DNA of 64,000 nucleotides from Gemmatimonadales bacterium (GCA_038205305.1 JBBRBZ010000002.1:2500-66499), one strand, 5' to 3'; positions 1-64,000 are shown, counted from the stretch's first letter. Made by a program: numbers and translations. The notes: generated from the sequence alone by a model not told the origin.

Positions 1-1
1 C

Positions 2-1555
2 GCCACCCAGGTGGCGGCCAAGCGCGCCGAACGCGAGCTGGCGATCGCCCGGCTCAAGGCGCCGCTTGAGGCGGAGCTGAAGCGCGCCGGCCTCACCAAT
101 TTCGAGGTCAGCGGTCGGCCGAAGAATCTCTACTCCATCTACCAGAAGATGAAGAAACGCAACAAGCCATTCGAGGAGATCTACGACCTCATGGCGATGC
201 GGGTCATCGTCCGCACGGTGCCGGAGTGCTATCACGTCCTCGGCCTGATCCACCATGTCTGGACACCGCTGCAGGAACGGATCAAGGATTACATCGCCAG
301 CCCCAAGTCGAACGGCTACCAGTCACTGCACACCACCATCTTCGGCCCCGGCGGTCAGCTGTTCGAAGTGCAGATCCGCACCCAGGAGATGCACCGGACG
401 GCCGAGTACGGGATCGCGGCACACTGGCTCTACAAGACGTCGGAAGACGGCGACGATCTCGGTCGCCAGCTTGGCTGGTTCCGCCAACTTCTGGAGCTGC
501 AGCAGGAGAGTCACACGCCGGAGGAGTTCCTCGAATTCCTCAAGGTCGACCTCTACCACGATGAAATCTTTGTCTTCACGCCGCAGGGCGACGTCAAGCA
601 ACTGCCCAAGGGCGCCACGGCGATCGACTTCGCCTTCCACGTGCACACCGACGTCGGGTTGCACACTTCGGGCGCCAAGGTCAACGGCCGCATCGCGCCA
701 CTGCATCGCGAACTGAAGAACGGCGACACCGTCGAGATCCTCACCTCGCCGCAAGCCAAGCCGAGCCGCGACTGGCTGAGTCATGTCGGCACCGGGCGCG
801 CGCGCAGCAAGATCAAGCAGTGGATCCGGCAGGAGGAGGAGACGATCTCGAGCCAGCTCGGCCGCGAGATCCTCACCCGCGAACTGAAGCGTCGTCGGCT
901 TGATGCGCCCACACTCGAGGCGATGGAGCAGGCTGCCCGCGCCCTCAATCTTGAGGATGCTCACGCGCTTGAAATTTCTCTCGGCCGCGGCGACCTGGCA
1001 CTCGGTCAGGTGATGCGCGGACTGTTCCCTGAACTCCCCTCGGAGTCGCTGCAGGAAAAGCCGCCGACGGTCTTCGGTCGAGTGATCGACCGGATTCGCC
1101 TGGGGCGGGGGATCAAGATCCAGGGCGTCGATGGGTTGATGATCCGCTACGCCCAATGTTGCCAGCCGGTGCCCGGCGATCCGGTGGTCGGCTATGTCAC
1201 GCAGGGGCGGGGCATCTCCATCCATCGCGCCGATTGCCCCAACCTGCTCACGCTCGAGGGCGAGGGGCGGCGGGTCGAGATCGACTGGCAGGAGCAGAGC
1301 GGCGAGACCTTCGCGGTGCGCTTGGTGGTGACGGGCGAGGATCGGCGCGGACTCTACGCCGACATCATGCAGACCATTTCGCAGACCGGCACCAACATCC
1401 GGGGCGCTGACCTCCACTCCAAGGACGGATCGATCTTCGGGACCGTCTTCGTCGAGGTCGACAACCTGCCGCACCTCGCCAAGGTGCTGCGGGCGATCCG
1501 CCGGGTGAAGGGTGTGGCCACGGTCGAACGGCGCGAGGCGGCCGCAGGGCCATGA
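2..1555 (+). CDS. rel: Bifunctional (p)ppGpp synthetase/hydrolase, RelA/SpoT (RSH) family; C-terminal ~515 aa only, 5' end lies outside the window
   Basis: The frame is open back to the window edge. The translation has RelA_SpoT synthetase motifs (NGYQSLHTTI, EVQIRTQEMH, AAHWLYK), then TGS-like (FVFTPQGDV..LPKGATAIDFAF) and C-terminal ACT-like regions. Confidence 0.9.
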   Translation, partial: ATQVAAKRAERELAIARLKAPLEAELKRAGLTNFEVSGRPKNLYSIYQKMKKRNKPFEEIYDLMAMRVIVRTVPECYHVLGLIHHVWTPLQERIKDYIASPKSNGYQSLHTTIFGPGGQLFEVQIRTQEMHRTAEYGIAAHWLYKTSEDGDDLGRQLGWFRQLLELQQESHTPEEFLEFLKVDLYHDEIFVFTPQGDVKQLPKGATAIDFAFHVHTDVGLHTSGAKVNGRIAPLHRELKNGDTVEILTSPQAKPSRDWLSHVGTGRARSKIKQWIRQEEETISSQLGREILTRELKRRRLDAPTLEAMEQAARALNLEDAHALEISLGRGDLALGQVMRGLFPELPSESLQEKPPTVFGRVIDRIRLGRGIKIQGVDGLMIRYAQCCQPVPGDPVVGYVTQGRGISIHRADCPNLLTLEGEGRRVEIDWQEQSGETFAVRLVVTGEDRRGLYADIMQTISQTGTNIRGADLHSKDGSIFGTVFVEVDNLPHLAKVLRAIRRVKGVATVERREAAAGP

Positions 1556-1610
1556 TTTCAGGTACATGGAGGCGGCTTGGCGTGTGGCGGCTATCGGTGT
1601 ATCTTCGGGT

Positions 1611-2021
1611 ATGCCGAATTCTTGGCTGCTGAAGAGCGAACCCTCCACCTACAGCTGGAGCGACTTGGTCCGCGACGGCCACACCGTCTGGGACGGGGTG
1701 GCGAACGCCACGGCGTTGATCCATTTGCGCGCCATGCAGGCGGGTGATGAGGCGATCATCTATCACTCGGGTGATGACCGCGCCATCATGGGCATCGCCA
1801 AGATCGTGCGCGGCCCCTATGCCGATCCCAAGCGCGATGACCCGCGGCGCGTCGTGATCGAGATCGAACCGGTCAAGCCGCTCAAGACTCCCCTTCCGCT
1901 CGCCACCGTGAAGGCCGAGAAGGGTCTCGCGGATTTTGCCTTGGTGCGAATCAGTCGGTTGTCGTGCCTGCCGGTCGCTCCCGCGCACCGGAAGCTGCTC
2001 CGCGCCCTCGGAGTGAAGTAG
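1611..2021 (+). CDS. EVE (PUA-like) domain protein
   Basis: ATG at 1611 lies inside ORF 1512..2021. [41 protein letters not shown] is typical of standalone EVE/thymocyte-nuclear-protein-1-like proteins. Confidence 0.75.
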
Positions 2022-2026
2022 CCGCC

Positions 2027-4065
<2,039 letters not shown>

Positions 4066-4069
<4 letters not shown>

Positions 4070-4473
4070 CGGTGCCCCCACTCTCCGAGGCGGCGCTGCT
4101 CGAGGAAGGCGCACGACTCGGCCGGGAACTCCCGACCGGAAGCGTGGTGTGGCTGGTCGGCGGCCTGGGGGCAGGGAAGACCACGCTGGTCCGCGCTATC
4201 GCCCGCGGTCGCGGCGTGCACGGGTCCGCCAACTCGCCCACCTATGCGCTGGTCCACCACTATGAAGGGCCAAGCGGTGATGTCTACCATGTGGACTGCT
4301 ACCGGCTGCGCGACCCGGAGGAGGCGATCGATCTCGACTGGGCGACACTGGTGGCGGCCGACCTGCTCCTGATCGAGTGGCCGGAACGCGCTGGCGCGTG
4401 GGCCCCGGCCCCGACGCACACCATTTCGCTCACGGCGGTCGACGCGGACCATCGTGTCATGGACGTCCGGTGA
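4066..4473 (+). CDS. tsaE: tRNA t6A37 biosynthesis ATPase TsaE (YjeE)
   Basis: GTGA overlap with the uvrB stop. P-loop [36 protein letters not shown] motifs. Confidence 0.85.
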
Positions 4474-5186
4474 TCACCCTCGCCCTCGAGTCGGCGAGTG
4501 ATCGGTGCACCGTTGCGGCCACCGACGGCGAGCGCGTCGCATCGCGGCATCTCGATGGCGCACGCGGACATGCGACGGCCATCCTCACCCTGCTCGATGC
4601 CGTCCTCGCCGAGCTCGGCGCCAAGGTGACCGATGCCGAGCGGCTGATCACCGGTGATGGGCCCGGTTCGTTCACCGGGCTGCGCGTGGCGACGTCCGTG
4701 GCGAAGGCGATCGTCTGGCACCGCCCGGTGGAGTGGCGCACTGCCCCCTCGCTGTTGGTGCGAGCGGCGGCACACGAGGGGGAAGGGGATGTGATCGTCG
4801 GATTGAGTGATGCCTTGCGTGGCGACGTGTATGCCGGCTGTTGGCGATTCGGCGCGCATGGGGTAGAGTCGGTGGGGGGGGCGCCCAGGGCGATGCGTCC
4901 CGAGGCGCTGCTCGACTTCGGCGCGATCGACCGGGTGGTCGGCACGGTGCCGCCGGCGATCGCGGCCGCGGTGGCAGAAATCACCGGGCGCGTCGTGATC
5001 GGCGGGGACGAGGCGCTGCCCGACGCGCGATATTTGTTGCAGCTGGCCGACCGCCCGGGTGGCACCACACCCGTGGTGGCGCCCGAGAGGTGGGAACCCG
5101 AGTATGGTCGCCCTGCCGAAGCACAGGCGGTCTGGGAGCGCAGGCATGGACGAGCTCTGCCACATACGCCCGGCATCGCTCGCTGA
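4470..5186 (+). CDS. tsaB: tRNA t6A37 biosynthesis protein TsaB (YeaZ)
   Basis: In-frame GTG at 4470 overlaps the tsaE stop (GTGA). [16 protein letters not shown].. and GPGSFTGLRVATSVAKA are the YeaZ/Gcp-like fold signature. Confidence 0.8.
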   Translation: MITLALESASDRCTVAATDGERVASRHLDGARGHATAILTLLDAVLAELGAKVTDAERLITGDGPGSFTGLRVATSVAKAIVWHRPVEWRTAPSLLVRAAAHEGEGDVIVGLSDALRGDVYAGCWRFGAHGVESVGGAPRAMRPEALLDFGAIDRVVGTVPPAIAAAVAEITGRVVIGGDEALPDARYLLQLADRPGGTTPVVAPERWEPEYGRPAEAQAVWERRHGRALPHTPGIAR

Positions 5187-5628
5187 CCTGGGGCGGTTGG
5201 TGATCCTGGAGGACGCCTCCTTCACCGACCCATGGACAGCGGGACAGCTCGCCGAGTCGCTCGGCGAGGCCCACACCATCGGGCTGGTGGCGGAGGACGG
5301 GTTCGGGGCGCTGGCCGGCTATCTGCTCGCCCGGGTGGTGCTGGATGAGGCCGAGGTCCTGAGCGTGGCGGTGGGGAGCGAGTGGCGGCGCCAGGGCCTT
5401 GGTCGGCGGCTGCTGGAGCAGGCGCTGGAGGAGATGGGGGCACAGGGGGTCCTCTCGGTGTGGCTGGAGGTCCGCCCCTCCAACGAGGGCGCCCTCGCGC
5501 TGTACCACGCCGCCAACTTCGTCGCTGTCGGGCGACGGAGGAGCTATTATCGTCGGCCGGTGGAGGACGCCATGGTCCTCCGTCGAGCGCTGTCCACCAA
5601 CGCGTTGGCGGAGCCACCGCTGCGCTGA
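5146..5628 (+). CDS. rimI: Ribosomal-protein-alanine N-acetyltransferase (GNAT)
   Basis: ATG at 5146 inside ORF 5059..5628. GNAT core VAVGSEWRRQGLGRRLLEQAL, ..EVRPSNEGALALY.., RRRSYY. Sits in the canonical tsaE-tsaB-rimI order. Confidence 0.8.
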   Translation: MDELCHIRPASLADLGRLVILEDASFTDPWTAGQLAESLGEAHTIGLVAEDGFGALAGYLLARVVLDEAEVLSVAVGSEWRRQGLGRRLLEQALEEMGAQGVLSVWLEVRPSNEGALALYHAANFVAVGRRRSYYRRPVEDAMVLRRALSTNALAEPPLR

Positions 5629-5716
5629 TCCGATGCCGGGCTTCGCTGGGAACGGGGAGAACTTTCCCGTGTTCACTGGAGCATCTATTCCGTCTGACTG
5701 ACGCTGGAGCAATGCA

Positions 5717-6214
5717 ATGAGCAAGAGTCTCAACAAGGTGATCCTGCTGGGCAATCTTGGCGCCGATCCGGAGGTCCGCGCGACCCCGAATGGCGCCCGC
5801 GTGGCCACGCTTTCCCTCGCCACCGGGCGCCAGTGGAAGGGCGCCGATGGCCAACGCCAGGAGAAGACTGAGTGGCATCGGATCATCTGCTGGAACAACA
5901 AGACCGGGCAGCAGCTCGCCGACGTGGTCGAGAAGTATTGCAAAAAGGGCGACAAGCTCTACGTCGAGGGCGAGATTGAATATCGCTCGTGGCAGGACAA
6001 GGACGGCCAGACCAAGTACACCACCGAGATTCGCGCCCGCGAGATCATTCTGCTCTCCGGCAAGGGCGATTCCGATGGCGGCGGTAGCGGTGGTGGCAGC
6101 TGGAGCGGCGCGCGCGCCCCGAGCGGCAAGGCCGCGGCGGGTGCCAAGAAGGACACCTCGCTCGACGAGGTGCCCGAGGCGCTCGATGCCGATGATGATG
6201 ATCTGCCGTTCTGA
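5717..6214 (+). CDS. ssb: Single-stranded DNA-binding protein
   Basis: LNKVILLGNLGADPEVR OB-fold N-terminus, Gly-rich linker, acidic C-terminal tip DDDDLPF. Confidence 0.95.
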   Translation: MSKSLNKVILLGNLGADPEVRATPNGARVATLSLATGRQWKGADGQRQEKTEWHRIICWNNKTGQQLADVVEKYCKKGDKLYVEGEIEYRSWQDKDGQTKYTTEIRAREIILLSGKGDSDGGGSGGGSWSGARAPSGKAAAGAKKDTSLDEVPEALDADDDDLPF

Positions 6215-6244
6215 TCACTGAGGTACCGCGGCAGGAAAATGCTA

Positions 6245-6283
6245 GCAGACGGCCCGCCATTCACCGGGGGCCGTCTGCCTTTT
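6245..6283 (+). terminator. Rho-independent terminator after ssb
   Basis: Inverted repeat GCAGACGGCCC (6245-6255) / GGGCCGTCTGC (6268-6278), followed by CTTTTCC. Confidence 0.6.
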
Positions 6284-6349
6284 CCGGCCCCGTCCGATAC
6301 TACCGATCCATTAGCTTTCCCTCCATCCGACCCACCGGGAGGTACCGCA

Positions 6350-7159
6350 ATGCGATCGACCCTCACTGTGCTCGCCCTGCTGGCAGCCGCGCCCCTCGGC
6401 GCCCAAGTCAGTGCCCCAATGACGCCCCGAATGTCCGCGACCTCCAGTTCAGACCGCTCCGACGTCTTCGCACCGCTCCGGCCTGGTGAACTGCACTCCG
6501 CCGCCTTCCTCACCGAAATGCAGCCGATGCCGTACGGCCGAGTGCTCGGTCCGGTCAGCCAGGCGGCGGTGGTGGCCCACCAGTCGGCCGAGATGGTCAT
6601 GGTGGGGAGGACGATCGGCCTGCTGCCGCCGGCCGGGGCAGCCTATCAGCGCGGGGACACCGTCGTTCTCGCAGCCGTGACCCCGGCGGCGAGGGGTTGG
6701 GGGGAGATGGTGGTTCCCACCGGACTCGCGCTGGTCGGCGCGAGCACTCCCCGCCAGACCGAGGCCCTGGTGATCGCCAGCTACGGGCCGATTCGCGCGG
6801 GGCAGGTCACCCTGCCGATGGGCCCCACGCCGACGGCCAACAACAGCGACCCAGTGAAGGCAGATGGCCCGACCGGCAACTTCCTCTTTGGCGAGGAGCA
6901 GGGCAATCCGCGCCAACTGGGGAGCCAGCTCTTCATCGATATCGGGAGCAATGCCGGCCTGCGACTTGGCGACTACATCGAGTTCCGGGGTCACCCTGGC
7001 CCCCGGCTCAACGGCGCGGACACGATCGACAAGGGGCTGGCGATTGGCCAGGTAGTCCACCTTGGCGCCAAGAGCAGCACCGTCCGGCTCTACCGGATTT
7101 CCGACCCGACCATCGTGATGGGAACCCCCGCCGTACGGGTGGCGACCCTGCCCAACTGA
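6350..7159 (+). CDS. Secreted hypothetical protein with two tandem beta-rich modules
   Basis: ATG at 6350 preceded by GGGAGG. Signal peptide MRSTLTVLALLAAAPLGAQ. No family recognised with confidence. Confidence 0.6.
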   Translation: MRSTLTVLALLAAAPLGAQVSAPMTPRMSATSSSDRSDVFAPLRPGELHSAAFLTEMQPMPYGRVLGPVSQAAVVAHQSAEMVMVGRTIGLLPPAGAAYQRGDTVVLAAVTPAARGWGEMVVPTGLALVGASTPRQTEALVIASYGPIRAGQVTLPMGPTPTANNSDPVKADGPTGNFLFGEEQGNPRQLGSQLFIDIGSNAGLRLGDYIEFRGHPGPRLNGADTIDKGLAIGQVVHLGAKSSTVRLYRISDPTIVMGTPAVRVATLPN

Positions 7160-7247
7160 AGCGCGGCCCCTCGCTCGACTATCTTCCTCCCACATTCTCG
7201 TAAACCCTGACGGCGGGCGCCTTTGGCGTCCGCCGCGGAGATCTCAC

Positions 7248-8198
7248 ATGAGCGGTTCAGTCCTGATCACCGGTGGCGCCGGCTTCATCGGCTCGCACAT
7301 CGCCGAAGCCTTCCAGGGAGCCGGTTGGTCGGTCACCTGCCTCGATGACCTGTCGCGCGGCAAGCAGGAGCAGGTGCCGGCTGGCGCGACGTTCATCAAG
7401 GCCGATGTCCGCGATCGGCAGGCGTTCGAGGTGGCCGCCGATGGCCACTTCGACGTGATCATTCATGAGGCGGCCCAGATCGACGTCCGCGTGAGCGTGA
7501 CGGAACCGGCGCTCGACGCCTCGATCAACCTGGTCGGCTTTGCGAACATGCTCGCCGGTGCGGCCGCGGGGAAAACCCGGCGGGTGATCTTCGCGTCGAG
7601 CGGTGGTGTGGTCTATGGCGACCCCGCACTGCTGCCGACGCCTGAACCGACGGCGAATCTGCCGATCTCGCCGTACGGCGTCAGCAAACTCGCCGGTGAG
7701 CACTATCTCCGCGTGCTGGGCGAGCTGAATGGCTTCGAGGGTGTGGCCCTGCGCTACTCGAACGTCTACGGTCCCAGACAGGACCCCAAGTCGGAAGCCG
7801 GGGTCGTGTCGATCTTCGTCTCCCGCCTGCTGGAGGGAAAACCGTTGACCGTCTTTGGCGATGGCACCCAGACTCGTGACTACGTCTTCGTGAAGGATGT
7901 CGCGCGGGCCAACCTGCTCGCGGCGTCGGCGTCGATCACCCGGGGCACTCGCCTCGACGGTCCGGCGTTCAACATCGCCACCGGCAAGGAGACCACGGTG
8001 AACGAGCTGGCCGCCCATGTCGGTCGTGCGCTCGGAAAGACTCCCGTGATCGAGTACGCCGCCGCGCGGCCGGGCGAGCTCTTCCGCTCCTGCCTCGACG
8101 TGTCCAAGGCGGGCCGCGAACTGGGTTGGACACCTGAGGTCACCTTCGATGACGGCATGAAGGCGCTCGCCGGCTGGTTCGAAGGGTCCCGGTCGTGA
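7248..8198 (+). CDS. NAD-dependent epimerase/dehydratase (UDP-glucose 4-epimerase-like SDR)
   Basis: Rossmann motif VLITGGAGFIGSH, catalytic YGVSK, extended-SDR length (316 aa). Confidence 0.85.
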   Translation: MSGSVLITGGAGFIGSHIAEAFQGAGWSVTCLDDLSRGKQEQVPAGATFIKADVRDRQAFEVAADGHFDVIIHEAAQIDVRVSVTEPALDASINLVGFANMLAGAAAGKTRRVIFASSGGVVYGDPALLPTPEPTANLPISPYGVSKLAGEHYLRVLGELNGFEGVALRYSNVYGPRQDPKSEAGVVSIFVSRLLEGKPLTVFGDGTQTRDYVFVKDVARANLLAASASITRGTRLDGPAFNIATGKETTVNELAAHVGRALGKTPVIEYAAARPGELFRSCLDVSKAGRELGWTPEVTFDDGMKALAGWFEGSRS

Positions 8199-8908
8199 TG
8201 CAGTCGGCGCCGGACACCGGCCAATCCGCCAAGGGATTTCTGGACCTCATCATTGGTGCCAAGATCGAGACGCAGGTCGTCCTGCTGATCTGCGCCGTCT
8301 TCTCCGTCATCTCGTGGTACATCATCGCCGTGAAGTGGTGGGAGTTCCGCCGGCTGCGCGCCCAGCGGCGCAGCTTTGACCAGGCGATGCTCCGCACCCG
8401 CGGGATGGACGAACGGGAGCTGGCGGTTTCGACCATCGGCACGTCACCCTTCGGGGCGATCGTCCGCTGCACCACCGCGTTCCTCACCGACCTGCAGGAG
8501 ACGATGACCCGGCAGGGCGTCGAGCGGACTGGGCTTTCGCTCACCCAGCTCGAGGCGCTGTCGATGACACTCGAGAGCGAAGTGGGCAAAGAAGTCGATG
8601 AGGTGGGCCGCATGGTGCCCATGCTCGCCACGGTGGCTGCGACCGCACCGCTCCTCGGCCTGCTCGGTACGGTGCTGGGCATTGTCAACGCGTTCCTCAA
8701 TATCGGGCAGGGAAACGCGAGCAACCTCTCGGCCGTGGGTCCGAATATTGCCGACGCGCTGATTGCAACGGCGGCCGGCCTCGCCGCTGCGATTCCCGCG
8801 GTCGTGGCGTACAACGTCTTCACCGCACGGGCGCAGCGATTCGAGGGGGAACTCGAGCGGCTCGCCCAGGGAACCATCGGCGCCCTCGGGCGTGAGGGTC
8901 GCCTGTAG
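8195..8908 (+). CDS. tolQ: Tol-Pal system proton channel protein TolQ (MotA/TolQ/ExbB family)
   Basis: Overlaps the epimerase stop. C-terminal MotA_ExbB core LATVAATAPLLGLLGTVLGI..AF..I and ALIATAAGLAAAIPAVVAYN. Confidence 0.85.
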   Translation: MMQSAPDTGQSAKGFLDLIIGAKIETQVVLLICAVFSVISWYIIAVKWWEFRRLRAQRRSFDQAMLRTRGMDERELAVSTIGTSPFGAIVRCTTAFLTDLQETMTRQGVERTGLSLTQLEALSMTLESEVGKEVDEVGRMVPMLATVAATAPLLGLLGTVLGIVNAFLNIGQGNASNLSAVGPNIADALIATAAGLAAAIPAVVAYNVFTARAQRFEGELERLAQGTIGALGREGRL

Positions 8909-8909
8909 C

Positions 8910-9335
8910 ATGGCGCGATTCGGCGGACTCGGACGGATGCGGCGGGCTCGGCACCTCAACGCCGAGGTCAACATCATCAACCTCGTCGACGTGATCCTGG
9001 TGCTGTTGATCATCTTCATGATCACGGCACCGATCATGAGTGGCGGCGTCAAAGTCGAGTTGCCCAAGTCCGTGGTGGGACCGATCGAGACCGAGGACGT
9101 GCTCAACATCAGCATCACCAGCAAGGGGATGATCTCGATCGGCGACTCGCCCAAGCTGATGAGCTTCGACGCGTTTCGCGCAAGCATCGGGGTGGTGATC
9201 GCAAACGTGCATCCCAAGACTGCCTCCATCCGGGGGGACGCCTCGGTGCCGTACGGCGTCGTGACCCGGGTGATGGGCGTGCTGAACGAGCACAAGCTGC
9301 AGCTCGGCCTTGTCGCAGAGCCGATGAAGCCATGA
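8910..9335 (+). CDS. tolR: Tol-Pal system protein TolR (ExbD/TolR family)
   Basis: ATG at 8910 lies 1 nt after the tolQ stop. AEVNIINLVDVILVLLIIFMITAP is the ExbD/TolR TM signature. Confidence 0.85.
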   Translation: MARFGGLGRMRRARHLNAEVNIINLVDVILVLLIIFMITAPIMSGGVKVELPKSVVGPIETEDVLNISITSKGMISIGDSPKLMSFDAFRASIGVVIANVHPKTASIRGDASVPYGVVTRVMGVLNEHKLQLGLVAEPMKP

Positions 9336-10027
9336 ATGAGGTCTCGCGGGCACCGACATCGATCGGGGTGATCGGCACGACGGTCGCCCACGGACTCTTT
9401 GTTGGCGCGCTGCTCTTCGCCGGGCATCGGGGCAACGAGCCGCAGACGATCACCTATGCGGTGAGCCTCACCGCGGCGCCCGCGCCGTCGGCAGGCGCGT
9501 CGACCAAGCCCGTGGTCGCTCCGCCGCAGCCGGCGCCAGAGAAGGTGGTAGCGGCGAAGCCGACAGTGAAGGCGAAGAAGCCTCCGGCGAAGAAGCCGGA
9601 GGCCAAGAAGCCGACCGCGGTGCCGTCCACCAAGCCCGCGCCCAAGGAGGCGCAGCCAAAGACCACCACGACCCCGCTGCCCGGTGAGGCACCGGGCACC
9701 GGGCAGGACGTGCTGACCAAGACCTTTCCGGGGCTTGACTTTCCTGATCGCGAATATCTCGCGAAGATCGTCAATGAGGTCTACTCGCGTTTTGCCGACA
9801 AGGATTGGCCCGCAGGACTCGAGGCGATGGTCGGCTTCACCATTCACCGCGATGGGAGCATCACGGATATTGTCATGCTGAAATCCTCGCGCTGGCCGCC
9901 CTTCAATCTGGCGGCGAAGAGTGCCGTCACCGAGATGGCCAAGGCCAAGGTCCTCCCTCCGCTCCCGGCGATGTGGCCGAGTGATGCATTGCCGATCTCT
10001 TTCTCCTTCGCACCGAGGAAGCCGTGA
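9332..10027 (+). CDS. tolA: TolA-like energy transducer with TonB-type C-terminal domain
   Basis: ATGA overlap with tolR. N-terminal TM, Pro/Lys/Ala-rich spacer (KPAPKEAQPK..), and a C-terminal TonB_C-like fold (VGFTIHRDGSITDIVMLKSS). Position is between tolR and tolB. Confidence 0.7.
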   Translation: MNEVSRAPTSIGVIGTTVAHGLFVGALLFAGHRGNEPQTITYAVSLTAAPAPSAGASTKPVVAPPQPAPEKVVAAKPTVKAKKPPAKKPEAKKPTAVPSTKPAPKEAQPKTTTTPLPGEAPGTGQDVLTKTFPGLDFPDREYLAKIVNEVYSRFADKDWPAGLEAMVGFTIHRDGSITDIVMLKSSRWPPFNLAAKSAVTEMAKAKVLPPLPAMWPSDALPISFSFAPRKP

Positions 10028-11349
10028 ACCGACTCCTCCGCGGGGCGGTGGTCGGCGTGGTGCTGACGGCGGGTGCCGTGACCGCGGCGCTCGCCCAGGA
10101 TTCGAGCTCCATCAAGCGGGTAGCGCTGGGCATCACCTACGGCGGTGGCGCGCGTCCCGGGATGATCGTCATTGGCGCGCCCGGACTCGACTCCGTGCGC
10201 AAGATTGTCGAGCGCGACCTGCTGGCGAATTCCGATCACTATGAGGCGGCGTTCGTGCCGGACTCCACCAACGGGGCACTGCTCACGATCGACGCCCTCA
10301 AGGGAATCGGCATCCGCTGGGGCGTGGTGCTGACTCCGGCGCCCGGCGGCGTGCAGTCGCGGCTCTACAACCTCGTCACCGGCGTGCTGGTGCAGGACGC
10401 CACCCGCGCGCTCGACATCCGTGGTGAAGGTGATTCCCGCCTGGCGATCCATCAGTTGAGTGACGAGATCCAGAGCTGGACTGGTGAAGGGAAGGGCATC
10501 GCCGCGACACGCGTCATGATGAAGATCAAGCGCGGTGATGATGACCGCATCTGGCGGATTGACTCCGACGGCCAGAATTTGGTGCCGGTGACTCGCGCCG
10601 GGCCCTACTTTTACATCACCCCTGCTTGGGGTCCCGATGGCGAGCGAATTGCTTACTCGGAATACAGCGATGGGGTCTGGACCCTCTGGCTGCAGACCCT
10701 GAAGACGGGGACCAGAAATCGGGTCCAGTCCAAGAGCAACAACTCCTCGCCGGCCTTCGCGCCGGATGGGCAAACCCTTGCCTTTCAGCGGGACGCCGAA
10801 AAAGGTGCAAACATCTGGACCGTCGAGATTTCCGGAACCATCTGCTGCGAGGAGCAGAAGAACCCGACGCGGTTTGCGGATAACATTCACCCCACCTATT
10901 CTCCTAACGGCGCACGGATAGCCTTTGTCACCAACCGGGCCGGATCCCGACAGATCTGGGTGATGGACCGGGATGGGTCGCTACCGTCGGTGCTGGTGAT
11001 TCCCGAAACGGGGTTGGGCAGTGCGGGCGCCCCCGCGTGGTCGCCGGATGGAAGCACCATCGCCTATTCGCAGGATGTACAGGGCGGCGGTCGGCAGGTT
11101 CGGCTGTACAACATCGCCAGCGGGCGGACCACCGTGCTCGCGGCGTCGGGGCTGAACGACACCCCGAGTTGGGCGCCGGATTCCCGGCACTTGGTAGTGA
11201 AGACCAATCGATCGGGTCGGGAACAGTTGATGATTTTCGACATTCTGACCCAGGCCAGTCGACCATTGATCACCCCTGGCTCCACCACGTACCCTGCGTG
11301 GTCTCCGGCGCTCGGCGCCACGAACCCTCGAAACGGAGGACCGCAATGA
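10024..11349 (+). CDS. tolB: Tol-Pal system beta-propeller protein TolB
   Basis: GTGA overlap. Signal peptide, then repeated PxWSPDG-type blades (TPAWGPDGERIAYS, SPAFAPDGQTLAF, HPTYSPNGARIAF, APAWSPDGSTIAYS, TPSWAPDSRHLV). Confidence 0.85.
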   Translation: MNRLLRGAVVGVVLTAGAVTAALAQDSSSIKRVALGITYGGGARPGMIVIGAPGLDSVRKIVERDLLANSDHYEAAFVPDSTNGALLTIDALKGIGIRWGVVLTPAPGGVQSRLYNLVTGVLVQDATRALDIRGEGDSRLAIHQLSDEIQSWTGEGKGIAATRVMMKIKRGDDDRIWRIDSDGQNLVPVTRAGPYFYITPAWGPDGERIAYSEYSDGVWTLWLQTLKTGTRNRVQSKSNNSSPAFAPDGQTLAFQRDAEKGANIWTVEISGTICCEEQKNPTRFADNIHPTYSPNGARIAFVTNRAGSRQIWVMDRDGSLPSVLVIPETGLGSAGAPAWSPDGSTIAYSQDVQGGGRQVRLYNIASGRTTVLAASGLNDTPSWAPDSRHLVVKTNRSGREQLMIFDILTQASRPLITPGSTTYPAWSPALGATNPRNGGPQ

Positions 11350-11909
11350 CCCAGCGTACCCTCGTCGTGGCCCTGCTCGGGCTTGCGACCACCATGACTG
11401 CCTGCCACAAGAAGCCCCCCGTGACGGAGGCGACGCCGATCACGAGTACGGCGGCTCCGACCCAGACCAACACGTCGACGACCACGCCAACCACGTCATC
11501 GACCACGCCGACGGGCCCGTCCTCCAGGGAGATCACCGATCGGGTGACCGCCTCGCTCGGAGAGCGGATCCATTTCGAATACGATCAGGCGGCGGTTCGT
11601 GACCAGGATCGTGGCATCCTCGACGCCAAGATCGCGATCCTCCGGAAGAATCCGGCGGCCCGCATTCGCGTCACGGGACACTGCGATGAGCGCGGCTCCG
11701 ATGACTACAACATCACCCTCGGCATGAAGCGCGCGACCGCCGCCAAGGAGTACATGGTGCGGGCCGGCATCGACGCTTCGCGCATCGACGTCTCCTCGCT
11801 GGGTCGGGAGAAGCCGATCGACCCCTCGTCCAACGAGATGGCGTGGGCGGCCAATCGCCGTGACGAATTCGAGGTGACTGCGGGCGGCCAGGTCCTGTTG
11901 CAGCCATGA
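11346..11909 (+). CDS. pal: Peptidoglycan-associated lipoprotein Pal (OmpA family)
   Basis: ATGA overlap with tolB. Lipobox LATTMTAC, Thr/Ser-rich linker, OmpA-like domain (IHFEYDQAAV.., GHCDERGSDDYNITLGMKRA.., NRRDEFEV). Confidence 0.85.
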   Translation: MTQRTLVVALLGLATTMTACHKKPPVTEATPITSTAAPTQTNTSTTTPTTSSTTPTGPSSREITDRVTASLGERIHFEYDQAAVRDQDRGILDAKIAILRKNPAARIRVTGHCDERGSDDYNITLGMKRATAAKEYMVRAGIDASRIDVSSLGREKPIDPSSNEMAWAANRRDEFEVTAGGQVLLQP

Positions 11910-12670
11910 ACCGCCTTCGGCGCATCTTCCTTGGTCTGATGGTGGGGGCGGTGGCTTGTGCCACCCCGGGACAGGTGCGCCGAGTCGAAACGCAGGTCCT
12001 GATTGGCCAGGCCGAACAACACCGAGCGGATTCCGCCCGGGCGGCGGAGCTGGGGCGCCTCTTGGCGCATCAGCAAACGCTGATGGACTCGCTGCTCTCC
12101 GCGACCGCGACGCTCCAGACGCGGTTGAGTCAGCTGGACGCCAATGCCGCGGCAGGGGTGGAGGACGTCCGCCGGGACATCAGCATCCTGACCCAGTCGA
12201 TGAACGTCTCCACCCAGAAGATCGCCCAGATCCGCAGTGACATGGAGGCCCGGTCGGCAGCGAGCGGCGGGGACTCGACTGGCGGGGCCGCAGCCAGCGA
12301 TGACGCCCTCAATCGGGCAGCCGATCAGGAGCTGCTGGCAGGCCGGAATGAAACGGCGCGCGAGGCGTATCACCTCCTCATCAACAGCTTCCCGAATTCG
12401 GCCTACACGCCCAGGGCGTACATCCGAATCGGCGGGACCTTCGAACCGGCACAGCCAGACTCGGCGCGGGCCTACTATCAGGCAGTGCTGAAGCTTCCTG
12501 CCTCGGCCGTGGCGCAAGCCGCTGCACCGACGGCGCTGTACAAGCTGGGACAGCTCGAGGAACGCGCCGGCAACACCGATGCGGCGAAGGCGTTCTATCA
12601 ACAGATCGTCGAGCGATATCCCAACAGCGTCGAATACGGCCAAGCGCTCGCGAAGATCCGTCAGCAGTAG
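11906..12670 (+). CDS. cpoB: Tol-Pal system protein CpoB/YbgF (coiled coil + TPR)
   Basis: ATGA overlap with pal. N-terminal coiled coil; C-terminal YbgF-type TPRs (FPNSAYTPRAYIRIG.., ALYKLGQLEERAGNTDAAKAFYQQIVERYPNS). Confidence 0.75.
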   Translation: MNRLRRIFLGLMVGAVACATPGQVRRVETQVLIGQAEQHRADSARAAELGRLLAHQQTLMDSLLSATATLQTRLSQLDANAAAGVEDVRRDISILTQSMNVSTQKIAQIRSDMEARSAASGGDSTGGAAASDDALNRAADQELLAGRNETAREAYHLLINSFPNSAYTPRAYIRIGGTFEPAQPDSARAYYQAVLKLPASAVAQAAAPTALYKLGQLEERAGNTDAAKAFYQQIVERYPNSVEYGQALAKIRQQ

Positions 12671-12690
12671 CTTCCCGGGCTGACCTCCCC

Positions 12691-15600
12691 ATGAAACGAC
12701 CTTCCGGCGAGATGCCGTTCCTCGACCACCTCGAGGAATTGCGCTTCCGCATCTTGCGTGCGGTGCTGGCCATCGTCATTGGCGTCGGTCTGGGGCTCTG
12801 GGCGACGGTCCACTTCAACTTGATCCAGATCATCGCCGCGCCGATCGCGCCCTATCTCCCCGACCACAAGCTGGTGGTGCATGGGGTGACGGATCAGGTG
12901 ATGGTCGTCCTCAAGGTTGGTGCCACCTTCGGCATTGCCGCAGCGGCGCCGTACGTGCTCTACCAGTTGTGGGCCTTTCTCTCGCCGGCGCTCTACACCA
13001 GGGAAAAGAAGGCGATGATCCCCGCGATGCTCGCCGGCTTCATCCTGTTTTTTATTGGCGCAGCCATCGGCTGGTACTACGTGACCCCAATGGGTCTCGA
13101 CTTCCTGATGAACTTCATGCCGGGGACTTTCTCCCCGCTGATCACGACGGATGAATACTTTTCCTTCGTGATGCAGGTGATCCTGGCCTTCGGTATCTCG
13201 TTCGAACTGCCGCTGGTGATGGTCCTGCTGGCCTGGATCGGGGTCATGTCGTACCAGAAGTACAACTCGCTCCGTCGCTACGCCATCATCGTGAACTTCT
13301 TCCTGGGTGCGATTCTCTCACCTGGCACCGACGTCTTCTCGATGATCGTCTTCACCATTCCGCTACTGTTGCTCTACGAGCTCGGTGTCGCCGGCTCGTA
13401 CATCTTGGCCCGGCGCAAGCGGCTGCGGGACGCCGCGATCGCCGGTATCGTGCTGCTGGCGCTGGCGGGACTGCCACATGGACTCCAGGCGCAGGTCACC
13501 GGCGCGCCGCCCAAGAGTGGCCGGGCGCCCCCGGGGGCGCAGGACACCACGCGACGCCCTCCGTCGGCCAAGTCGCTCGACTCGGCCGCGGCCAAGCGCC
13601 TCGGCCTTCCGCTCGGCCCCACCGTCACTTTCCCTCCGCCCGATTCGATCGCCCAGCGACTCCTGAAGCGGAAGGGCTTCGGCTTCACCGAGATTGTCGG
13701 GGATTCGGCGAGGCTCTCCCCCGACGGGCCAAATTTTCGGGTGGCAGGCGGAGCGGTCCGCCGCGACTCGCTGATCTTTCAGGCGAACTTGCTGGATTTC
13801 CAGAACGCGACCTGCGAACTGCTGGGGACCGGGGCGCCGCAGCTCTTCCAGGGGAATCCGCCGAGGCCGCTGATCGGCCGCATCACCTCGGTGAACACCT
13901 GCTCGGACCGACTGGTGGTCAGTGAGGCATTCACCAAGTTCAACGAGATGGGTGGCGACTGGTACCTGCGCGGGAATGTTGCGATCGATTCCTCCTACTC
14001 CCGGCTCTTCGCCGCGCACAGCGAGTTCACCAGCTGCGACCTTCCCGATCCGCACTACCATTTCCAGTCGTCCCAGGTGAAGTGGGTGTCACAGTCGATC
14101 ATCGTGGCGCGCCCGGCGGTGCTCTACGTGCGGGACGTGCCTCTGGTCTGGCTCCCCTTCATCTTCCAGGACACCAAGTCGAACCGCAGCTCGGGGATCC
14201 TGATCCCGAAATTCGGTTTCAATGACATTGTCCGCCCGACGCGCGACTACAACCGCGCGATCACCAACATCGGTTACTACTGGGCGCCGAACGACTACAT
14301 CGACGTGACGACCAAGCTCGACTGGTATTCGAACCGCTACGTCAACTACGGGGCGCAACTGCGCTACGACTGGCGCAATCGCTTCGTCCGGGGCGATCTC
14401 GCCTACAACAAGCAGATCCAGGACAACGGGGCGACCGCGTTGACGGTGAACTGGAACCACGACCAGCGCTTCAACATCTCGACCACGCTCGCGCTCAGCT
14501 TCAACTACGTCTCCAACGGCGCGGTCGTGCAGAGCAACGCCATCGACCCGCTGCTCAACACGGCCAGCATCCGCAGCTCGCTCAACTTCACCAAGCGCTA
14601 CCGCTGGGGAAACATCTCCGTGGGCGGCAACCGCAGCGTGAGCATCACCGATGGCTCCGGCACGATGCAGTTTCCGTCCCTCTCCCTCTCCCCGCAGCCG
14701 ATTTCCATCGGGCGGTGGGGAACCTGGTCGCCGAACCTGCGCATTACCAATGACCTGGCCTTCAAGCAGCCGGGGGCGCTCGACGTGTTGCTCGGGAATG
14801 GCACGATCGACACCAGCACCGCCACCCGGCGCTCCAGGAACTCGGTGATCTCCCTGGAGACCCCGCTCCGGATCGGGTCGTTCAACTGGGCCAACACCAT
14901 CAACCTCTCGGATCAGCAGGTCACCGGCCTGTCGGTGGCTTCCATCCGACGCCCCGATACCACGACGGCCGATCCCAACGATTCCGTCACGGTTTCGGTG
15001 ACCCGGGGCGGCACCTTCCGGAGCGGATTCAACTACAACACCGGCATCAACTTGCCGCAGCTCCTTCGTTCATCGTGGCATCTCACCCCGACGGTCGGGA
15101 TCACCAATACCATCGAGAACTATCCGCTCTTCTATCGTTCCCAGGGCACCAACGGGGCCTGGGTGATGCAGGGGAAGAAGCTGCAGTTCTCGATGGCATC
15201 AACGCCGAGTTTCTACCTGCTCACCAAAGGCGGCATCGGGCCCGCTGACAGAGTCCGGTATTCGTTGTCGCCTCGGATCAACATCGCCTATTCGCCCAAG
15301 GCGACCCTTCCGAGTGACTTCGCCAAGGCACTGACCAACGAGGGGCTCTCCACTCCCACGGCGACACCGGCCACGATGACGATGCAGCTGGCGGTTGACC
15401 AGAGCATCCAGGCCAAGCCGCACCGCGCCGCGTCCGACACGATGTCGGCCGTGTCCACGGCGAGACCAGTGGAAGTCCTCCGCCTCAACACCTCCGCCGT
15501 CGCCTACGATTTCGAGCAGGCAAACCTGCCGGGGCGGACCGGGTGGACCACCTCGACACTCAATAACACCTTCGCGAGTGATCTCCTCCCCGGCTTCAAT

Positions 15601-16236
15601 TTTTCGCTGACCCATGATCTCTGGCGAGGGCAGGTGGGCACCGATACCGCTGTATTCTCACCCTTCCTTTCGAATGTGTCGGCGAGCTTGTCGCTCACCA
15701 GCCGCACCTTCAATGGCATTGGTCGGCTGCTGGGGCTGTCGAGTCGGATCAAGCCCCTGGCTCCGGGGGCACCGCCGTCCCCCGCCTTTCCGACGCAGCC
15801 CACGACCGGTCTCTTCGGCAATTCCTCGAATCAGCCACCGATGCTCTCCGCGCAGGGGCTGACGGCGAATATCAACTACACCCTGAGCCGGCGACGGCCT
15901 GATGGTGGTATCCAGGTGCCGCCGGTGCCGGAAGATCCGTTCGGCCAGCCGCCGATCGTCCTGCCCATCTCGAGTACGACCCAGAGCAACATCGGCCTCA
16001 ACACCTCGTTCTCGCCGACCCGGTTCTGGACCGTCCGCTGGGCGACCCAGTACAATGCGACGGCCAAGCGCTTCGAATCGCAGCAGATCCAGTTGCAGCG
16101 GAGCCTCCACGACTGGGTGGCCTCCTTCAACTTCACCAAGAACGCCAACGGCAACTATGCCCTGACCTTCAGCATTCACTTGATCCGGTTGCCGGACATC
16201 AAGTTTGACTACCAGCAGCAGACCTTCCAGCCCTGA
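12691..16236 (+). CDS. Single ORF encoding a complete TatC (about aa 1-245) fused in frame to an LptD/OstA-like outer-membrane protein (about aa 270-1181)
   Basis: - N-terminal part: MPFLDHLEELRFRI.., six hydrophobic segments, ..LSPGTDVFSM.., consistent with TatC.
- C-terminal part: OstA-like stretch, then the LptD core VPLVWLPFIFQDTKSNRSSGILIPKFGF..IGYYWAPNDYIDVT..GAQLRYDW and about 700 aa of alternating beta-strand-like sequence ending ..IKFDYQQQTFQP.
- No stop codon lies between the two parts in the given sequence. Confidence 0.8.
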   Translation: MKRPSGEMPFLDHLEELRFRILRAVLAIVIGVGLGLWATVHFNLIQIIAAPIAPYLPDHKLVVHGVTDQVMVVLKVGATFGIAAAAPYVLYQLWAFLSPALYTREKKAMIPAMLAGFILFFIGAAIGWYYVTPMGLDFLMNFMPGTFSPLITTDEYFSFVMQVILAFGISFELPLVMVLLAWIGVMSYQKYNSLRRYAIIVNFFLGAILSPGTDVFSMIVFTIPLLLLYELGVAGSYILARRKRLRDAAIAGIVLLALAGLPHGLQAQVTGAPPKSGRAPPGAQDTTRRPPSAKSLDSAAAKRLGLPLGPTVTFPPPDSIAQRLLKRKGFGFTEIVGDSARLSPDGPNFRVAGGAVRRDSLIFQANLLDFQNATCELLGTGAPQLFQGNPPRPLIGRITSVNTCSDRLVVSEAFTKFNEMGGDWYLRGNVAIDSSYSRLFAAHSEFTSCDLPDPHYHFQSSQVKWVSQSIIVARPAVLYVRDVPLVWLPFIFQDTKSNRSSGILIPKFGFNDIVRPTRDYNRAITNIGYYWAPNDYIDVTTKLDWYSNRYVNYGAQLRYDWRNRFVRGDLAYNKQIQDNGATALTVNWNHDQRFNISTTLALSFNYVSNGAVVQSNAIDPLLNTASIRSSLNFTKRYRWGNISVGGNRSVSITDGSGTMQFPSLSLSPQPISIGRWGTWSPNLRITNDLAFKQPGALDVLLGNGTIDTSTATRRSRNSVISLETPLRIGSFNWANTINLSDQQVTGLSVASIRRPDTTTADPNDSVTVSVTRGGTFRSGFNYNTGINLPQLLRSSWHLTPTVGITNTIENYPLFYRSQGTNGAWVMQGKKLQFSMASTPSFYLLTKGGIGPADRVRYSLSPRINIAYSPKATLPSDFAKALTNEGLSTPTATPATMTMQLAVDQSIQAKPHRAASDTMSAVSTARPVEVLRLNTSAVAYDFEQANLPGRTGWTTSTLNNTFASDLLPGFNFSLTHDLWRGQVGTDTAVFSPFLSNVSASLSLTSRTFNGIGRLLGLSSRIKPLAPGAPPSPAFPTQPTTGLFGNSSNQPPMLSAQGLTANINYTLSRRRPDGGIQVPPVPEDPFGQPPIVLPISSTTQSNIGLNTSFSPTRFWTVRWATQYNATAKRFESQQIQLQRSLHDWVASFNFTKNANGNYALTFSIHLIRLPDIKFDYQQQTFQP
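13405..13491 (+). other. Junction segment: signal-peptide-like element or 7th TM (ARRKRLRDAAIAGIVLLALAGLPHGLQA|Q), beginning at an in-frame TTG
   Basis: Basic n-region (RRKRLR), 14-residue hydrophobic core, helix breaker (P,G) and LQA-Q resembling a signal peptidase I site. TTG at 13405 is in frame. No convincing Shine-Dalgarno upstream. Confidence 0.5.
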
Positions 16237-16392
16237 CCAGGCCGACCGTCTGCCGCCCTCTGGTCCCCCGGTCCTGACCTGCCGACACTATACCGGATTG
16301 GCACCCCAATCTTGTTTCCGCCTGCGGCCGGGCCCATACTTAGAAACCCAAGTCCTGTCTACACTTGAGTCCACTCTTTCCCGCGATCCTTC

Positions 16393-18333
16393 ATGGCGCT
16401 CGATAAGCTCAAAGTAGCCGCGCGTCAACACGAGCTTCGCGACGAATGGCGCGAGGCCATCGAGCTCTACCGGCAGGCCATCCGGGAGGGGGAGGGGGGC
16501 ATCGAGGGGGGCGATCCGGCGCTCTACAACCGGATCGGCGACCTCTCCCTCAAGGCCGCCGACGCGCTCGCCGCCTGCGAGGCATGGGAACAGGCCGCGA
16601 CCCGTTACGGGGAGCAAGGCTTCTTCAACAACGCCATTGCGCTGTGCGGCAAGATCCTGAGGCTTGAGCCGAGCCGAGTCCATGTCTATCTCGAACTCGC
16701 CCGCTACCAGGCGCGAAAGCGCGTGCTCTACGACGTCCGCGACAACCTCGGCATCTATCACGATCGCATGGGAAAGATGGGCCGTCAGGATGACGCCCGG
16801 CTCCAGATCGAGCGACTCGGTCACGAGTTCCCTGGCTGGCGCGGCCTCGAGGCGTTGATCGATGAACTGCTCGGTCGCGACACCGCGATTCCTGCCCCGT
16901 CGAAAGCCGAAGCAGCCCATGGCAGTGCCGGTGGACTGGTGTTCATCGACACCGGGCCGCTGGCCATCGAACGGGCGTCGGACCCCGAGGTCGAGGCTGC
17001 CCCGGACGAGGAGGGGGCGCCCAGCGTGACCGCCGACCTCGAGTTGGAGGAGCGCCCCGAGGCGGTCCCACTCGACGGACTCGAATCCACCTCATCCGAA
17101 CTGGCCGACGACCAGAACGACAGCGAGGTCTCCGCGATCGACGGCCTGGTCAGTGTCGAGCAGACGTCGAGCGAGGTGGCCATGCCGACCCCGCTCGATG
17201 GGCTTGAGCGTTCTTCGGCCTTCGATGAATCCGACCCGGACGTCCCCGACACCGAGGTGGAAGGGCTGGAGTCCACCGGGCAGTCCGACGCCCAAACCGG
17301 GGCCGATGAGCCGACTGCCGGGGGAGTCGAAGGCGAGCCAGAGGGGATCGTCTTCCTCGACACCCACGCCGTGCCGGCTGAGGAGAGCCCGTCCGTCCCG
17401 CGTGAGTTTCCCATTGACGATCCGGTGGGCAACCGGGTGACGGCGCACGCGCTGCTCGAGAGCGGCGACCGCACCGGCGGCATCGCCGCCCTGGACGCTG
17501 CCCTCGCCGGGCACACTCTCCAGGAAGACTGGCTCCCGGCCTATCAGGTCGCCAGCGAATTGACGCAGGCCGATCCCTCGTCGATCCATCGCCACCAGGC
17601 GCGGGTCGAGGTCGCGTCACGGATGCGCGATGTGCCGCGACTCTGCGAGGCCTACGCCGATCTGGCCGACACTTTCGCCCGCGCCGGAAGCGCCGACAAG
17701 TCGGTGGCCGTCTATCGCCGCATCCTCGAGCTCGACGAACACCACGAGCGCGCCCGCGCGGCACTGCGCGCCATGGCGCCGCCGCCGGAGAACGAGACGC
17801 CGGATGGCTTCATCGATTTTGGCGCCATGGTGATCGATGATGCCGGCCCGCGCTCCACTCGGATGCGCACCGAGGCGCCCAGTGTGGCGCCCGACGAGGA
17901 CGACACCTTCCGGGAGGCCCTGGCAGAGTTCAAGCGCGCCCTCGACCAGAATCTCCCGGCAGAGGACTATCAGGCCCACTACGATCTCGGGATTGCGTTC
18001 AAGGAAATGGGGTTGCTCGACGAAGCCATCGGCGAGTTCCAGAAGGCGCTGCGCGCCCCCGAGGGTCGCCTTCGGACGTCGGAAGCACTGGGGCAGGTCT
18101 TCTTCGAGCAGAATCGTCCAGCGGTCGCCGAGGCGGTCCTGAAGAGCGTGGAGAAGGGCCCGGAGGGCGATGCCGACAAGATCGGCGTGCTCTACTGGCT
18201 CGGCCGTTCTCAGGAAGCGCAGGGGAAGGACGCGCAGGCGCGCGGGTGCTACGAACGCGTCCTCGCCGTCGATGTCGCATTCGCCGATGCCAGCGACCGG
18301 CTCACCCATCTCGACGATGAGGGGGCCGCGTGA
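16393..18333 (+). CDS. TPR-repeat protein with a central acidic repeat linker (hypothetical)
   Basis: N- and C-terminal TPR-like helices (HYDLGIAFKEMGLLDEAIGEFQKAL; LYWLGRSQEAQGKDAQARGCYERVL). Central D/E/S-rich region has four (L/I/V)(D/E)GL(E/V)S units. Confidence 0.6.
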   Translation: MALDKLKVAARQHELRDEWREAIELYRQAIREGEGGIEGGDPALYNRIGDLSLKAADALAACEAWEQAATRYGEQGFFNNAIALCGKILRLEPSRVHVYLELARYQARKRVLYDVRDNLGIYHDRMGKMGRQDDARLQIERLGHEFPGWRGLEALIDELLGRDTAIPAPSKAEAAHGSAGGLVFIDTGPLAIERASDPEVEAAPDEEGAPSVTADLELEERPEAVPLDGLESTSSELADDQNDSEVSAIDGLVSVEQTSSEVAMPTPLDGLERSSAFDESDPDVPDTEVEGLESTGQSDAQTGADEPTAGGVEGEPEGIVFLDTHAVPAEESPSVPREFPIDDPVGNRVTAHALLESGDRTGGIAALDAALAGHTLQEDWLPAYQVASELTQADPSSIHRHQARVEVASRMRDVPRLCEAYADLADTFARAGSADKSVAVYRRILELDEHHERARAALRAMAPPPENETPDGFIDFGAMVIDDAGPRSTRMRTEAPSVAPDEDDTFREALAEFKRALDQNLPAEDYQAHYDLGIAFKEMGLLDEAIGEFQKALRAPEGRLRTSEALGQVFFEQNRPAVAEAVLKSVEKGPEGDADKIGVLYWLGRSQEAQGKDAQARGCYERVLAVDVAFADASDRLTHLDDEGAA

Positions 18334-19322
18334 CCATGTCCCAAATCGGGCCGCTCTCCCTGACCGAACTTCAGGCGATGGTGGTCCCCCGACTGGTGCA
18401 CGTCGAGCACGAGATGCGGCGGATGATCGAGGACGACTTCCCGCTCATCACCGATGTCAACAAGCACCTGCTGCGGATGCGCGGCAAGATGTTCCGGCCG
18501 ACGCTCACCCTGCTCGCCGACGAGGCCACCAACGGCCCGACCGCCGCGGCCGCGGCGCTCGCCGCCGTCATCGAGCTGATCCATCTCGCCACCTTGGTGC
18601 ACGACGACTCGGTGGACCACTCGGTGCTGCGCCGCGGCATGCCGACGATCAACGCCCTGTTCTCGCATCAGGTGTCGGTGATCATGGGTGACTTCCTCTA
18701 CTCCCGTGCCATGGTCGAGCTGGTCCGGCTCGGCGGGATGGATGCGCTCCGCATCCTTGCCCGCGTGACCAACGAGATGACGGTTGGCGAGATGCGGCAG
18801 TTGCTCTCCCACGATCCCCTCGCCTTCACCGAGGAGGACTACGATCTCCTCATCAAGGCGAAGACGGCCTCGCTCCTCTCGGCGGCGTGCGAGGTGGGCT
18901 CCCTTGGCGCACCGCGCGAGCAGCGGGAGGCGCTCGCCCGTTTCGGCGAGAACCTCGGGATGGCGTTCCAGATCGTCGATGACCTGCTCGACTACGTCGC
19001 GGACCAGTCGAGCACCGGCAAGCCCTCCGGGCTCGACCTGCGCGAGCACAAGGTCACCCTGCCGCTCATCTACGCCCTGCCGGCCTTCTCCGCGGCGGAG
19101 CGGCAGCGGCTCGACACCCTGATGCGGAATGCCGAGCCCTCCGACCGGGAGATTGCCGACGTGGTCGCGGCTGTGGCCGCCCACGGGGGACTGGACGCCG
19201 CCCGGGAGCGGGCCCAGCGGCTCTGCGCCCAGGCAGACGACGATCTTGCCACCCTGCCCGAGAGTCCGGCCCGCGACACCCTTCGGGCTTCTCTCACCTA
19301 CGTTCTGGAGCGGCGCCGCTGA
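18330..19322 (+). CDS. ispB: Polyprenyl diphosphate synthase (octaprenyl/heptaprenyl type)
   Basis: First DDxxD motif LVHDDSVDHSVLRRG, second motif FQIVDDLLDY, and KTASL. Confidence 0.9.
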   Translation: MTMSQIGPLSLTELQAMVVPRLVHVEHEMRRMIEDDFPLITDVNKHLLRMRGKMFRPTLTLLADEATNGPTAAAAALAAVIELIHLATLVHDDSVDHSVLRRGMPTINALFSHQVSVIMGDFLYSRAMVELVRLGGMDALRILARVTNEMTVGEMRQLLSHDPLAFTEEDYDLLIKAKTASLLSAACEVGSLGAPREQREALARFGENLGMAFQIVDDLLDYVADQSSTGKPSGLDLREHKVTLPLIYALPAFSAAERQRLDTLMRNAEPSDREIADVVAAVAAHGGLDAARERAQRLCAQADDDLATLPESPARDTLRASLTYVLERRR

Positions 19323-19594
19323 TGCCTGCCGGACCGAAGCGCCCCCGGTTCTACCTCGGCGTACTGGTGGCCGGGTTCCTGATTGGCGGGTATCTGAACG
19401 CCCTCCTCAGCCGGTTCCTCCCCGACAGCGCCGCCAAGAGCTTTTTCACCTTCGCTGTGACCCCGAACTTCGGGACTGTGACGGTGAACCTGCTGGTGGT
19501 ATCGTTCACCCTTGGCCCGGTTGGGGTGACTGTCTCCCTCCTGAGCCTCGTTGGGGTTGCCGTGGCATACTACGCTGCGCGCTCGATTTTCTAG
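19322..19594 (+). CDS. Small two-TM membrane protein, DUF4321-like
   Basis: ATG shares one nt with the ispB stop. 90 aa with hydrophobic N- and C-terminal segments flanking FTFAVTPNFGTVTVNLLVVSFTLGP, a pattern I associate with DUF4321 (from memory). Confidence 0.5.
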   Translation: MPAGPKRPRFYLGVLVAGFLIGGYLNALLSRFLPDSAAKSFFTFAVTPNFGTVTVNLLVVSFTLGPVGVTVSLLSLVGVAVAYYAARSIF

Positions 19595-19606
19595 AAGGGA
19601 GTCTGC

Positions 19607-19864
19607 ATGTTCGGAAATCTGGGATTCATGGAGATCATGGCCCTCATGGTCGTCGTTCTCCTGGTGTTCGGGGCGAAGCGTCTGCCGGAAATCGGCTCCT
19701 CCATGGGGAAGGGCATCCGCGAGTTCAAACGGTCGCTCACCGATACGCAGGCCGCCTTGAACGAGGCCGTCTCCGATGATCGCAGCGGCGCACCTTCGCG
19801 GCCGATCGAGGGCCAGCCGGTCACACCGCCGAACTCCGCCGAGCCGAAGCGCCTCTCGCAGTAG
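19607..19864 (+). CDS. tatA: Twin-arginine translocase subunit TatA/E
   Basis: MFGNLGFMEIMALMVVVLLVFGAKRLPEIGSSMGKGIREFK is the canonical TatA TM plus amphipathic helix. AAGGGAG Shine-Dalgarno lies 6 nt upstream. Confidence 0.9.
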   Translation: MFGNLGFMEIMALMVVVLLVFGAKRLPEIGSSMGKGIREFKRSLTDTQAALNEAVSDDRSGAPSRPIEGQPVTPPNSAEPKRLSQ

Positions 19865-19885
19865 CGGGTGAGGGAACGGAAAATC

Positions 19886-19919
19886 GAACGGGCGCCCGAG
19901 TTTCCTCGGGCGCCCGTTC
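19886..19919. terminator. Perfect 15-bp hairpin between convergent tatA and ppiD (bidirectional terminator candidate)
   Basis: GAACGGGCGCCCGAG-TTTC-CTCGGGCGCCCGTTC. On the minus strand the stem is followed by GATTTTCC. Confidence 0.6.
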
Positions 19920-19941
19920 TGCATGCCTTCACACCCGGGGA

Positions 19942-21795
19942 TCAGCGCTTTGGCTGACCCGCCTGCTGTGCCGCGTTGGCCGCCTCGGCCTGCGCGGTGG
20001 TCATCTGGGCGTCGGCGCGGGTGTCCTTCACCTTGGCGTTGGCCCGAAGTGCCGCGATGAACTGCCGCAGGCGATCCTGCTTCGCCAGGCGGAAGAACTG
20101 CGCGGAAAGCTGATCCTTGTCTTTCAGGAATGCCGTCGAGTCGGCCGGCACACGGTCGAGCACCTTCGCCACGTAGAGCCCGTCGGGCGTGTCGATGAGG
20201 TTGCTGGTCTCGCCCTTGTGAAGCCCGAACACCGCACCGATCAGACTTGGCGTCGTGATCGGCGGCTGCACTCGTGTGAAGAGCGGGAAGTCCTGATTGG
20301 GAAGCTTCATCGCCTTGGACGCATCGGCAAGTGATTCGCCCGCGCGGATCCGCTTGACCAGTGTCTCCCCCAACTGCTTGGCCAGCACCACCTTCTTTTC
20401 CAGCCGGACGCCGTAGTCCACGGCGCCGCGCACTGCAGCCAAGGCCGGCATGCCGGCATCCTGCACCGAATCAAGCCTGAAAACGTACGACGCGACTTCG
20501 CCTTCAATCACCGACGAGGTCTCGTTCTTCTTGGCTTGGAACGCCCAGACCGCGGCATCGGGAATGACGTACTGTCCCAGCACCACTCGACCGCTCTCCT
20601 GCACCGGACCGGTCTGGCCAATCGGCAGCTTCAGCACCCGAGCCACGGTGTCAAGCGCTGCGGGATCGAGGCGTTCAGCCGCGAGGCGCTCGAGCGAATC
20701 GGTCTCGGCATCGACCTGGTCACGATGCTTGCCGGCAAGTTCGATCTTCACCAGGATGTGACTGGCGGTCACGCTGTCCTTTGTCCGCTTGCTCACCTTG
20801 ATCAGGTGGTATCCGAATTCAGTGACGACCGGTTCGGACACGATGTTGAGCGGCAGCGAGAAGGCGGCGCCCTCGAACGACTTGGCCATCGCCCCGCGAC
20901 CGAACGTGCCGAGGTCGCCGCCGTTTCGGCCACTGACGGTATCCGCCGACTCGCGCTTCGCCACTTCGGCGAAGGGCGTGCCCTTCTGGATCTCGTCCCG
21001 GAGGGCCTTGGCGTGATCGAGGGCCGCCGCGGTATCGCTGGCGTCGAGCTTGCGCGGCACCGCCACGAAGCTCATGAAGGCCTGACGGGGCCGCTTGAAG
21101 TCGTCCCCGTGCGCCTTGAAGTAGGCCTGTGCCTCGGCGTCGCTCACTTGGACCGCACTGTCGGGAATTGCGTTCCGCGGCAGGATGGCGGTGAGCGAGA
21201 TGCTCACCTCCTCATGCTGGTCGCGGTAGCGCTCCCAGAGCGCCGCGTCGGAAAGAAAGACGTCAGCGGTCACGTTGCGCATCAGCTTGGTCTGGAGCAG
21301 GTCGTTGCGGGCCTGCGCCTCCAGTTGCGGCACGAACTGGGAGCCGAGCGGTGAGGCCAGCCAGCGCTGATACTTCGCCAGGTCGAACCGGCCATCGGTC
21401 TGGAACTCCTGGCTGGTCTGCAGCTCCTGTGGCGGGACGTTGCGGATCCAGTCGGCGACTTCATCATCACCGACGGTGATGCCGGCCTTCTTGATCTGGT
21501 CCGACATGACCGCCTGCTGGATGAACGACTCCCAGACCTGGTTCCTGACCTCCTGGCGCTCGTCGAGGCCGAGGGAAGTTCCGGTCTGTTGCTGCCGCTG
21601 CTGGACCGCGTTCTGGACCGCGGCTTCGTACGTCCGGGTGTCGACGCTGGTCCCGTTGATCGATCCAACGGTAGTCTTGGTGAAGAACCCCCCCTTGCCG
21701 GAGATGCCGCTCAGGTCGACAATCATCCAGGTGAGGAAGGTGATCGTGATCAGGTAGACCACGGGCTTGGCGGCGTTTCGGAAGGCTTGCATCAT
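19942..21795 (-). CDS. ppiD: Periplasmic chaperone / peptidyl-prolyl isomerase PpiD-like (SurA_N + parvulin)
   Basis: N-terminal anchor MMQAFRNAAKPVVYLITITFLTWMIV, SurA_N-like region, and a parvulin domain (GGDLGTFGRGAMAKSFEGAAFSL..TEFGYHLIKV). Confidence 0.8.
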   Translation of the reverse strand: MMQAFRNAAKPVVYLITITFLTWMIVDLSGISGKGGFFTKTTVGSINGTSVDTRTYEAAVQNAVQQRQQQTGTSLGLDERQEVRNQVWESFIQQAVMSDQIKKAGITVGDDEVADWIRNVPPQELQTSQEFQTDGRFDLAKYQRWLASPLGSQFVPQLEAQARNDLLQTKLMRNVTADVFLSDAALWERYRDQHEEVSISLTAILPRNAIPDSAVQVSDAEAQAYFKAHGDDFKRPRQAFMSFVAVPRKLDASDTAAALDHAKALRDEIQKGTPFAEVAKRESADTVSGRNGGDLGTFGRGAMAKSFEGAAFSLPLNIVSEPVVTEFGYHLIKVSKRTKDSVTASHILVKIELAGKHRDQVDAETDSLERLAAERLDPAALDTVARVLKLPIGQTGPVQESGRVVLGQYVIPDAAVWAFQAKKNETSSVIEGEVASYVFRLDSVQDAGMPALAAVRGAVDYGVRLEKKVVLAKQLGETLVKRIRAGESLADASKAMKLPNQDFPLFTRVQPPITTPSLIGAVFGLHKGETSNLIDTPDGLYVAKVLDRVPADSTAFLKDKDQLSAQFFRLAKQDRLRQFIAALRANAKVKDTRADAQMTTAQAEAANAAQQAGQPKR

Positions 21796-21887
21796 AAGCG
21801 ACGATGTGACTCCGGCTACAGGAGGAAACAGCCCGGAAAGCTAGGTCCAGCAAGGCCGTTCCTCAAGGCGGCGGGGCAGATTCGCCG

Positions 21888-21917
21888 TTGACACGCACCT
21901 CGACCGGGAGCTAGTCT
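21888..21917 (+). promoter_or_regulatory. Candidate sigma-70-type promoter: TTGACA-N18-TAGTCT
   Basis: TTGACA at 21888-21893 and TAGTCT at 21912-21917, in the divergent ppiD / TPR-aroQ intergenic region. If used, the TTG start at 21917 of the next ORF cannot be the real start. Confidence 0.3.
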
Positions 21918-22750
21918 TGCCCTCCTCTCGCCCCGCTGCCAGCCATGCCACTGTGAAGTCCCAGGGATCCGAAGCGTTGCACCACCTCGCCGCCGGTTGG
22001 GCGGAACAGCGTCAAGGGCTGGCCTTCGGTCCGCTGGCTGAGGCGCTGCGTAAGCGCGGGGCCCTGGGCGAGGCGCTTCGGGTGGTGGAGGAGGGCTTGT
22101 TGGGCGCACCAGATCATTTGCCGGGGCATCTCGTCATGAGCCGCATCCGCATGGACCAGCAGGACTGGCCGGGGGCCGAAGCCGCTCTCCGGGCCGCCCT
22201 CGGCATTGACCCAGGACACCCGGGAGTCCTCGAGGGAATGGCCTTCCTCGCTGACGCCAGTGGTCGAGCGGCCGAGGGTCGGGCTTGGCGAGAGGCGTTG
22301 GCGGCTGCGCTCCCCGGAAGCATGGGCGTGGCGGCCACAGGCGCCGGCTCCCTTCCGAATTCCGACGCGACGGACGATGCTGAGTTGGGCGACCCAGGCG
22401 AGTTCATCCAGACCGAGTCTCTCGCCACACTCTATCGCCGTCAGGGCCACCTCGAGAAGGCGATGGAGGTCTACGAGGCGCTGGTCCGCCAGTCGCCGCG
22501 GAACCAGGCGCTGGTGGCCCGACGAGATGCACTTCGGGAGGAACTGCTCGGGAGTCGGCCGCGGCCGTATGACTCGGCCCTCAGCGGCGGGCCCAGCGTC
22601 CGGTCCTGGCTCGCAGGGATCGCCTCGGCGGCTCCGCAGGCCCCTCCGGAGACGGGCTACGACGCGTTCTTCGAGGCACCCACCTCGACTCCCGATGAGT
22701 CGGCCGATTTCGAGGCATTCCAGACATGGCTGAAGGGGCTGGGGCGATGA
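21917..22750 (+). CDS. TPR-like hypothetical protein (start uncertain; in-frame GTG at 21953)
   Basis: TPR-like helices (GEALRVVEEGLL.., TESLATLYRRQGHLEKAMEVYEALVRQSPRN) and a C-terminal FEAFQTWLKGL motif. The stop overlaps the aroQ start. Confidence 0.55.
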   Translation: MPSSRPAASHATVKSQGSEALHHLAAGWAEQRQGLAFGPLAEALRKRGALGEALRVVEEGLLGAPDHLPGHLVMSRIRMDQQDWPGAEAALRAALGIDPGHPGVLEGMAFLADASGRAAEGRAWREALAAALPGSMGVAATGAGSLPNSDATDDAELGDPGEFIQTESLATLYRRQGHLEKAMEVYEALVRQSPRNQALVARRDALREELLGSRPRPYDSALSGGPSVRSWLAGIASAAPQAPPETGYDAFFEAPTSTPDESADFEAFQTWLKGLGR

Positions 22751-23187
22751 TGCGCGTGGTGGTGGTGAATGGTCCCAACCTCAACCTCCTCGGCTCGCGC
22801 GAGCCGGGGATCTACGGCCACGCCACTCTCGCCGACATCGAGGCCTCGCTGCGCGCCAAGGCCGCCGAACATCAGGTGCGCATCGAGTTCGTCCAGTCGA
22901 ATCACGAAGGAGTCCTCGTCGATACCGTGCAGGGGCTCGCCGCGCGGTGTGATGCTGCGATTGTGAATCTGGGGGGCTACACCCATACCTCGGTCGCGAT
23001 CCGTGATGCCTTCCTGGCGGCACCGATCCCGTTCGTCGAGGTGCACCTCTCCAACCTCTTCGCGCGCGAGGCGGCCCGGCATCACTCGCTCACGGCCGAT
23101 CTCGCGCTCGGAGTCATCACCGGGCTCGGCGCGCAGGGATACCTGCTCGCGCTGGAGGCGTTGATCGCAACGCGCGGCAATGGCTGA
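22747..23187 (+). CDS. aroQ: Type II 3-dehydroquinate dehydratase
   Basis: VVVVNGPNLNLLGSREPGIYG.., QSNHEG.., NLGGYTHTSVAIRDA.., VEVHLSN. Confidence 0.9.
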   Translation: MMRVVVVNGPNLNLLGSREPGIYGHATLADIEASLRAKAAEHQVRIEFVQSNHEGVLVDTVQGLAARCDAAIVNLGGYTHTSVAIRDAFLAAPIPFVEVHLSNLFAREAARHHSLTADLALGVITGLGAQGYLLALEALIATRGNG

Positions 23188-24265
23188 TCGACGGGCAGCG
23201 CGTCATGCCGCCGTGGTGGCAAGCATGGTGCGGGAAAACCTCGACGCGTTGCTCGTTTCGCACTTGCCGAATATCCGCTGGCTGACCGGCTTCAGCGGAT
23301 CCGCCGGCGTGTTGCTGGTCGGGCCCACGCGCATGCTGCTGATCACGGATTTCCGCTACGCCGCCCAGGCGCCACAAGAAGTCGGCGCCTCTGCCGATGT
23401 GGTCATCGAGCGGCAGAATGTTCCCGATCGCGTGCGACGCGCCATCGAGAGTCTGGCGCCGGAGACGCTCGGGGTCGAGACCCATGTCCTCACGGTGCGC
23501 GAAGCGGAGCGACTGAGCGCTGGACTGCGCTGCAAGGTGGCCCCTTCCGGTGAACTAGTGGAACGACTGCGCCAAGTGAAGGACGAGCAGGAGGTCGCTG
23601 CGATCCATGCCGCCGCGTCGCTTGCCCTCGATGCCCTCGCTGAGGTGCTGCCGTCTGTTCGGGCGGGCGAGCGGGAACTCGATGTGGCCGCGAGACTGGA
23701 AGGAGCGCTCCGGATTCGGGGGAGCGAGTGGCACCCCTTTCCGACCATCGTGGCGAGCGGTCCCCGAGCCGCCATGCCCCATGCCCGGACCACGGCGAAG
23801 GAAATCCAGCGGGGCGAGTTCCTTCTCCTCGATTTTGGCGCGGAGCTCGACGGCTACTGCTCCGACATCACCAGGACGGTGGCGATCGGCCCGGCCGACG
23901 AGCGCCAGCGGACGATCTACCAGCTGGTGCGCGAGGCCCAGATCGCTGCGCGCGAGGGGATTCACCCCGGCATGACCGGCCGCGAGGCCGACGCCCTGGC
24001 CCGGGACCTCATCGCCAGTCGCGGCTACGGCGAGGCGTTCGGCCATTCCCTCGGCCACGGCTTGGGTCTGGAAGTCCATGAGGGGCCACGGCTTGCCTTG
24101 ACCGCCGAGGCTGTCCTCCCGGTTGGCGCGGTGGTGACGGTGGAGCCGGGCATCTATCTTCCGGGTTGGGGCGGGGTCCGGCTGGAGGACGATGTCTGGC
24201 TGGGGGCTGAGGGCCCGGTCCTCCTTTCCGATGGCCGAATCGACCTTATCGAACTCGACACTTAG
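23180..24265 (+). CDS. pepP: Xaa-Pro aminopeptidase / M24 family metallopeptidase
   Basis: Creatinase_N-like N-terminus and an M24 core with metal ligands (LLLDFGAELDGYCSDITRT, GHSLGHGLGLEVHE, VTVEPGIY.., GVRLED). Confidence 0.85.
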   Translation: MADRRAARHAAVVASMVRENLDALLVSHLPNIRWLTGFSGSAGVLLVGPTRMLLITDFRYAAQAPQEVGASADVVIERQNVPDRVRRAIESLAPETLGVETHVLTVREAERLSAGLRCKVAPSGELVERLRQVKDEQEVAAIHAAASLALDALAEVLPSVRAGERELDVAARLEGALRIRGSEWHPFPTIVASGPRAAMPHARTTAKEIQRGEFLLLDFGAELDGYCSDITRTVAIGPADERQRTIYQLVREAQIAAREGIHPGMTGREADALARDLIASRGYGEAFGHSLGHGLGLEVHEGPRLALTAEAVLPVGAVVTVEPGIYLPGWGGVRLEDDVWLGAEGPVLLSDGRIDLIELDT

Positions 24266-24278
24266 CACAGGACGGCAC

Positions 24279-24839
24279 TTGGCGACAACCGCTGACATCC
24301 GTAACGGACTCGTGATCGAACTCGAAGGCCACCTGATGCAGGTGGTCTACTTCCAGCACGTCAAGCCGGGGAAGGGGAGTGCCTTCGTCCGGACCAAAGT
24401 TCGCAATGTGCGGACCGGTGCCGTCCTCGAGCGGACCTTCTCCTCGGGCGAGCGACTCGAAACGGTCAGTCTCGCGCACCGGCCGATGACCTATTCGTAT
24501 CGCGACGGCGATTTCTACCATTTCATGGATCTGCAGAGCTTCGACGACATCATGGTGACCGCCACCCTGATCGGCGCCGACCAGCTCAAGTACCTGCTGG
24601 AGGGAATGGAAGTCACGGGGCTGTTCCACGACGAGACCGTCGTACTGGTGGAACTCCCCCAGTTCGTGGAGTTGCGCATCGTCGAAACCGACCCCGGCAT
24701 TCGTGGTGACACCGCGACTGGCGGGACCAAGCCTGCGAAGCTCGAGACCGGTGCTGTCGTGCAGGTGCCGTTGTTCATCGAGCAGGGCATCACGATCCGG
24801 GTTGACCGGACCGAAGACAGATACCTGACCCGCGTATGA
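24279..24839 (+). CDS. efp: Elongation factor P
   Basis: In-frame TTG at 24279 gives a 186-aa product, (M)ATTADIRNGLVIELEGHLMQVVYFQHVKPGKGSAFVRTKVRN, with the KPGKG loop. Length is typical of EF-P. Confidence 0.92.
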   Translation: MATTADIRNGLVIELEGHLMQVVYFQHVKPGKGSAFVRTKVRNVRTGAVLERTFSSGERLETVSLAHRPMTYSYRDGDFYHFMDLQSFDDIMVTATLIGADQLKYLLEGMEVTGLFHDETVVLVELPQFVELRIVETDPGIRGDTATGGTKPAKLETGAVVQVPLFIEQGITIRVDRTEDRYLTRV

Positions 24840-25357
24840 CACCAGAAGAAATTCAGGACCTCGCTCGCGTCCTCGAGACGGTTCCCGGCATTCGGGGCAT
24901 TGATCTACGGGACGTCCGCCGCCTTGCCCAGCTGTTGCACGAGCGCCCCGAGATCGGGTCGGTCGAGCTGAAGGGCTTCTTCGGGACCGGAGTGGTGATC
25001 ACCCGGACCCACCAGGCGGGCACCTTCGTCGCGGCCCCAGCCGCGGCCAGCCACGCGCCCGCTCCGATAGCCGCTCCTGTCGCAGCGGATCCGGCGCCCG
25101 CGCCGGTCTCGCCGCTGAAGGAGATCAAGTCCCCGATGGTCGGAACATTCTACGCCCAGCCCGAACCGGGGGCCGAGCCGTATGCGCGCGTCGGCTCCCG
25201 CGTCTCCGTGGGGCAGACGGTCTGCATCATCGAGGCGATGAAGATCATGAACGAGATCGAAGCCGAGGTGAGCGGCGTCATTCGCGAGGTCTGTGTCGAC
25301 GACACATCACCCGTCGAATACGGCCAGGTGCTCTACCGAGTGGATCCCAATGGCTGA
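24836..25357 (+). CDS. accB: Acetyl-CoA carboxylase biotin carboxyl carrier protein
   Basis: ATGA overlap with efp. Ala/Pro linker, then a biotinyl domain with EAMKIMNEIEAE. Confidence 0.9.
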   Translation: MTPEEIQDLARVLETVPGIRGIDLRDVRRLAQLLHERPEIGSVELKGFFGTGVVITRTHQAGTFVAAPAAASHAPAPIAAPVAADPAPAPVSPLKEIKSPMVGTFYAQPEPGAEPYARVGSRVSVGQTVCIIEAMKIMNEIEAEVSGVIREVCVDDTSPVEYGQVLYRVDPNG

Positions 25358-26513
25358 CGACGAGGAACTTGGGGCTCCGGGCGAAGGCGAGGGTGGCTTC
25401 AACTTCCGGCAGACCATCGTGCAGATGGTACAGCGATCCGCCTCCGACCTGCTCCTCAAGGCCGGCCGCCCGCCGACGGTGCGTGTCAACGGCCAGCTGC
25501 AGATGCTGGCCATGCCGCCGCTCAAGCCCGAGGAACTGAAGGCGCTGGGCGAGTCGCTGATGACGCCACGGCAGTTCAAGGAGTTCTCCGAGCGGAAGGA
25601 AGCCGATTTCGGCATCGGGGTGCCCGGCGTCGGACGCTTCCGCACCAACGTCTATCAGCAGCGCGGGACGGTGGCCTTCGCCTTCCGTCGGGTGCCCTAC
25701 GAGGTCCAGACGGTGCGCGAGTTGCTCCTGCCGCCGGTTCTCGAAGAGGTGGCCAGCCGACCGCGCGGCCTGATCCTCGTCACTGGCGTGACTGGCAGCG
25801 GCAAGTCCACCGCGCTCGCCGCGATGATCGATCACATCAATCGCACCCGCCGCGTCAACATCATCACCATCGAAGACCCGATCGAGTTCCTGCACCGGGA
25901 TCAGCTGGCCAACGTCTCGCAGCGCGAAATCGGGAGCGACACGCTCTCCTTCGCCGATGCGCTCCGGCACGTGTTGCGCCAAGACCCCGACGTGATCCTG
26001 ATCGGCGAAATTCGCGATATGGAAACGATGGACACCGCGCTCAAGGCGGCCGACACGGGCCACCTCGTGCTCACGACCATCCATACCACCGACGCGACGC
26101 AGACCATCTCCCGCGTGCTGTCGTTCTATCCGCCGCACCAGCATGCCGAGATCCGCATGCTGCTCTCGACCGCGCTCGCGGCCGTGGCCTCCCTGCGGCT
26201 GGTGCCGCGTGCCGATGGCAGTGGCCGCGTGCCCGCTGTGGAGGTGCTGATCAACTCCGCCGCGGTAGCCGACAACATTCGCGACATCCAGAAGGCCCTC
26301 GACATTCCCGATCTCATCTCCCAGGGCGGGGTGACCTACGGGATGCAATCCTTCGACCAGTCGCTGATGCGCTGGTACCAGGACGGCGTCATCACCTACG
26401 ACGAGGCGGTCTTCCACGCTACCCATCCCAGCGAGTTCGCGTTGCGCGTCTCGGGGGTGAGTGCGTCGTCCGACCGCACGTTCACCGACTTGCCAGGCGG
26501 AGAAGGGCGCTGA
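25350..26513 (+). CDS. pilT: PilT/PilU-family type IV pilus retraction-type ATPase
   Basis: ATG at 25350 overlaps the accB end by 8 nt. [15 protein letters not shown], Walker [20 protein letters not shown], Walker B/Asp box [12 protein letters not shown], His box [11 protein letters not shown]. Confidence 0.9.
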
Positions 26514-27874
26514 TGTTCCGCAAGGTCCTGATTGCCAACCGCGGCGAGATTGCGCTGCGGGTCATCCGTGCCTGTCATGAACTCGGGATTCGCACCGTGG
26601 CCGTCTACAGCGAGGCCGACCGCGAGTCGCTCCACGTCCGCTTCGCCGATGACGATCTCTGCATCGGCCCGCCACCGGGGCGACTCTCCTACCTCAAGAT
26701 CCCCAACTTGATCGCCGCCGCCGAGCTCACCGGTGCCGATGCCATCCATCCCGGCTACGGCTTCCTCGCCGAGAACGCGGAGTTCGCTGACACCTGCCGG
26801 GCCTCGAACATCGTCTTCATCGGCCCGACCGGTGACCAGATTCGCTCGATGGGCGACAAGGCCTCGGCGCGTCGGCTCGCCGCCGAGGCGAATGTTCCCA
26901 CCGTGCCCGGTTCTCCCGGGATCATGAAGGACGTGGATGAGGCACTGGCCGTCGCCGAGGAAATCGGCTTTCCGGTGATCATCAAGGCGACCGCGGGAGG
27001 GGGCGGCAAGGGGATGCGCATCGCCAACGATGCGGAGACCTTCGCCCAGTTCTTCTCCCTGGCGCAGAATGAGGCGCTTTCCGCCTTCGGCAACGGCGAT
27101 GTCTACGTCGAGAAGTATCTCGCCCGGCCGCGACACGTCGAGATCCAGATCCTCGGCGACCAACAGGGGCGCGTCGTCCACCTCGGCGAACGCGATTGTT
27201 CGGTGCAGCGGCGTCACCAGAAGTTGATCGAGGAGTCGCCCTCCCCAGCACTCACGCCCGAACTCCGCGAGCGGATGGGCGAGGCGGCTGTGCGACTCGC
27301 CGCGGCCATTGGCTACACCGGCGCCGGCACCATCGAGTTTCTGCTCGACGAGGATGGCTCGTTCTACTTCATGGAAATGAACACCCGCATCCAGGTCGAG
27401 CATCCGGTCACCGAGATGGTGACGGGCCAGGATCTGGTGAAGGAACAGATCCGCGTCGCCGCCGGGGAGCCGCTCTCCTTTGGCGAGATTCAGTTGTCGG
27501 GGCACGCGATCGAAGTGCGGATCAACGCTGAAGATCCGTATCGCAACTTCCAGCCCTGTCCTGGGCTGATCACCGCGTACCATCCACCGGGTGGCCCCGG
27601 GATTCGTGTCGATACGCATGTGTACGCCGGGTACACCGTGCCGCCGTACTACGACTCGCTCCTGGCCAAGCTCATCGCGCACGGCCGTACCCGCGAGGAG
27701 GCGCTCGCGCGGCTCCGTCAGGCGCTCGACACCTTCATTCTCGAAGGCGTCCAGACCACGATTCCGTTCCTCTCGCGCGTGATCCGGCATCCAGATTTCG
27801 TGGCCGGGAAGATCGACACCAAGTTCCTCGAGCGTGAATCGCACCTGCTGCGGCCCGAACACTTCGAGGGATGA
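26513..27874 (+). CDS. accC: Acetyl-CoA carboxylase biotin carboxylase subunit
   Basis: The ATG shares 1 nt with the pilT stop. [21 protein letters not shown].., [22 protein letters not shown]. Confidence 0.97.
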
Positions 27875-28620
27875 GACTCGACGTCGCCTTTTCGCCGCTC
27901 GGCCTCGGGCCGGGCGACTTTGCCGGGCGCACCGTGTTCGTGGTGGACGTCCTTCGCGCCACTACCACCATCTGCGCGGCGCTGCATGGTGGAGCGCGGG
28001 CCGTGATCGTGGCCGAGGACATGAGCGACGCGACGCGCCTGGCCCAGGTGCTCGACAAGCGGGACGTGCTGCTCACGGGTGAGCGCGGCGGCGAGCGCAT
28101 CGCCGGATTCGACCTTGGCAATTCCCCCGCGGAAATGACGGCGGAGAAGGTCAAGGGCAAGACGCTGGTGATGACCACCACGAATGGGACCGGGGCACTC
28201 CTTGGTACCACCGGCGCGAAGGAAGTCTTCGTGGCGGCGGGCGTGAATCTCGCCGTCGCCGGGGCTCGCGCCCGTATGGCGCTCGAGGAGGGAGGAGAGG
28301 TGCTGGTGCTCTGTGCCGGACGCAATGAGGGATTCGGCCTCGACGACGCCTACCTCGCCGGACGTGTGGTGGTGGAGGCGCTGGGCGGGAGTCGGCGACG
28401 TCGCGGGCTCAACGACGCGGCTTTGGTCGCCGTCGATCTCGTGCGCCGCTACGGCGATCGCATGGAACGGGTCTTCACCCTGTCCAGCGCGGGCCGCGCC
28501 CTTGCCGCGATCGGCAAGCGCGCCGATCTGCATGACGCGGCCCTCGTCGACGGCCATCCGGTGCTTCCCGTTTTCCGTGATCAACGCGTGACCCTCGCAC
28601 CGACGACCGCCTCGCGATGA
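27871..28620 (+). CDS. comB: 2-phosphosulfolactate phosphatase (ComB) family protein
   Basis: ATGA overlap with acc[30 protein letters not shown] motifs of the ComB family. Confidence 0.75.
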
Positions 28621-30833
28621 TGGACGAGCACGCCCGGCGCCGTCTCGGCGCGGTCGGCGCGCTGGTCCTCGGCGCGTTTCTCGCCCTGGCCCTGTTGCCG
28701 CTCCGGATTACCGGGCCCCTCGGCGGCTGGATCGGACCCAAGTTGTGGGGCGCCCTGGGCGTCGGGGCGCTCGGAGCGCCGCTCCTCGGGATTCTCATCG
28801 GGTTCGCTGGCTTCGATCGTCTGCCGCGCCTCGACATGAAGCGTGCCGCGATCCTCACCATCGGCGGCATGCTGCTGATTCCCTATGGGATCGGGGTGAT
28901 CGCCCGCGTCGATCAGAGTGTCTTCCTGGGCGCCCTCTCCACGTGGAGCTGGTCGGCGCGCCTCACCGGATGGATTCCCGGTCTGCTGGCCACGGCGGCG
29001 CATGAGTGGATTGGTGTCGCTGGGGCACTCCTCCTGGGCTTTGTCGCGCTCACTGCCGTGACCCTCGGCACCCTGGCTTGGCACCCGCTGCAACGGCTCG
29101 AACGCGGCAGTGCACCCGTCCTCCCCGTCCCGGCCGAACCGGTGCCGGTGCGACGTCCCGTCGTGGTCGATGCCGTCGCGGAAGATGTTGACGCGGATGA
29201 GGACGATGACGTCATTCCCATTCGGGGGCGCGCCGCACGCGCACCACGGAAGCAGGAGCAGCCCGCACCGCCGCGTGCGGCGGATGAGGCGCTGCCACCA
29301 CTCGATCTGCTCGATCCGCCGCGTGCGGCCAACCTCGACGCCGACAAGGCCGAGCTGCAGCGCCTGGGACAACTCCTGCTCGACACGTTGCGGACCTTCA
29401 AGGTCGAATGCACTCTGGCGGGGATCACGTCGGGGCCGACGGTCTCGCAGTTCGAGGTGGTGCCGGCCGCGGGCGTAAAGGCGGGACGGATCATTGCGCT
29501 CGCGGATGATCTGGCGATCACCATGCGCGCGGCCTCGCTGCGGGTGGCACCGATTCCTGGGCGGGGTGCCGTCGGCGTGGAGATTCCCAATCCGTCGCCG
29601 CGCATGGTGACGCTGCGCGAGTTGCTGGCGAGCGATGTCTTTCAGGATTCGAGTGCGGTGCTGCCGATTGCGCTGGGACGCGATGTCGAGGGCCGCCCGG
29701 TCGTCGCGGACCTGGCCCGCATGCCCCACCTCCTGGTAGCCGGCGCCACCGGCTCGGGCAAGTCGGTGGCGATCAATACCATCATCACGGCGCTGATCTA
29801 CAAGTACAATGCGAGTCAGCTCCGCCTGCTCATGGTCGACCCGAAGATGGTCGAGCTGTCGATGTACAACGACCTGCCGCACCTGCGCCAGAAAGTCGTC
29901 ACCGACAACAACGACGCGGCGAAGGTGCTCAAGTGGGCGGTGTACGAGATGAATCGCCGCTACGCCCTGTTGCACGCCAACGGGGCGCGCAACCTCGCCG
30001 AGTTCAACGTGAAGGTGCGTGAGGGGAAGGAACTCAAGAATCCGCCCGGCGCCCGCCCAACCTTGTCCACCGTGGCGCGTGAAGCGCCCGACACGCCGAT
30101 CGATGCGCCGTGGCAGGAACTGTATGCCGAGGGACAGCTGCCGATGATCGTGCTGGTCGTTGACGAACTCGCCGATCTGATGATGACGGTGCAGAGCGAA
30201 GTCGAGACCCCGCTCGCCATGCTGGCGCAGAAGGCACGGGCCATCGGGATCCACCTCATCCTCGCGACGCAGCGTCCGAGCGTGAACGTGCTCACCGGGC
30301 TGATCAAGGCGAACTTCCCGAGTCGCATCGCGTTCCGGGTCGCCAGCAAGGTGGACTCCCGCACCATTCTCGACCAGAACGGCGCCGAGGCGTTGCTCGG
30401 CAACGGCGACATGCTCTTCCTCCCGCCGGGACGGAACGAGCCGATCCGGGTGCAGGGTGCCTTCATCTCCACTGATGAAACGGAGCGGGTGATGAAGTGG
30501 TACGCCGATCGTCGCGACGCACCCGGCAATGCTGTGGCGGCCGAGGCCGACATTCTCGCGATCATGCGGGCCCAGGAGGACGCTGGCGAGGGCAACGGGG
30601 CGGGCGGCAGCGGCGACGCGCACGACGCGCTCTTTCGCCAGGCGGCCGAGACCTGTATTCAGCACCAGGGCGGGTCGACGTCGCTGCTGCAGCGCCGGCT
30701 CGGCATCGGCTATGGTCGGGCGGCGCGGGTCATTGATCAGTTGCACGACGCCGGGATTCTCGGGCCGCCGAACGGCTCCAAGCCGCGTGATGTCCTCATC
30801 GGCCTCCACCAGCTCGACGAATACGCCTCATGA
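28617..30833 (+). CDS. ftsK: DNA translocase FtsK
   Basis: N-terminal TM segments and linker, motor domain (HLLVAGATGSGKSV, VVDELADLMM, GIHLILATQRPS), and a C-terminal gamma/winged-helix domain (STSLLQRRLGIGYGRAARVIDQL). Confidence 0.93.
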   Translation: MMDEHARRRLGAVGALVLGAFLALALLPLRITGPLGGWIGPKLWGALGVGALGAPLLGILIGFAGFDRLPRLDMKRAAILTIGGMLLIPYGIGVIARVDQSVFLGALSTWSWSARLTGWIPGLLATAAHEWIGVAGALLLGFVALTAVTLGTLAWHPLQRLERGSAPVLPVPAEPVPVRRPVVVDAVAEDVDADEDDDVIPIRGRAARAPRKQEQPAPPRAADEALPPLDLLDPPRAANLDADKAELQRLGQLLLDTLRTFKVECTLAGITSGPTVSQFEVVPAAGVKAGRIIALADDLAITMRAASLRVAPIPGRGAVGVEIPNPSPRMVTLRELLASDVFQDSSAVLPIALGRDVEGRPVVADLARMPHLLVAGATGSGKSVAINTIITALIYKYNASQLRLLMVDPKMVELSMYNDLPHLRQKVVTDNNDAAKVLKWAVYEMNRRYALLHANGARNLAEFNVKVREGKELKNPPGARPTLSTVAREAPDTPIDAPWQELYAEGQLPMIVLVVDELADLMMTVQSEVETPLAMLAQKARAIGIHLILATQRPSVNVLTGLIKANFPSRIAFRVASKVDSRTILDQNGAEALLGNGDMLFLPPGRNEPIRVQGAFISTDETERVMKWYADRRDAPGNAVAAEADILAIMRAQEDAGEGNGAGGSGDAHDALFRQAAETCIQHQGGSTSLLQRRLGIGYGRAARVIDQLHDAGILGPPNGSKPRDVLIGLHQLDEYAS

Positions 30834-31870
30834 CCATGGTGAGAGCCCCGGAGGCATCCCGTGAGCCCGGACTTCCGCCGCTGTTGCGGCTCCTGATTGC
30901 CATCGCCTGCGTGGTGGTGATCGTCGGCGGGGTGAAGCTCGTGGCCCCGATCCTGACGACATTCCTCCTCGCGCTGCTCCTCGCCCAGACGCTGTCGCCG
31001 CTGATGCTGTTCCTGATCCGGCGCGGACTGCACCAGGGCGTCGCCATCGCCGTCACGCTGCTGGTGGTCTTCGTTGGTGGAGCGGCGGTCATCACCTTGG
31101 TCGGAGTTTCCGTGACCAGTCTGTCGCGACGACTCCCTTTCTACGGCGGCCAGCTGGTGGCGCTTCGGGATCAGTTGTTCGGAATGCTCCAGTCGCACGG
31201 CGTGAATACCTCGGGCTGGACCAATCTCGACGCCCTTGATCCTGCAACGCTTGTTGGTCCCGCCGCCGCGATGGCCGGCAACCTGCTGGCGGAACTGGGC
31301 CACGGCTTCTTCGTCCTGCTCATCACCGCACTGTTGCTGATTGAGTTCGCCGTGCTCTTTCGCCGATTGGACCGGGTAGATCGCAGCCAGCGCACCTTGC
31401 TCGTTCGTTTCGGCGAGATGAGTGTGGATTTGCAGAAGTACATCGGGATCACCGCTGCGGTCGGTGTGATCGGCGCAGTGGGATACGCCATCCTGCTGCA
31501 GTTGCTGGGTATTCCCTTCGTCGTTACTTGGGTCGTGCTCTACTTCCTGCTCGGTTTCATTCCTGCAATCGGTGGCGTGATCGCCGTGGCCCCGGTCGTC
31601 ATCGTCACGGTGCTCGAATATGGCGTCCAGCGCGCCGTGATACTGCTGGTGATCTTTACGGTCCTCAACTTTGTCCTTGGCGATCTCGTGAAACCGCGCT
31701 ACATGCAGCGCGGCTTCGAGATCTCGATCGTCGCCATCTTCGCAGCCTTGGTGTTCTGGGACTGGCTGCTCGGGCCGGTGGGAATGGTGCTGGCCGTGCC
31801 GCTGACGATCACGCTCCGCAAGCTGCTGCAGGAATTCGCGATTGACGTGCGACGGGCGGTGTTCGAGTAG
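30830..31870 (+). CDS. AI-2E family transporter (PerM/UPF0118)
   Basis: ATGA overlap with ftsK. Polytopic, with the conserved C-terminal block FIPAIGGVIAVAP.., LVKPRYMQRGFEIS.., GPVGMVLAVPLT. Confidence 0.8.
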   Translation: MTMVRAPEASREPGLPPLLRLLIAIACVVVIVGGVKLVAPILTTFLLALLLAQTLSPLMLFLIRRGLHQGVAIAVTLLVVFVGGAAVITLVGVSVTSLSRRLPFYGGQLVALRDQLFGMLQSHGVNTSGWTNLDALDPATLVGPAAAMAGNLLAELGHGFFVLLITALLLIEFAVLFRRLDRVDRSQRTLLVRFGEMSVDLQKYIGITAAVGVIGAVGYAILLQLLGIPFVVTWVVLYFLLGFIPAIGGVIAVAPVVIVTVLEYGVQRAVILLVIFTVLNFVLGDLVKPRYMQRGFEISIVAIFAALVFWDWLLGPVGMVLAVPLTITLRKLLQEFAIDVRRAVFE

Positions 31871-31997
31871 TCAACCAGGAGAGTGGAGAGAAGCGAAAAG
31901 CGCAGAGCATCGCTGAAGTCTGACGCTCCGCGCTCCGCCGTCCCGCCCCGCGTTCACCAGATGGTCCCTCCAGCGCGCTCGCCACGATCTTCGTTCC

Positions 31998-32402
31998 ATG
32001 TCTTCGCACCGCATTCCCGTCGAACAATGGACCGACCCACGTCATCGCGATGGCTGGCAGGGGGAACTTGCCGCCGCTGCGTGGCTTGAGCGTCGTGGCT
32101 GGACCTTCGAGGCCCACCGCTTCGCCCTGGGGCATCACGATATCGACCTGGTCATGCGACGGGGCGCCATCGTCGCCTTCATCGAGGTCAAAGTGCGTCG
32201 ATCGAGCCGCTTCGGGGCAGGGGAGGAGGCGATCTCCCATCGGAAGCGCCGGGTGATCGAGCGATTGGCCTGGGCGTGGATCCTCCGGCACGGGCAGGCA
32301 GACCAGCAGTACCGCTTCGATGTCGTGGCGCTGGATGGTAGCGGGCCCGGAAACCCGCTGATCCGCCACATCCCGGACGCTTGGCGACCCAACTGGCGCT
32401 AG
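31998..32402 (+). CDS. yraN: YraN family (UPF0102) endonuclease-like protein
   Basis: GELAAAAWLERRGW.., HDIDLVMRRG..VAFIEVKVR.., RFDVVAL match the YraN pattern. Confidence 0.8.
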   Translation: MSSHRIPVEQWTDPRHRDGWQGELAAAAWLERRGWTFEAHRFALGHHDIDLVMRRGAIVAFIEVKVRRSSRFGAGEEAISHRKRRVIERLAWAWILRHGQADQQYRFDVVALDGSGPGNPLIRHIPDAWRPNWR

Positions 32403-32425
32403 GCAAGTTGGAATAGTGGAGCGAA

Positions 32426-32443
32426 ATACTACAGTATGATACT
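32426..32443. promoter_or_regulatory. Operator-like element ATACT-AC-AGTAT-G-ATACT abutting the recA -35
   Basis: Three 5-nt arms in alternating orientation (32426-30, 32433-37, 32439-43) form two overlapping perfect palindromes. They sit in an AT-rich island 1 nt upstream of the candidate -35 box. Confidence 0.3.
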
Positions 32444-32444
32444 A

Positions 32445-32473
32445 TTGCTTCGGCGTAAATTCGGTTTTATATT
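32445..32473 (+). promoter_or_regulatory. Candidate recA promoter TTGCTT-N17-TATATT
   Basis: TTGCTT at 32445-50 and TATATT at 32468-73, in the only strongly AT-rich stretch between yraN and recA. Confidence 0.4.
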
Positions 32474-32520
32474 CGTTGCGTGATGTCGGTGGAGCGATTT
32501 AATCCACTCCATGATACCAA

Positions 32521-32548
32521 GTTCTCCGTTCTCCGTTCTCCGCTCTTC
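32521..32548 (+). repeat. Tandem heptamer GTTCTCC x3 plus a degenerate fourth unit (GCTCTTC) in the recA leader
   Basis: Read directly: gttctcc gttctcc gttctcc gctcttc, ending 19 nt upstream of the recA ATG. Confidence 0.7.
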
Positions 32549-32566
32549 AACTCTCCCGAGGACCCC

Positions 32567-33628
32567 ATGGCCGCCACCGAAGAAACCCGCCTCGAAGCCG
32601 ACAAGCGCAAGGCGCTCAACCTCGCCATTTCCCAGATCGAAAAGCAGATCGGTCGGGGGGCCATCATGCGTATGGGCGCCGACCGTCCTCGGGTGAAGGT
32701 GGCCGCCATCTCCACTGGGGCGATCAACCTCGATGCCGCGACCGGCATCGGTGGGGTGCCGCGCGGGCGGATCTCCGAGATCTATGGACCGGAGTCGTCC
32801 GGCAAGACCACCCTCTGTCTCCACCTCGTCGCCAACGTGCAGAAGGCGGGCGGAGTCGCCGCCTTCGTCGACGCCGAACATGCCCTCGACATCGAGTACG
32901 CCAAGCGCCTCGGCGTCGACATCGAGAACCTGCTGGTCTCGCAGCCGGACACCGGCGAACAGGCGCTTGAGATCGTCGAGATCCTGGTCCGTTCCGGCGC
33001 GGTCGATCTGGTGGTGATCGACTCGGTGGCGGCGCTGGTGCCCAAGGCCGAGATCGAAGGAGAGATGGGCGACTCGCACATGGGGCTGCAGGCGCGCTTG
33101 ATGGGCCAGGCGCTGCGGAAGCTCGCGGGGGCCATCAACCGCACCAACTGCGCGGTGGTCTTCATCAATCAGCTGCGGGAGAAGATCGGCGTGATGTTCG
33201 GCAATCCCGAGACGACGACGGGCGGCAAGGCCCTCAAGTTCTACGCGTCGCTTCGCCTCGACATCCGGCGCATCGGTCCGGTGAAGGAGCGTGATGCCAT
33301 CATCGGCTCGCATGTCCGGGTCAAGGTGGTGAAGAACAAGGTGGCGCCACCATTCAAGCAGGCGGAGTTCGACGTGATGTTTGACGAGGGGATCTCGCAC
33401 ACCGGTCTCGTGGTCGACATCGCCTCGGAGGCGAACATCATCCAGAAGTCGGGGGCGTGGTACTCCTACGGTGACCAGCGGATCGGTCAGGGCCGCGAGA
33501 ACGCCAAGCTCTTTCTCAAGGACAATCCCGCGCTGCTGGCCGAGATCGAGCTCAAGGTGCGTGAATCACTCGGCGTGCTCGCCGTGGCCGGTTCGCCGGC
33601 CGGGGCCGAAGAGGACGAAGGCGAGTGA
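32567..33628 (+). CDS. recA: Recombinase RecA
   Basis: ATG at 32567 inside ORF 32480..33628. [22 protein letters not shown], Walker [53 protein letters not shown]. Confidence 0.98.
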
Positions 33629-34245
33629 TTGTCGAAGAATTGGTCCCCGATCCGCGCCGGCGGGCCTCCGTCCGCGTGATGGCCGGGGGTCGACCGGTCT
33701 GGACGGTCCCGGCCGACGTAATTCAGGAACTCGGTCTGGTCGAGGGGATGCCGCTTCCCGCGGGCGCCCATCAACGACTCGATCAGGCCGCCGACGAGGA
33801 GGGTGCCTTCCGGTCCGCCCTCAGAGCGCTTGAGCGGCGGGGCCACGGCCGCCAGGAGCTGGGGCAGAAGCTGGAGCGGAAGGGGCACACGCCCGAGGCA
33901 GTGGCGGGCGCCGTCGAGCGGCTCCTCGGCCTCGGCCTGCTTGACGACACCACCTTCGTCCGGGACTACATCCGCGCCCGGGCGGCACGCGGACGAGGCC
34001 CGGTCCGCTTGCGCCACGACCTGGCCATGCTGGGGATCGAGCGCGGCCTGATCGAGGAGGGCCTTCGAGAGCTCGCCCAGAGTGGCGAAGATCCGCTCGT
34101 CCGTGCCCGTGCACTCGCAGAGCGGCGGCTCAAGTCGCTGGCGACCCTCCCCCGCGAGGCCAGACGTCGTCGGCTGGCCGCCTTTCTCGCGCGTCGCGGC
34201 TACCGGGTCGAGGCCCGGCAGATCATTGAGCAGCTCGTTCCCTAA
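33625..34245 (+). CDS. recX: Recombination regulator RecX
   Basis: GTGA overlap with recA. Three-helix repeats ([44 protein letters not shown]). Confidence 0.85.
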
Positions 34246-34310
34246 GCCGTTGGGGGGCCGAAGGTTCGCGTTTCGCCGCTGCCGCACTGCCCGCGTTAGA
34301 TTGGTGGGTT

Positions 34311-36925
<2,615 letters not shown>

Positions 36926-36941
<16 letters not shown>

Positions 36942-37240
36942 AGGCGAGCGCCGACCTCCGGTGGTTCGCCGAACGCACCGATTCCGCCCCCGAGGTGTTG
37001 CGCGGACGGGTGGAAGCTGTTGCACTGGCGACCGATGGTGAGGACCTGGTTGAGTGGTTGGCAGACGCCGGCGAGGTCGCCCTGTCGGAAGCGATGTCCG
37101 CCGGCGCGTCGCGCGTCGCGGCACTCGACCTGTTGGCGGCCGATGCGCTGATCACGCTCGCCTTGTTGGCGGAGGCCGAACGAGCGCCAGCGATGCTGGG
37201 CTCGACGGCACATGCCCTGCGCATCCGGGCCGCGTCATGA
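36926..37240 (+). CDS. Small Ala/Glu-rich helical hypothetical protein (start at 36926 ATG or 36938 GTG)
   Basis: Overlaps the alaS end (a GTGA is possible at 36938), and its stop overlaps the next gene's ATG (ATGA at 37237). No recognisable domain. Confidence 0.45.
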
Positions 37241-37995
37241 TCGATCTGCACAATCACCTTCTCCCTGGTGTGGACGATGGCTCGCGCAACGTGCAGCAGT
37301 CGGTGCGCGTGCTCCGGAGCTTCGTCGAGAAGGGGGTGACCGACGTGGTCTGCACGCCGCACCTCCTTGCCTCGCACGCCGAAGCGGGATGGCCACCGAA
37401 CTACGAAGCGGCGTGGATGGCATTGACCGCCGAGGTCCCGGCGGGGATGACGCTGCACCGAGGGGCTGAGGTGATGCTCGATCGCCCGATCTCGCCGGCG
37501 ATGGCAGATCGGAAGGTGACCCTGAACGGCTCGCGATACCTCCTGGTCGAGTTCCAGCGCATGGTCCCGGCAGAGATTGTCTCCAGGGCGCTCGCCGATG
37601 TGACCCGTGCCGGGCTCATTCCGCTGCTCGCCCATGCCGAGCGGTATTCCTCCTGTTCGCCCGAAAGCGTGCGTGCGTGGCGAGATCTCGGAGCCATCAT
37701 CCAGGTCGACGCTACCACGCTCACCTTGCCCAGGAGTCGCGGCGAGCGCGCCCGGGACCTGATCCGGGAGGGGCTTGCTGATGTCCTTGCGGCCGACAAC
37801 CATGGCGACGATCGCTGCATTGCCACGGCGCTGGATTGGCTTGCGGAGCGCGATGCGGGCGAGCAGGCGATCCTGCTCCTCGATGCCAATCCGCGCGCGA
37901 TCATCCAGGATCAGGCGACCTATGAAGTGGATCCCTTGGTGATCCGACGTTCCGTGTGGAGTTCAGTGCGTCGCCTGCTGGGGTCGGGGGAATGA
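37237..37995 (+). CDS. PHP-family protein-tyrosine phosphatase (CpsB/YwqE type)
   Basis: MIDLHNHLLPGVDDGSRN.., VVCTPHL.., LAHAERY.., DNHG are the metal-binding motifs of CpsB/CapC-type phosphatases. Confidence 0.8.
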   Translation: MIDLHNHLLPGVDDGSRNVQQSVRVLRSFVEKGVTDVVCTPHLLASHAEAGWPPNYEAAWMALTAEVPAGMTLHRGAEVMLDRPISPAMADRKVTLNGSRYLLVEFQRMVPAEIVSRALADVTRAGLIPLLAHAERYSSCSPESVRAWRDLGAIIQVDATTLTLPRSRGERARDLIREGLADVLAADNHGDDRCIATALDWLAERDAGEQAILLLDANPRAIIQDQATYEVDPLVIRRSVWSSVRRLLGSGE

Positions 37996-38567
37996 GCGAC
38001 GACACGGCCATCGCCGAAGGGCTCCGCGCGCTGTCCGCGCTCGCGTCGTCCACCGCGGAACGCGTTGGAGAGTTGGCGCCCATCGTGTCCGCCATGCGCG
38101 AGTGCCTTCGCCGCGATGGCACGCTGTTCTTCGCCGGCAACGGCGGTTCAGCCGCAGACGCGCAGCATCTCGCCACCGAATACATGGTGAAGTACCACCG
38201 TGAGCAACCACGCGCGCTCCGGGCGATCGCGCTCACGACCGACAGCTCGGCTCTCACGGCGGCGGCCAACGACCTCGGGTTCGAGGAGGTCTTCGCGAGG
38301 CAACTCGCCGCACTGGCTCGGCCGGGCGACCTGCTGGTGCTGCACAGCACCTCGGGCAACAGCCCCAACTGCCTGCGGGCGGCCGAGCAGGCTCGCACCA
38401 TGGGCGTGACCACGGTGGCCATGCTGGGGGGCGATGGCGGCGGTCTGGCGTCCATGGTTGATCATGCCTTCGTCGTGGGGGACCATCGGGTCAACCACGT
38501 GCAGGAGATTCACCTCGCGGTGCAGCATCAGATTGCCAGCCTGTTGACGGCGGAGTTCGGGCGGTGA
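37992..38567 (+). CDS. gmhA: D-sedoheptulose-7-phosphate isomerase (SIS domain)
   Basis: ATGA overlap. FFAGNGGSAADAQHLATE.., ALTTDSSALTAAANDLGFEEVFARQ.., STSGNSPN.., QEIHLAV. Confidence 0.85.
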   Translation: MSDDTAIAEGLRALSALASSTAERVGELAPIVSAMRECLRRDGTLFFAGNGGSAADAQHLATEYMVKYHREQPRALRAIALTTDSSALTAAANDLGFEEVFARQLAALARPGDLLVLHSTSGNSPNCLRAAEQARTMGVTTVAMLGGDGGGLASMVDHAFVVGDHRVNHVQEIHLAVQHQIASLLTAEFGR

Positions 38568-39316
38568 TTTCGCTCACCGGCAAGCGAATCATGATCACAG
38601 GCGGTTCGCGAGGCATCGGTCGGGCCACGGCGCTGCTGTGCGCAACGGCCGGCGCGGACGTCGCGATCACCTACCATCGTCGACGGGTCGAGGCCGAGGC
38701 AGTGGTCGGGGCCGTGCGCACCATGGGACGGCGGGCCTTCCTGGGTGGCGGCGACCTGGGCGATCCGAGCCGCGTCAAGCAGCTCTTTGCCGAAGTGAAC
38801 GCGGCCTTCGGCGGACTCGACGGCTTCGTGCTCAATCATGGGGTCTGGCCCGCCGCCGAGACCGCGATCGGCCGCATGTCGCCCGAGCGATGGCGCGATA
38901 CCATGCGCACCAACCTGGACTCGATGTTCTACACCACCCGGGCCGCCCTCGGGTTGATGGCCGGCGGCGGGCGGATCGTGATGGTCTCCAGCACCGCGGG
39001 ACAGCGTGGCGAGGCGTTTCACGCCGACTATGCCGCAAGCAAGGGCGCGATGATCTCGCTGGTGAAATCGTTGGCGGTGGAGTGCGCGCCCCGGATCACG
39101 GTGAATTGCGTGGCTCCCGGTTGGGTTGACACCGAGATGACCGGTGACGCACTGGCGGGGGAGGGCGGGGAACGGATCGCCGCGACGATCCCCCTCCAGC
39201 GGGTGGCGGCGGCCGAGGACATTGCCGGACCGATCCTCTTCCTGCTGTCTGACCTTTCGCGTCACATCACCGGCGAGATTCTCAACGTCAATGGTGGCAG
39301 TGTGCTCTGCGGCTGA
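38564..39316 (+). CDS. SDR family oxidoreductase (FabG-like)
   Basis: GTGA overlap. ITGGSRGIGRA, NHGV, catalytic YAASKGA, PGWVDT. Confidence 0.85.
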   Translation: MISLTGKRIMITGGSRGIGRATALLCATAGADVAITYHRRRVEAEAVVGAVRTMGRRAFLGGGDLGDPSRVKQLFAEVNAAFGGLDGFVLNHGVWPAAETAIGRMSPERWRDTMRTNLDSMFYTTRAALGLMAGGGRIVMVSSTAGQRGEAFHADYAASKGAMISLVKSLAVECAPRITVNCVAPGWVDTEMTGDALAGEGGERIAATIPLQRVAAAEDIAGPILFLLSDLSRHITGEILNVNGGSVLCG

Positions 39317-39365
39317 TGTCTGCTGATGATCCCCGGTTTGGCATTCCTACTTGCTGGAGGTACCG

Positions 39366-40076
39366 ATGGTGTTCCGCCTCTCCACGCGTCGCGCGGCAGT
39401 CGCACTGGCCGTCGTCCTGGTCTCGAGCGCCCACGCGCAGTCGGCAGCACCAAACACGCTGACGGCGGCGGAGAAGAAGGCCGGCTGGCACCTCCTCTTC
39501 GACGGCAAGACCACCGATGGCTGGCGCGGATACCAGATGACCACCGTTCCGCCAGCCTGGCATGTGACGGACGGCGTCCTGACGAAGGCCACTGGCACCG
39601 CAGACCTGATCACCAAGGACCAGTTCGGCGATTTTGAGCTGGCCTTCGACTGGAAGATCGATTCCGCAGGGAATGCCGGTGCCTTCTATCGGGCGAGCGA
39701 GGAATACAACCACATCTACTGGAGTGGCCCCGAGTACCAATTGCTTGATGATGCAGCAGCGGGGGACGGCAAGAATCCCCTCACGTCGGCTGGCGCGGCG
39801 TACGGCTTCTATCCGTCCATCCGCGGCGTCGTGAAGCCGGCGAATCAGTGGAACAGCAGCCGGATCGTGGTGAAGGGGAATCACGTCGAACACTGGCTCA
39901 ACGGCAGGAAGCTGCTCGAGTACGAATTCGGCAGCCCGGATTGGGAGGCCAAGCTCAAGACCAGCAAGTTCGCCGTCTGGCCGAATTACGGGCGCGGGAA
40001 GCAGGGGTTCATCGGCTTCCAGGGCGACCACAATGGCGCGCTGTCGCTTCGCAACATCAAGATCCTGACACGTTGA
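39366..40076 (+). CDS. Secreted DUF1080 (3-keto-disaccharide hydrolase-like) protein
   Basis: ATG at 39366 after GGAGG. Signal peptide ..VLVSSAHAQ. GWHLLFDGKTTDGWRGY.., WHVTDGVL.., DLITKDQFGDFELAFDWKI.., FQGDHNGALSLRNIKI. Confidence 0.75.
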   Translation: MVFRLSTRRAAVALAVVLVSSAHAQSAAPNTLTAAEKKAGWHLLFDGKTTDGWRGYQMTTVPPAWHVTDGVLTKATGTADLITKDQFGDFELAFDWKIDSAGNAGAFYRASEEYNHIYWSGPEYQLLDDAAAGDGKNPLTSAGAAYGFYPSIRGVVKPANQWNSSRIVVKGNHVEHWLNGRKLLEYEFGSPDWEAKLKTSKFAVWPNYGRGKQGFIGFQGDHNGALSLRNIKILTR

Positions 40077-40092
40077 GGTCGCAGCGCACCTG

Positions 40093-41277
40093 ATGGAGGA
40101 TCTCCGGAGGTCGACGCCGTCGATTGCCATTCCGCCCCAAGTGATCGCCATCCTGCAGCGGCTGGAGGATGCCGGGCATGAGAGCTGGTGCGTCGGTGGG
40201 GCGATCCGTGATGCCCTGCTCGGCGACCCGCAACAGGACGTGGACCTCGCCACGGCCGCGCGGCCGGAGGAGGTCCTGCGACTCTTCCGTCGCACGGTGC
40301 CCGTCGGCATCGAGCATGGGACGATCGGCGTACTCGATGACTTCGGTGTGCTGCACGAGGTCACGACCTTTCGTCGCGACGTGACCACCGACGGCCGCCA
40401 CGCCGAGGTGCAATTCGGGGTCTCGCTCGACGACGACCTGGCACGGCGGGATCTCACCATCAACGCCATCGCGTACCACCCGCTGCGCAACGCGTGGCGC
40501 GATCCCTTCCATGGGCGCGATGACCTCGACGCGCGACTCATCCGCGCGGTCGGCAATCCGGCGGAGCGCTTTCGCGAAGACCGTCTGCGCATCCTGCGCG
40601 CGATCCGATTCGCGGTGCGGCTCGATTTCCGGATCGACCCGGCGACCTGGGCAGCGGCTTGCGCCCAGGCTGCCGACACTGGCGACCTCTCGGCCGAACG
40701 AATCCGCGACGAATGGAGCAAGAGTATCCGCACCACCCGCTCGCTCGATGCCCTCGTGACTCGATGGATCGAGTCCGGCGTGGCGGCGGTCTGGATGCCC
40801 GAGCTCACACCTCCTGCCCCGTGGCAAAGAGGGAGCGAGTCCGACATCACCATCGTGACGGCCCTCGTCTGCACGGCCTGCGGCCCGGTGATGCGCAGAC
40901 TCAAAGCGTCGAGCGCGGAGATTCGCCGCGCCGAGGCAATCGATCGCGGTCCGGCACGACCCGTGAGCAGTGATTCGGTGGCGGTTCGTCGCTGGATGGC
41001 TGCCGTTGGTGACGCTACCGAGGACTTGGTCACCCTGGCGACCTGGCGCGGCGCGGCGACCGACGGTTGGACGCGCGAAGTATCGGAAGTGCTCGCACGG
41101 CGCGAGGCAACGTCACGCGGTGAACTCACCATCAACGGCGATGATCTCCGTATCGCCGGTGTCGCGACCGGGCCTGCCATTGGGCAGGCACTCGGCGCGC
41201 TGCTCGACGCCGTGCTGGAGGATCCCGCGCTCAACACGCGAGAGACCCTGCTCGCCATGGCGAAGCGACTCGCGTGA
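40093..41277 (+). CDS. cca: CCA-adding tRNA nucleotidyltransferase / poly(A) polymerase family
   Basis: Head domain VGGAIRDALLG..QDVDLAT.., GIEHGTIGV.., EVTTFRRD.., RRDLTINA. Confidence 0.8.
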   Translation: MEDLRRSTPSIAIPPQVIAILQRLEDAGHESWCVGGAIRDALLGDPQQDVDLATAARPEEVLRLFRRTVPVGIEHGTIGVLDDFGVLHEVTTFRRDVTTDGRHAEVQFGVSLDDDLARRDLTINAIAYHPLRNAWRDPFHGRDDLDARLIRAVGNPAERFREDRLRILRAIRFAVRLDFRIDPATWAAACAQAADTGDLSAERIRDEWSKSIRTTRSLDALVTRWIESGVAAVWMPELTPPAPWQRGSESDITIVTALVCTACGPVMRRLKASSAEIRRAEAIDRGPARPVSSDSVAVRRWMAAVGDATEDLVTLATWRGAATDGWTREVSEVLARREATSRGELTINGDDLRIAGVATGPAIGQALGALLDAVLEDPALNTRETLLAMAKRLA

Positions 41278-42584
41278 ACGACCTCGGCCTCTTCAGCACG
41301 CCGGAGCCGCTGGCCGCGAGAATGCGACCGCGGGATCTCGAGGAGTTTGTGGGTCAGGAACAGCTGCTCGCGCCCGGGAAGCCGCTGGGCGACGCGATCC
41401 GCCGCGGCGATGTCGGCAGCACCATTCTCTGGGGCCCGCCCGGTACCGGCAAGACCACGCTGGCTCGGCTGGTCGCCCGCCACACGGACCGACAGTTCGT
41501 GGCATTCAGCGCGGTCACCGAGGGGGTGCCGCGCGTTCGCGAAATCCTCAAGGAAGCCGCGGAGCGTCGTCGTCTCGGGCGGGGTACCATCCTCTTCTGT
41601 GACGAGATCCATCGGTTCAATCGCGGGCAACAGGATGCCTTTCTCCCGGCCGTCGAGCAGGGCGTCATTACGCTGATTGGTGCCACGACGGAGAATCCTT
41701 CGTTCGAGCTGAACAACGCGCTGCTCTCTCGTGTGCGCGTGTGGGTCCTCAGTCCGCTGACTCCCGGTGACCTGCGCCGGGTCATTGATGCGGCGCTGAT
41801 GGATCGCGAGCGTGGGCTCGGCTTGCTCGAACTCGACATGCCGGAGGATGCGCGCGACGCGCTGGCGGACGTCGCCGACGGCGATGCCCGGCGGGCCCTC
41901 ACCGTCCTCGAAGCAGCCGCGCAGCAGGTGGGCATGCATGGCCTGCTTTCGCGCGAAATCGTGCTCGAGGCGCTGGCCCGGCGTGTGGCCGTCTTCGACA
42001 AGAATCGGGAGCAGCACTATGACATTATCTCGGCGCTGCACAAGGCGGTGCGCGGCAGTGACCCGCAGGCGACGCTGTACTGGCTCGCGCGATTGATGGC
42101 CGGAGGGGAGGACCCAATGTTCATCGCGCGCCGGTTGGTTCGGATGGCGTCGGAAGACATCGGGCTCGCCGACCCCAACGCGCTGCAGCTCTGCATTGCC
42201 GCTCGCGAATCGTGGCGCTTCCTCGGCAGTCCCGAGGGCGAACTCGCCCTGGCGGAGGCCGCGGTCTATCTGGCCACCGCCCCTAAATCCAATCGGATCT
42301 ATCGTGCGTGGGGAGCCGCCCAGGAGGCGGCAGCCAATTCACCGGCCGCGCCGGTGCCGCTGCACCTCCGCAATGCCCCGACCGGATTGATGAAGGAGTT
42401 GGGCTATGGTGCGGGGTACCAGTATGCTCCCGATCATGCCACGGGATACGTCGCCCAGGAATATCTTCCTGAGGCGCTCAAGGGTGCCTCGTTCTATGAA
42501 CCGGGCCCGTTCGGGCACGAGCGACGAATCGGCGAACGGTTGAAGTGGTGGAGCGAACTCGGCAAGACCGAAGGCGAGACATGA
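41274..42584 (+). CDS. rarA: Replication-associated recombination protein A (AAA+ ATPase)
   Basis: GTGA overlap. RPRDLEEFVGQEQLL.., GPPGTGKTT, ILFCDEIHRFN..QQDAFLP.VE.G, HYDIISALHKAVRGSD, GYGAGYQYAPD. Confidence 0.93.
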   Translation: MNDLGLFSTPEPLAARMRPRDLEEFVGQEQLLAPGKPLGDAIRRGDVGSTILWGPPGTGKTTLARLVARHTDRQFVAFSAVTEGVPRVREILKEAAERRRLGRGTILFCDEIHRFNRGQQDAFLPAVEQGVITLIGATTENPSFELNNALLSRVRVWVLSPLTPGDLRRVIDAALMDRERGLGLLELDMPEDARDALADVADGDARRALTVLEAAAQQVGMHGLLSREIVLEALARRVAVFDKNREQHYDIISALHKAVRGSDPQATLYWLARLMAGGEDPMFIARRLVRMASEDIGLADPNALQLCIAARESWRFLGSPEGELALAEAAVYLATAPKSNRIYRAWGAAQEAAANSPAAPVPLHLRNAPTGLMKELGYGAGYQYAPDHATGYVAQEYLPEALKGASFYEPGPFGHERRIGERLKWWSELGKTEGET

Positions 42585-42606
42585 GCCGCCTGCCGCCGCA
42601 CGCCGA

Positions 42607-43968
42607 TTGCCGCCGCGCCGTGAACGCGCCAGGCAGTCGCTGTCCTTTTCGCACCACGATCCGCTCCGGAGGCACCCCATTCGCCCATTGATTGAAGTAG
42701 CCGCGCCGCGCGAGCGGGTGGTGCTGGTCGCCGCTCCGCGAAAGGGATCGCTCGAGGCACAGAAGATGGAGGAGCACCTTGAAGAGCTGGGGCGGCTGGT
42801 CGATACCGCCGGCGGCGAGGTGGTCGGCACCATCACCCAGCAGCTCGCCGCCGCCAACCCGGGCACGCTCATCGGGGAGGGGAAGGTCGAGGAATTGCGT
42901 GCGCTCCTGCTCGCGACCAAGGGCACCCTCGTCGTCTTCGACGAGGAGCTCACGCCCACCCAGGGTCAATCGCTCGAGCAGGCGCTCACCATCCGGGTGA
43001 TGGATCGTGCCGAGATCATTCTCGACATCTTCGCCACCAGGGCGCGCTCCTCTGAAGCGAAGCTGCAGGTAGAGCTGGCGCAGCTCCAGTACCTGTTGCC
43101 ACGGCTCACGCGGATGTGGACTCACCTTTCGCGCATTCGCGGCGGTATCGGTCTGCGCGGTCCCGGTGAAACCCAGCTCGAGACCGATCGCCGGATGATT
43201 CGGCAGAAGATCACGCTGCTCCGTGAGAAGCTCCAGGATGTTGCGCGTCATCGTCACACGATCCGAGCCAGCCGGGTGCCGATGCTCGGAGTGGCGCTGG
43301 TCGGCTACACCAACGCCGGCAAGTCGAGCATTCTTCGCGGGATGTCCGGTGAGCACGAGATCTTCGTCGAGGACCGCCTCTTCGCAACGCTGGATACGCT
43401 GACGAGGGAGATCGATCTGGGCGACAACCTGCGGGTCCGGATGAGCGATACCGTGGGTTTCATCCGGAAGCTGCCGCACCATCTGGTCGCCTCCTTCCGT
43501 GCCACGCTCGAGGAGGCCGGCGAAGCCGATATCCTCCTTCACGTCACTGACGCCTCGCATCCGGAGTGGGAAGACCACATGCGGACGGTCGATGAGGTGC
43601 TCGCAGAGCTGGGGCTCGAGGGTCGTCCCACGCTCGTGGTCTTCCACAAGCTCGATGCGTTGGAAGACCCCACCGGCTTCGCGAACTACGCCCGCACCAT
43701 TTACCCCGACGCGATCTTCACCTCCGCCATGCGGATCGATGGCCTGCTGCCGCTCCGGTCAGAGTTGCGTGGTCGGGCCGAGGCGATTCGTCCCGTGGTG
43801 CGGGTGCTGCTCGATCCGAGCGACGGGAAGCGGCTCGGCCAGCTCCATCGCCTGGGCGATGTCCTGCGCCAATCGCTCGACGGCGAGATGCTGGCGGTGA
43901 ATGTCCGCTTGGAGCCCTGGCGGGCCGAACAGCTGCGGCGAGAAGGGCTGCGAGTCGAACCGACCTGA
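42607..43968 (+). CDS. hflX: GTPase HflX (start uncertain: TTG 42607 or TTG 42688)
   Basis: HflX N-domain (LEELGRLVDTAGGEVVG), coiled linker (AKLQVELAQLQYLLPRL..GGIGLRGPGETQLE), G-domain (GYTNAGKSS, DTVGF, HKLD). Confidence 0.9.
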   Translation: MPPRRERARQSLSFSHHDPLRRHPIRPLIEVAAPRERVVLVAAPRKGSLEAQKMEEHLEELGRLVDTAGGEVVGTITQQLAAANPGTLIGEGKVEELRALLLATKGTLVVFDEELTPTQGQSLEQALTIRVMDRAEIILDIFATRARSSEAKLQVELAQLQYLLPRLTRMWTHLSRIRGGIGLRGPGETQLETDRRMIRQKITLLREKLQDVARHRHTIRASRVPMLGVALVGYTNAGKSSILRGMSGEHEIFVEDRLFATLDTLTREIDLGDNLRVRMSDTVGFIRKLPHHLVASFRATLEEAGEADILLHVTDASHPEWEDHMRTVDEVLAELGLEGRPTLVVFHKLDALEDPTGFANYARTIYPDAIFTSAMRIDGLLPLRSELRGRAEAIRPVVRVLLDPSDGKRLGQLHRLGDVLRQSLDGEMLAVNVRLEPWRAEQLRREGLRVEPT

Positions 43969-43986
43969 CCCGGAGGCTGTCCGAGG

Positions 43987-45057
43987 TTAGGCTGTGACGG
44001 CGAGCACGCGTCGCCAGAAGGCGACGGTCCGGTCGGCCATGGCCGTGTCGGAGTGGGCACGCTCCACCTGCTGACGGGCCAGCTCGCCCAGAGCGGTGCA
44101 CCGCGCCGGCTGCTCGACCAGCGCCTTGAGCGCCCGGGTGAGCGCCGCTTTGTCGCCCTCGTCCACGACCAGCCCCGCATCGCCCACCACCTCCGGCAGG
44201 GCACCACAGCGGCTCACGATCGCGGCAAGGCCATGCGCCATGGCCTCGACGACGAGGTTCCCCGTCGGCTCCACCCAGGCCGGCTGGGATCGGGACGGGG
44301 CGACGAGGGCGTCGCTCTCGTCCCAGAGCTGGGCCAGGGAATCGCGGGGGACTGCCCCGAGCCAATCAATTCGTGCGGAGAGCCCGAGCCGCTGTGCCTG
44401 GGCCTCCAGCGTTTCCTGCATCGGACCCGTCCCGGCGATCCGCAGTCTCCAGTCGCCGTAGGTGTCCGCCAGCGCATCGAACAGCAGGTCCAGTCCCCGT
44501 TCCTTGAGGATTCGCCCCACCACTAGGAAGCGGATCGGGGCAACGCACTCCCGCGCCACCCGGCGGGCCGGGAGCGCGGTCCCAGACACCGCCAGAACGG
44601 CGGTGGGCACCTTGGTGCCGCTCCCGACCAGACGATCCAGCGCCGGCCGACCAAGGCCGGCGAGTCCAGCGGCTCCTTCGCGGACCCGTTCCGCCTGCCA
44701 GCGTGCGACGATACCCTTGGCATGGCCGAAGCTCGTGGTGCCGACCAAGACATACGGAAGCCCCAGCTTTCGGCATGCCGCCGCGCCCGCTTCTGCCGTC
44801 GGGGTCCAGGGATCACCCACGATGTGGACGAGGGTGGGTGCGGCCTCGCGAATCGCACTCCGCAGCCCCTTCCGTGACCAGCGCAGGTCCAGCGGGTTCT
44901 TCGCCTCCCCTCGGGCAGCCACGCGCACGACCGTGACGGCACCATCGGTCGAGGACTCTCCACGCGGCCTGAGCACAGTTGGGGTGACGCCGAGGGTGAC
45001 CAGCGCGCGGAGGAACGAGTCGGACGGTTCGTCAGGGGAGAGCAGCAGTACGTTCAT
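43987..45057 (-). CDS. Glycosyltransferase family 4 (GT-B)
   Basis: MNVLLLSP.. N-domain. C-terminal Glycos_transf_1 motif (ALVAPSRSQPAWVEPTGNLVVEAMAHGLAAI). Confidence 0.8.
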   Translation of the reverse strand: MNVLLLSPDEPSDSFLRALVTLGVTPTVLRPRGESSTDGAVTVVRVAARGEAKNPLDLRWSRKGLRSAIREAAPTLVHIVGDPWTPTAEAGAAACRKLGLPYVLVGTTSFGHAKGIVARWQAERVREGAAGLAGLGRPALDRLVGSGTKVPTAVLAVSGTALPARRVARECVAPIRFLVVGRILKERGLDLLFDALADTYGDWRLRIAGTGPMQETLEAQAQRLGLSARIDWLGAVPRDSLAQLWDESDALVAPSRSQPAWVEPTGNLVVEAMAHGLAAIVSRCGALPEVVGDAGLVVDEGDKAALTRALKALVEQPARCTALGELARQQVERAHSDTAMADRTVAFWRRVLAVTA

Positions 45058-45074
45058 CGCACAAAGATGGCCTC

Positions 45075-46208
45075 ATGATCGTTAACTTTCACGGCATGCG
45101 GATTCTTCACCTCGCCAAGTACTACTGGCCGCGCTCCGGCGGAATGGAGCGGGTGGTGCAGGGCCTTGCCGAAGGTGTCGCCGAACGGGGGCACGAAGCA
45201 GAGGTGATCGCCATCACCGCCTTCGGTGATCCACCGCCCGGGAAACGTCGCCGGACGCCGGTCAAGCGGGCATGGTCCTTCGCGCCGGTCGGTACCCAAG
45301 AACTCGCGCCAGCCTATCTCGCCGCGGCGTGGAAGCGCGCTGACGTGATCCACCTCCACCACCCCAATTCGCTCGCGGATGTGGCCTACGCCCTCCGGCC
45401 GTCGCTTGCTCCCCTGGTGGTGACCCAGCACGCGGACTATCCCAGCTTCAAGTACAAGCTGCCCTCGAAGTACGCCCTCTGGCGTGCCGAGGCGATCGTG
45501 GTCCCCAGTCGTGCGCACATCGCACTCTGCACCGAGCTGCGCGGCTTCGAGGAGAAGGTGCAGGTGATTCCCTTCGGGATCGACGAGCGGCGTTGGGAAA
45601 TTGTCCCGCCGCCGCCACCGGGCAATCCCCCCAGGGCGCTCTTCATCGGTCACCTCCAGGCCTTCAAGGGTGTGGATTTCCTCTTGCGGGCGCTCGAGCT
45701 CGTTCCCGACCTGCGACTCGACATCGTTGGCAGCGGTCCCCAGGAGAACCGTCTGCGTACCCTCGCTCGGGCGCTGGCGGTTGAAGACCGAGTAAAGTGG
45801 TATGGTGAGTACCCCGACGAAGATCTCCCCCGCCGAATGGCCGACGCCGACTTCCTGGTGCTGCCGTCGGTAAGCGTCGAGGAGATGTTCGGCATGGTGC
45901 TGCTCGAGGCGATGGCCGCCGGCCGACCCATCATCACCACGGATGTTCCCTCTGGAGTCCGGGAAGTGAACGCCCCGGGTGTGACGGGGCTTGAGGTGCC
46001 GATGCGCGATGTCACCGCGCTCGCCGATGCGATGCGCACGCTCGCCGAAGACAGCGATCTCCGCGACCGGCTCGGCGGGGCAGGGAGGGCCCGAGTGAGG
46101 CAGAGATTCTCGCTCGCGGCGATGACCGACGCGCACCTGAAACTGTATCAGGAGGTGCGGGGCCCGAAGGCTATTGCCCCTGTGGAAAAGTCATCGAAAG
46201 GGCGCTGA
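45075..46208 (+). CDS. Glycosyltransferase family 4 (GT-B); start 45075 or 45096
   Basis: MRILHLAKYYWPRSGGMERVV.., FLVLPSVSVEEMFGMVLLEAMAAGRPIITTDV (E-x7-E type motif). Confidence 0.8.
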   Translation: MIVNFHGMRILHLAKYYWPRSGGMERVVQGLAEGVAERGHEAEVIAITAFGDPPPGKRRRTPVKRAWSFAPVGTQELAPAYLAAAWKRADVIHLHHPNSLADVAYALRPSLAPLVVTQHADYPSFKYKLPSKYALWRAEAIVVPSRAHIALCTELRGFEEKVQVIPFGIDERRWEIVPPPPPGNPPRALFIGHLQAFKGVDFLLRALELVPDLRLDIVGSGPQENRLRTLARALAVEDRVKWYGEYPDEDLPRRMADADFLVLPSVSVEEMFGMVLLEAMAAGRPIITTDVPSGVREVNAPGVTGLEVPMRDVTALADAMRTLAEDSDLRDRLGGAGRARVRQRFSLAAMTDAHLKLYQEVRGPKAIAPVEKSSKGR

Positions 46209-46258
46209 ATCGATGGGGGTGGGGGTATGCTAATGTGACGATGTGGAAAACAAATCAG

Positions 46259-46287
46259 TTGAAGTGTGGATTGTAAGTCCATATGTT
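46259..46287 (+). promoter_or_regulatory. Candidate tRNA promoter TTGAAG-N17-TATGTT
   Basis: TTGAAG at 46259-64 and TATGTT at 46282-87, in an AT-rich island 11 nt upstream of the tRNA 5' end. Confidence 0.45.
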
Positions 46288-46298
46288 GTAGTGAATTC

Positions 46299-46372
46299 GG
46301 CCTCGTAGCTCAGGTGGTTAGAGCAGCGGACTCATAATCTGACGGTCGAGGGTTCGAATCCCTCCGGGGCCA
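46299..46372 (+). tRNA. tRNA with CAT anticodon (elongator Met or lysidine-modified Ile2; not initiator-like)
   Basis: Hand-folded 74-nt cloverleaf: acceptor GGCCTCG/CGGGGCC, D-arm GCTC-AGGTGGTTA-GAGC, anticodon loop CT-CAT-AA, T-arm GAGGG-TTCGAAT-CCCTC. No GGG/CCC in the anticodon stem. CCA is not encoded. Confidence 0.85.
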
Positions 46373-46424
46373 TGCAGTTGTCAGCCGGAAGAAAGAGTGG
46401 TATCATATCGCCCCTGCTGTTGCA

Positions 46425-46498
46425 GGGCGATTAGCTCAGCTGGTTAGAGCGCGCGCCTCACATGCGCGAGGTCGGGGGTTCGAGCCCCTCATCGCCCA
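46425..46498 (+). tRNA. tRNA-Val (anticodon CAC)
   Basis: Hand-folded 74-nt cloverleaf: acceptor GGGCGAT/ATCGCCC, D-arm GCTC-AGCTGGTTA-GAGC, anticodon stem CGCGC/GCGCG with loop CT-CAC-AT, T-loop TTCGAGC. CCA is not encoded. Confidence 0.9.
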
Positions 46499-46584
46499 TC
46501 GGCCCGAACCGTCCCGCTGGGTGGGGCTGGGTCGCCGAGTCAGTCCTTGAGTGGAGCCTCCCGGGCTGGCTCGGAAAGGTGGCA

Positions 46585-46633
46585 AAGCGAGCGGCCGCGT
46601 TCATTCACGAACGCGGCCGCTCGCTTCATTTTC
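46585..46633. terminator. Perfect 18-bp hairpin terminator between the tRNA operon (+) and the heptose kinase gene (-)
   Basis: AAGCGAGCGGCCGCGTTC-ATTCAC-GAACGCGGCCGCTCGCTT followed by CATTTTC. On the minus strand the stem is followed by TTTGCC. Confidence 0.65.
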
Positions 46634-46706
46634 CCCGCTTCGCCTTGGTACGGCCAGGGTTTTCACCAGAAAATGGGGAATGTTGATAACTACTGTTGTG
46701 GATAAC

Positions 46707-47711
46707 TCACTCTGGCTGTTCGACCAGGTCCCAGGCTTCGAGGAGTTCCCGGGGCGAAACGGTGGCGGTCCCCAACTTGCCGACTTCCACCCCCGCCGCG
46801 AGGTTGGCCAGCCACGCACCCTCGGCAATCTGTCCACCGGCTCCCAGCACCGCGGCGGCCCACGCGGTCACGGTGTCACCAGCCCCGGAGACATCAAAGA
46901 CCTCGAGCGCGATGCTGGGGGTGGTCCGGATCAGCGCTCCTGCGCTTGCCAGCGCCATCCCATCGGCACCGAGAGTCACCAAGAGATGGTCCACCCCCAG
47001 ATCACGACGGATGGGCTCGAACTCGTCGTCCTCGATGGTGAAGTGCGACCCGGTGGCCGCTTCGAGTTCCCGACGGTTGGGGGTGAGGACGGTGGCACCC
47101 TGGTAGGACTTCAGCAGCGGCGGTTTCGGGTCCACTACCACCGGAATCCCCTTTAGTCGGGCCGTGCTGATGCACCGGGTGGCCAGCTCCGCGTCCAGGA
47201 CCCCCTTGGCGTAGTCGGAGATCACCAGCACGTCGCAGCCCTCCACCAGCCGGTCGGCCGCGCTCGCCACCAGCTCCCGGAAGCGTTCCGGGAGGGCATT
47301 GGTCACTTCCCGGTCGATCCGGACGACCTGTTGCCCCCGGGCGAGGATCCGGGTCTTGGTGGTCGTTGGCCGCCCCGACATCCGGATCAGCCCTCCCGTG
47401 TCAATCCCGAGGGCCCTGAGGGCGTCCTGGAGCGCCTCGCCCGAGGGGTCGTCGCCAATCACACCGACCAGCGAGGGTTGGGCCCCCAAGGCGAGGACGT
47501 TGGCCGCGACATTGGCCGCCCCGCCCGCCACACTCCGTTCCTCCTCGACGATCACGACGGGGACCGGGGCCTCGGGCGAGATCCGCTCGACATCGCCGAC
47601 GAGGTAGCGGTCCAGCATCACATCGCCGACGATGCCGACCCTGACGGTTCGTATTCGGTCGAGCAGGGCGACGGTACGGGCTCTGGAGAGGCTCGAAAGG
47701 ATGGTGCTCAT
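46707..47711 (-). CDS. hldA: D-glycero-beta-D-manno-heptose-7-phosphate kinase (RfaE domain I / HldA type, PfkB family)
   Basis: VGIVGDVMLDRYLVGDVERISPEAPVPVV.., GGAANVAANV.., C-terminal DVSGAGDTV. At 334 aa it is the kinase domain only, with no adenylyltransferase domain. Confidence 0.85.
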   Translation of the reverse strand: MSTILSSLSRARTVALLDRIRTVRVGIVGDVMLDRYLVGDVERISPEAPVPVVIVEEERSVAGGAANVAANVLALGAQPSLVGVIGDDPSGEALQDALRALGIDTGGLIRMSGRPTTTKTRILARGQQVVRIDREVTNALPERFRELVASAADRLVEGCDVLVISDYAKGVLDAELATRCISTARLKGIPVVVDPKPPLLKSYQGATVLTPNRRELEAATGSHFTIEDDEFEPIRRDLGVDHLLVTLGADGMALASAGALIRTTPSIALEVFDVSGAGDTVTAWAAAVLGAGGQIAEGAWLANLAAGVEVGKLGTATVSPRELLEAWDLVEQPE

Positions 47712-47771
47712 GCCTCAAGCTACTCCCTGAGGGATGACGGGCGCGACGGGGCGCGGGTATCTTGGCGCATC

Positions 47772-48773
47772 ATGTCAGACTTCTCCGTGGTCGCGACCCG
47801 TGGCTCCCTGGTGGAATCGGTGCATCCCGTTTCGGTTGCCGTGACCGATGCCTCGGGGACCCTGGTTGCCAGCGCAGGCGATGCAGAGATGGTCACCTAT
47901 TGGCGCTCGGCCTCCAAGCCATTCCAGCTCTATCCGTTGATCGCCGCGGGTGGGGTAGAGCGCTTTGGTCTCGATCGCGAGATGGTCGCACTGGCGTGCG
48001 CGTCGCACAACGCCGAGGCGCGTCACCGCGAAGTGGGGGCGCGGTGGCTTCAGGCAATTCAACTACCTGAGTCGGCACTCTCCTGCGGCGGCCATCCTTC
48101 GCTCTGGCCGGTGCTCGCGGAGACGATGATTCGTGACGGCACGGTGGTCTCCCCGTTGTGGAGCAATTGCTCGGGGAAGCACTCGGGGCTGCTCGCACTG
48201 GCCGTGCTCAAGGGATGGCCAACCGACGGCTATCAGGCGAGGCCGCATCCAGTGCAGCAGTGCGTGGCCGAATCCATCGCGCGCTGGTCGGGGCTCGACG
48301 AAGGGGAACTCCAGTGGGGCGTGGACGGTTGCACCGCAGCGGCTGTTGCGCTCTCCCTCCGAGGGATGGCGACGGCCTACGCTCGTCTGGGGACATCCGA
48401 TGACCCGGCACTCACCACGATTCGCGACGCCATGCTCGCCGAGCCGTACCTGATTGCCGGCTCGGACCGGCTCGACACGGCCGTGATGACGGCGTGGCCC
48501 GGACGAATCATCGCGAAGATCGGCGCGGAAGGTGTCTACAGTGCCGCGCTCCCGGAACTCGGCCTGGGGCTCGCGCTCAAGGTGCACGATGGTGACATGA
48601 GATCCGCCGGACTCGCGCTGATGAGCGTTCTTCGTCAGGTCACGCGGACGCTGGGCGCCGGTCGAGACTGGCCAATGGCGGCGTTGAAGGGCTGGATTCA
48701 TCCAGCCCTTCGCAACACGCGCGGTGAAGCAACGGGCGCGTATGCTGCCGCTGGGGAGCTGACCTTCTCATGA
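47772..48773 (+). CDS. Asparaginase II family protein (PF06089-like)
   Basis: ATG at 47772 inside ORF 47331..48773; the upstream part of that ORF is antisense to hldA. RGSLVESVHPVSVAV.., YWRSASKPFQ.., CSGKHSG.., KIGAEGVY. Confidence 0.8.
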   Translation: MSDFSVVATRGSLVESVHPVSVAVTDASGTLVASAGDAEMVTYWRSASKPFQLYPLIAAGGVERFGLDREMVALACASHNAEARHREVGARWLQAIQLPESALSCGGHPSLWPVLAETMIRDGTVVSPLWSNCSGKHSGLLALAVLKGWPTDGYQARPHPVQQCVAESIARWSGLDEGELQWGVDGCTAAAVALSLRGMATAYARLGTSDDPALTTIRDAMLAEPYLIAGSDRLDTAVMTAWPGRIIAKIGAEGVYSAALPELGLGLALKVHDGDMRSAGLALMSVLRQVTRTLGAGRDWPMAALKGWIHPALRNTRGEATGAYAAAGELTFS

Positions 48774-49423
48774 CGCCTGCCGCCGGCCCACAGGGCGTGC
48801 TGGACGAGGCGACGCTGGCCCTCGTCGCGCTCGCCGGCGCGATCGCCGTGGGCGAAGAGGGCGAAGTGCGTCAGCGGATCGGTGAGGCACTCGCCGCCGA
48901 CGTCCCGCACATCTGGGTGGACGAGCTCCTGCTCCAATCCGTGTTGATGGTGGGTTGGCCGCGCACGCTGGTGGCGGCGGGACTATGGCGCGCGGAGTCT
49001 GGGACGCCAGCCGACGCTGACGATCGCGATCTCGACTATACGGCGGCACCCGAGTGGCAGGCGCGGGGTGAAGCCACCTGTTCGTTGATCTACGGCGAGA
49101 ACTACGCCAAGCTCCGCCGCAACGTGAAGACGCTGCATCCTGCGCTCGATGCCTGGATGCTGACCGAAGGCTATGGCCGGACGCTGTCGCGCCCCGGGCT
49201 CGACCTCAAGCGGCGGGAGCTGTGCATCATTGCGCAGACCGCCGTGCTGGACACCCCGCGCCAACTGCATTCCCACCTGCGCGGGGCGCTGCATGCTGGC
49301 GCCACGCCTGACGAGGTCGAGGCTGTCATCTATTCCGTCAATCCGCTCCTGACCCATCCCGACTGGACCGCCGTGAAGGAACTCTGGGACAACGTCCGCG
49401 AGAGCTGGAGTCTGAGCGAATGA
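48770..49423 (+). CDS. Carboxymuconolactone decarboxylase (AhpD-like) family protein
   Basis: ATGA overlap. RRELCIIAQTAVLDTPRQLHSHLRGALHAGATPDEVEAVIY is the CMD-type helix pair. Confidence 0.7.
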   Translation: MTPAAGPQGVLDEATLALVALAGAIAVGEEGEVRQRIGEALAADVPHIWVDELLLQSVLMVGWPRTLVAAGLWRAESGTPADADDRDLDYTAAPEWQARGEATCSLIYGENYAKLRRNVKTLHPALDAWMLTEGYGRTLSRPGLDLKRRELCIIAQTAVLDTPRQLHSHLRGALHAGATPDEVEAVIYSVNPLLTHPDWTAVKELWDNVRESWSLSE

Positions 49424-50466
49424 GCTTCGTCGATCGCGTGGTCGTGGAGGTGAAGGGGGGGCGCGGCGGGGACGGTGCATCGTCGTTCGCCCGCTTCAAG
49501 TTCCGTCCCAAGGCCGGGCCGGATGGCGGCGACGGTGGCGCCGGCGGGAGCGTGTTCGTGCGGGCCGAGAGCAACCTCGCCACGCTGCTCGACTACCGCT
49601 ATCACAATGCATGGCGCGCTGGAAATGGTGTACTCGGCAAAGGAAAGAACATGACCGGGGCCACTGCCCCCGATATCGTGTTGCCGGTGCCGCCGGGGAC
49701 GGTGGTCCAGGACGAGGAGAGTGGCCAGCTCCTCGGCGAACTGATGAAGGTGGGTGATCAGGTCCTGGTGGCGAAGGGCGGCCGGGGCGGGCGCGGCAAT
49801 TCCCGGTTCACCACGCCGACGCACCAGGCGCCGCGCGAGTGGGAGGAAGGCGAGGAGGGCGTGCAGCGCAAGCTTGTGCTGGTGCTGAAACTGATCGCCG
49901 ACGTCGGACTGGTTGGCGAACCGAACGCCGGCAAGAGCACGCTGCTCTCCGTGGTGAGCGCCGCTCGCCCCAAGATCGCCGACTATCCGTTCACCACGCT
50001 CGAGCCGAATCTCGGCGTCGTGGGGATGAGCGGCTCGCGGACCTTCGTGGTGGCCGACGTGCCGGGGATCATCGAAGGGGCACACCAAGGGAAGGGGTTG
50101 GGTCTCAAGTTCCTGCAGCACGTCGAGCGGACTCGGGTGCTGGCGTACATGGTGCCGTTGGATGCCGAAGACCCGCAGGCGGTGTACGCCGGTCTTCGGC
50201 ATGAGATCACCCAGTACAGTCCGACGCTCGCGGAGCGGCGGCACATCGTGATCCTCACCAAACGTGATCTGCTCGGGCCCGACGCCGAGCTGCCAGTGCT
50301 CGATGCACCGCAGGCCGACCGGGTGATATCGCTTTCGAGCGTGTCGGGACAGGGTGTCGAAGAACTCAAGGAGCTGCTGTGGACGCTGGTGTCGGAGGTG
50401 CGGCATGAAGAGGAGAACACCGACGACGGATTCGACCCCGCCGAGTTCGATATCCTCCCCGGTTGA
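49420..50466 (+). CDS. obg: GTPase Obg/CgtA
   Basis: ATGA overlap. MSFVDRVVVEVKGGRGGDG..SFRREKF-like Gly-rich Obg fold, and a G-domain GEPNAGKST, DVPGIIEGA, TKRD. Confidence 0.95.
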   Translation: MSFVDRVVVEVKGGRGGDGASSFARFKFRPKAGPDGGDGGAGGSVFVRAESNLATLLDYRYHNAWRAGNGVLGKGKNMTGATAPDIVLPVPPGTVVQDEESGQLLGELMKVGDQVLVAKGGRGGRGNSRFTTPTHQAPREWEEGEEGVQRKLVLVLKLIADVGLVGEPNAGKSTLLSVVSAARPKIADYPFTTLEPNLGVVGMSGSRTFVVADVPGIIEGAHQGKGLGLKFLQHVERTRVLAYMVPLDAEDPQAVYAGLRHEITQYSPTLAERRHIVILTKRDLLGPDAELPVLDAPQADRVISLSSVSGQGVEELKELLWTLVSEVRHEEENTDDGFDPAEFDILPG

Positions 50467-51568
50467 GCAGTCCGAGCGTCTCGCCTATGTGGCGCTGGCG
50501 CTCACCCCCGGACTTGGTGGCAGGGGACTCGCCGCGCTCCTCTCCGAATTCGGTTCCGCCACCGCCATCATCGACGCCAGCAGGCAACCAGCACGCGTAT
50601 CGGCCCTCGGCAGCCGGATCCGGTCCACCCTCGGCAATACCTCCCTCACAGCGGCTGCGGCGTACATCGCGTCCAGCGAACGCAATGGCATCGTGCTGGT
50701 CACGCCGGCTGACGCCGCCTATCCCGCAAGGCTGCGTTCCATTCCCGATCCACCACCGGTGCTCTTCCTGCGAGGGCGCTGCGAGTTTGTGTCGCGACCA
50801 GCGGTGGCGATCGTAGGGAGTCGTGATCACACCGAGTACGGCAGGCAGGTGGCGCGCGACATGAGCCACGCCGCCGCGGCTGCCGGCATCACCGTCGTGA
50901 GTGGCATGGCGCGCGGTCTGGACGCGGTCGCCCACGAAGCCGCACTCGACGCGGGGGGCGCCACCATCGGTGTACTCGGCAATGGCATCGGGGTGATCTA
51001 CCCGGCCGCGAATCGCACACTCTACCAGGCAGTGGAGCAGCACGGACTCCTGCTTACCGAGAATCCTCCTGGCGAGCGTCCCTCCCTGGGAGCATTCCCG
51101 AAGCGGAACCGTTTGATCAGCGGGCTCGCGGATGTACTCGTCGTCGTCGAGGCGGCCAAGGGTTCCGGCACCATGATCACGGTGGCAACCGCGCTCGAGC
51201 AGGGTAGGGAGGTGATGGCGGTGCCGGGGCCAGTCACCTCACCCACTTCGGCGGGCACCAACCAGTTGCTTCGCGACGGCGCCGACCCGCTGCTGCACCC
51301 TGATGATCTCCTGGCCAAGTTCGCCCTGACCACCGGCACGCGCCGGAGCGATGTCGGACCGGTCGATCCGCCGCCGTGCACCCTTTCGGCCACCGAGGCG
51401 CGCGTCTTCGATGCGCTGACGGCGGATCCGCGCCACATCGACGACCTGACGCTCGCGGTGGGGCTGCCGGTCGGCGAGGTGCTCGGCGTGCTCTGCGGGC
51501 TGGAGCTCGCCGGGTTGGTGGATCAGCAGGCGGGAACGCGATTCCGGCGGCTGCACCGAGCCTGGTAG
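50405..51568 (+). CDS. dprA: DNA processing protein DprA/Smf (start uncertain: ATG 50405 or GTG 50489)
   Basis: LALTPGLGGRGLAALL.., AIVGSRDHTEYGRQVA.., VVSGMARGLDAVAHEAAL.., GTIGVLGNGI.., C-terminal winged helix (DDLTLAVGLPVGEVLGVLCGLELAGLV). Confidence 0.85.
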   Translation: MKRRTPTTDSTPPSSISSPVEQSERLAYVALALTPGLGGRGLAALLSEFGSATAIIDASRQPARVSALGSRIRSTLGNTSLTAAAAYIASSERNGIVLVTPADAAYPARLRSIPDPPPVLFLRGRCEFVSRPAVAIVGSRDHTEYGRQVARDMSHAAAAAGITVVSGMARGLDAVAHEAALDAGGATIGVLGNGIGVIYPAANRTLYQAVEQHGLLLTENPPGERPSLGAFPKRNRLISGLADVLVVVEAAKGSGTMITVATALEQGREVMAVPGPVTSPTSAGTNQLLRDGADPLLHPDDLLAKFALTTGTRRSDVGPVDPPPCTLSATEARVFDALTADPRHIDDLTLAVGLPVGEVLGVLCGLELAGLVDQQAGTRFRRLHRAW

Positions 51569-51618
51569 GCTGCAGCCCGGGGTATCGGTCGGTGGCAGGT
51601 CGGCGATAGCATTCGCGG

Positions 51619-52722
51619 GTGCACGTCTACATCCACGTCCCCTTCTGCGCCCGGCGCTGCTCGTACTGCGATTTCGCCATCGCCGTGCGAAGGGTCACGC
51701 CCGATGCACTGTTCGTCGCCTCGGTGCAGGCGGAGTGGCGCGCGCGGCAGGCTGAACATGCCACCGGCGAGTCCAGCGTCACCACCGTCTACTTCGGTGG
51801 TGGCACGCCGTCCCGGCTCGCGCCAACGTCACTCGCGCAGCTCATCACCACCATCGCGAGCGATCGGGGCCTTGCCGAGGGTGCCGAGATCACGATTGAG
51901 GTGAATCCCGATGATGTGAACTTGGAGCGCGCAGAGGCGTGGCGGGGGATCGGTGTCAACCGGATCTCGCTCGGGGTGCAGAGCCACGACGCCGGCGTGC
52001 TGGAGTGGATGCATCGATCGCACCGGGCCGAACAGGTCGCGCCGGCGGTGGCCATGCTGCGCGACGCCGGATTCGACAATCTCTCCATCGACATGATCTA
52101 TGCGGTGCCCGAGTCGCTCGGCCGCGACTGGCCGGCAGACCTCGCGCATACCGTGGCGCTCGAACCCGACCACCTCTCGCTCTACGGCCTCACCGTGGAA
52201 CCGCAGACACCACTCGGCAAATGGACCGCGCGCGGTGAGAGCATTCCGACTCCCGACGAGCGCTATGCCGCGGACTTTCTGCACGCCGATCGGACACTCA
52301 CCGAAGCAGGCTTCGAGCACTACGAGGTCTCCAACTACGGTCGCCCCGGGCGCCACTCCCGTCACAATTCCACCTACTGGTCGGGCGCCAACTATCTCGG
52401 CCTCGGGCCGTCGGCGCACTCCCTCCTGAATGGGGTGCGCTCGTGGAACGTCAGGGAATGGACCGACTATCAGGCCCGGCTTGCGACCGGCGAACGGGTG
52501 GAAGAGGGTTCCGAGCGGGTTGAGGCCGGCGGACGACGGATTGAGGAGCTCTATCTCGGACTGCGCACTTCCCGGGGGATTCCTGCCGACCGAATCCCCG
52601 CAAAGGCCCGGGTAGACTGGCTCCGGGCGGAATGGGCCACCCTCGTTGCTGGCCACCTCGTGCTGACGCCCGAGGGGTGGCTCCGACTCGACGCGCTGGT
52701 GGCTGCTCTCTCGAATTCCTAA
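51619..52722 (+). CDS. hemW: Radical SAM heme chaperone HemW (HemN-like)
   Basis: GTG start. YIHVPFCARRCSYCDF (CxxxCxxC), YFGGGTPS, RISLGVQS, HLSLYGLT. Confidence 0.88.
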   Translation: MHVYIHVPFCARRCSYCDFAIAVRRVTPDALFVASVQAEWRARQAEHATGESSVTTVYFGGGTPSRLAPTSLAQLITTIASDRGLAEGAEITIEVNPDDVNLERAEAWRGIGVNRISLGVQSHDAGVLEWMHRSHRAEQVAPAVAMLRDAGFDNLSIDMIYAVPESLGRDWPADLAHTVALEPDHLSLYGLTVEPQTPLGKWTARGESIPTPDERYAADFLHADRTLTEAGFEHYEVSNYGRPGRHSRHNSTYWSGANYLGLGPSAHSLLNGVRSWNVREWTDYQARLATGERVEEGSERVEAGGRRIEELYLGLRTSRGIPADRIPAKARVDWLRAEWATLVAGHLVLTPEGWLRLDALVAALSNS

Positions 52723-52732
52723 GTTTCCCCCC

Positions 52733-53764
52733 ATGAGTGATCTGCAATCCCTTTCCGAGCGCGAACGACACGTGCTCGAGGCCGTCATCGAGACCTATAT
52801 CGCCACGGCGGAGCCGGCGGGGAGCCAGACCGTCGCGCGCCGGTCGGGATTGGGTATTTCCCCGGCATCCATCCGCAACGTGATGAGCGAACTGGAATCG
52901 AAGGGATACCTTTACCATCCGCACACCTCTGCCGGACGGATCCCGACCGACCGCGCGTATCGGGTCTACGTCGATGCCATGATGCATCGCACGCCACCCA
53001 CCTCGCAGGCCCTCGAACATCTCGAAGTGGAACTCACCAACGCCTCGGCGACGGACACGTTGCTGGAACGGGCCGCGCAGGTGCTCGGGATTCTCACGCA
53101 AGAACTTGGCGTGGCGGTCTCGCCCACGTTCGAGGAGATCACCCTCGATCGCTTCGATCTCGTGCCGGCCGCGTCGGACCGCCTGCTCATGGTGTTCAAT
53201 CTCGACAGCGGCGCGATTCGCACCATCTATGTCCGGATCACCATTGCGCTCACCCGCGAGCAGGTCGAGGAGGCACAGCGCGTCCTGAACGAGCGGCTCG
53301 GTGGCCTCACCTTGCGGGAAATTCGCGGTACCATCGGTGACCGCCTCCGTGACGTCACCACCACGGCGGATGCGAGTCAACTACTCGACATCATCGTCGC
53401 GGAAGGGGAAGGGCTCTTCGGCGCCGAGTCGCGCGAGTCGATGCTGCTCGGCAGCACCTCGGTCCTGATCGACCAGCCCGAGTTCTCCACCAGCGAACAG
53501 ATGCGCACGCTCGTCACGCTCACCGATCGGCGCGACGTCCTGCGCGATGCCTTGGCGCAGCGTCGGCGCGAGGGACTCACCGTGACCATTGGCGGCGAAA
53601 ACGACGATGCGGGCCTCGCTGGATTCACGCTTGTTACCTCAACCTATCAACGCGGTGGGGCCACTGGCCTCATTGGCGTCCTGGGACCCACACGAATGCC
53701 TTATGACAAGATCATCGGCCTGGTTGAACACACCGGCCGGTTGGTTGAGGGACTACTGCAGTGA
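52733..53764 (+). CDS. hrcA: Heat-inducible transcription repressor HrcA
   Basis: LSERERHVLEAVIETYIATAEPAGSQTVA.. winged helix, SPASIRNVMSELESKGYLYHPHTSAGRIPTDRAYR. Confidence 0.9.
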   Translation: MSDLQSLSERERHVLEAVIETYIATAEPAGSQTVARRSGLGISPASIRNVMSELESKGYLYHPHTSAGRIPTDRAYRVYVDAMMHRTPPTSQALEHLEVELTNASATDTLLERAAQVLGILTQELGVAVSPTFEEITLDRFDLVPAASDRLLMVFNLDSGAIRTIYVRITIALTREQVEEAQRVLNERLGGLTLREIRGTIGDRLRDVTTTADASQLLDIIVAEGEGLFGAESRESMLLGSTSVLIDQPEFSTSEQMRTLVTLTDRRDVLRDALAQRRREGLTVTIGGENDDAGLAGFTLVTSTYQRGGATGLIGVLGPTRMPYDKIIGLVEHTGRLVEGLLQ

Positions 53765-54894
53765 GTGACCTTTACATCCTGCTGGAAATCGAACGTGATG
53801 CGAGCGATGACCAGATCAAGAAGGCGTATCGCAAGCTCGCGATGCAGTTCCATCCTGATCGCAATGCGTCGCACGATGCCGAGGAAAAATTCAAGGAGAT
53901 CTCCGAAGCGTATCAGGTCCTGAGCGATCCGGACAAGCGTGCCTACTACGATCGCACCGGCAGCGCGCCGGGAACGCAAGCGGGAATGGGCGGTGCGGGA
54001 TTCCAGCACATCGATCTCAGCGAAGCGCTCAATATCTTCATGCGCGACTTCGGCGGCTTCGGGGGCTTCGAGAGCATCTTTGGTGGTGGGCGCGGCCCCA
54101 CCGAAGCCAATCGTGGGCAGGACATCCGCGTGACGGTGAAGCTCACCATCCAGGAAGTCGCCCTCGGGGCCCGGCGCAGCATCAAGCTCAAGACGCTGAC
54201 GGCCTGCAGCGAATGCGCCGGCTCCGGGGCGGCCAAGGGCACTCGCCCGATCACCTGCACCACCTGCGGTGGCACGGGTGAGGTGCGGCGTGCGGCACGT
54301 TCGATGTTCGGGCAGTTCGTGCAGGTCGGACCCTGTCCCACATGCCACGGCGAAGGCCAGACCATCGCCACGCCATGTGAGGTCTGTCGGGGCGAGGGGC
54401 GCGTGAAGGGGGAGCGTACCGAGACCGTGGACATTCCGCCCGGCGTCTCCTCGCAGAACTACATCACCCTCCGCGGCAAGGGAACGCCTGGACCACGCGG
54501 CGGGCCGAACGGCGACCTGGTCGTGATGATCGAGGTCAAAGACGACGACCGCTTCCAGCGTGACGGCGACAACCTCATCGTCGAGGCGCCGCTCTCCTTC
54601 TCGCAGGCGGCACTCGGCATGGTGGCGGTGATTCCGACGCCGTATGGCGATGAGCACCTCACGATTCCTGCCGGCGTGCAGACCGGCGCGGTGCTGCGTC
54701 TCAAGGGGAAGGGGCTGCCGCGCCTCGGGGCGAGTGGTTCGGGCGACCTCAATGTGCACGTGCATGTCTGGACACCGGAAGATCTGAGCGAGGAGCAGCG
54801 GGCGCTGTTCATCGAGCTCGCCAAGCACGAGGGAGACGGTCCCAAACGGAAGGGAACCTTCTGGGCGAAGCTCAAGGAAGCGTTGGGCGCGTGA
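53761..54894 (+). CDS. dnaJ: Molecular chaperone DnaJ
   Basis: GTGA overlap with hrcA. J-domain with HPD (FHPDRN), G/F region, four CxxCxGxG zinc motifs (CSECAGSG, CTTCGGTG, CPTCHGEG, CEVCRGEG). Confidence 0.95.
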   Translation: MSDLYILLEIERDASDDQIKKAYRKLAMQFHPDRNASHDAEEKFKEISEAYQVLSDPDKRAYYDRTGSAPGTQAGMGGAGFQHIDLSEALNIFMRDFGGFGGFESIFGGGRGPTEANRGQDIRVTVKLTIQEVALGARRSIKLKTLTACSECAGSGAAKGTRPITCTTCGGTGEVRRAARSMFGQFVQVGPCPTCHGEGQTIATPCEVCRGEGRVKGERTETVDIPPGVSSQNYITLRGKGTPGPRGGPNGDLVVMIEVKDDDRFQRDGDNLIVEAPLSFSQAALGMVAVIPTPYGDEHLTIPAGVQTGAVLRLKGKGLPRLGASGSGDLNVHVHVWTPEDLSEEQRALFIELAKHEGDGPKRKGTFWAKLKEALGA

Positions 54895-55727
54895 CGGCTC
54901 CCTGGTGGCGTGTCGCCGTGCGCTGCCGGTCGGCGGATCGGGACGCGGTGGCTGCGTTTCTCGTGGGGACCACCGGGCATGGTGTCGAGGAAACTGCGGA
55001 CGGCGCCATCAACACCGTGGCGGACTCTGAACGCGGAGCGCGCGCGCTCATCGCCGCGGTGACCGGGCGCTACCCCGACATCGACGCGACAGTCACGCGG
55101 CTCGATCCGGTGGATTGGTCGGTGCACTGGCGTGATGGCATCATCACCCGCCGCTTCGGGCGGTTGATACTCACCCCGACCTGGATTCCGGTGAAGGCCA
55201 ACCCGGGCGAGGTTGTTCTTACGCTCGATCCCGAGAGTGCCTTTGGCAGTGGCGAGCACGGCTCCACCCGTGCGGCGCTCACGTTGCTCGAGCGATTACT
55301 CACCCCGGGCGACCGAGTGCTCGATTTCGGCAGCGGCTCCGGCATCCTCGCGATCGCCGCGGCGCTGCTCGGTGCCCGGTCGGCGATCGGCATCGAGGTC
55401 GACGAGGAGGCTTCACCGATCGCCGACGCGAACGCCATCCGCAACCACGTCGACGACCGAGTGACCTGCCTCGTGGGCGACGCGGCTGACCTGGCCGCGG
55501 TGGTGGCGCCCGCGGAACTCGTCTGCTCCAACATCCTGCGCACTGTCAACACCATGCTGCTGCCCGTCATTCATGCGTCGCTCGTCGCTGGCGGCATTGC
55601 CATCTTCTCCGGGATGGAGGAGCAGGAGGAGTCGCTCTTTCGCCCGGTGCTCACCGCGGCAGGGTTTACACCGTTCGATGAAGTGCGCGACGGCAGCTGG
55701 TGGGCGGTCGCGGCTCGGCGCGTGTGA
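54891..55727 (+). CDS. prmA: Ribosomal protein L11 methyltransferase
   Basis: GTGA overlap. SAFGSGEHGSTRA.., SAM motif VLDFGSGSGILAIAAALLGA, NIL. Confidence 0.85.
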   Translation: MTAPWWRVAVRCRSADRDAVAAFLVGTTGHGVEETADGAINTVADSERGARALIAAVTGRYPDIDATVTRLDPVDWSVHWRDGIITRRFGRLILTPTWIPVKANPGEVVLTLDPESAFGSGEHGSTRAALTLLERLLTPGDRVLDFGSGSGILAIAAALLGARSAIGIEVDEEASPIADANAIRNHVDDRVTCLVGDAADLAAVVAPAELVCSNILRTVNTMLLPVIHASLVAGGIAIFSGMEEQEESLFRPVLTAAGFTPFDEVRDGSWWAVAARRV

Positions 55728-56425
55728 ACCACCACCGCGCGCTGGTCGAACCGGGCGCGCTGGTCGCGGGCACAACACTCGCCCTCGATGGTGAAGAATC
55801 GAACCACCTGCGTGCGCGGCGGGCGGAGGCGGGCGATCACATCACGCTCTTTGATGCATTGGGGGTGACTGCCGACACCACGCTGACCCGGGCAGCGCAG
55901 GGATGGACGGTAGACGTCCAACAGGTCGAGCAGCATCTGCCTGGCAGGACACTGATTTTGGCGGTCGGCGCGGGCGATCGCGATCGATTTCTCGCGCTCG
56001 CCGAGAAGTGCACCGAGCTGGGAGTGACGCGACTGATTCCGCTCATTACCGAACGCTCCGCGCAGGTCGAGACGCGGTTGCGCGAGGGTGCCATCGAGAA
56101 ATGCCGCCGGCGTTCGCGCGAGGCATGCAAGCAGAGTGGCAATCCCTGGGCGACGGTGGTGGACGACCTGACGAAGCTTGACGCATTGCAGGGAAGAGTC
56201 GCGGAGGTGCGCTGGCTGCTGGCTGCTCCGAACGGTGCCGCGATGCCGGCCCCAGCGAACGACGAAGCTCTCGGCTGGTTGATCGGCCCGGAAGGCGGTT
56301 TCAGTGAGGCGGAAGTCGAGTTCGCCCGGACGTCCCTCGGTGCGGGGCCAGTGCGCTTCGCCAAGCACGTGTTGCGGTTCGAGACGGCGGCGGTGGTGGC
56401 GGCGGGGGTGGCATCTGGGAGTTGA
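55724..56425 (+). CDS. rsmE: 16S rRNA (uracil1498-N3)-methyltransferase
   Basis: In-frame GTG at 55724 overlaps the prmA stop. GEESNHLRARR.., EKCTELGVTRLIPL.., IGPEGGFSEAEV, SPOUT C-terminus. Confidence 0.85.
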   Translation: MNHHRALVEPGALVAGTTLALDGEESNHLRARRAEAGDHITLFDALGVTADTTLTRAAQGWTVDVQQVEQHLPGRTLILAVGAGDRDRFLALAEKCTELGVTRLIPLITERSAQVETRLREGAIEKCRRRSREACKQSGNPWATVVDDLTKLDALQGRVAEVRWLLAAPNGAAMPAPANDEALGWLIGPEGGFSEAEVEFARTSLGAGPVRFAKHVLRFETAAVVAAGVASGS

Positions 56426-56532
56426 CGTCGTCCGCACCCGTGGACTGGCCGCGAGTGTCGTTCTCGGTCTGCTTGTGTAGTATTCTGCCAACTGTCCGGC
56501 GCCGCCCTTCTTTGCTGAACCCCGGGGCCACA

Positions 56533-58917
56533 ATGTCACCCTCCATCCGCTCCCGAATTGCCAGATGCGCACGAGTCGGCATCTCCGTGTCGTTCGTTCT
56601 GCGACTCGCCGTCTCCACTGCCTCCGCCCAGGCCCCCGCCGACCGCCGATTCATCGACTCCGTCTTCAAGGCGATCGGCACGGCAAAGACCAGTGCCGAC
56701 CTCCCCGACAATACTCGCTGCGGCGGACACGCGGGCGCGCTGCAACGACTCTGCGAAGGGCTGATCATCGCCAAGCGCGCCGAGTTCAGCCAGGCGGTCG
56801 GTGATGCCGACAAGGCCGAACAGATCCTGAGTCGGACCGCGATCGAGCAACCCACCTGGCCGATGGCGTGGTACGGTCTCGGCATCGCCCGGCTGCAGAT
56901 GGGGCGCGCCAACATGACGTCTCGCGAAGGTCCGCTCTCCCCGGTGGGGGTGAGCCTCGAGGCCGGAGCGGGGTATGCGTTCGTGCGCGCGCTCGAACTC
57001 GACTCGACCTTTCAGGAGGCGGTCGAGGCACTCGCCCTGACGCCAATCCCGCGCGAAGGTGCATCGCGACTGCCGGAGCGGCTCGCGATGCTTGAGCGAC
57101 TGCAACGGCTGCTGCCGGGTGCGGCACGTTACGCCACCGCGATGCTCGAGCTCGAGGCGAATCACCCCGACAAGGCGGTGACGTTCCTCGAGCAGGCACT
57201 CGACCAGCGCGGCATCGACAGCGGTGTGGTGCAGCTGGCGCTGGCGCGGGCACGATACGCCTCCGGCGATGCCGAGCTCGGCCGTTCGGCGCTCTTGGCG
57301 GGAGCGACGGATACCTCCTCACTTACTGCGGCCGCATACCGTCGCGAGTTGAGCTGGGTTGCCACCCCGCAGGAACTGTCCGCATGGGATTCATTGCCCC
57401 CGAACGGGCGGGCCGACTGGCTCAGAGCGTTCTGGGCGAAGCGGGATGTGCAGGACGCGCGGCCCGACGGGGCGCGATTGGTCGAGCACTACCACCGCAT
57501 GGAATACGCCTTCGCCAACTATCGGTTGATGCTGCCGCGATCGGGCCGAAACAAGGCCGGTGGACAGTCGGGCACGGTTGACTTCCAGGCCGAAGAGATG
57601 ATGCAGCGCTTTCCGCAGGACTATGAGGTGGATGCATCCGTCGGCGACATGGCCATGACGGCGAAGACCATCGGTGCATCGTCGCCCTTTCATGCGTTCC
57701 GCACGGCGCAGTCCGTTCTCGACGATCGCGGCGCGGCCTACATCCGTCACGGAAAGCCCGATGAGGTGGCCACGACCAAGGCGGGGATCGCTGTCGAACT
57801 GTGGAAGTATGAGCGCCCAGGCGGACCGCTTCTGCTCGGCTTCACCGAGGAGGACTTCGACGGCCAGGTCGGCGCGAGCAAGATGGTGCCGTCGTTGCTT
57901 TCGGTCAGTCCGCAGTTGCGCGATCAGCTCTGTCACTTGGACACGAGGCTCTGCTCCACCAACGCCGATCCGACGAGTCCGCGCATCACCACGAGTGCAG
58001 GGACCGGTGCCTCTGCCGGCAATCGCTTGGGCAGCGGCAACGGCGCGTCGCTTGCCATCGATCAATCGCGCAACGGCATCAGCCAACTCCAGGTCGCAAC
58101 CAGGAAGGGCATCGAGACGATCAACGAGGCGATGACCAGCGATGACTTCATCCGGAAGTTCACCCACCGGGTGAATCCCGTGGTTCAGGTCTACGGCCTT
58201 GATCGCGCCAGCGGCGGAGCACCGCGCCTGGTCGTGGCATTCGCGATTCCGGGGGAGGAGTTGACCTTCAGCACGCCTCCCGAAGCCGGGGGACGCGCGG
58301 TCTATCCCGTGCAATTCCGCATCATGGCCACGCGCCAATCCGACGGCAACCGCATCGAACTCGACACGCTGCGGCAATTTGCCGTTCCGCGCGGACTCAC
58401 GTCGGGTGAGTTCATTACCGGGATGATCGAGATGCCGGTGCCGGCAGGCACTTTCTCGACCTCGGTGCTCGTTTCGCAAGCCGATGGCCGCGGCGCGGTG
58501 GCAGCGTTCCGCGCAGTCGTCACGCCAGAGGCTGGCTCGGTGCTTCAGGTGAGTGACATGGTCCTTGGCCGCGAAGGGAGCAGTGTGCGGTGGAACTCCG
58601 GGAGCAACATGGTCCCGCTCAACCCACTCAATGCCTACCCCAAGGGCGGCACGGCCGAGGTGTATTACCAACTCTCCGGCCTCACGGTCGGGACCTCCTA
58701 CGAGACCCAGTTCCAGTTCTACAAGGCGGGCGAAACCGACAAGCCACCACGACTCAAGCTCACCTTCAAGGAAACGCCCCAGCAAGCGCGGGGAGAGGTG
58801 ATGCGATCGCTTGGGCTGTCGAACCTCGATCCGGGACAATATCAGGTCCGACTGGTGGTGACCGGCGGCGGTCACACCGGTACCTCGATCAGTTGGCTCA
58901 CCATCGCCTCGAAATGA
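56533..58917 (+). CDS. Large secreted protein: N-terminal TPR-like region plus GWxTD-like domain (variant motif) plus C-terminal beta-rich region
   Basis: ATG at 56533. Signal peptide ..RLAVSTASAQA. The block WLRAFWAKRDVQDARPDGARLVEHYHRMEYAFANYRL .. DDRGAAYIRHGKPDEV resembles the GWxTD domain family as I remember it, but the eponymous GWxTD residues are not conserved. Confidence 0.5.
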   Translation: MSPSIRSRIARCARVGISVSFVLRLAVSTASAQAPADRRFIDSVFKAIGTAKTSADLPDNTRCGGHAGALQRLCEGLIIAKRAEFSQAVGDADKAEQILSRTAIEQPTWPMAWYGLGIARLQMGRANMTSREGPLSPVGVSLEAGAGYAFVRALELDSTFQEAVEALALTPIPREGASRLPERLAMLERLQRLLPGAARYATAMLELEANHPDKAVTFLEQALDQRGIDSGVVQLALARARYASGDAELGRSALLAGATDTSSLTAAAYRRELSWVATPQELSAWDSLPPNGRADWLRAFWAKRDVQDARPDGARLVEHYHRMEYAFANYRLMLPRSGRNKAGGQSGTVDFQAEEMMQRFPQDYEVDASVGDMAMTAKTIGASSPFHAFRTAQSVLDDRGAAYIRHGKPDEVATTKAGIAVELWKYERPGGPLLLGFTEEDFDGQVGASKMVPSLLSVSPQLRDQLCHLDTRLCSTNADPTSPRITTSAGTGASAGNRLGSGNGASLAIDQSRNGISQLQVATRKGIETINEAMTSDDFIRKFTHRVNPVVQVYGLDRASGGAPRLVVAFAIPGEELTFSTPPEAGGRAVYPVQFRIMATRQSDGNRIELDTLRQFAVPRGLTSGEFITGMIEMPVPAGTFSTSVLVSQADGRGAVAAFRAVVTPEAGSVLQVSDMVLGREGSSVRWNSGSNMVPLNPLNAYPKGGTAEVYYQLSGLTVGTSYETQFQFYKAGETDKPPRLKLTFKETPQQARGEVMRSLGLSNLDPGQYQVRLVVTGGGHTGTSISWLTIASK

Positions 58918-58940
58918 TCACTTCAGCACAGGGGGGCCCA

Positions 58941-59300
58941 ATGAACCAGGTCGAGCCCGGCTGCATCTTCTGCCGGATCGCGAGTGGGGAGATCCCGGCG
59001 GATGTCGTGGCCCGAAGCGACCACGCCATCGCCTTTCGTGACCTCACCCCCCAGGCTCCGACCCACGTCCTGGTGATCCCGATTTCGCACCTGGGATCGG
59101 CGGCTGAGGCCCGGGGGGAGGCGGGGGAACGGCTGCTGGGCCGGGTCATGCGGCTCGCCGTGGACACCGCGGCCCAGCTGGGATTGGACCAGGACGGCTA
59201 CCGCCTGGTGGTCAACACCGGCCCCGAGGGAGGCCAGTCCGTCGGGCACCTGCATGTCCACCTCCTGGCGGGGCGCCAGATGCGTTGGCCGCCGGGCTGA
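58941..59300 (+). CDS. HIT (histidine triad) family protein
   Basis: ATG at 58941. CIFCRIASGEIPA.., AFRDLTPQAPTHVLVIP.., triad HLHVHLL. Confidence 0.9.
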   Translation: MNQVEPGCIFCRIASGEIPADVVARSDHAIAFRDLTPQAPTHVLVIPISHLGSAAEARGEAGERLLGRVMRLAVDTAAQLGLDQDGYRLVVNTGPEGGQSVGHLHVHLLAGRQMRWPPG

Positions 59301-59304
59301 GCCG

Positions 59305-59333
59305 TTGACGCAAGTGCTGGTCACCCCTAGCTT
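59305..59333 (+). promoter_or_regulatory. Candidate rpsU promoter TTGACG-N17-TAGCTT
   Basis: TTGACG at 59305-10 and TAGCTT at 59328-33, in the 91-nt gap upstream of rpsU. Confidence 0.4.
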
Positions 59334-59391
59334 TGCAGGTCTGTCAACCAACCGCTCCCTGACCGGAGCACGAGAGGGGTGATTTCAGTAC

Positions 59392-59586
59392 ATGTCGGAA
59401 GTAATCATCCATGATGATGAAAGCTTCGAGCGGGCGCTCAAGCGCTTCAAGAAGAAGTGTGAGAAGGCGGGCATCCTCTCCGATCTGCGCAAGCATCGGC
59501 ACTATGAAAAGCCGAGCGAGAAGCGCAAGCGGAAGATGAACGCGGCCCAACGCAAGACTCGTCGCGGACCGAAGTCGCATGTCTGA
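59392..59586 (+). CDS. rpsU: 30S ribosomal protein S21
   Basis: [39 protein letters not shown] is the canonical S21 sequence. Confidence 0.95.
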
Positions 59587-60019
59587 CATCGCCGCTCGCC
59601 TGCGGAGTGACCAGATTGTCGCTCGCAAGGCCGCGGACAAGGACCGGACCCTGGTACTGGGGACGGTCCTTGCGTTTTTCAAGAATCGCGAGCTCGAGCT
59701 TGGTCGCGAATTCACCGACGCCGATGCCGTCGAGGTGCTGCGCAAGCAGCTGAAGCAGCGCGATGACTCGGTGGAGCAGTACACCAAGGCCAGTCGCCCG
59801 GACTTGGCCGCGAAGGAAACCTACGAAATTGGGGTCCTGCGCGGCTACCTGCCGCCCGAGGCCGATCCGGCCGAGATCCGTGCGGCGGCGGACGCGGCAG
59901 TTGCCGCCGGCGCTACCGACGTCGGCAAGCTGATGGGCGCGCTGATGGCCCAGTTCAAGGGCAAGGCGGATGGCAAGGTGGTCAACCAGATTGCTCGCGA
60001 GGCGCTCGCGCCCCAATGA
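59579..60019 (+). CDS. yqeY: GatB/YqeY domain protein
   Basis: 8-nt overlap with rps[36 protein letters not shown].., [22 protein letters not shown]. Confidence 0.85.
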
Positions 60020-62454
60020 GCGCGGCATCGATGGTCAGGCATGGGGTGCCGTCCCTTCAGGGGGACGGCACCCCGGCTCTTTTGGACCAGGCGACCTCCG
60101 CTGACGCCTTCGCGTCGCTCGAGCTGAATTCTGTGCTCGAGGTCGTGGCCGGATACGCGTCGGGTCCGCTCGGGGCCGAGGCGGTGCGATCCCGCCGACC
60201 AACCGACGATGACGAGTGGATCCGCCACGAGCTCCGTCTGGTCGGCGAGCTTCTCGCACTGCTGCGCCGGGGTGAGCGACTTGATGTTCCGCCGGTGCCC
60301 GCCCTGCGCGGCGCGCTCGGGCGGCTGCGGGTGGAAGGGAGTGTCCTCGAGATCGACGAACTCGCCGGCATCAAGTCCACCCTGTCCGCGGCACGCATCA
60401 TCGCGCAGGAACTCGAGCGCGCGCGCGAGGTGGCGCCGACGCTTGCCACCCTGCACGTCGCTCCCGCACCGCGCCCGATCGAGAAGATGCTGGAACTCTC
60501 CATTGGTGATGACGGCGAACTGCTCGACACGGCGAGTCCCGGACTCGCCGCCGCTCGACGCGAGGTGCATGCGGCACGTCAACGGTTGATCCGGCGTCTC
60601 GAGGGAATGCTGCGCGACCTCGACCCGGCCGCCGCGACCGGAAGCTCCGGGGTGACGCTTCGGGGTGGCCGCTACGTCATCCCGGTCCGCCGCGACGCTC
60701 GCCAGCGGCCTGACGGCATCATCCACGACGAATCGGCCAGCGCCGGCACCCTCTTCGTCGAACCCACCGTCGCAATCGAGCTCGGCAACGCGCTGCGCGA
60801 GGCGGTGATCAACGAGGAACGAGAGATTCTCGCCGCCCTTCGGGAGATCACCGCGAAGCTCCGGCCCGAGCGGGAATCGATCAAGGCGCTGCACGAAATG
60901 TCGGTCGAGGTGGATTCCATCCTGGCCCGTGCCCGTTGGGCGGTACAGGTGGACGGCGAGGTCCCGACCATCGGCCACGCGGGTGGGCCCCTCCGGCTCG
61001 TCGGGGCGCGGCATCCGTTGTTGCTGGCGCGTGGAGTGAAGGTGGTACCGTTCGACCTGCTGCTCGATGTCGGCGAGCGGACGCTGCTCATCTCCGGCCC
61101 CAACACCGGCGGCAAGACCGTGCTGCTGAAGGCGACTGGTCTGGTGATCGCGCTCGCGCAGTCGGGGATCGTCCCGCCGGTGGGCCCTGAGACCACGCTC
61201 CCCATCGTCCGGCGATTCTTTGCCGACATCGGTGACCATCAATCGCTCGCCGCTGACCTGTCGACCTTCTCCGCGCATGTGGCCGAGCTCCGCCGCATCC
61301 TGGCATCATCCGACGAGGCGACGCTGGTGCTGCTCGATGAAGTCGGTTCCGGCACCGATCCCGCCGAAGGCGGCGCGCTCGCGATGGCCGTGCTGGAATC
61401 GCTCACCACTCGCGGCACGCTCACCCTCGCCACAACGCACCTCGGCGCACTCAAGACACTCGCGACGACGGTGGCTGGCGTGGTGAATGGTTCGCTCGAA
61501 TTCGACTCCGCCACGCTCTCGCCGAGCTACCGCTTTACCAAGGGGATTCCCGGGCGCTCCTATGGGCTGGCCATCGCGCGACGGCTCGGCCTCGACGCCG
61601 GTGTCCTCGAGCGCGCGGAAGGGCTCGTTCCCGAAGGAGAGCGGGAGCTCGATCGTCTTCTGGCCAACGTCGAGGCACGGCGCCAAGCGTTGGCGGAGCA
61701 AGCCGCGGAGCACGTCGTGCGTCACGGTGAGTTGGAGCGTCGCGAGGCCGTTGCGACACAACTGGCCGAATCGCAGGCGCTGCGCCAAGCGGAGCTGGCT
61801 CGGCTGGAGAAGGAAGGCGAGCGCGACCGGGCTCGGCAGGCCAAGGCGTATCTTCTCGCGGCCCGAAAGACGGTCGAGGACGCTCTGGCACTGGCACAGG
61901 GTGCAGCCGACGTGGCTGCCGCACGCGAGGCACGTCGCTTGGTGGAGGACGGTGTGCGCGACGAATCGAGAAAACTCGCCGAGGACGAGGATCGTGGGAC
62001 CGAGGCCGCCGGCGGACTCACGGTGGGAGGGCGCGTTCGGCTCACTACCGGTGCCACGGGCGACCTGGTGGAACTCCGCGGTGACGGTCGTGCCGTGGTG
62101 ATGGTGGGGGCCATGCGATTGGTGGTGACGGCAAACTCCCTCGTCCCGCTCGACCGGGCCGCACAGAAGGCGAAGCCCACCGTACGAACCGCCGACGAGC
62201 CGGTGCGCGAAGCGGCGTGGGAGCTCGACCTGCGCGGCATGCGAGCCGATGAGGCCGAGTCACTGGTGCTCTCGGCGGTGGACGGCGCTGTGCTCGCCGA
62301 ACAACCGCACCTCGCCATCATCCATGGCATGGGCACCGGCGTCCTGCGGGATGTGGTCCGCCGGCTGCTGACCACCGACAAGCGCGTCGCCTCGTTCGAT
62401 TTCGCGCCGCGCCAGCAGGGCGGCACTGGCGTCACCATCGCGGTGCTTCGCTGA
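60016..62454 (+). CDS. mutS2: Endonuclease MutS2 (MutS domain V ATPase + C-terminal Smr)
   Basis: ATGA overlap. Walker A GPNTGGKTV, LVLLDEVGSGTDP, THLG, long coiled coil, and a Smr domain (LDLRGMRADEA.., IIHGMGTGVLR). Confidence 0.93.
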   Translation: MSAASMVRHGVPSLQGDGTPALLDQATSADAFASLELNSVLEVVAGYASGPLGAEAVRSRRPTDDDEWIRHELRLVGELLALLRRGERLDVPPVPALRGALGRLRVEGSVLEIDELAGIKSTLSAARIIAQELERAREVAPTLATLHVAPAPRPIEKMLELSIGDDGELLDTASPGLAAARREVHAARQRLIRRLEGMLRDLDPAAATGSSGVTLRGGRYVIPVRRDARQRPDGIIHDESASAGTLFVEPTVAIELGNALREAVINEEREILAALREITAKLRPERESIKALHEMSVEVDSILARARWAVQVDGEVPTIGHAGGPLRLVGARHPLLLARGVKVVPFDLLLDVGERTLLISGPNTGGKTVLLKATGLVIALAQSGIVPPVGPETTLPIVRRFFADIGDHQSLAADLSTFSAHVAELRRILASSDEATLVLLDEVGSGTDPAEGGALAMAVLESLTTRGTLTLATTHLGALKTLATTVAGVVNGSLEFDSATLSPSYRFTKGIPGRSYGLAIARRLGLDAGVLERAEGLVPEGERELDRLLANVEARRQALAEQAAEHVVRHGELERREAVATQLAESQALRQAELARLEKEGERDRARQAKAYLLAARKTVEDALALAQGAADVAAAREARRLVEDGVRDESRKLAEDEDRGTEAAGGLTVGGRVRLTTGATGDLVELRGDGRAVVMVGAMRLVVTANSLVPLDRAAQKAKPTVRTADEPVREAAWELDLRGMRADEAESLVLSAVDGAVLAEQPHLAIIHGMGTGVLRDVVRRLLTTDKRVASFDFAPRQQGGTGVTIAVLR

Positions 62455-64000
62455 TGGGACGGATTCCTGATGAAGTGATCGAGCGGATTCGCGACACCGC
62501 GGACCTGCTGGAGATCGTGCAGGAGAGCGTCCAGCTCAAGCGCACCGGCAGTGACTGGCGCGGGCCGTGTCCCTTTCACGGTGGCACCCATCGCAACTTC
62601 GCGGTAATCCCGAAGAAGAACTGCTTCTACTGTTTCGTCTGTCACGAGTCGGGCGATGTCTTCTCCTGGTACCGCAAGAAGTTCGGGATGGACTATCCCG
62701 ATGCGGTGCGTGAGGCCGCCAGACGGTATGGCATTCCGATACCGGAACAGAGCGAACGCAGCGGTCCCGACCCGCGCGAACCCCTCTATCAGGCGTGCGA
62801 CGTCGCCCAGCAATGGTTCGCAACACGTCTGCGCGAGGCACTCGACGCGGAGGCTGCGCGGCGCTACCTGATGGAACGCGGCATTCCGCTCGACGAGGCG
62901 GGGCAACTCGGACTGGGCTATGCCCCCCGTGGGCCTGAGTTCGGTGCGGCGATGATACAGCTCGGCATCAGCGAGGCGGTGCTCATCGAGGCGGCGCTGC
63001 TCCTCAAGCGTGATGACGGCACCCTTGCACCGCGTTTCCGGAATCGGCTGCTCTTCCCGATTCACGACTTGCGCGGACGAGTCGTGGGATTCGGCGGGCG
63101 CATCCTGGGGCCGGGTGAACCGAAGTACCTGAACTCTCCCGAGACGCCGATCTTCCACAAGGGCGAACAGCTCTATCATATGCATGTGGCCAAGAACGCC
63201 ATCCGGAAGGCGGAGTTCGCGATCATTGTCGAGGGCTATTTCGATGTCCAGCGTCTGGCGCTGGCGGGCATCGATCATGTGGTGGCGCCACTGGGCACCG
63301 CGCTCACCGAGGCACAGGCGACGCTGCTCAAGCGCTACACCACGGAGGCCGTGCTTCTCTTTGATAGCGACAAACCCGGGCTGCAGGCGACCTTCCGCAC
63401 CGCCGATATCCTGCTGGCGCACGGCATGCGGGTGCGGGTGGGGACGATGCCTCCCGGTGAGGATCCCGACACGCTGGTGCAGCGAGGTGGGGCGGCGGCG
63501 GTCGAGACGATCATCCGGGATGCGGTGGACGTCATCGAGCGAAAGCTGCAGGTGCTGGAGGAGCGCGGCTGGTTCAACGATGTCCACAAGGCCCGCGAGG
63601 CACTCGACCGGCTGCTCCCCACCGTGCGCGCCGCCAGTGACCCCCTGACCCGCGAGCTCTACATCTCCAGAGTGGCCGATCGGCTGGGGATCTCAAGGGA
63701 GTCGGTCTCGAATGAGGCGAATGCGCCAGCGCCTCGGCGCCCGTCACCGGCGCCCAGTCGCCCGGTGGAGCCAGCGCCCGCCCGCACCAAGCGCGCTGGA
63801 GGCCCCAGGGGGCGTGGGGCGGAGTTCGAGCGCCAATTGCTGCGCCTGCTGCTGCTCCAGCCGAGCTGGTTCGAGCGGGCTCGGGCCGAGGTGTCGGCGG
63901 AGCGCTTCCTGGTGCCTCAGTTCCGGACGATCTATGACACCCTCCTCGCATCGCCGCCCGGCACGCCCGCCGACGTGGCGCTCGACCGGCTCGATGATCG
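62454..64000 (+). CDS. dnaG: DNA primase DnaG (3' end outside the window)
   Basis: The ATG shares 1 nt with the mutS2 stop, and the frame is open to the window end, so it is absent from the ORF track. Zinc ribbon CPFHGGTHRNF..CFVCHESGDVF, RNRLLFPI, TOPRIM (IVEGYFDV.., LFDSDKPG). Confidence 0.9.
   Translation, partial: MGRIPDEVIERIRDTADLLEIVQESVQLKRTGSDWRGPCPFHGGTHRNFAVIPKKNCFYCFVCHESGDVFSWYRKKFGMDYPDAVREAARRYGIPIPEQSERSGPDPREPLYQACDVAQQWFATRLREALDAEAARRYLMERGIPLDEAGQLGLGYAPRGPEFGAAMIQLGISEAVLIEAALLLKRDDGTLAPRFRNRLLFPIHDLRGRVVGFGGRILGPGEPKYLNSPETPIFHKGEQLYHMHVAKNAIRKAEFAIIVEGYFDVQRLALAGIDHVVAPLGTALTEAQATLLKRYTTEAVLLFDSDKPGLQATFRTADILLAHGMRVRVGTMPPGEDPDTLVQRGGAAAVETIIRDAVDVIERKLQVLEERGWFNDVHKAREALDRLLPTVRAASDPLTRELYISRVADRLGISRESVSNEANAPAPRRPSPAPSRPVEPAPARTKRAGGPRGRGAEFERQLLRLLLLQPSWFERARAEVSAERFLVPQFRTIYDTLLASPPGTPADVALDRLDD

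Follow-up and report, generated by a model that had tools for sequence, protein, structure and literature searches.

To our knowledge, few bacterial polyproteins resolved by signal peptidase at an internal signal peptide have been described, the classical one being the FbcH cytochrome b-c1 precursor of Bradyrhizobium japonicum. FbcH, the subject of work by Thony-Meyer, James and Hennecke in 1991, is reportedly cut at its internal signal peptide to yield two functional proteins. The window analyzed here, a stretch of 64,000 nucleotides from a Gemmatimonadales bacterium, carries a gene that resembles fbcH in encoding a polytopic inner-membrane protein and, behind it, an exported protein with its signal peptide between the two. 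Hydropathy, the TatC fold and the junction sequence of the window protein point to the same elements, i.e., a polytopic protein ending in the cytoplasm, a signal peptide in frame with it and an exported part. However, the products of FbcH are subunits of one complex, whereas TatC and LptD, the two proteins joined in the window, have no known functional link and belong to different membranes; in addition, the second product in the window is an outer-membrane beta-barrel of 100 kDa. FbcH is said to have been shown to be cleaved, whereas for TatC-LptD cleavage is predicted. The relevant features of the window, with positions counted from its first nucleotide, are as follows.

8195 to 12670, + strand: tolQ-tolR-tolA-tolB-pal-cpoB(ybgF) cluster (Pfam MotA_ExbB, ExbD, TonB_2, PD40, OmpA, TPR_6)
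12691 to 16236, + strand: fused tatC::lptD ORF with an ATG start, 1181 codons plus stop, 129.8-kDa precursor
12724 to 13362, + strand: TatC domain, aa 12-224 (PF00902, TIGR00945, hydropathy, Foldseek match to 4b4a, PDB profile match)
13408 to 13491, + strand: internal Sec-type signal peptide, aa 240-267, with predicted cleavage (junction alignment, motif statistics, unfused orthologues)
13492 to 13578, + strand: variable Pro/Arg/Asp/Thr-rich linker, aa 268-296, the predicted mature N-terminus, disordered in the model
13579 to 13692, + strand: conserved N-terminal motif LDSAAAKRLGLP...F..PDS....LL.R.GF, aa 297-334 (invariant residues, two short helices in the model)
13687 to 14100, + strand: periplasmic beta-jellyroll-like N-terminal domain, about aa 333-470 (AF2 strands, profile match to LptD structures)
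14107 to 16182, + strand: C-terminal beta-barrel, about aa 473-1164 (PF19838, AF2 model, Foldseek)
19607 to 19864, + strand: tatA, 85 aa (Pfam TatA_B_E PF02416, E 1.2e-15)

Translation of 12691 to 16236 on the + strand gave a single ORF of 1181 amino acids free of internal stops, in which every motif quoted in the first-pass annotation of this DNA was found at its position. The start codon at 12691 is kept in homologues, and M1, G6 and E7 are nearly invariant in the family alignment. Pfam, NCBIfam and AF2/Foldseek confirm that annotation's central claim that one frame encodes TatC in full together with an LptD-type protein of full length, and HMM searches placed PF00902 and PF19838 on the fused ORF, both above their cutoffs. 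As to whether relatives are fused or separate, the TatC and LptD parts share one stop-free frame in 73 of 74 evaluable GTDB species-representative Gemmatimonadota loci, and separate genes are found in some other relatives. More than 100 full-length homologues (46-71% identity) carry both Pfam domains. The TatC-LptD fusion is a real gene fusion that is conserved within its lineage. We found no paper describing the fusion, but the earlier statement that no described covalent TatC-LptD protein was known does not extend to public databases, which contain hundreds of such proteins labelled only "TatC".

The TatC part is a complete six-helix protein, as had been proposed. PF00902 matched aa 12-224 over the full model (1-208 of 208; E 9.7e-60, 202.4 bits against a cutoff of 25.1), and the NCBIfam tatC equivalog TIGR00945 scored 191.1 bits against a cutoff of 132.7. 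Kyte-Doolittle hydropathy placed six TM helices near aa 21-39, 72-90, 108-126, 163-181, 198-216 and 215-233, modeled by AF2 with pLDDT 75-92. The family profile matched TatC 4b4a in the PDB (E 1.5e-62), and Foldseek matches to 4b4a, 4hts and 9dzz had TM-scores on the target of 0.79-0.81 (4b4a: 0.79, 35% identity). The window protein is homologous over the full length of TatC to the six-helix proteins of Aquifex aeolicus (4b4a) and E. coli (9dzz), at 32-35% identity; unlike theirs, its TatC has no free C-terminus but runs on into a signal peptide. Once cut as predicted, TatC would retain this peptide as a seventh helix with a periplasmic C-terminus. Hydropathy found exactly one further hydrophobic segment beyond the six, at aa 247-265, and none TM-like downstream, so that the topology suggested in the first-pass annotation is self-consistent. 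The tatA gene 3.4 kb downstream encodes a TatA/B-family partner for the TatC part.

The assignment of the remainder to a full-length LptD-like protein was borne out both by Pfam LptD_2 (PF19838; aa 471-930, E 1.5e-27, score 96.9 bits, cutoff 22.5) and by Foldseek, in which the best matches on this side of the AF2 model (mean pLDDT of the whole protein, 72.4) were the full-length LptD structures 4q35_A (E 1e-21), 9kn3_A and 5iv9_A over about 950 aligned columns. The linker, which lies in a stretch of the model with pLDDT <50 (aa 258-297), spans 22-56 aa between the cleavage site and the KRLGLP motif in the 143 fused homologues. The conserved motif behind it has invariant residues at D297, R303, G305, P307, P310, F314, D318, L324 and G329, with model helices at aa 298-304 and 319-325. 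An OstA-like N-terminal stretch had also been proposed, and this is partly borne out; aa 333-470 are beta-rich in the model and the family profile matches the LptD N-terminus there (profile positions 332-634 align with Neisseria LptD 7omm_A in its N-terminal part, at E 1.5e-4, and 338-506 with 8h1r_A), but Pfam OstA gave no match at E<=0.01 in aa 268-470 of the window protein. OstA PF03968 is present in the precomputed Pfam list for two distant fused homologues (P0210, P0475). In the model, the barrel region, aa 473-1164, contains about 26-30 long strands, an approximate count from the DSSP string; solved LptD barrels have 26.

The LptD part appears to share its overall architecture with LptD of Shigella/E. 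coli (4q35, 9kn3) and Neisseria (7omm), in which a very large beta-barrel stands behind a periplasmic beta-jellyroll, and these proteobacterial structures are its top matches in Foldseek, with E values from 1e-21 to 1e-19 across some 950 columns. Similarity at the profile level is weak, covering the jellyroll and the first part of the barrel, and identity is only 9-12%. The proteobacterial equivalogs NF003358 and NF002997 matched only weakly between aa 443 and 608 (E 1e-7), NF003358 with 30.5 bits where the cutoff is 944 and NF002997 with 25.1 bits where it is 683. Judged by these scores, the LptD part is a distant LptD_2-type relative and no equivalog of the E. coli protein. It also has an extra 65-aa N-terminal linker plus motif, and its mature form is larger (914 aa). 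In LptD of the E. coli type, disulfides join the N-terminal domain to the C-terminus of the barrel; because the only cysteines of the whole window protein, C375, C404 and C449, all lie in the jellyroll-like domain, such disulfides cannot form here.

The two parts are joined by the sequence RRKRLRD-AAIAGIVLLALAGLP-HGLQA/Q (aa 240-267; the slash marks the predicted cut), composed of an n-region RRKRLRD, an h-region AAIAGIVLLALAGL and a c-region PHGLQA, and a signal peptidase I site is predicted between A267 and Q268 (nt 13491/13492). In all fused homologues of the alignment, a basic n-region (median net charge +5) is followed by a short h-region and AxA/Q, the median distance from the start of the h-region to the cleavage site being 20 aa. 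Among the 143 fused proteins, residue -1 is Ala in 117 (82%) and A, G or S in 130; at -3, 65 of them have A, 41 have L and a further 30 have G, T, S or V (136 together), and the Gln at +1 that anchors the alignment is nearly invariant. Unfused LptD orthologues, 907-1060 aa long, start with M or V and carry the same kind of signal peptide ending in AxA/Q, followed by the same Pro/Arg-rich linker and then a PDSVM..LL.R.GY motif. The junction is a canonical, conserved Sec signal peptide, homologous to the N-terminal one of the unfused orthologues. The Ala at -1 is equally conserved in the latter (86/108, 80%), which means that the cleavage site is still under selection in the fused proteins. In the AF2 model, the junction (aa 245-297) has pLDDT <50 and is disordered, and no packing of TatC against LptD is predicted.

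The tol-pal cluster ends 20 nt before the fused ORF, and this short gap makes a shared operon likely; the same tol-pal-cpoB order precedes the fusion in each of the 72 related loci that include upstream DNA. In seven split loci, tatC lies directly upstream of lptD, and tol-pal-cpoB is ahead of the pair in the four with upstream DNA present (L082, L083, L086 and L087). The stop of tatC and the start of lptD overlap by 4 nt in L082, L083 and L087 (GTGA, read directly in L082 and L083), through ATGA in L046, by 8 nt in L085 and by 17 nt in L081, and the genes are separated by a 56-nt spacer in L086. Compared with these unfused Gemmatimonadota pairs (the Gemmatimonadaceae type and some Longimicrobiales MAGs), the window has the same gene order and an orthologous TatC and LptD_2 protein (LptD-part identity 32-67%), with the signal peptide, AxA/Q, Pro/Arg-rich linker and PDSVM motif in common. 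The pairs keep the tatC stop and an ATG or GTG of lptD's own, whereas the window has a single frame in which the TatC tail runs directly into the signal peptide. The first-pass annotation had taken separate genes with a spacer throughout close relatives as grounds for rejecting the fusion; some relatives are split, but mostly with overlapping genes, and nearly all evaluable representatives are fused. Fused and split states both occur within Gemmatimonadales and both within Longimicrobiales, and a neighbour-joining tree of 238 LptD parts requires at least six changes of state. With fused, overlapping and spaced arrangements all seen at one locus across the phylum, the origin of the fusion lies in two adjoining, translationally coupled genes at the end of the Gemmatimonadota tol-pal operon. 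That some relatives have separate genes also argues for TatC and LptD functioning as two independent proteins.

The interpretation we favor with good confidence is that translationally coupled neighbour genes were fused and that their polyprotein is cut into TatC and mature LptD. Since an export signal with its cutting site is kept between the parts, the product is most probably split in the cell, giving TatC and LptD in their ordinary forms; processing by signal peptidase was among the explanations offered earlier, and the conserved AxA/Q signal peptide, homologous in unfused orthologues, favors it over the others. The TatC part would enter the inner membrane during translation, with six helices and the end of the last one in the cytoplasm, and aa 240-267 would act as LptD's own Sec signal peptide, with its basic n-region in the cytoplasm and its short h-region crossing the membrane. 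Signal peptidase I would then cut after LQA267 on the periplasmic side, releasing a mature LptD of 914 aa and 100 kDa with Gln268 at its N-terminus, which would reach the outer membrane by the usual chaperone and BAM route, and leaving behind a TatC of 29.5 kDa, with the signal peptide as its seventh, C-terminal helix. TatC would serve with TatA in Tat export and LptD, separately, in LPS insertion, and the fusion would chiefly bring about 1:1 synthesis and co-translational export of LptD. The fused state is probably close to neutral relative to overlapping genes, but its long persistence in large clades could reflect some benefit outside this model.

The 41 fused proteins with Leu at -3 raise another possibility, because this residue is tolerated by signal peptidase I but suboptimal and might slow cleavage. 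The product could be processed elsewhere, by another protease or only partially, giving a possibly regulated mixture of fused and free forms, or the signal peptide could later be trimmed off TatC. We regard this as unlikely, as the classical signal peptidase I motif is the sole conserved feature of the junction and the residues beyond it are variable.

A genuine trans-envelope tether, in which an uncleaved signal anchor holds LptD covalently on TatC and links both membranes, was also among the earlier candidates. The ORF is uninterrupted in hundreds of species, a signal peptide that follows a polytopic protein might conceivably stay uncleaved as an anchor, and the disordered Pro-rich linker of 22-56 aa together with the jellyroll might span much of the periplasm. 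However, AxA/Q is conserved just as in the unfused orthologues, where cleavage is required; the h-region has the length typical of a signal peptide, the median 20 aa from its start to the site including the c-region, and is not as long as a stable TM helix; and fused and split states have replaced each other at least six times. In addition, the same linker is present in the unfused orthologues, indicating that it is no adaptation for tethering. The tether is thus disfavoured and, to our judgment, quite improbable, and there is just as slim a chance that the signal peptide is uncleaved or conditionally cleaved such that part of the LptD is anchored to TatC as a single-polypeptide bridge beside Tol-Pal. 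In a milder version of that reading, cleavage does occur, yet the seventh helix may alter how TatC works, and LptD may be exported only during translation and by way of SRP, an unusual route for a protein of the outer membrane.

Internal translation initiation, by which LptD would be made separately inside the ORF with the fusion protein as a minor or non-functional by-product, had been suggested as well. The lptD ATG or GTG of split relatives overlaps the tatC stop, and among 38 fused ORFs there are 9 whose n-region contains ATG, GTG or TTG in frame. In the other 29, including the window, no such codon lies between the first basic residue and position +2 of the h-region, the n-region contains Met in only 3 of 143 homologues, and ribosomes on tatC would still read through into the fusion, which together make this explanation very improbable. 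As for a sequencing or assembly error, by which a lost stop or an indel merged two genes in the window, fused and split states at a short overlap do differ by frame only and some long-read MAGs (L041, L078) have frameshifts in the fused gene, but as a general explanation this is refuted, with practically no probability left, because 73 of the 74 evaluable, independent species-representative genomes have the same in-frame fusion, as do >100 protein clusters that stem from many different projects and sequencing platforms.

If the preferred reading, a polyprotein cut by signal peptidase, is true, the fusion would be a widespread natural bacterial polyprotein resolved at a signal peptide in its interior, with a polytopic inner-membrane protein extended at its C-terminus by an outer-membrane beta-barrel made in the same chain. 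The locus would also offer natural experiments on whether outer-membrane proteins are exported during translation (SRP/SecYEG) or after it, on the tolerance of TatC for an extra C-terminal helix and, through the spaced, overlapping and fused states and the switches among them, on how overlapping genes become fusions and back. Because automatic pipelines give the fused proteins, 1150-1250 aa long, no name but "TatC", many Gemmatimonadota genomes seem to lack LptD, an apparent absence that could lead surveys of LPS transport and of the evolution of the diderm envelope astray.

The tatC::lptD fusion is real and conserved. The ORF (12691-16236, +) starts with ATG and runs for 1181 codons with no internal stop, and both Pfam domains are present, so the first-pass annotation was right to place TatC and LptD in one frame. 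Its assignment of the two domains also held, as HMM matches (PF00902, PF19838), an AlphaFold2 model and Foldseek agree.

Residues 12-224: TatC domain, Pfam TatC PF00902, entire model, E 9.7e-60
Residues 21-39, 72-90, 108-126, 163-181, 198-216 and 215-233: six TatC helices, from hydropathy
Residues 471-930: Pfam LptD_2 PF19838, E 1.5e-27

The NCBIfam tatC equivalog model was passed with 191.1 bits against a cutoff of 132.7, and the family sequence profile matched TatC 4b4a at E 1.5e-62. In the AlphaFold2 model, for which 62 homologues were the input (mean pLDDT 72.4), the TatC part was helical and confident and residues 245-297 were disordered; Foldseek against the PDB matched 4b4a again, with a TM-score of 0.79 on the target and 35% identity. 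By every sequence and structure test this part is an ordinary TatC. Hydropathy placed a hydrophobic segment at residues 247-265, additional to the six TatC helices, and nothing TM-like downstream. One fold-search match, the Myxococcus xanthus TatC chain 9e03_A, has 377-409 residues, much longer than the usual TatC, and is a precedent for a TatC with additional sequence.

In the LptD part, the model contains a beta-rich domain (residues 333-470) and then a very large barrel up to about residue 1164. The top Foldseek matches in the PDB were full-length LptD proteins, namely 4q35_A (E 1e-21), 9kn3_A and 5iv9_A, over ~950 aligned columns. This part has LptD architecture and counts as a relative of the LptD_2 type, yet its identity to the solved LptDs is only 9-12%. 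It also differs from proteobacterial LptD in that the equivalog models matched weakly at residues 443-608 without reaching their cutoffs, and in having an extra N-terminal linker and motif. The OstA-like stretch claimed earlier was partly borne out, with support from the structure and from the profile, positions 332-634 of which matched the N-terminal part of Neisseria LptD (7omm_A, chain 89-379) at E 1.5e-4, weaker than the TatC match, but Pfam OstA gave no direct match on residues 268-470. The only cysteines of the whole protein, C375, C404 and C449 (window 13813-14037), are confined to the N-terminal, periplasmic domain of the LptD part; C449 is invariant and the other two are found in at least 90% of homologues. 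Because of this location, interdomain disulfides of the E. coli type would be absent, and the sequence hints that disulfides are arranged otherwise than in E. coli LptD.

When the fused homologues were aligned, every one of them passed from the end of TatC helix 6 (...LLLYE-GVAGS...) through an Arg/Lys run into 10-15 hydrophobic residues, often a Pro, and then A/L-x-A followed by Gln.

Window junction: RRKRLRD-AAIAGIVLLALAGLP-HGLQA followed by QVTG, with the predicted cut between them, after residue 267 (between nt 13491 and 13492)
Linker after the site: variable, Pro/Arg/Asp/Thr-rich, 22-56 residues between the site and the KRLGLP motif
Past the linker: strongly conserved motif LDSATAKRLGLPT.P.R.F..PDS....LL.R.GF..TR

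Among 143 fused proteins, the -1 residue was Ala in 117 (A, G or S in 130), the -3 residue was A in 65, L in 41 and G, T, S or V in 30, and the median net charge of the n-region was +5. The h-region start lay a median of 20 residues from the cleavage site, a length that therefore fits a signal peptide and not a stable TM helix. The alignment identifies the junction as a conserved Sec-type signal peptide that carries a signal-peptidase-I motif. The idea that LptD has a Tat-type (twin-arginine) signal was rejected: the junction RR is accounted for by the positive-inside tail of TatC helix 6, and the unfused LptD signal peptides inspected did not contain the S/T-R-R-x-F-L-K motif. The n-regions of these unfused signal peptides are short and modestly basic (median net charge +2), with a single Arg in two loci (L082 and L083).

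HMMER was run with only the LptD part as the query against 1.84 billion cluster representatives and returned a mixture of fused proteins (1124-1203 aa, alignment beginning at about residue 265-310) and unfused ones (907-1040 aa, beginning at residue 20-60). The unfused proteins have a classical N-terminal signal peptide with an AxA/Q end, for example MIAGTRLAILALAAVALVASGRALGA before the cut and QVTPPRPDS... after it in the homologue P0132, and past the cut they continue with a like linker and the same PDSVM..LL.R.GY motif. In 86/108 of them the -1 residue is Ala, a conservation level equal to that of the fused set. Because unfused orthologues start with a matching signal peptide, linker and motif, the "seventh TM" of the fusion is LptD's own signal peptide, and the comparison identifies the junction as orthologous to the signal peptide at the N-terminus of unfused LptD. 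The cleavage motif is undecayed in lineages fused long enough for divergence to 36-50% identity.

In the unfused genomes lptD lies directly downstream of tatC, an arrangement as in the window.

L082, L083 and L087: tatC and lptD overlap by 4 nt (GTGA read in L082 and L083)
L046: overlap of 4 nt, ATGA
L085: overlap of 8 nt
L081 (67% identity to the window protein): overlap of 17 nt
L086: spacer of 56 nt

The loci, with spacer, overlap or fusion, therefore form a continuum of spaced, overlapping and fused genes across the phylum. A large unfused clade, "Gemmatimonadaceae" by NCBI names, has one fused exception (P0385 at locus L084). In Longimicrobiales, where distant fused proteins were placed by homology search, the two forms are interleaved. 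At least six changes of state are required by a neighbour-joining tree built from 238 LptD parts (129 fused, 109 unfused), in which unfused proteins are nested within the fused Gemmatimonadales clade; this is a lower bound from a rough tree. The fused and unfused states interconvert, and because they switched repeatedly, the fitness difference between them is suggested to be small.

Taken as a whole, tatC::lptD is a fusion of overlapping neighbour genes that probably forms a polyprotein processed by signal peptidase, and we consider it likely that the cut falls at the internal signal peptide and releases an independently acting TatC and LptD. The TatC part would lead to co-translational insertion of the polyprotein, the internal signal peptide would next open the translocon for the LptD part, and signal peptidase I would cut after A267, the predicted site. 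This would yield a mature LptD of 914 aa (100.3 kDa) with an N-terminal Gln and leave a 29.5-kDa TatC with the signal peptide retained as a seventh helix, the two being independent once cut. The fusion would fix 1:1 synthesis, already approximated by the 4-nt overlap, and render LptD export obligatorily co-translational. The closest known mechanistic case is FbcH, the cytochrome b-c1 precursor of Bradyrhizobium japonicum, in which cleavage at an internal signal peptide reportedly separates cytochromes b and c1 (a finding attributed to Thony-Meyer, James and Hennecke, 1991, PNAS 88:5001); for TatC-LptD we infer the cleavage. No description of a TatC-LptD fusion was found in the PMC and bioRxiv literature.

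There is a small chance that the polyprotein is processed at another site, or only partially. Slightly less probable is a TatC-LptD tether that stays uncleaved, against which the distance from h-region start to site argues. Internal translation initiation, an option of the first-pass annotation, was rejected as very unlikely since neither a Met nor a start codon is conserved at the junction: the n-region has a Met in 3/143 fused proteins, and 29 of 38 fused ORFs, the window's included, have no in-frame ATG, GTG or TTG where the internal start must lie. The sequence error proposed alongside it is practically ruled out, for sequencing or assembly alike, by the conservation of the fusion in more than 100 relatives and in 73 of the 74 loci with an evaluable junction (among the best 80), where TatC and LptD share a frame with no stop between.

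Searching 5.8 billion proteins yielded these full-length relatives (1155-1225 aa, 46-71% identity, both Pfam domains); every named one comes from a Gemmatimonadota MAG and carries just the annotation "twin-arginine translocase subunit TatC". With each GTDB species represented by a single genome, scanning turned up 593 stretches that encode relatives, and the best 80 loci all belong to Gemmatimonadota. The fusion is widespread and modestly surprising; its sequences are already public but mis-named, and the annotation is corrected here, as many Gemmatimonadota hide LptD within a protein labelled TatC. The ORF is broken in four related loci, among which L046 is the sole clean split (the ATGA overlap). 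L041 and L078 have frameshifts in long-read MAGs. In L061, a Gemmatimonadaceae MAG, the only break is an in-frame stop at codon 693 (~nt 3370), far inside the LptD part, and the remainder aligns in frame, so the gene has a sequencing error or is a pseudogene. The L041 contig carries two copies, 11557-15070 (-) and 6001-9517 (+); one of them, an additional copy that is inverted, frameshifted and near the contig end, is probably an assembly artefact and not a real duplication.

The following genes and elements lie around the fusion in the window.

8195-12670: complete tolQ-tolR-tolA-tolB-pal-cpoB cluster, directly upstream of tatC::lptD with a 20-nt gap
19607-19864: tatA, 85 aa, 3.4 kb downstream of tatC
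19886-19919: strong GC-rich hairpin, 15 bp, after tatA and before the convergent gene
19942-21795, minus strand: SurA/PpiD-like periplasmic chaperone, 617 aa, with SurA_N_2 and rotamase domains, convergent with tatA

The tol-pal-cpoB order was found upstream of the fusion in 72/72 related loci with upstream DNA, and the neighbourhood suggests that tatC and lptD belong to the tol-pal operon in Gemmatimonadota. Between tatC::lptD and tatA, a 646-aa TPR protein and a polyprenyl synthase are encoded. In a promoter and terminator scan of window 7000-20000, nothing near the fused gene exceeded shuffled expectation, and the hairpin was the sole strong element. The SurA/PpiD-like gene is a further envelope-biogenesis gene near the fusion. 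Farther away, a 917-aa ORF (39288-42041, -) had no Pfam match at E<=0.01 and may be a spurious antisense ORF in the GC-rich window or a protein of unknown family. In two unfused loci found with a Longimicrobiales-type query, nrdR lies directly upstream of tatC (L085, 733-1230; L086, 4638-5147, after cpoB). At several unfused loci lptD is followed by histidine-utilisation genes (histidine ammonia-lyase, urocanase, imidazolonepropionase), the place taken in the window by the TPR protein.
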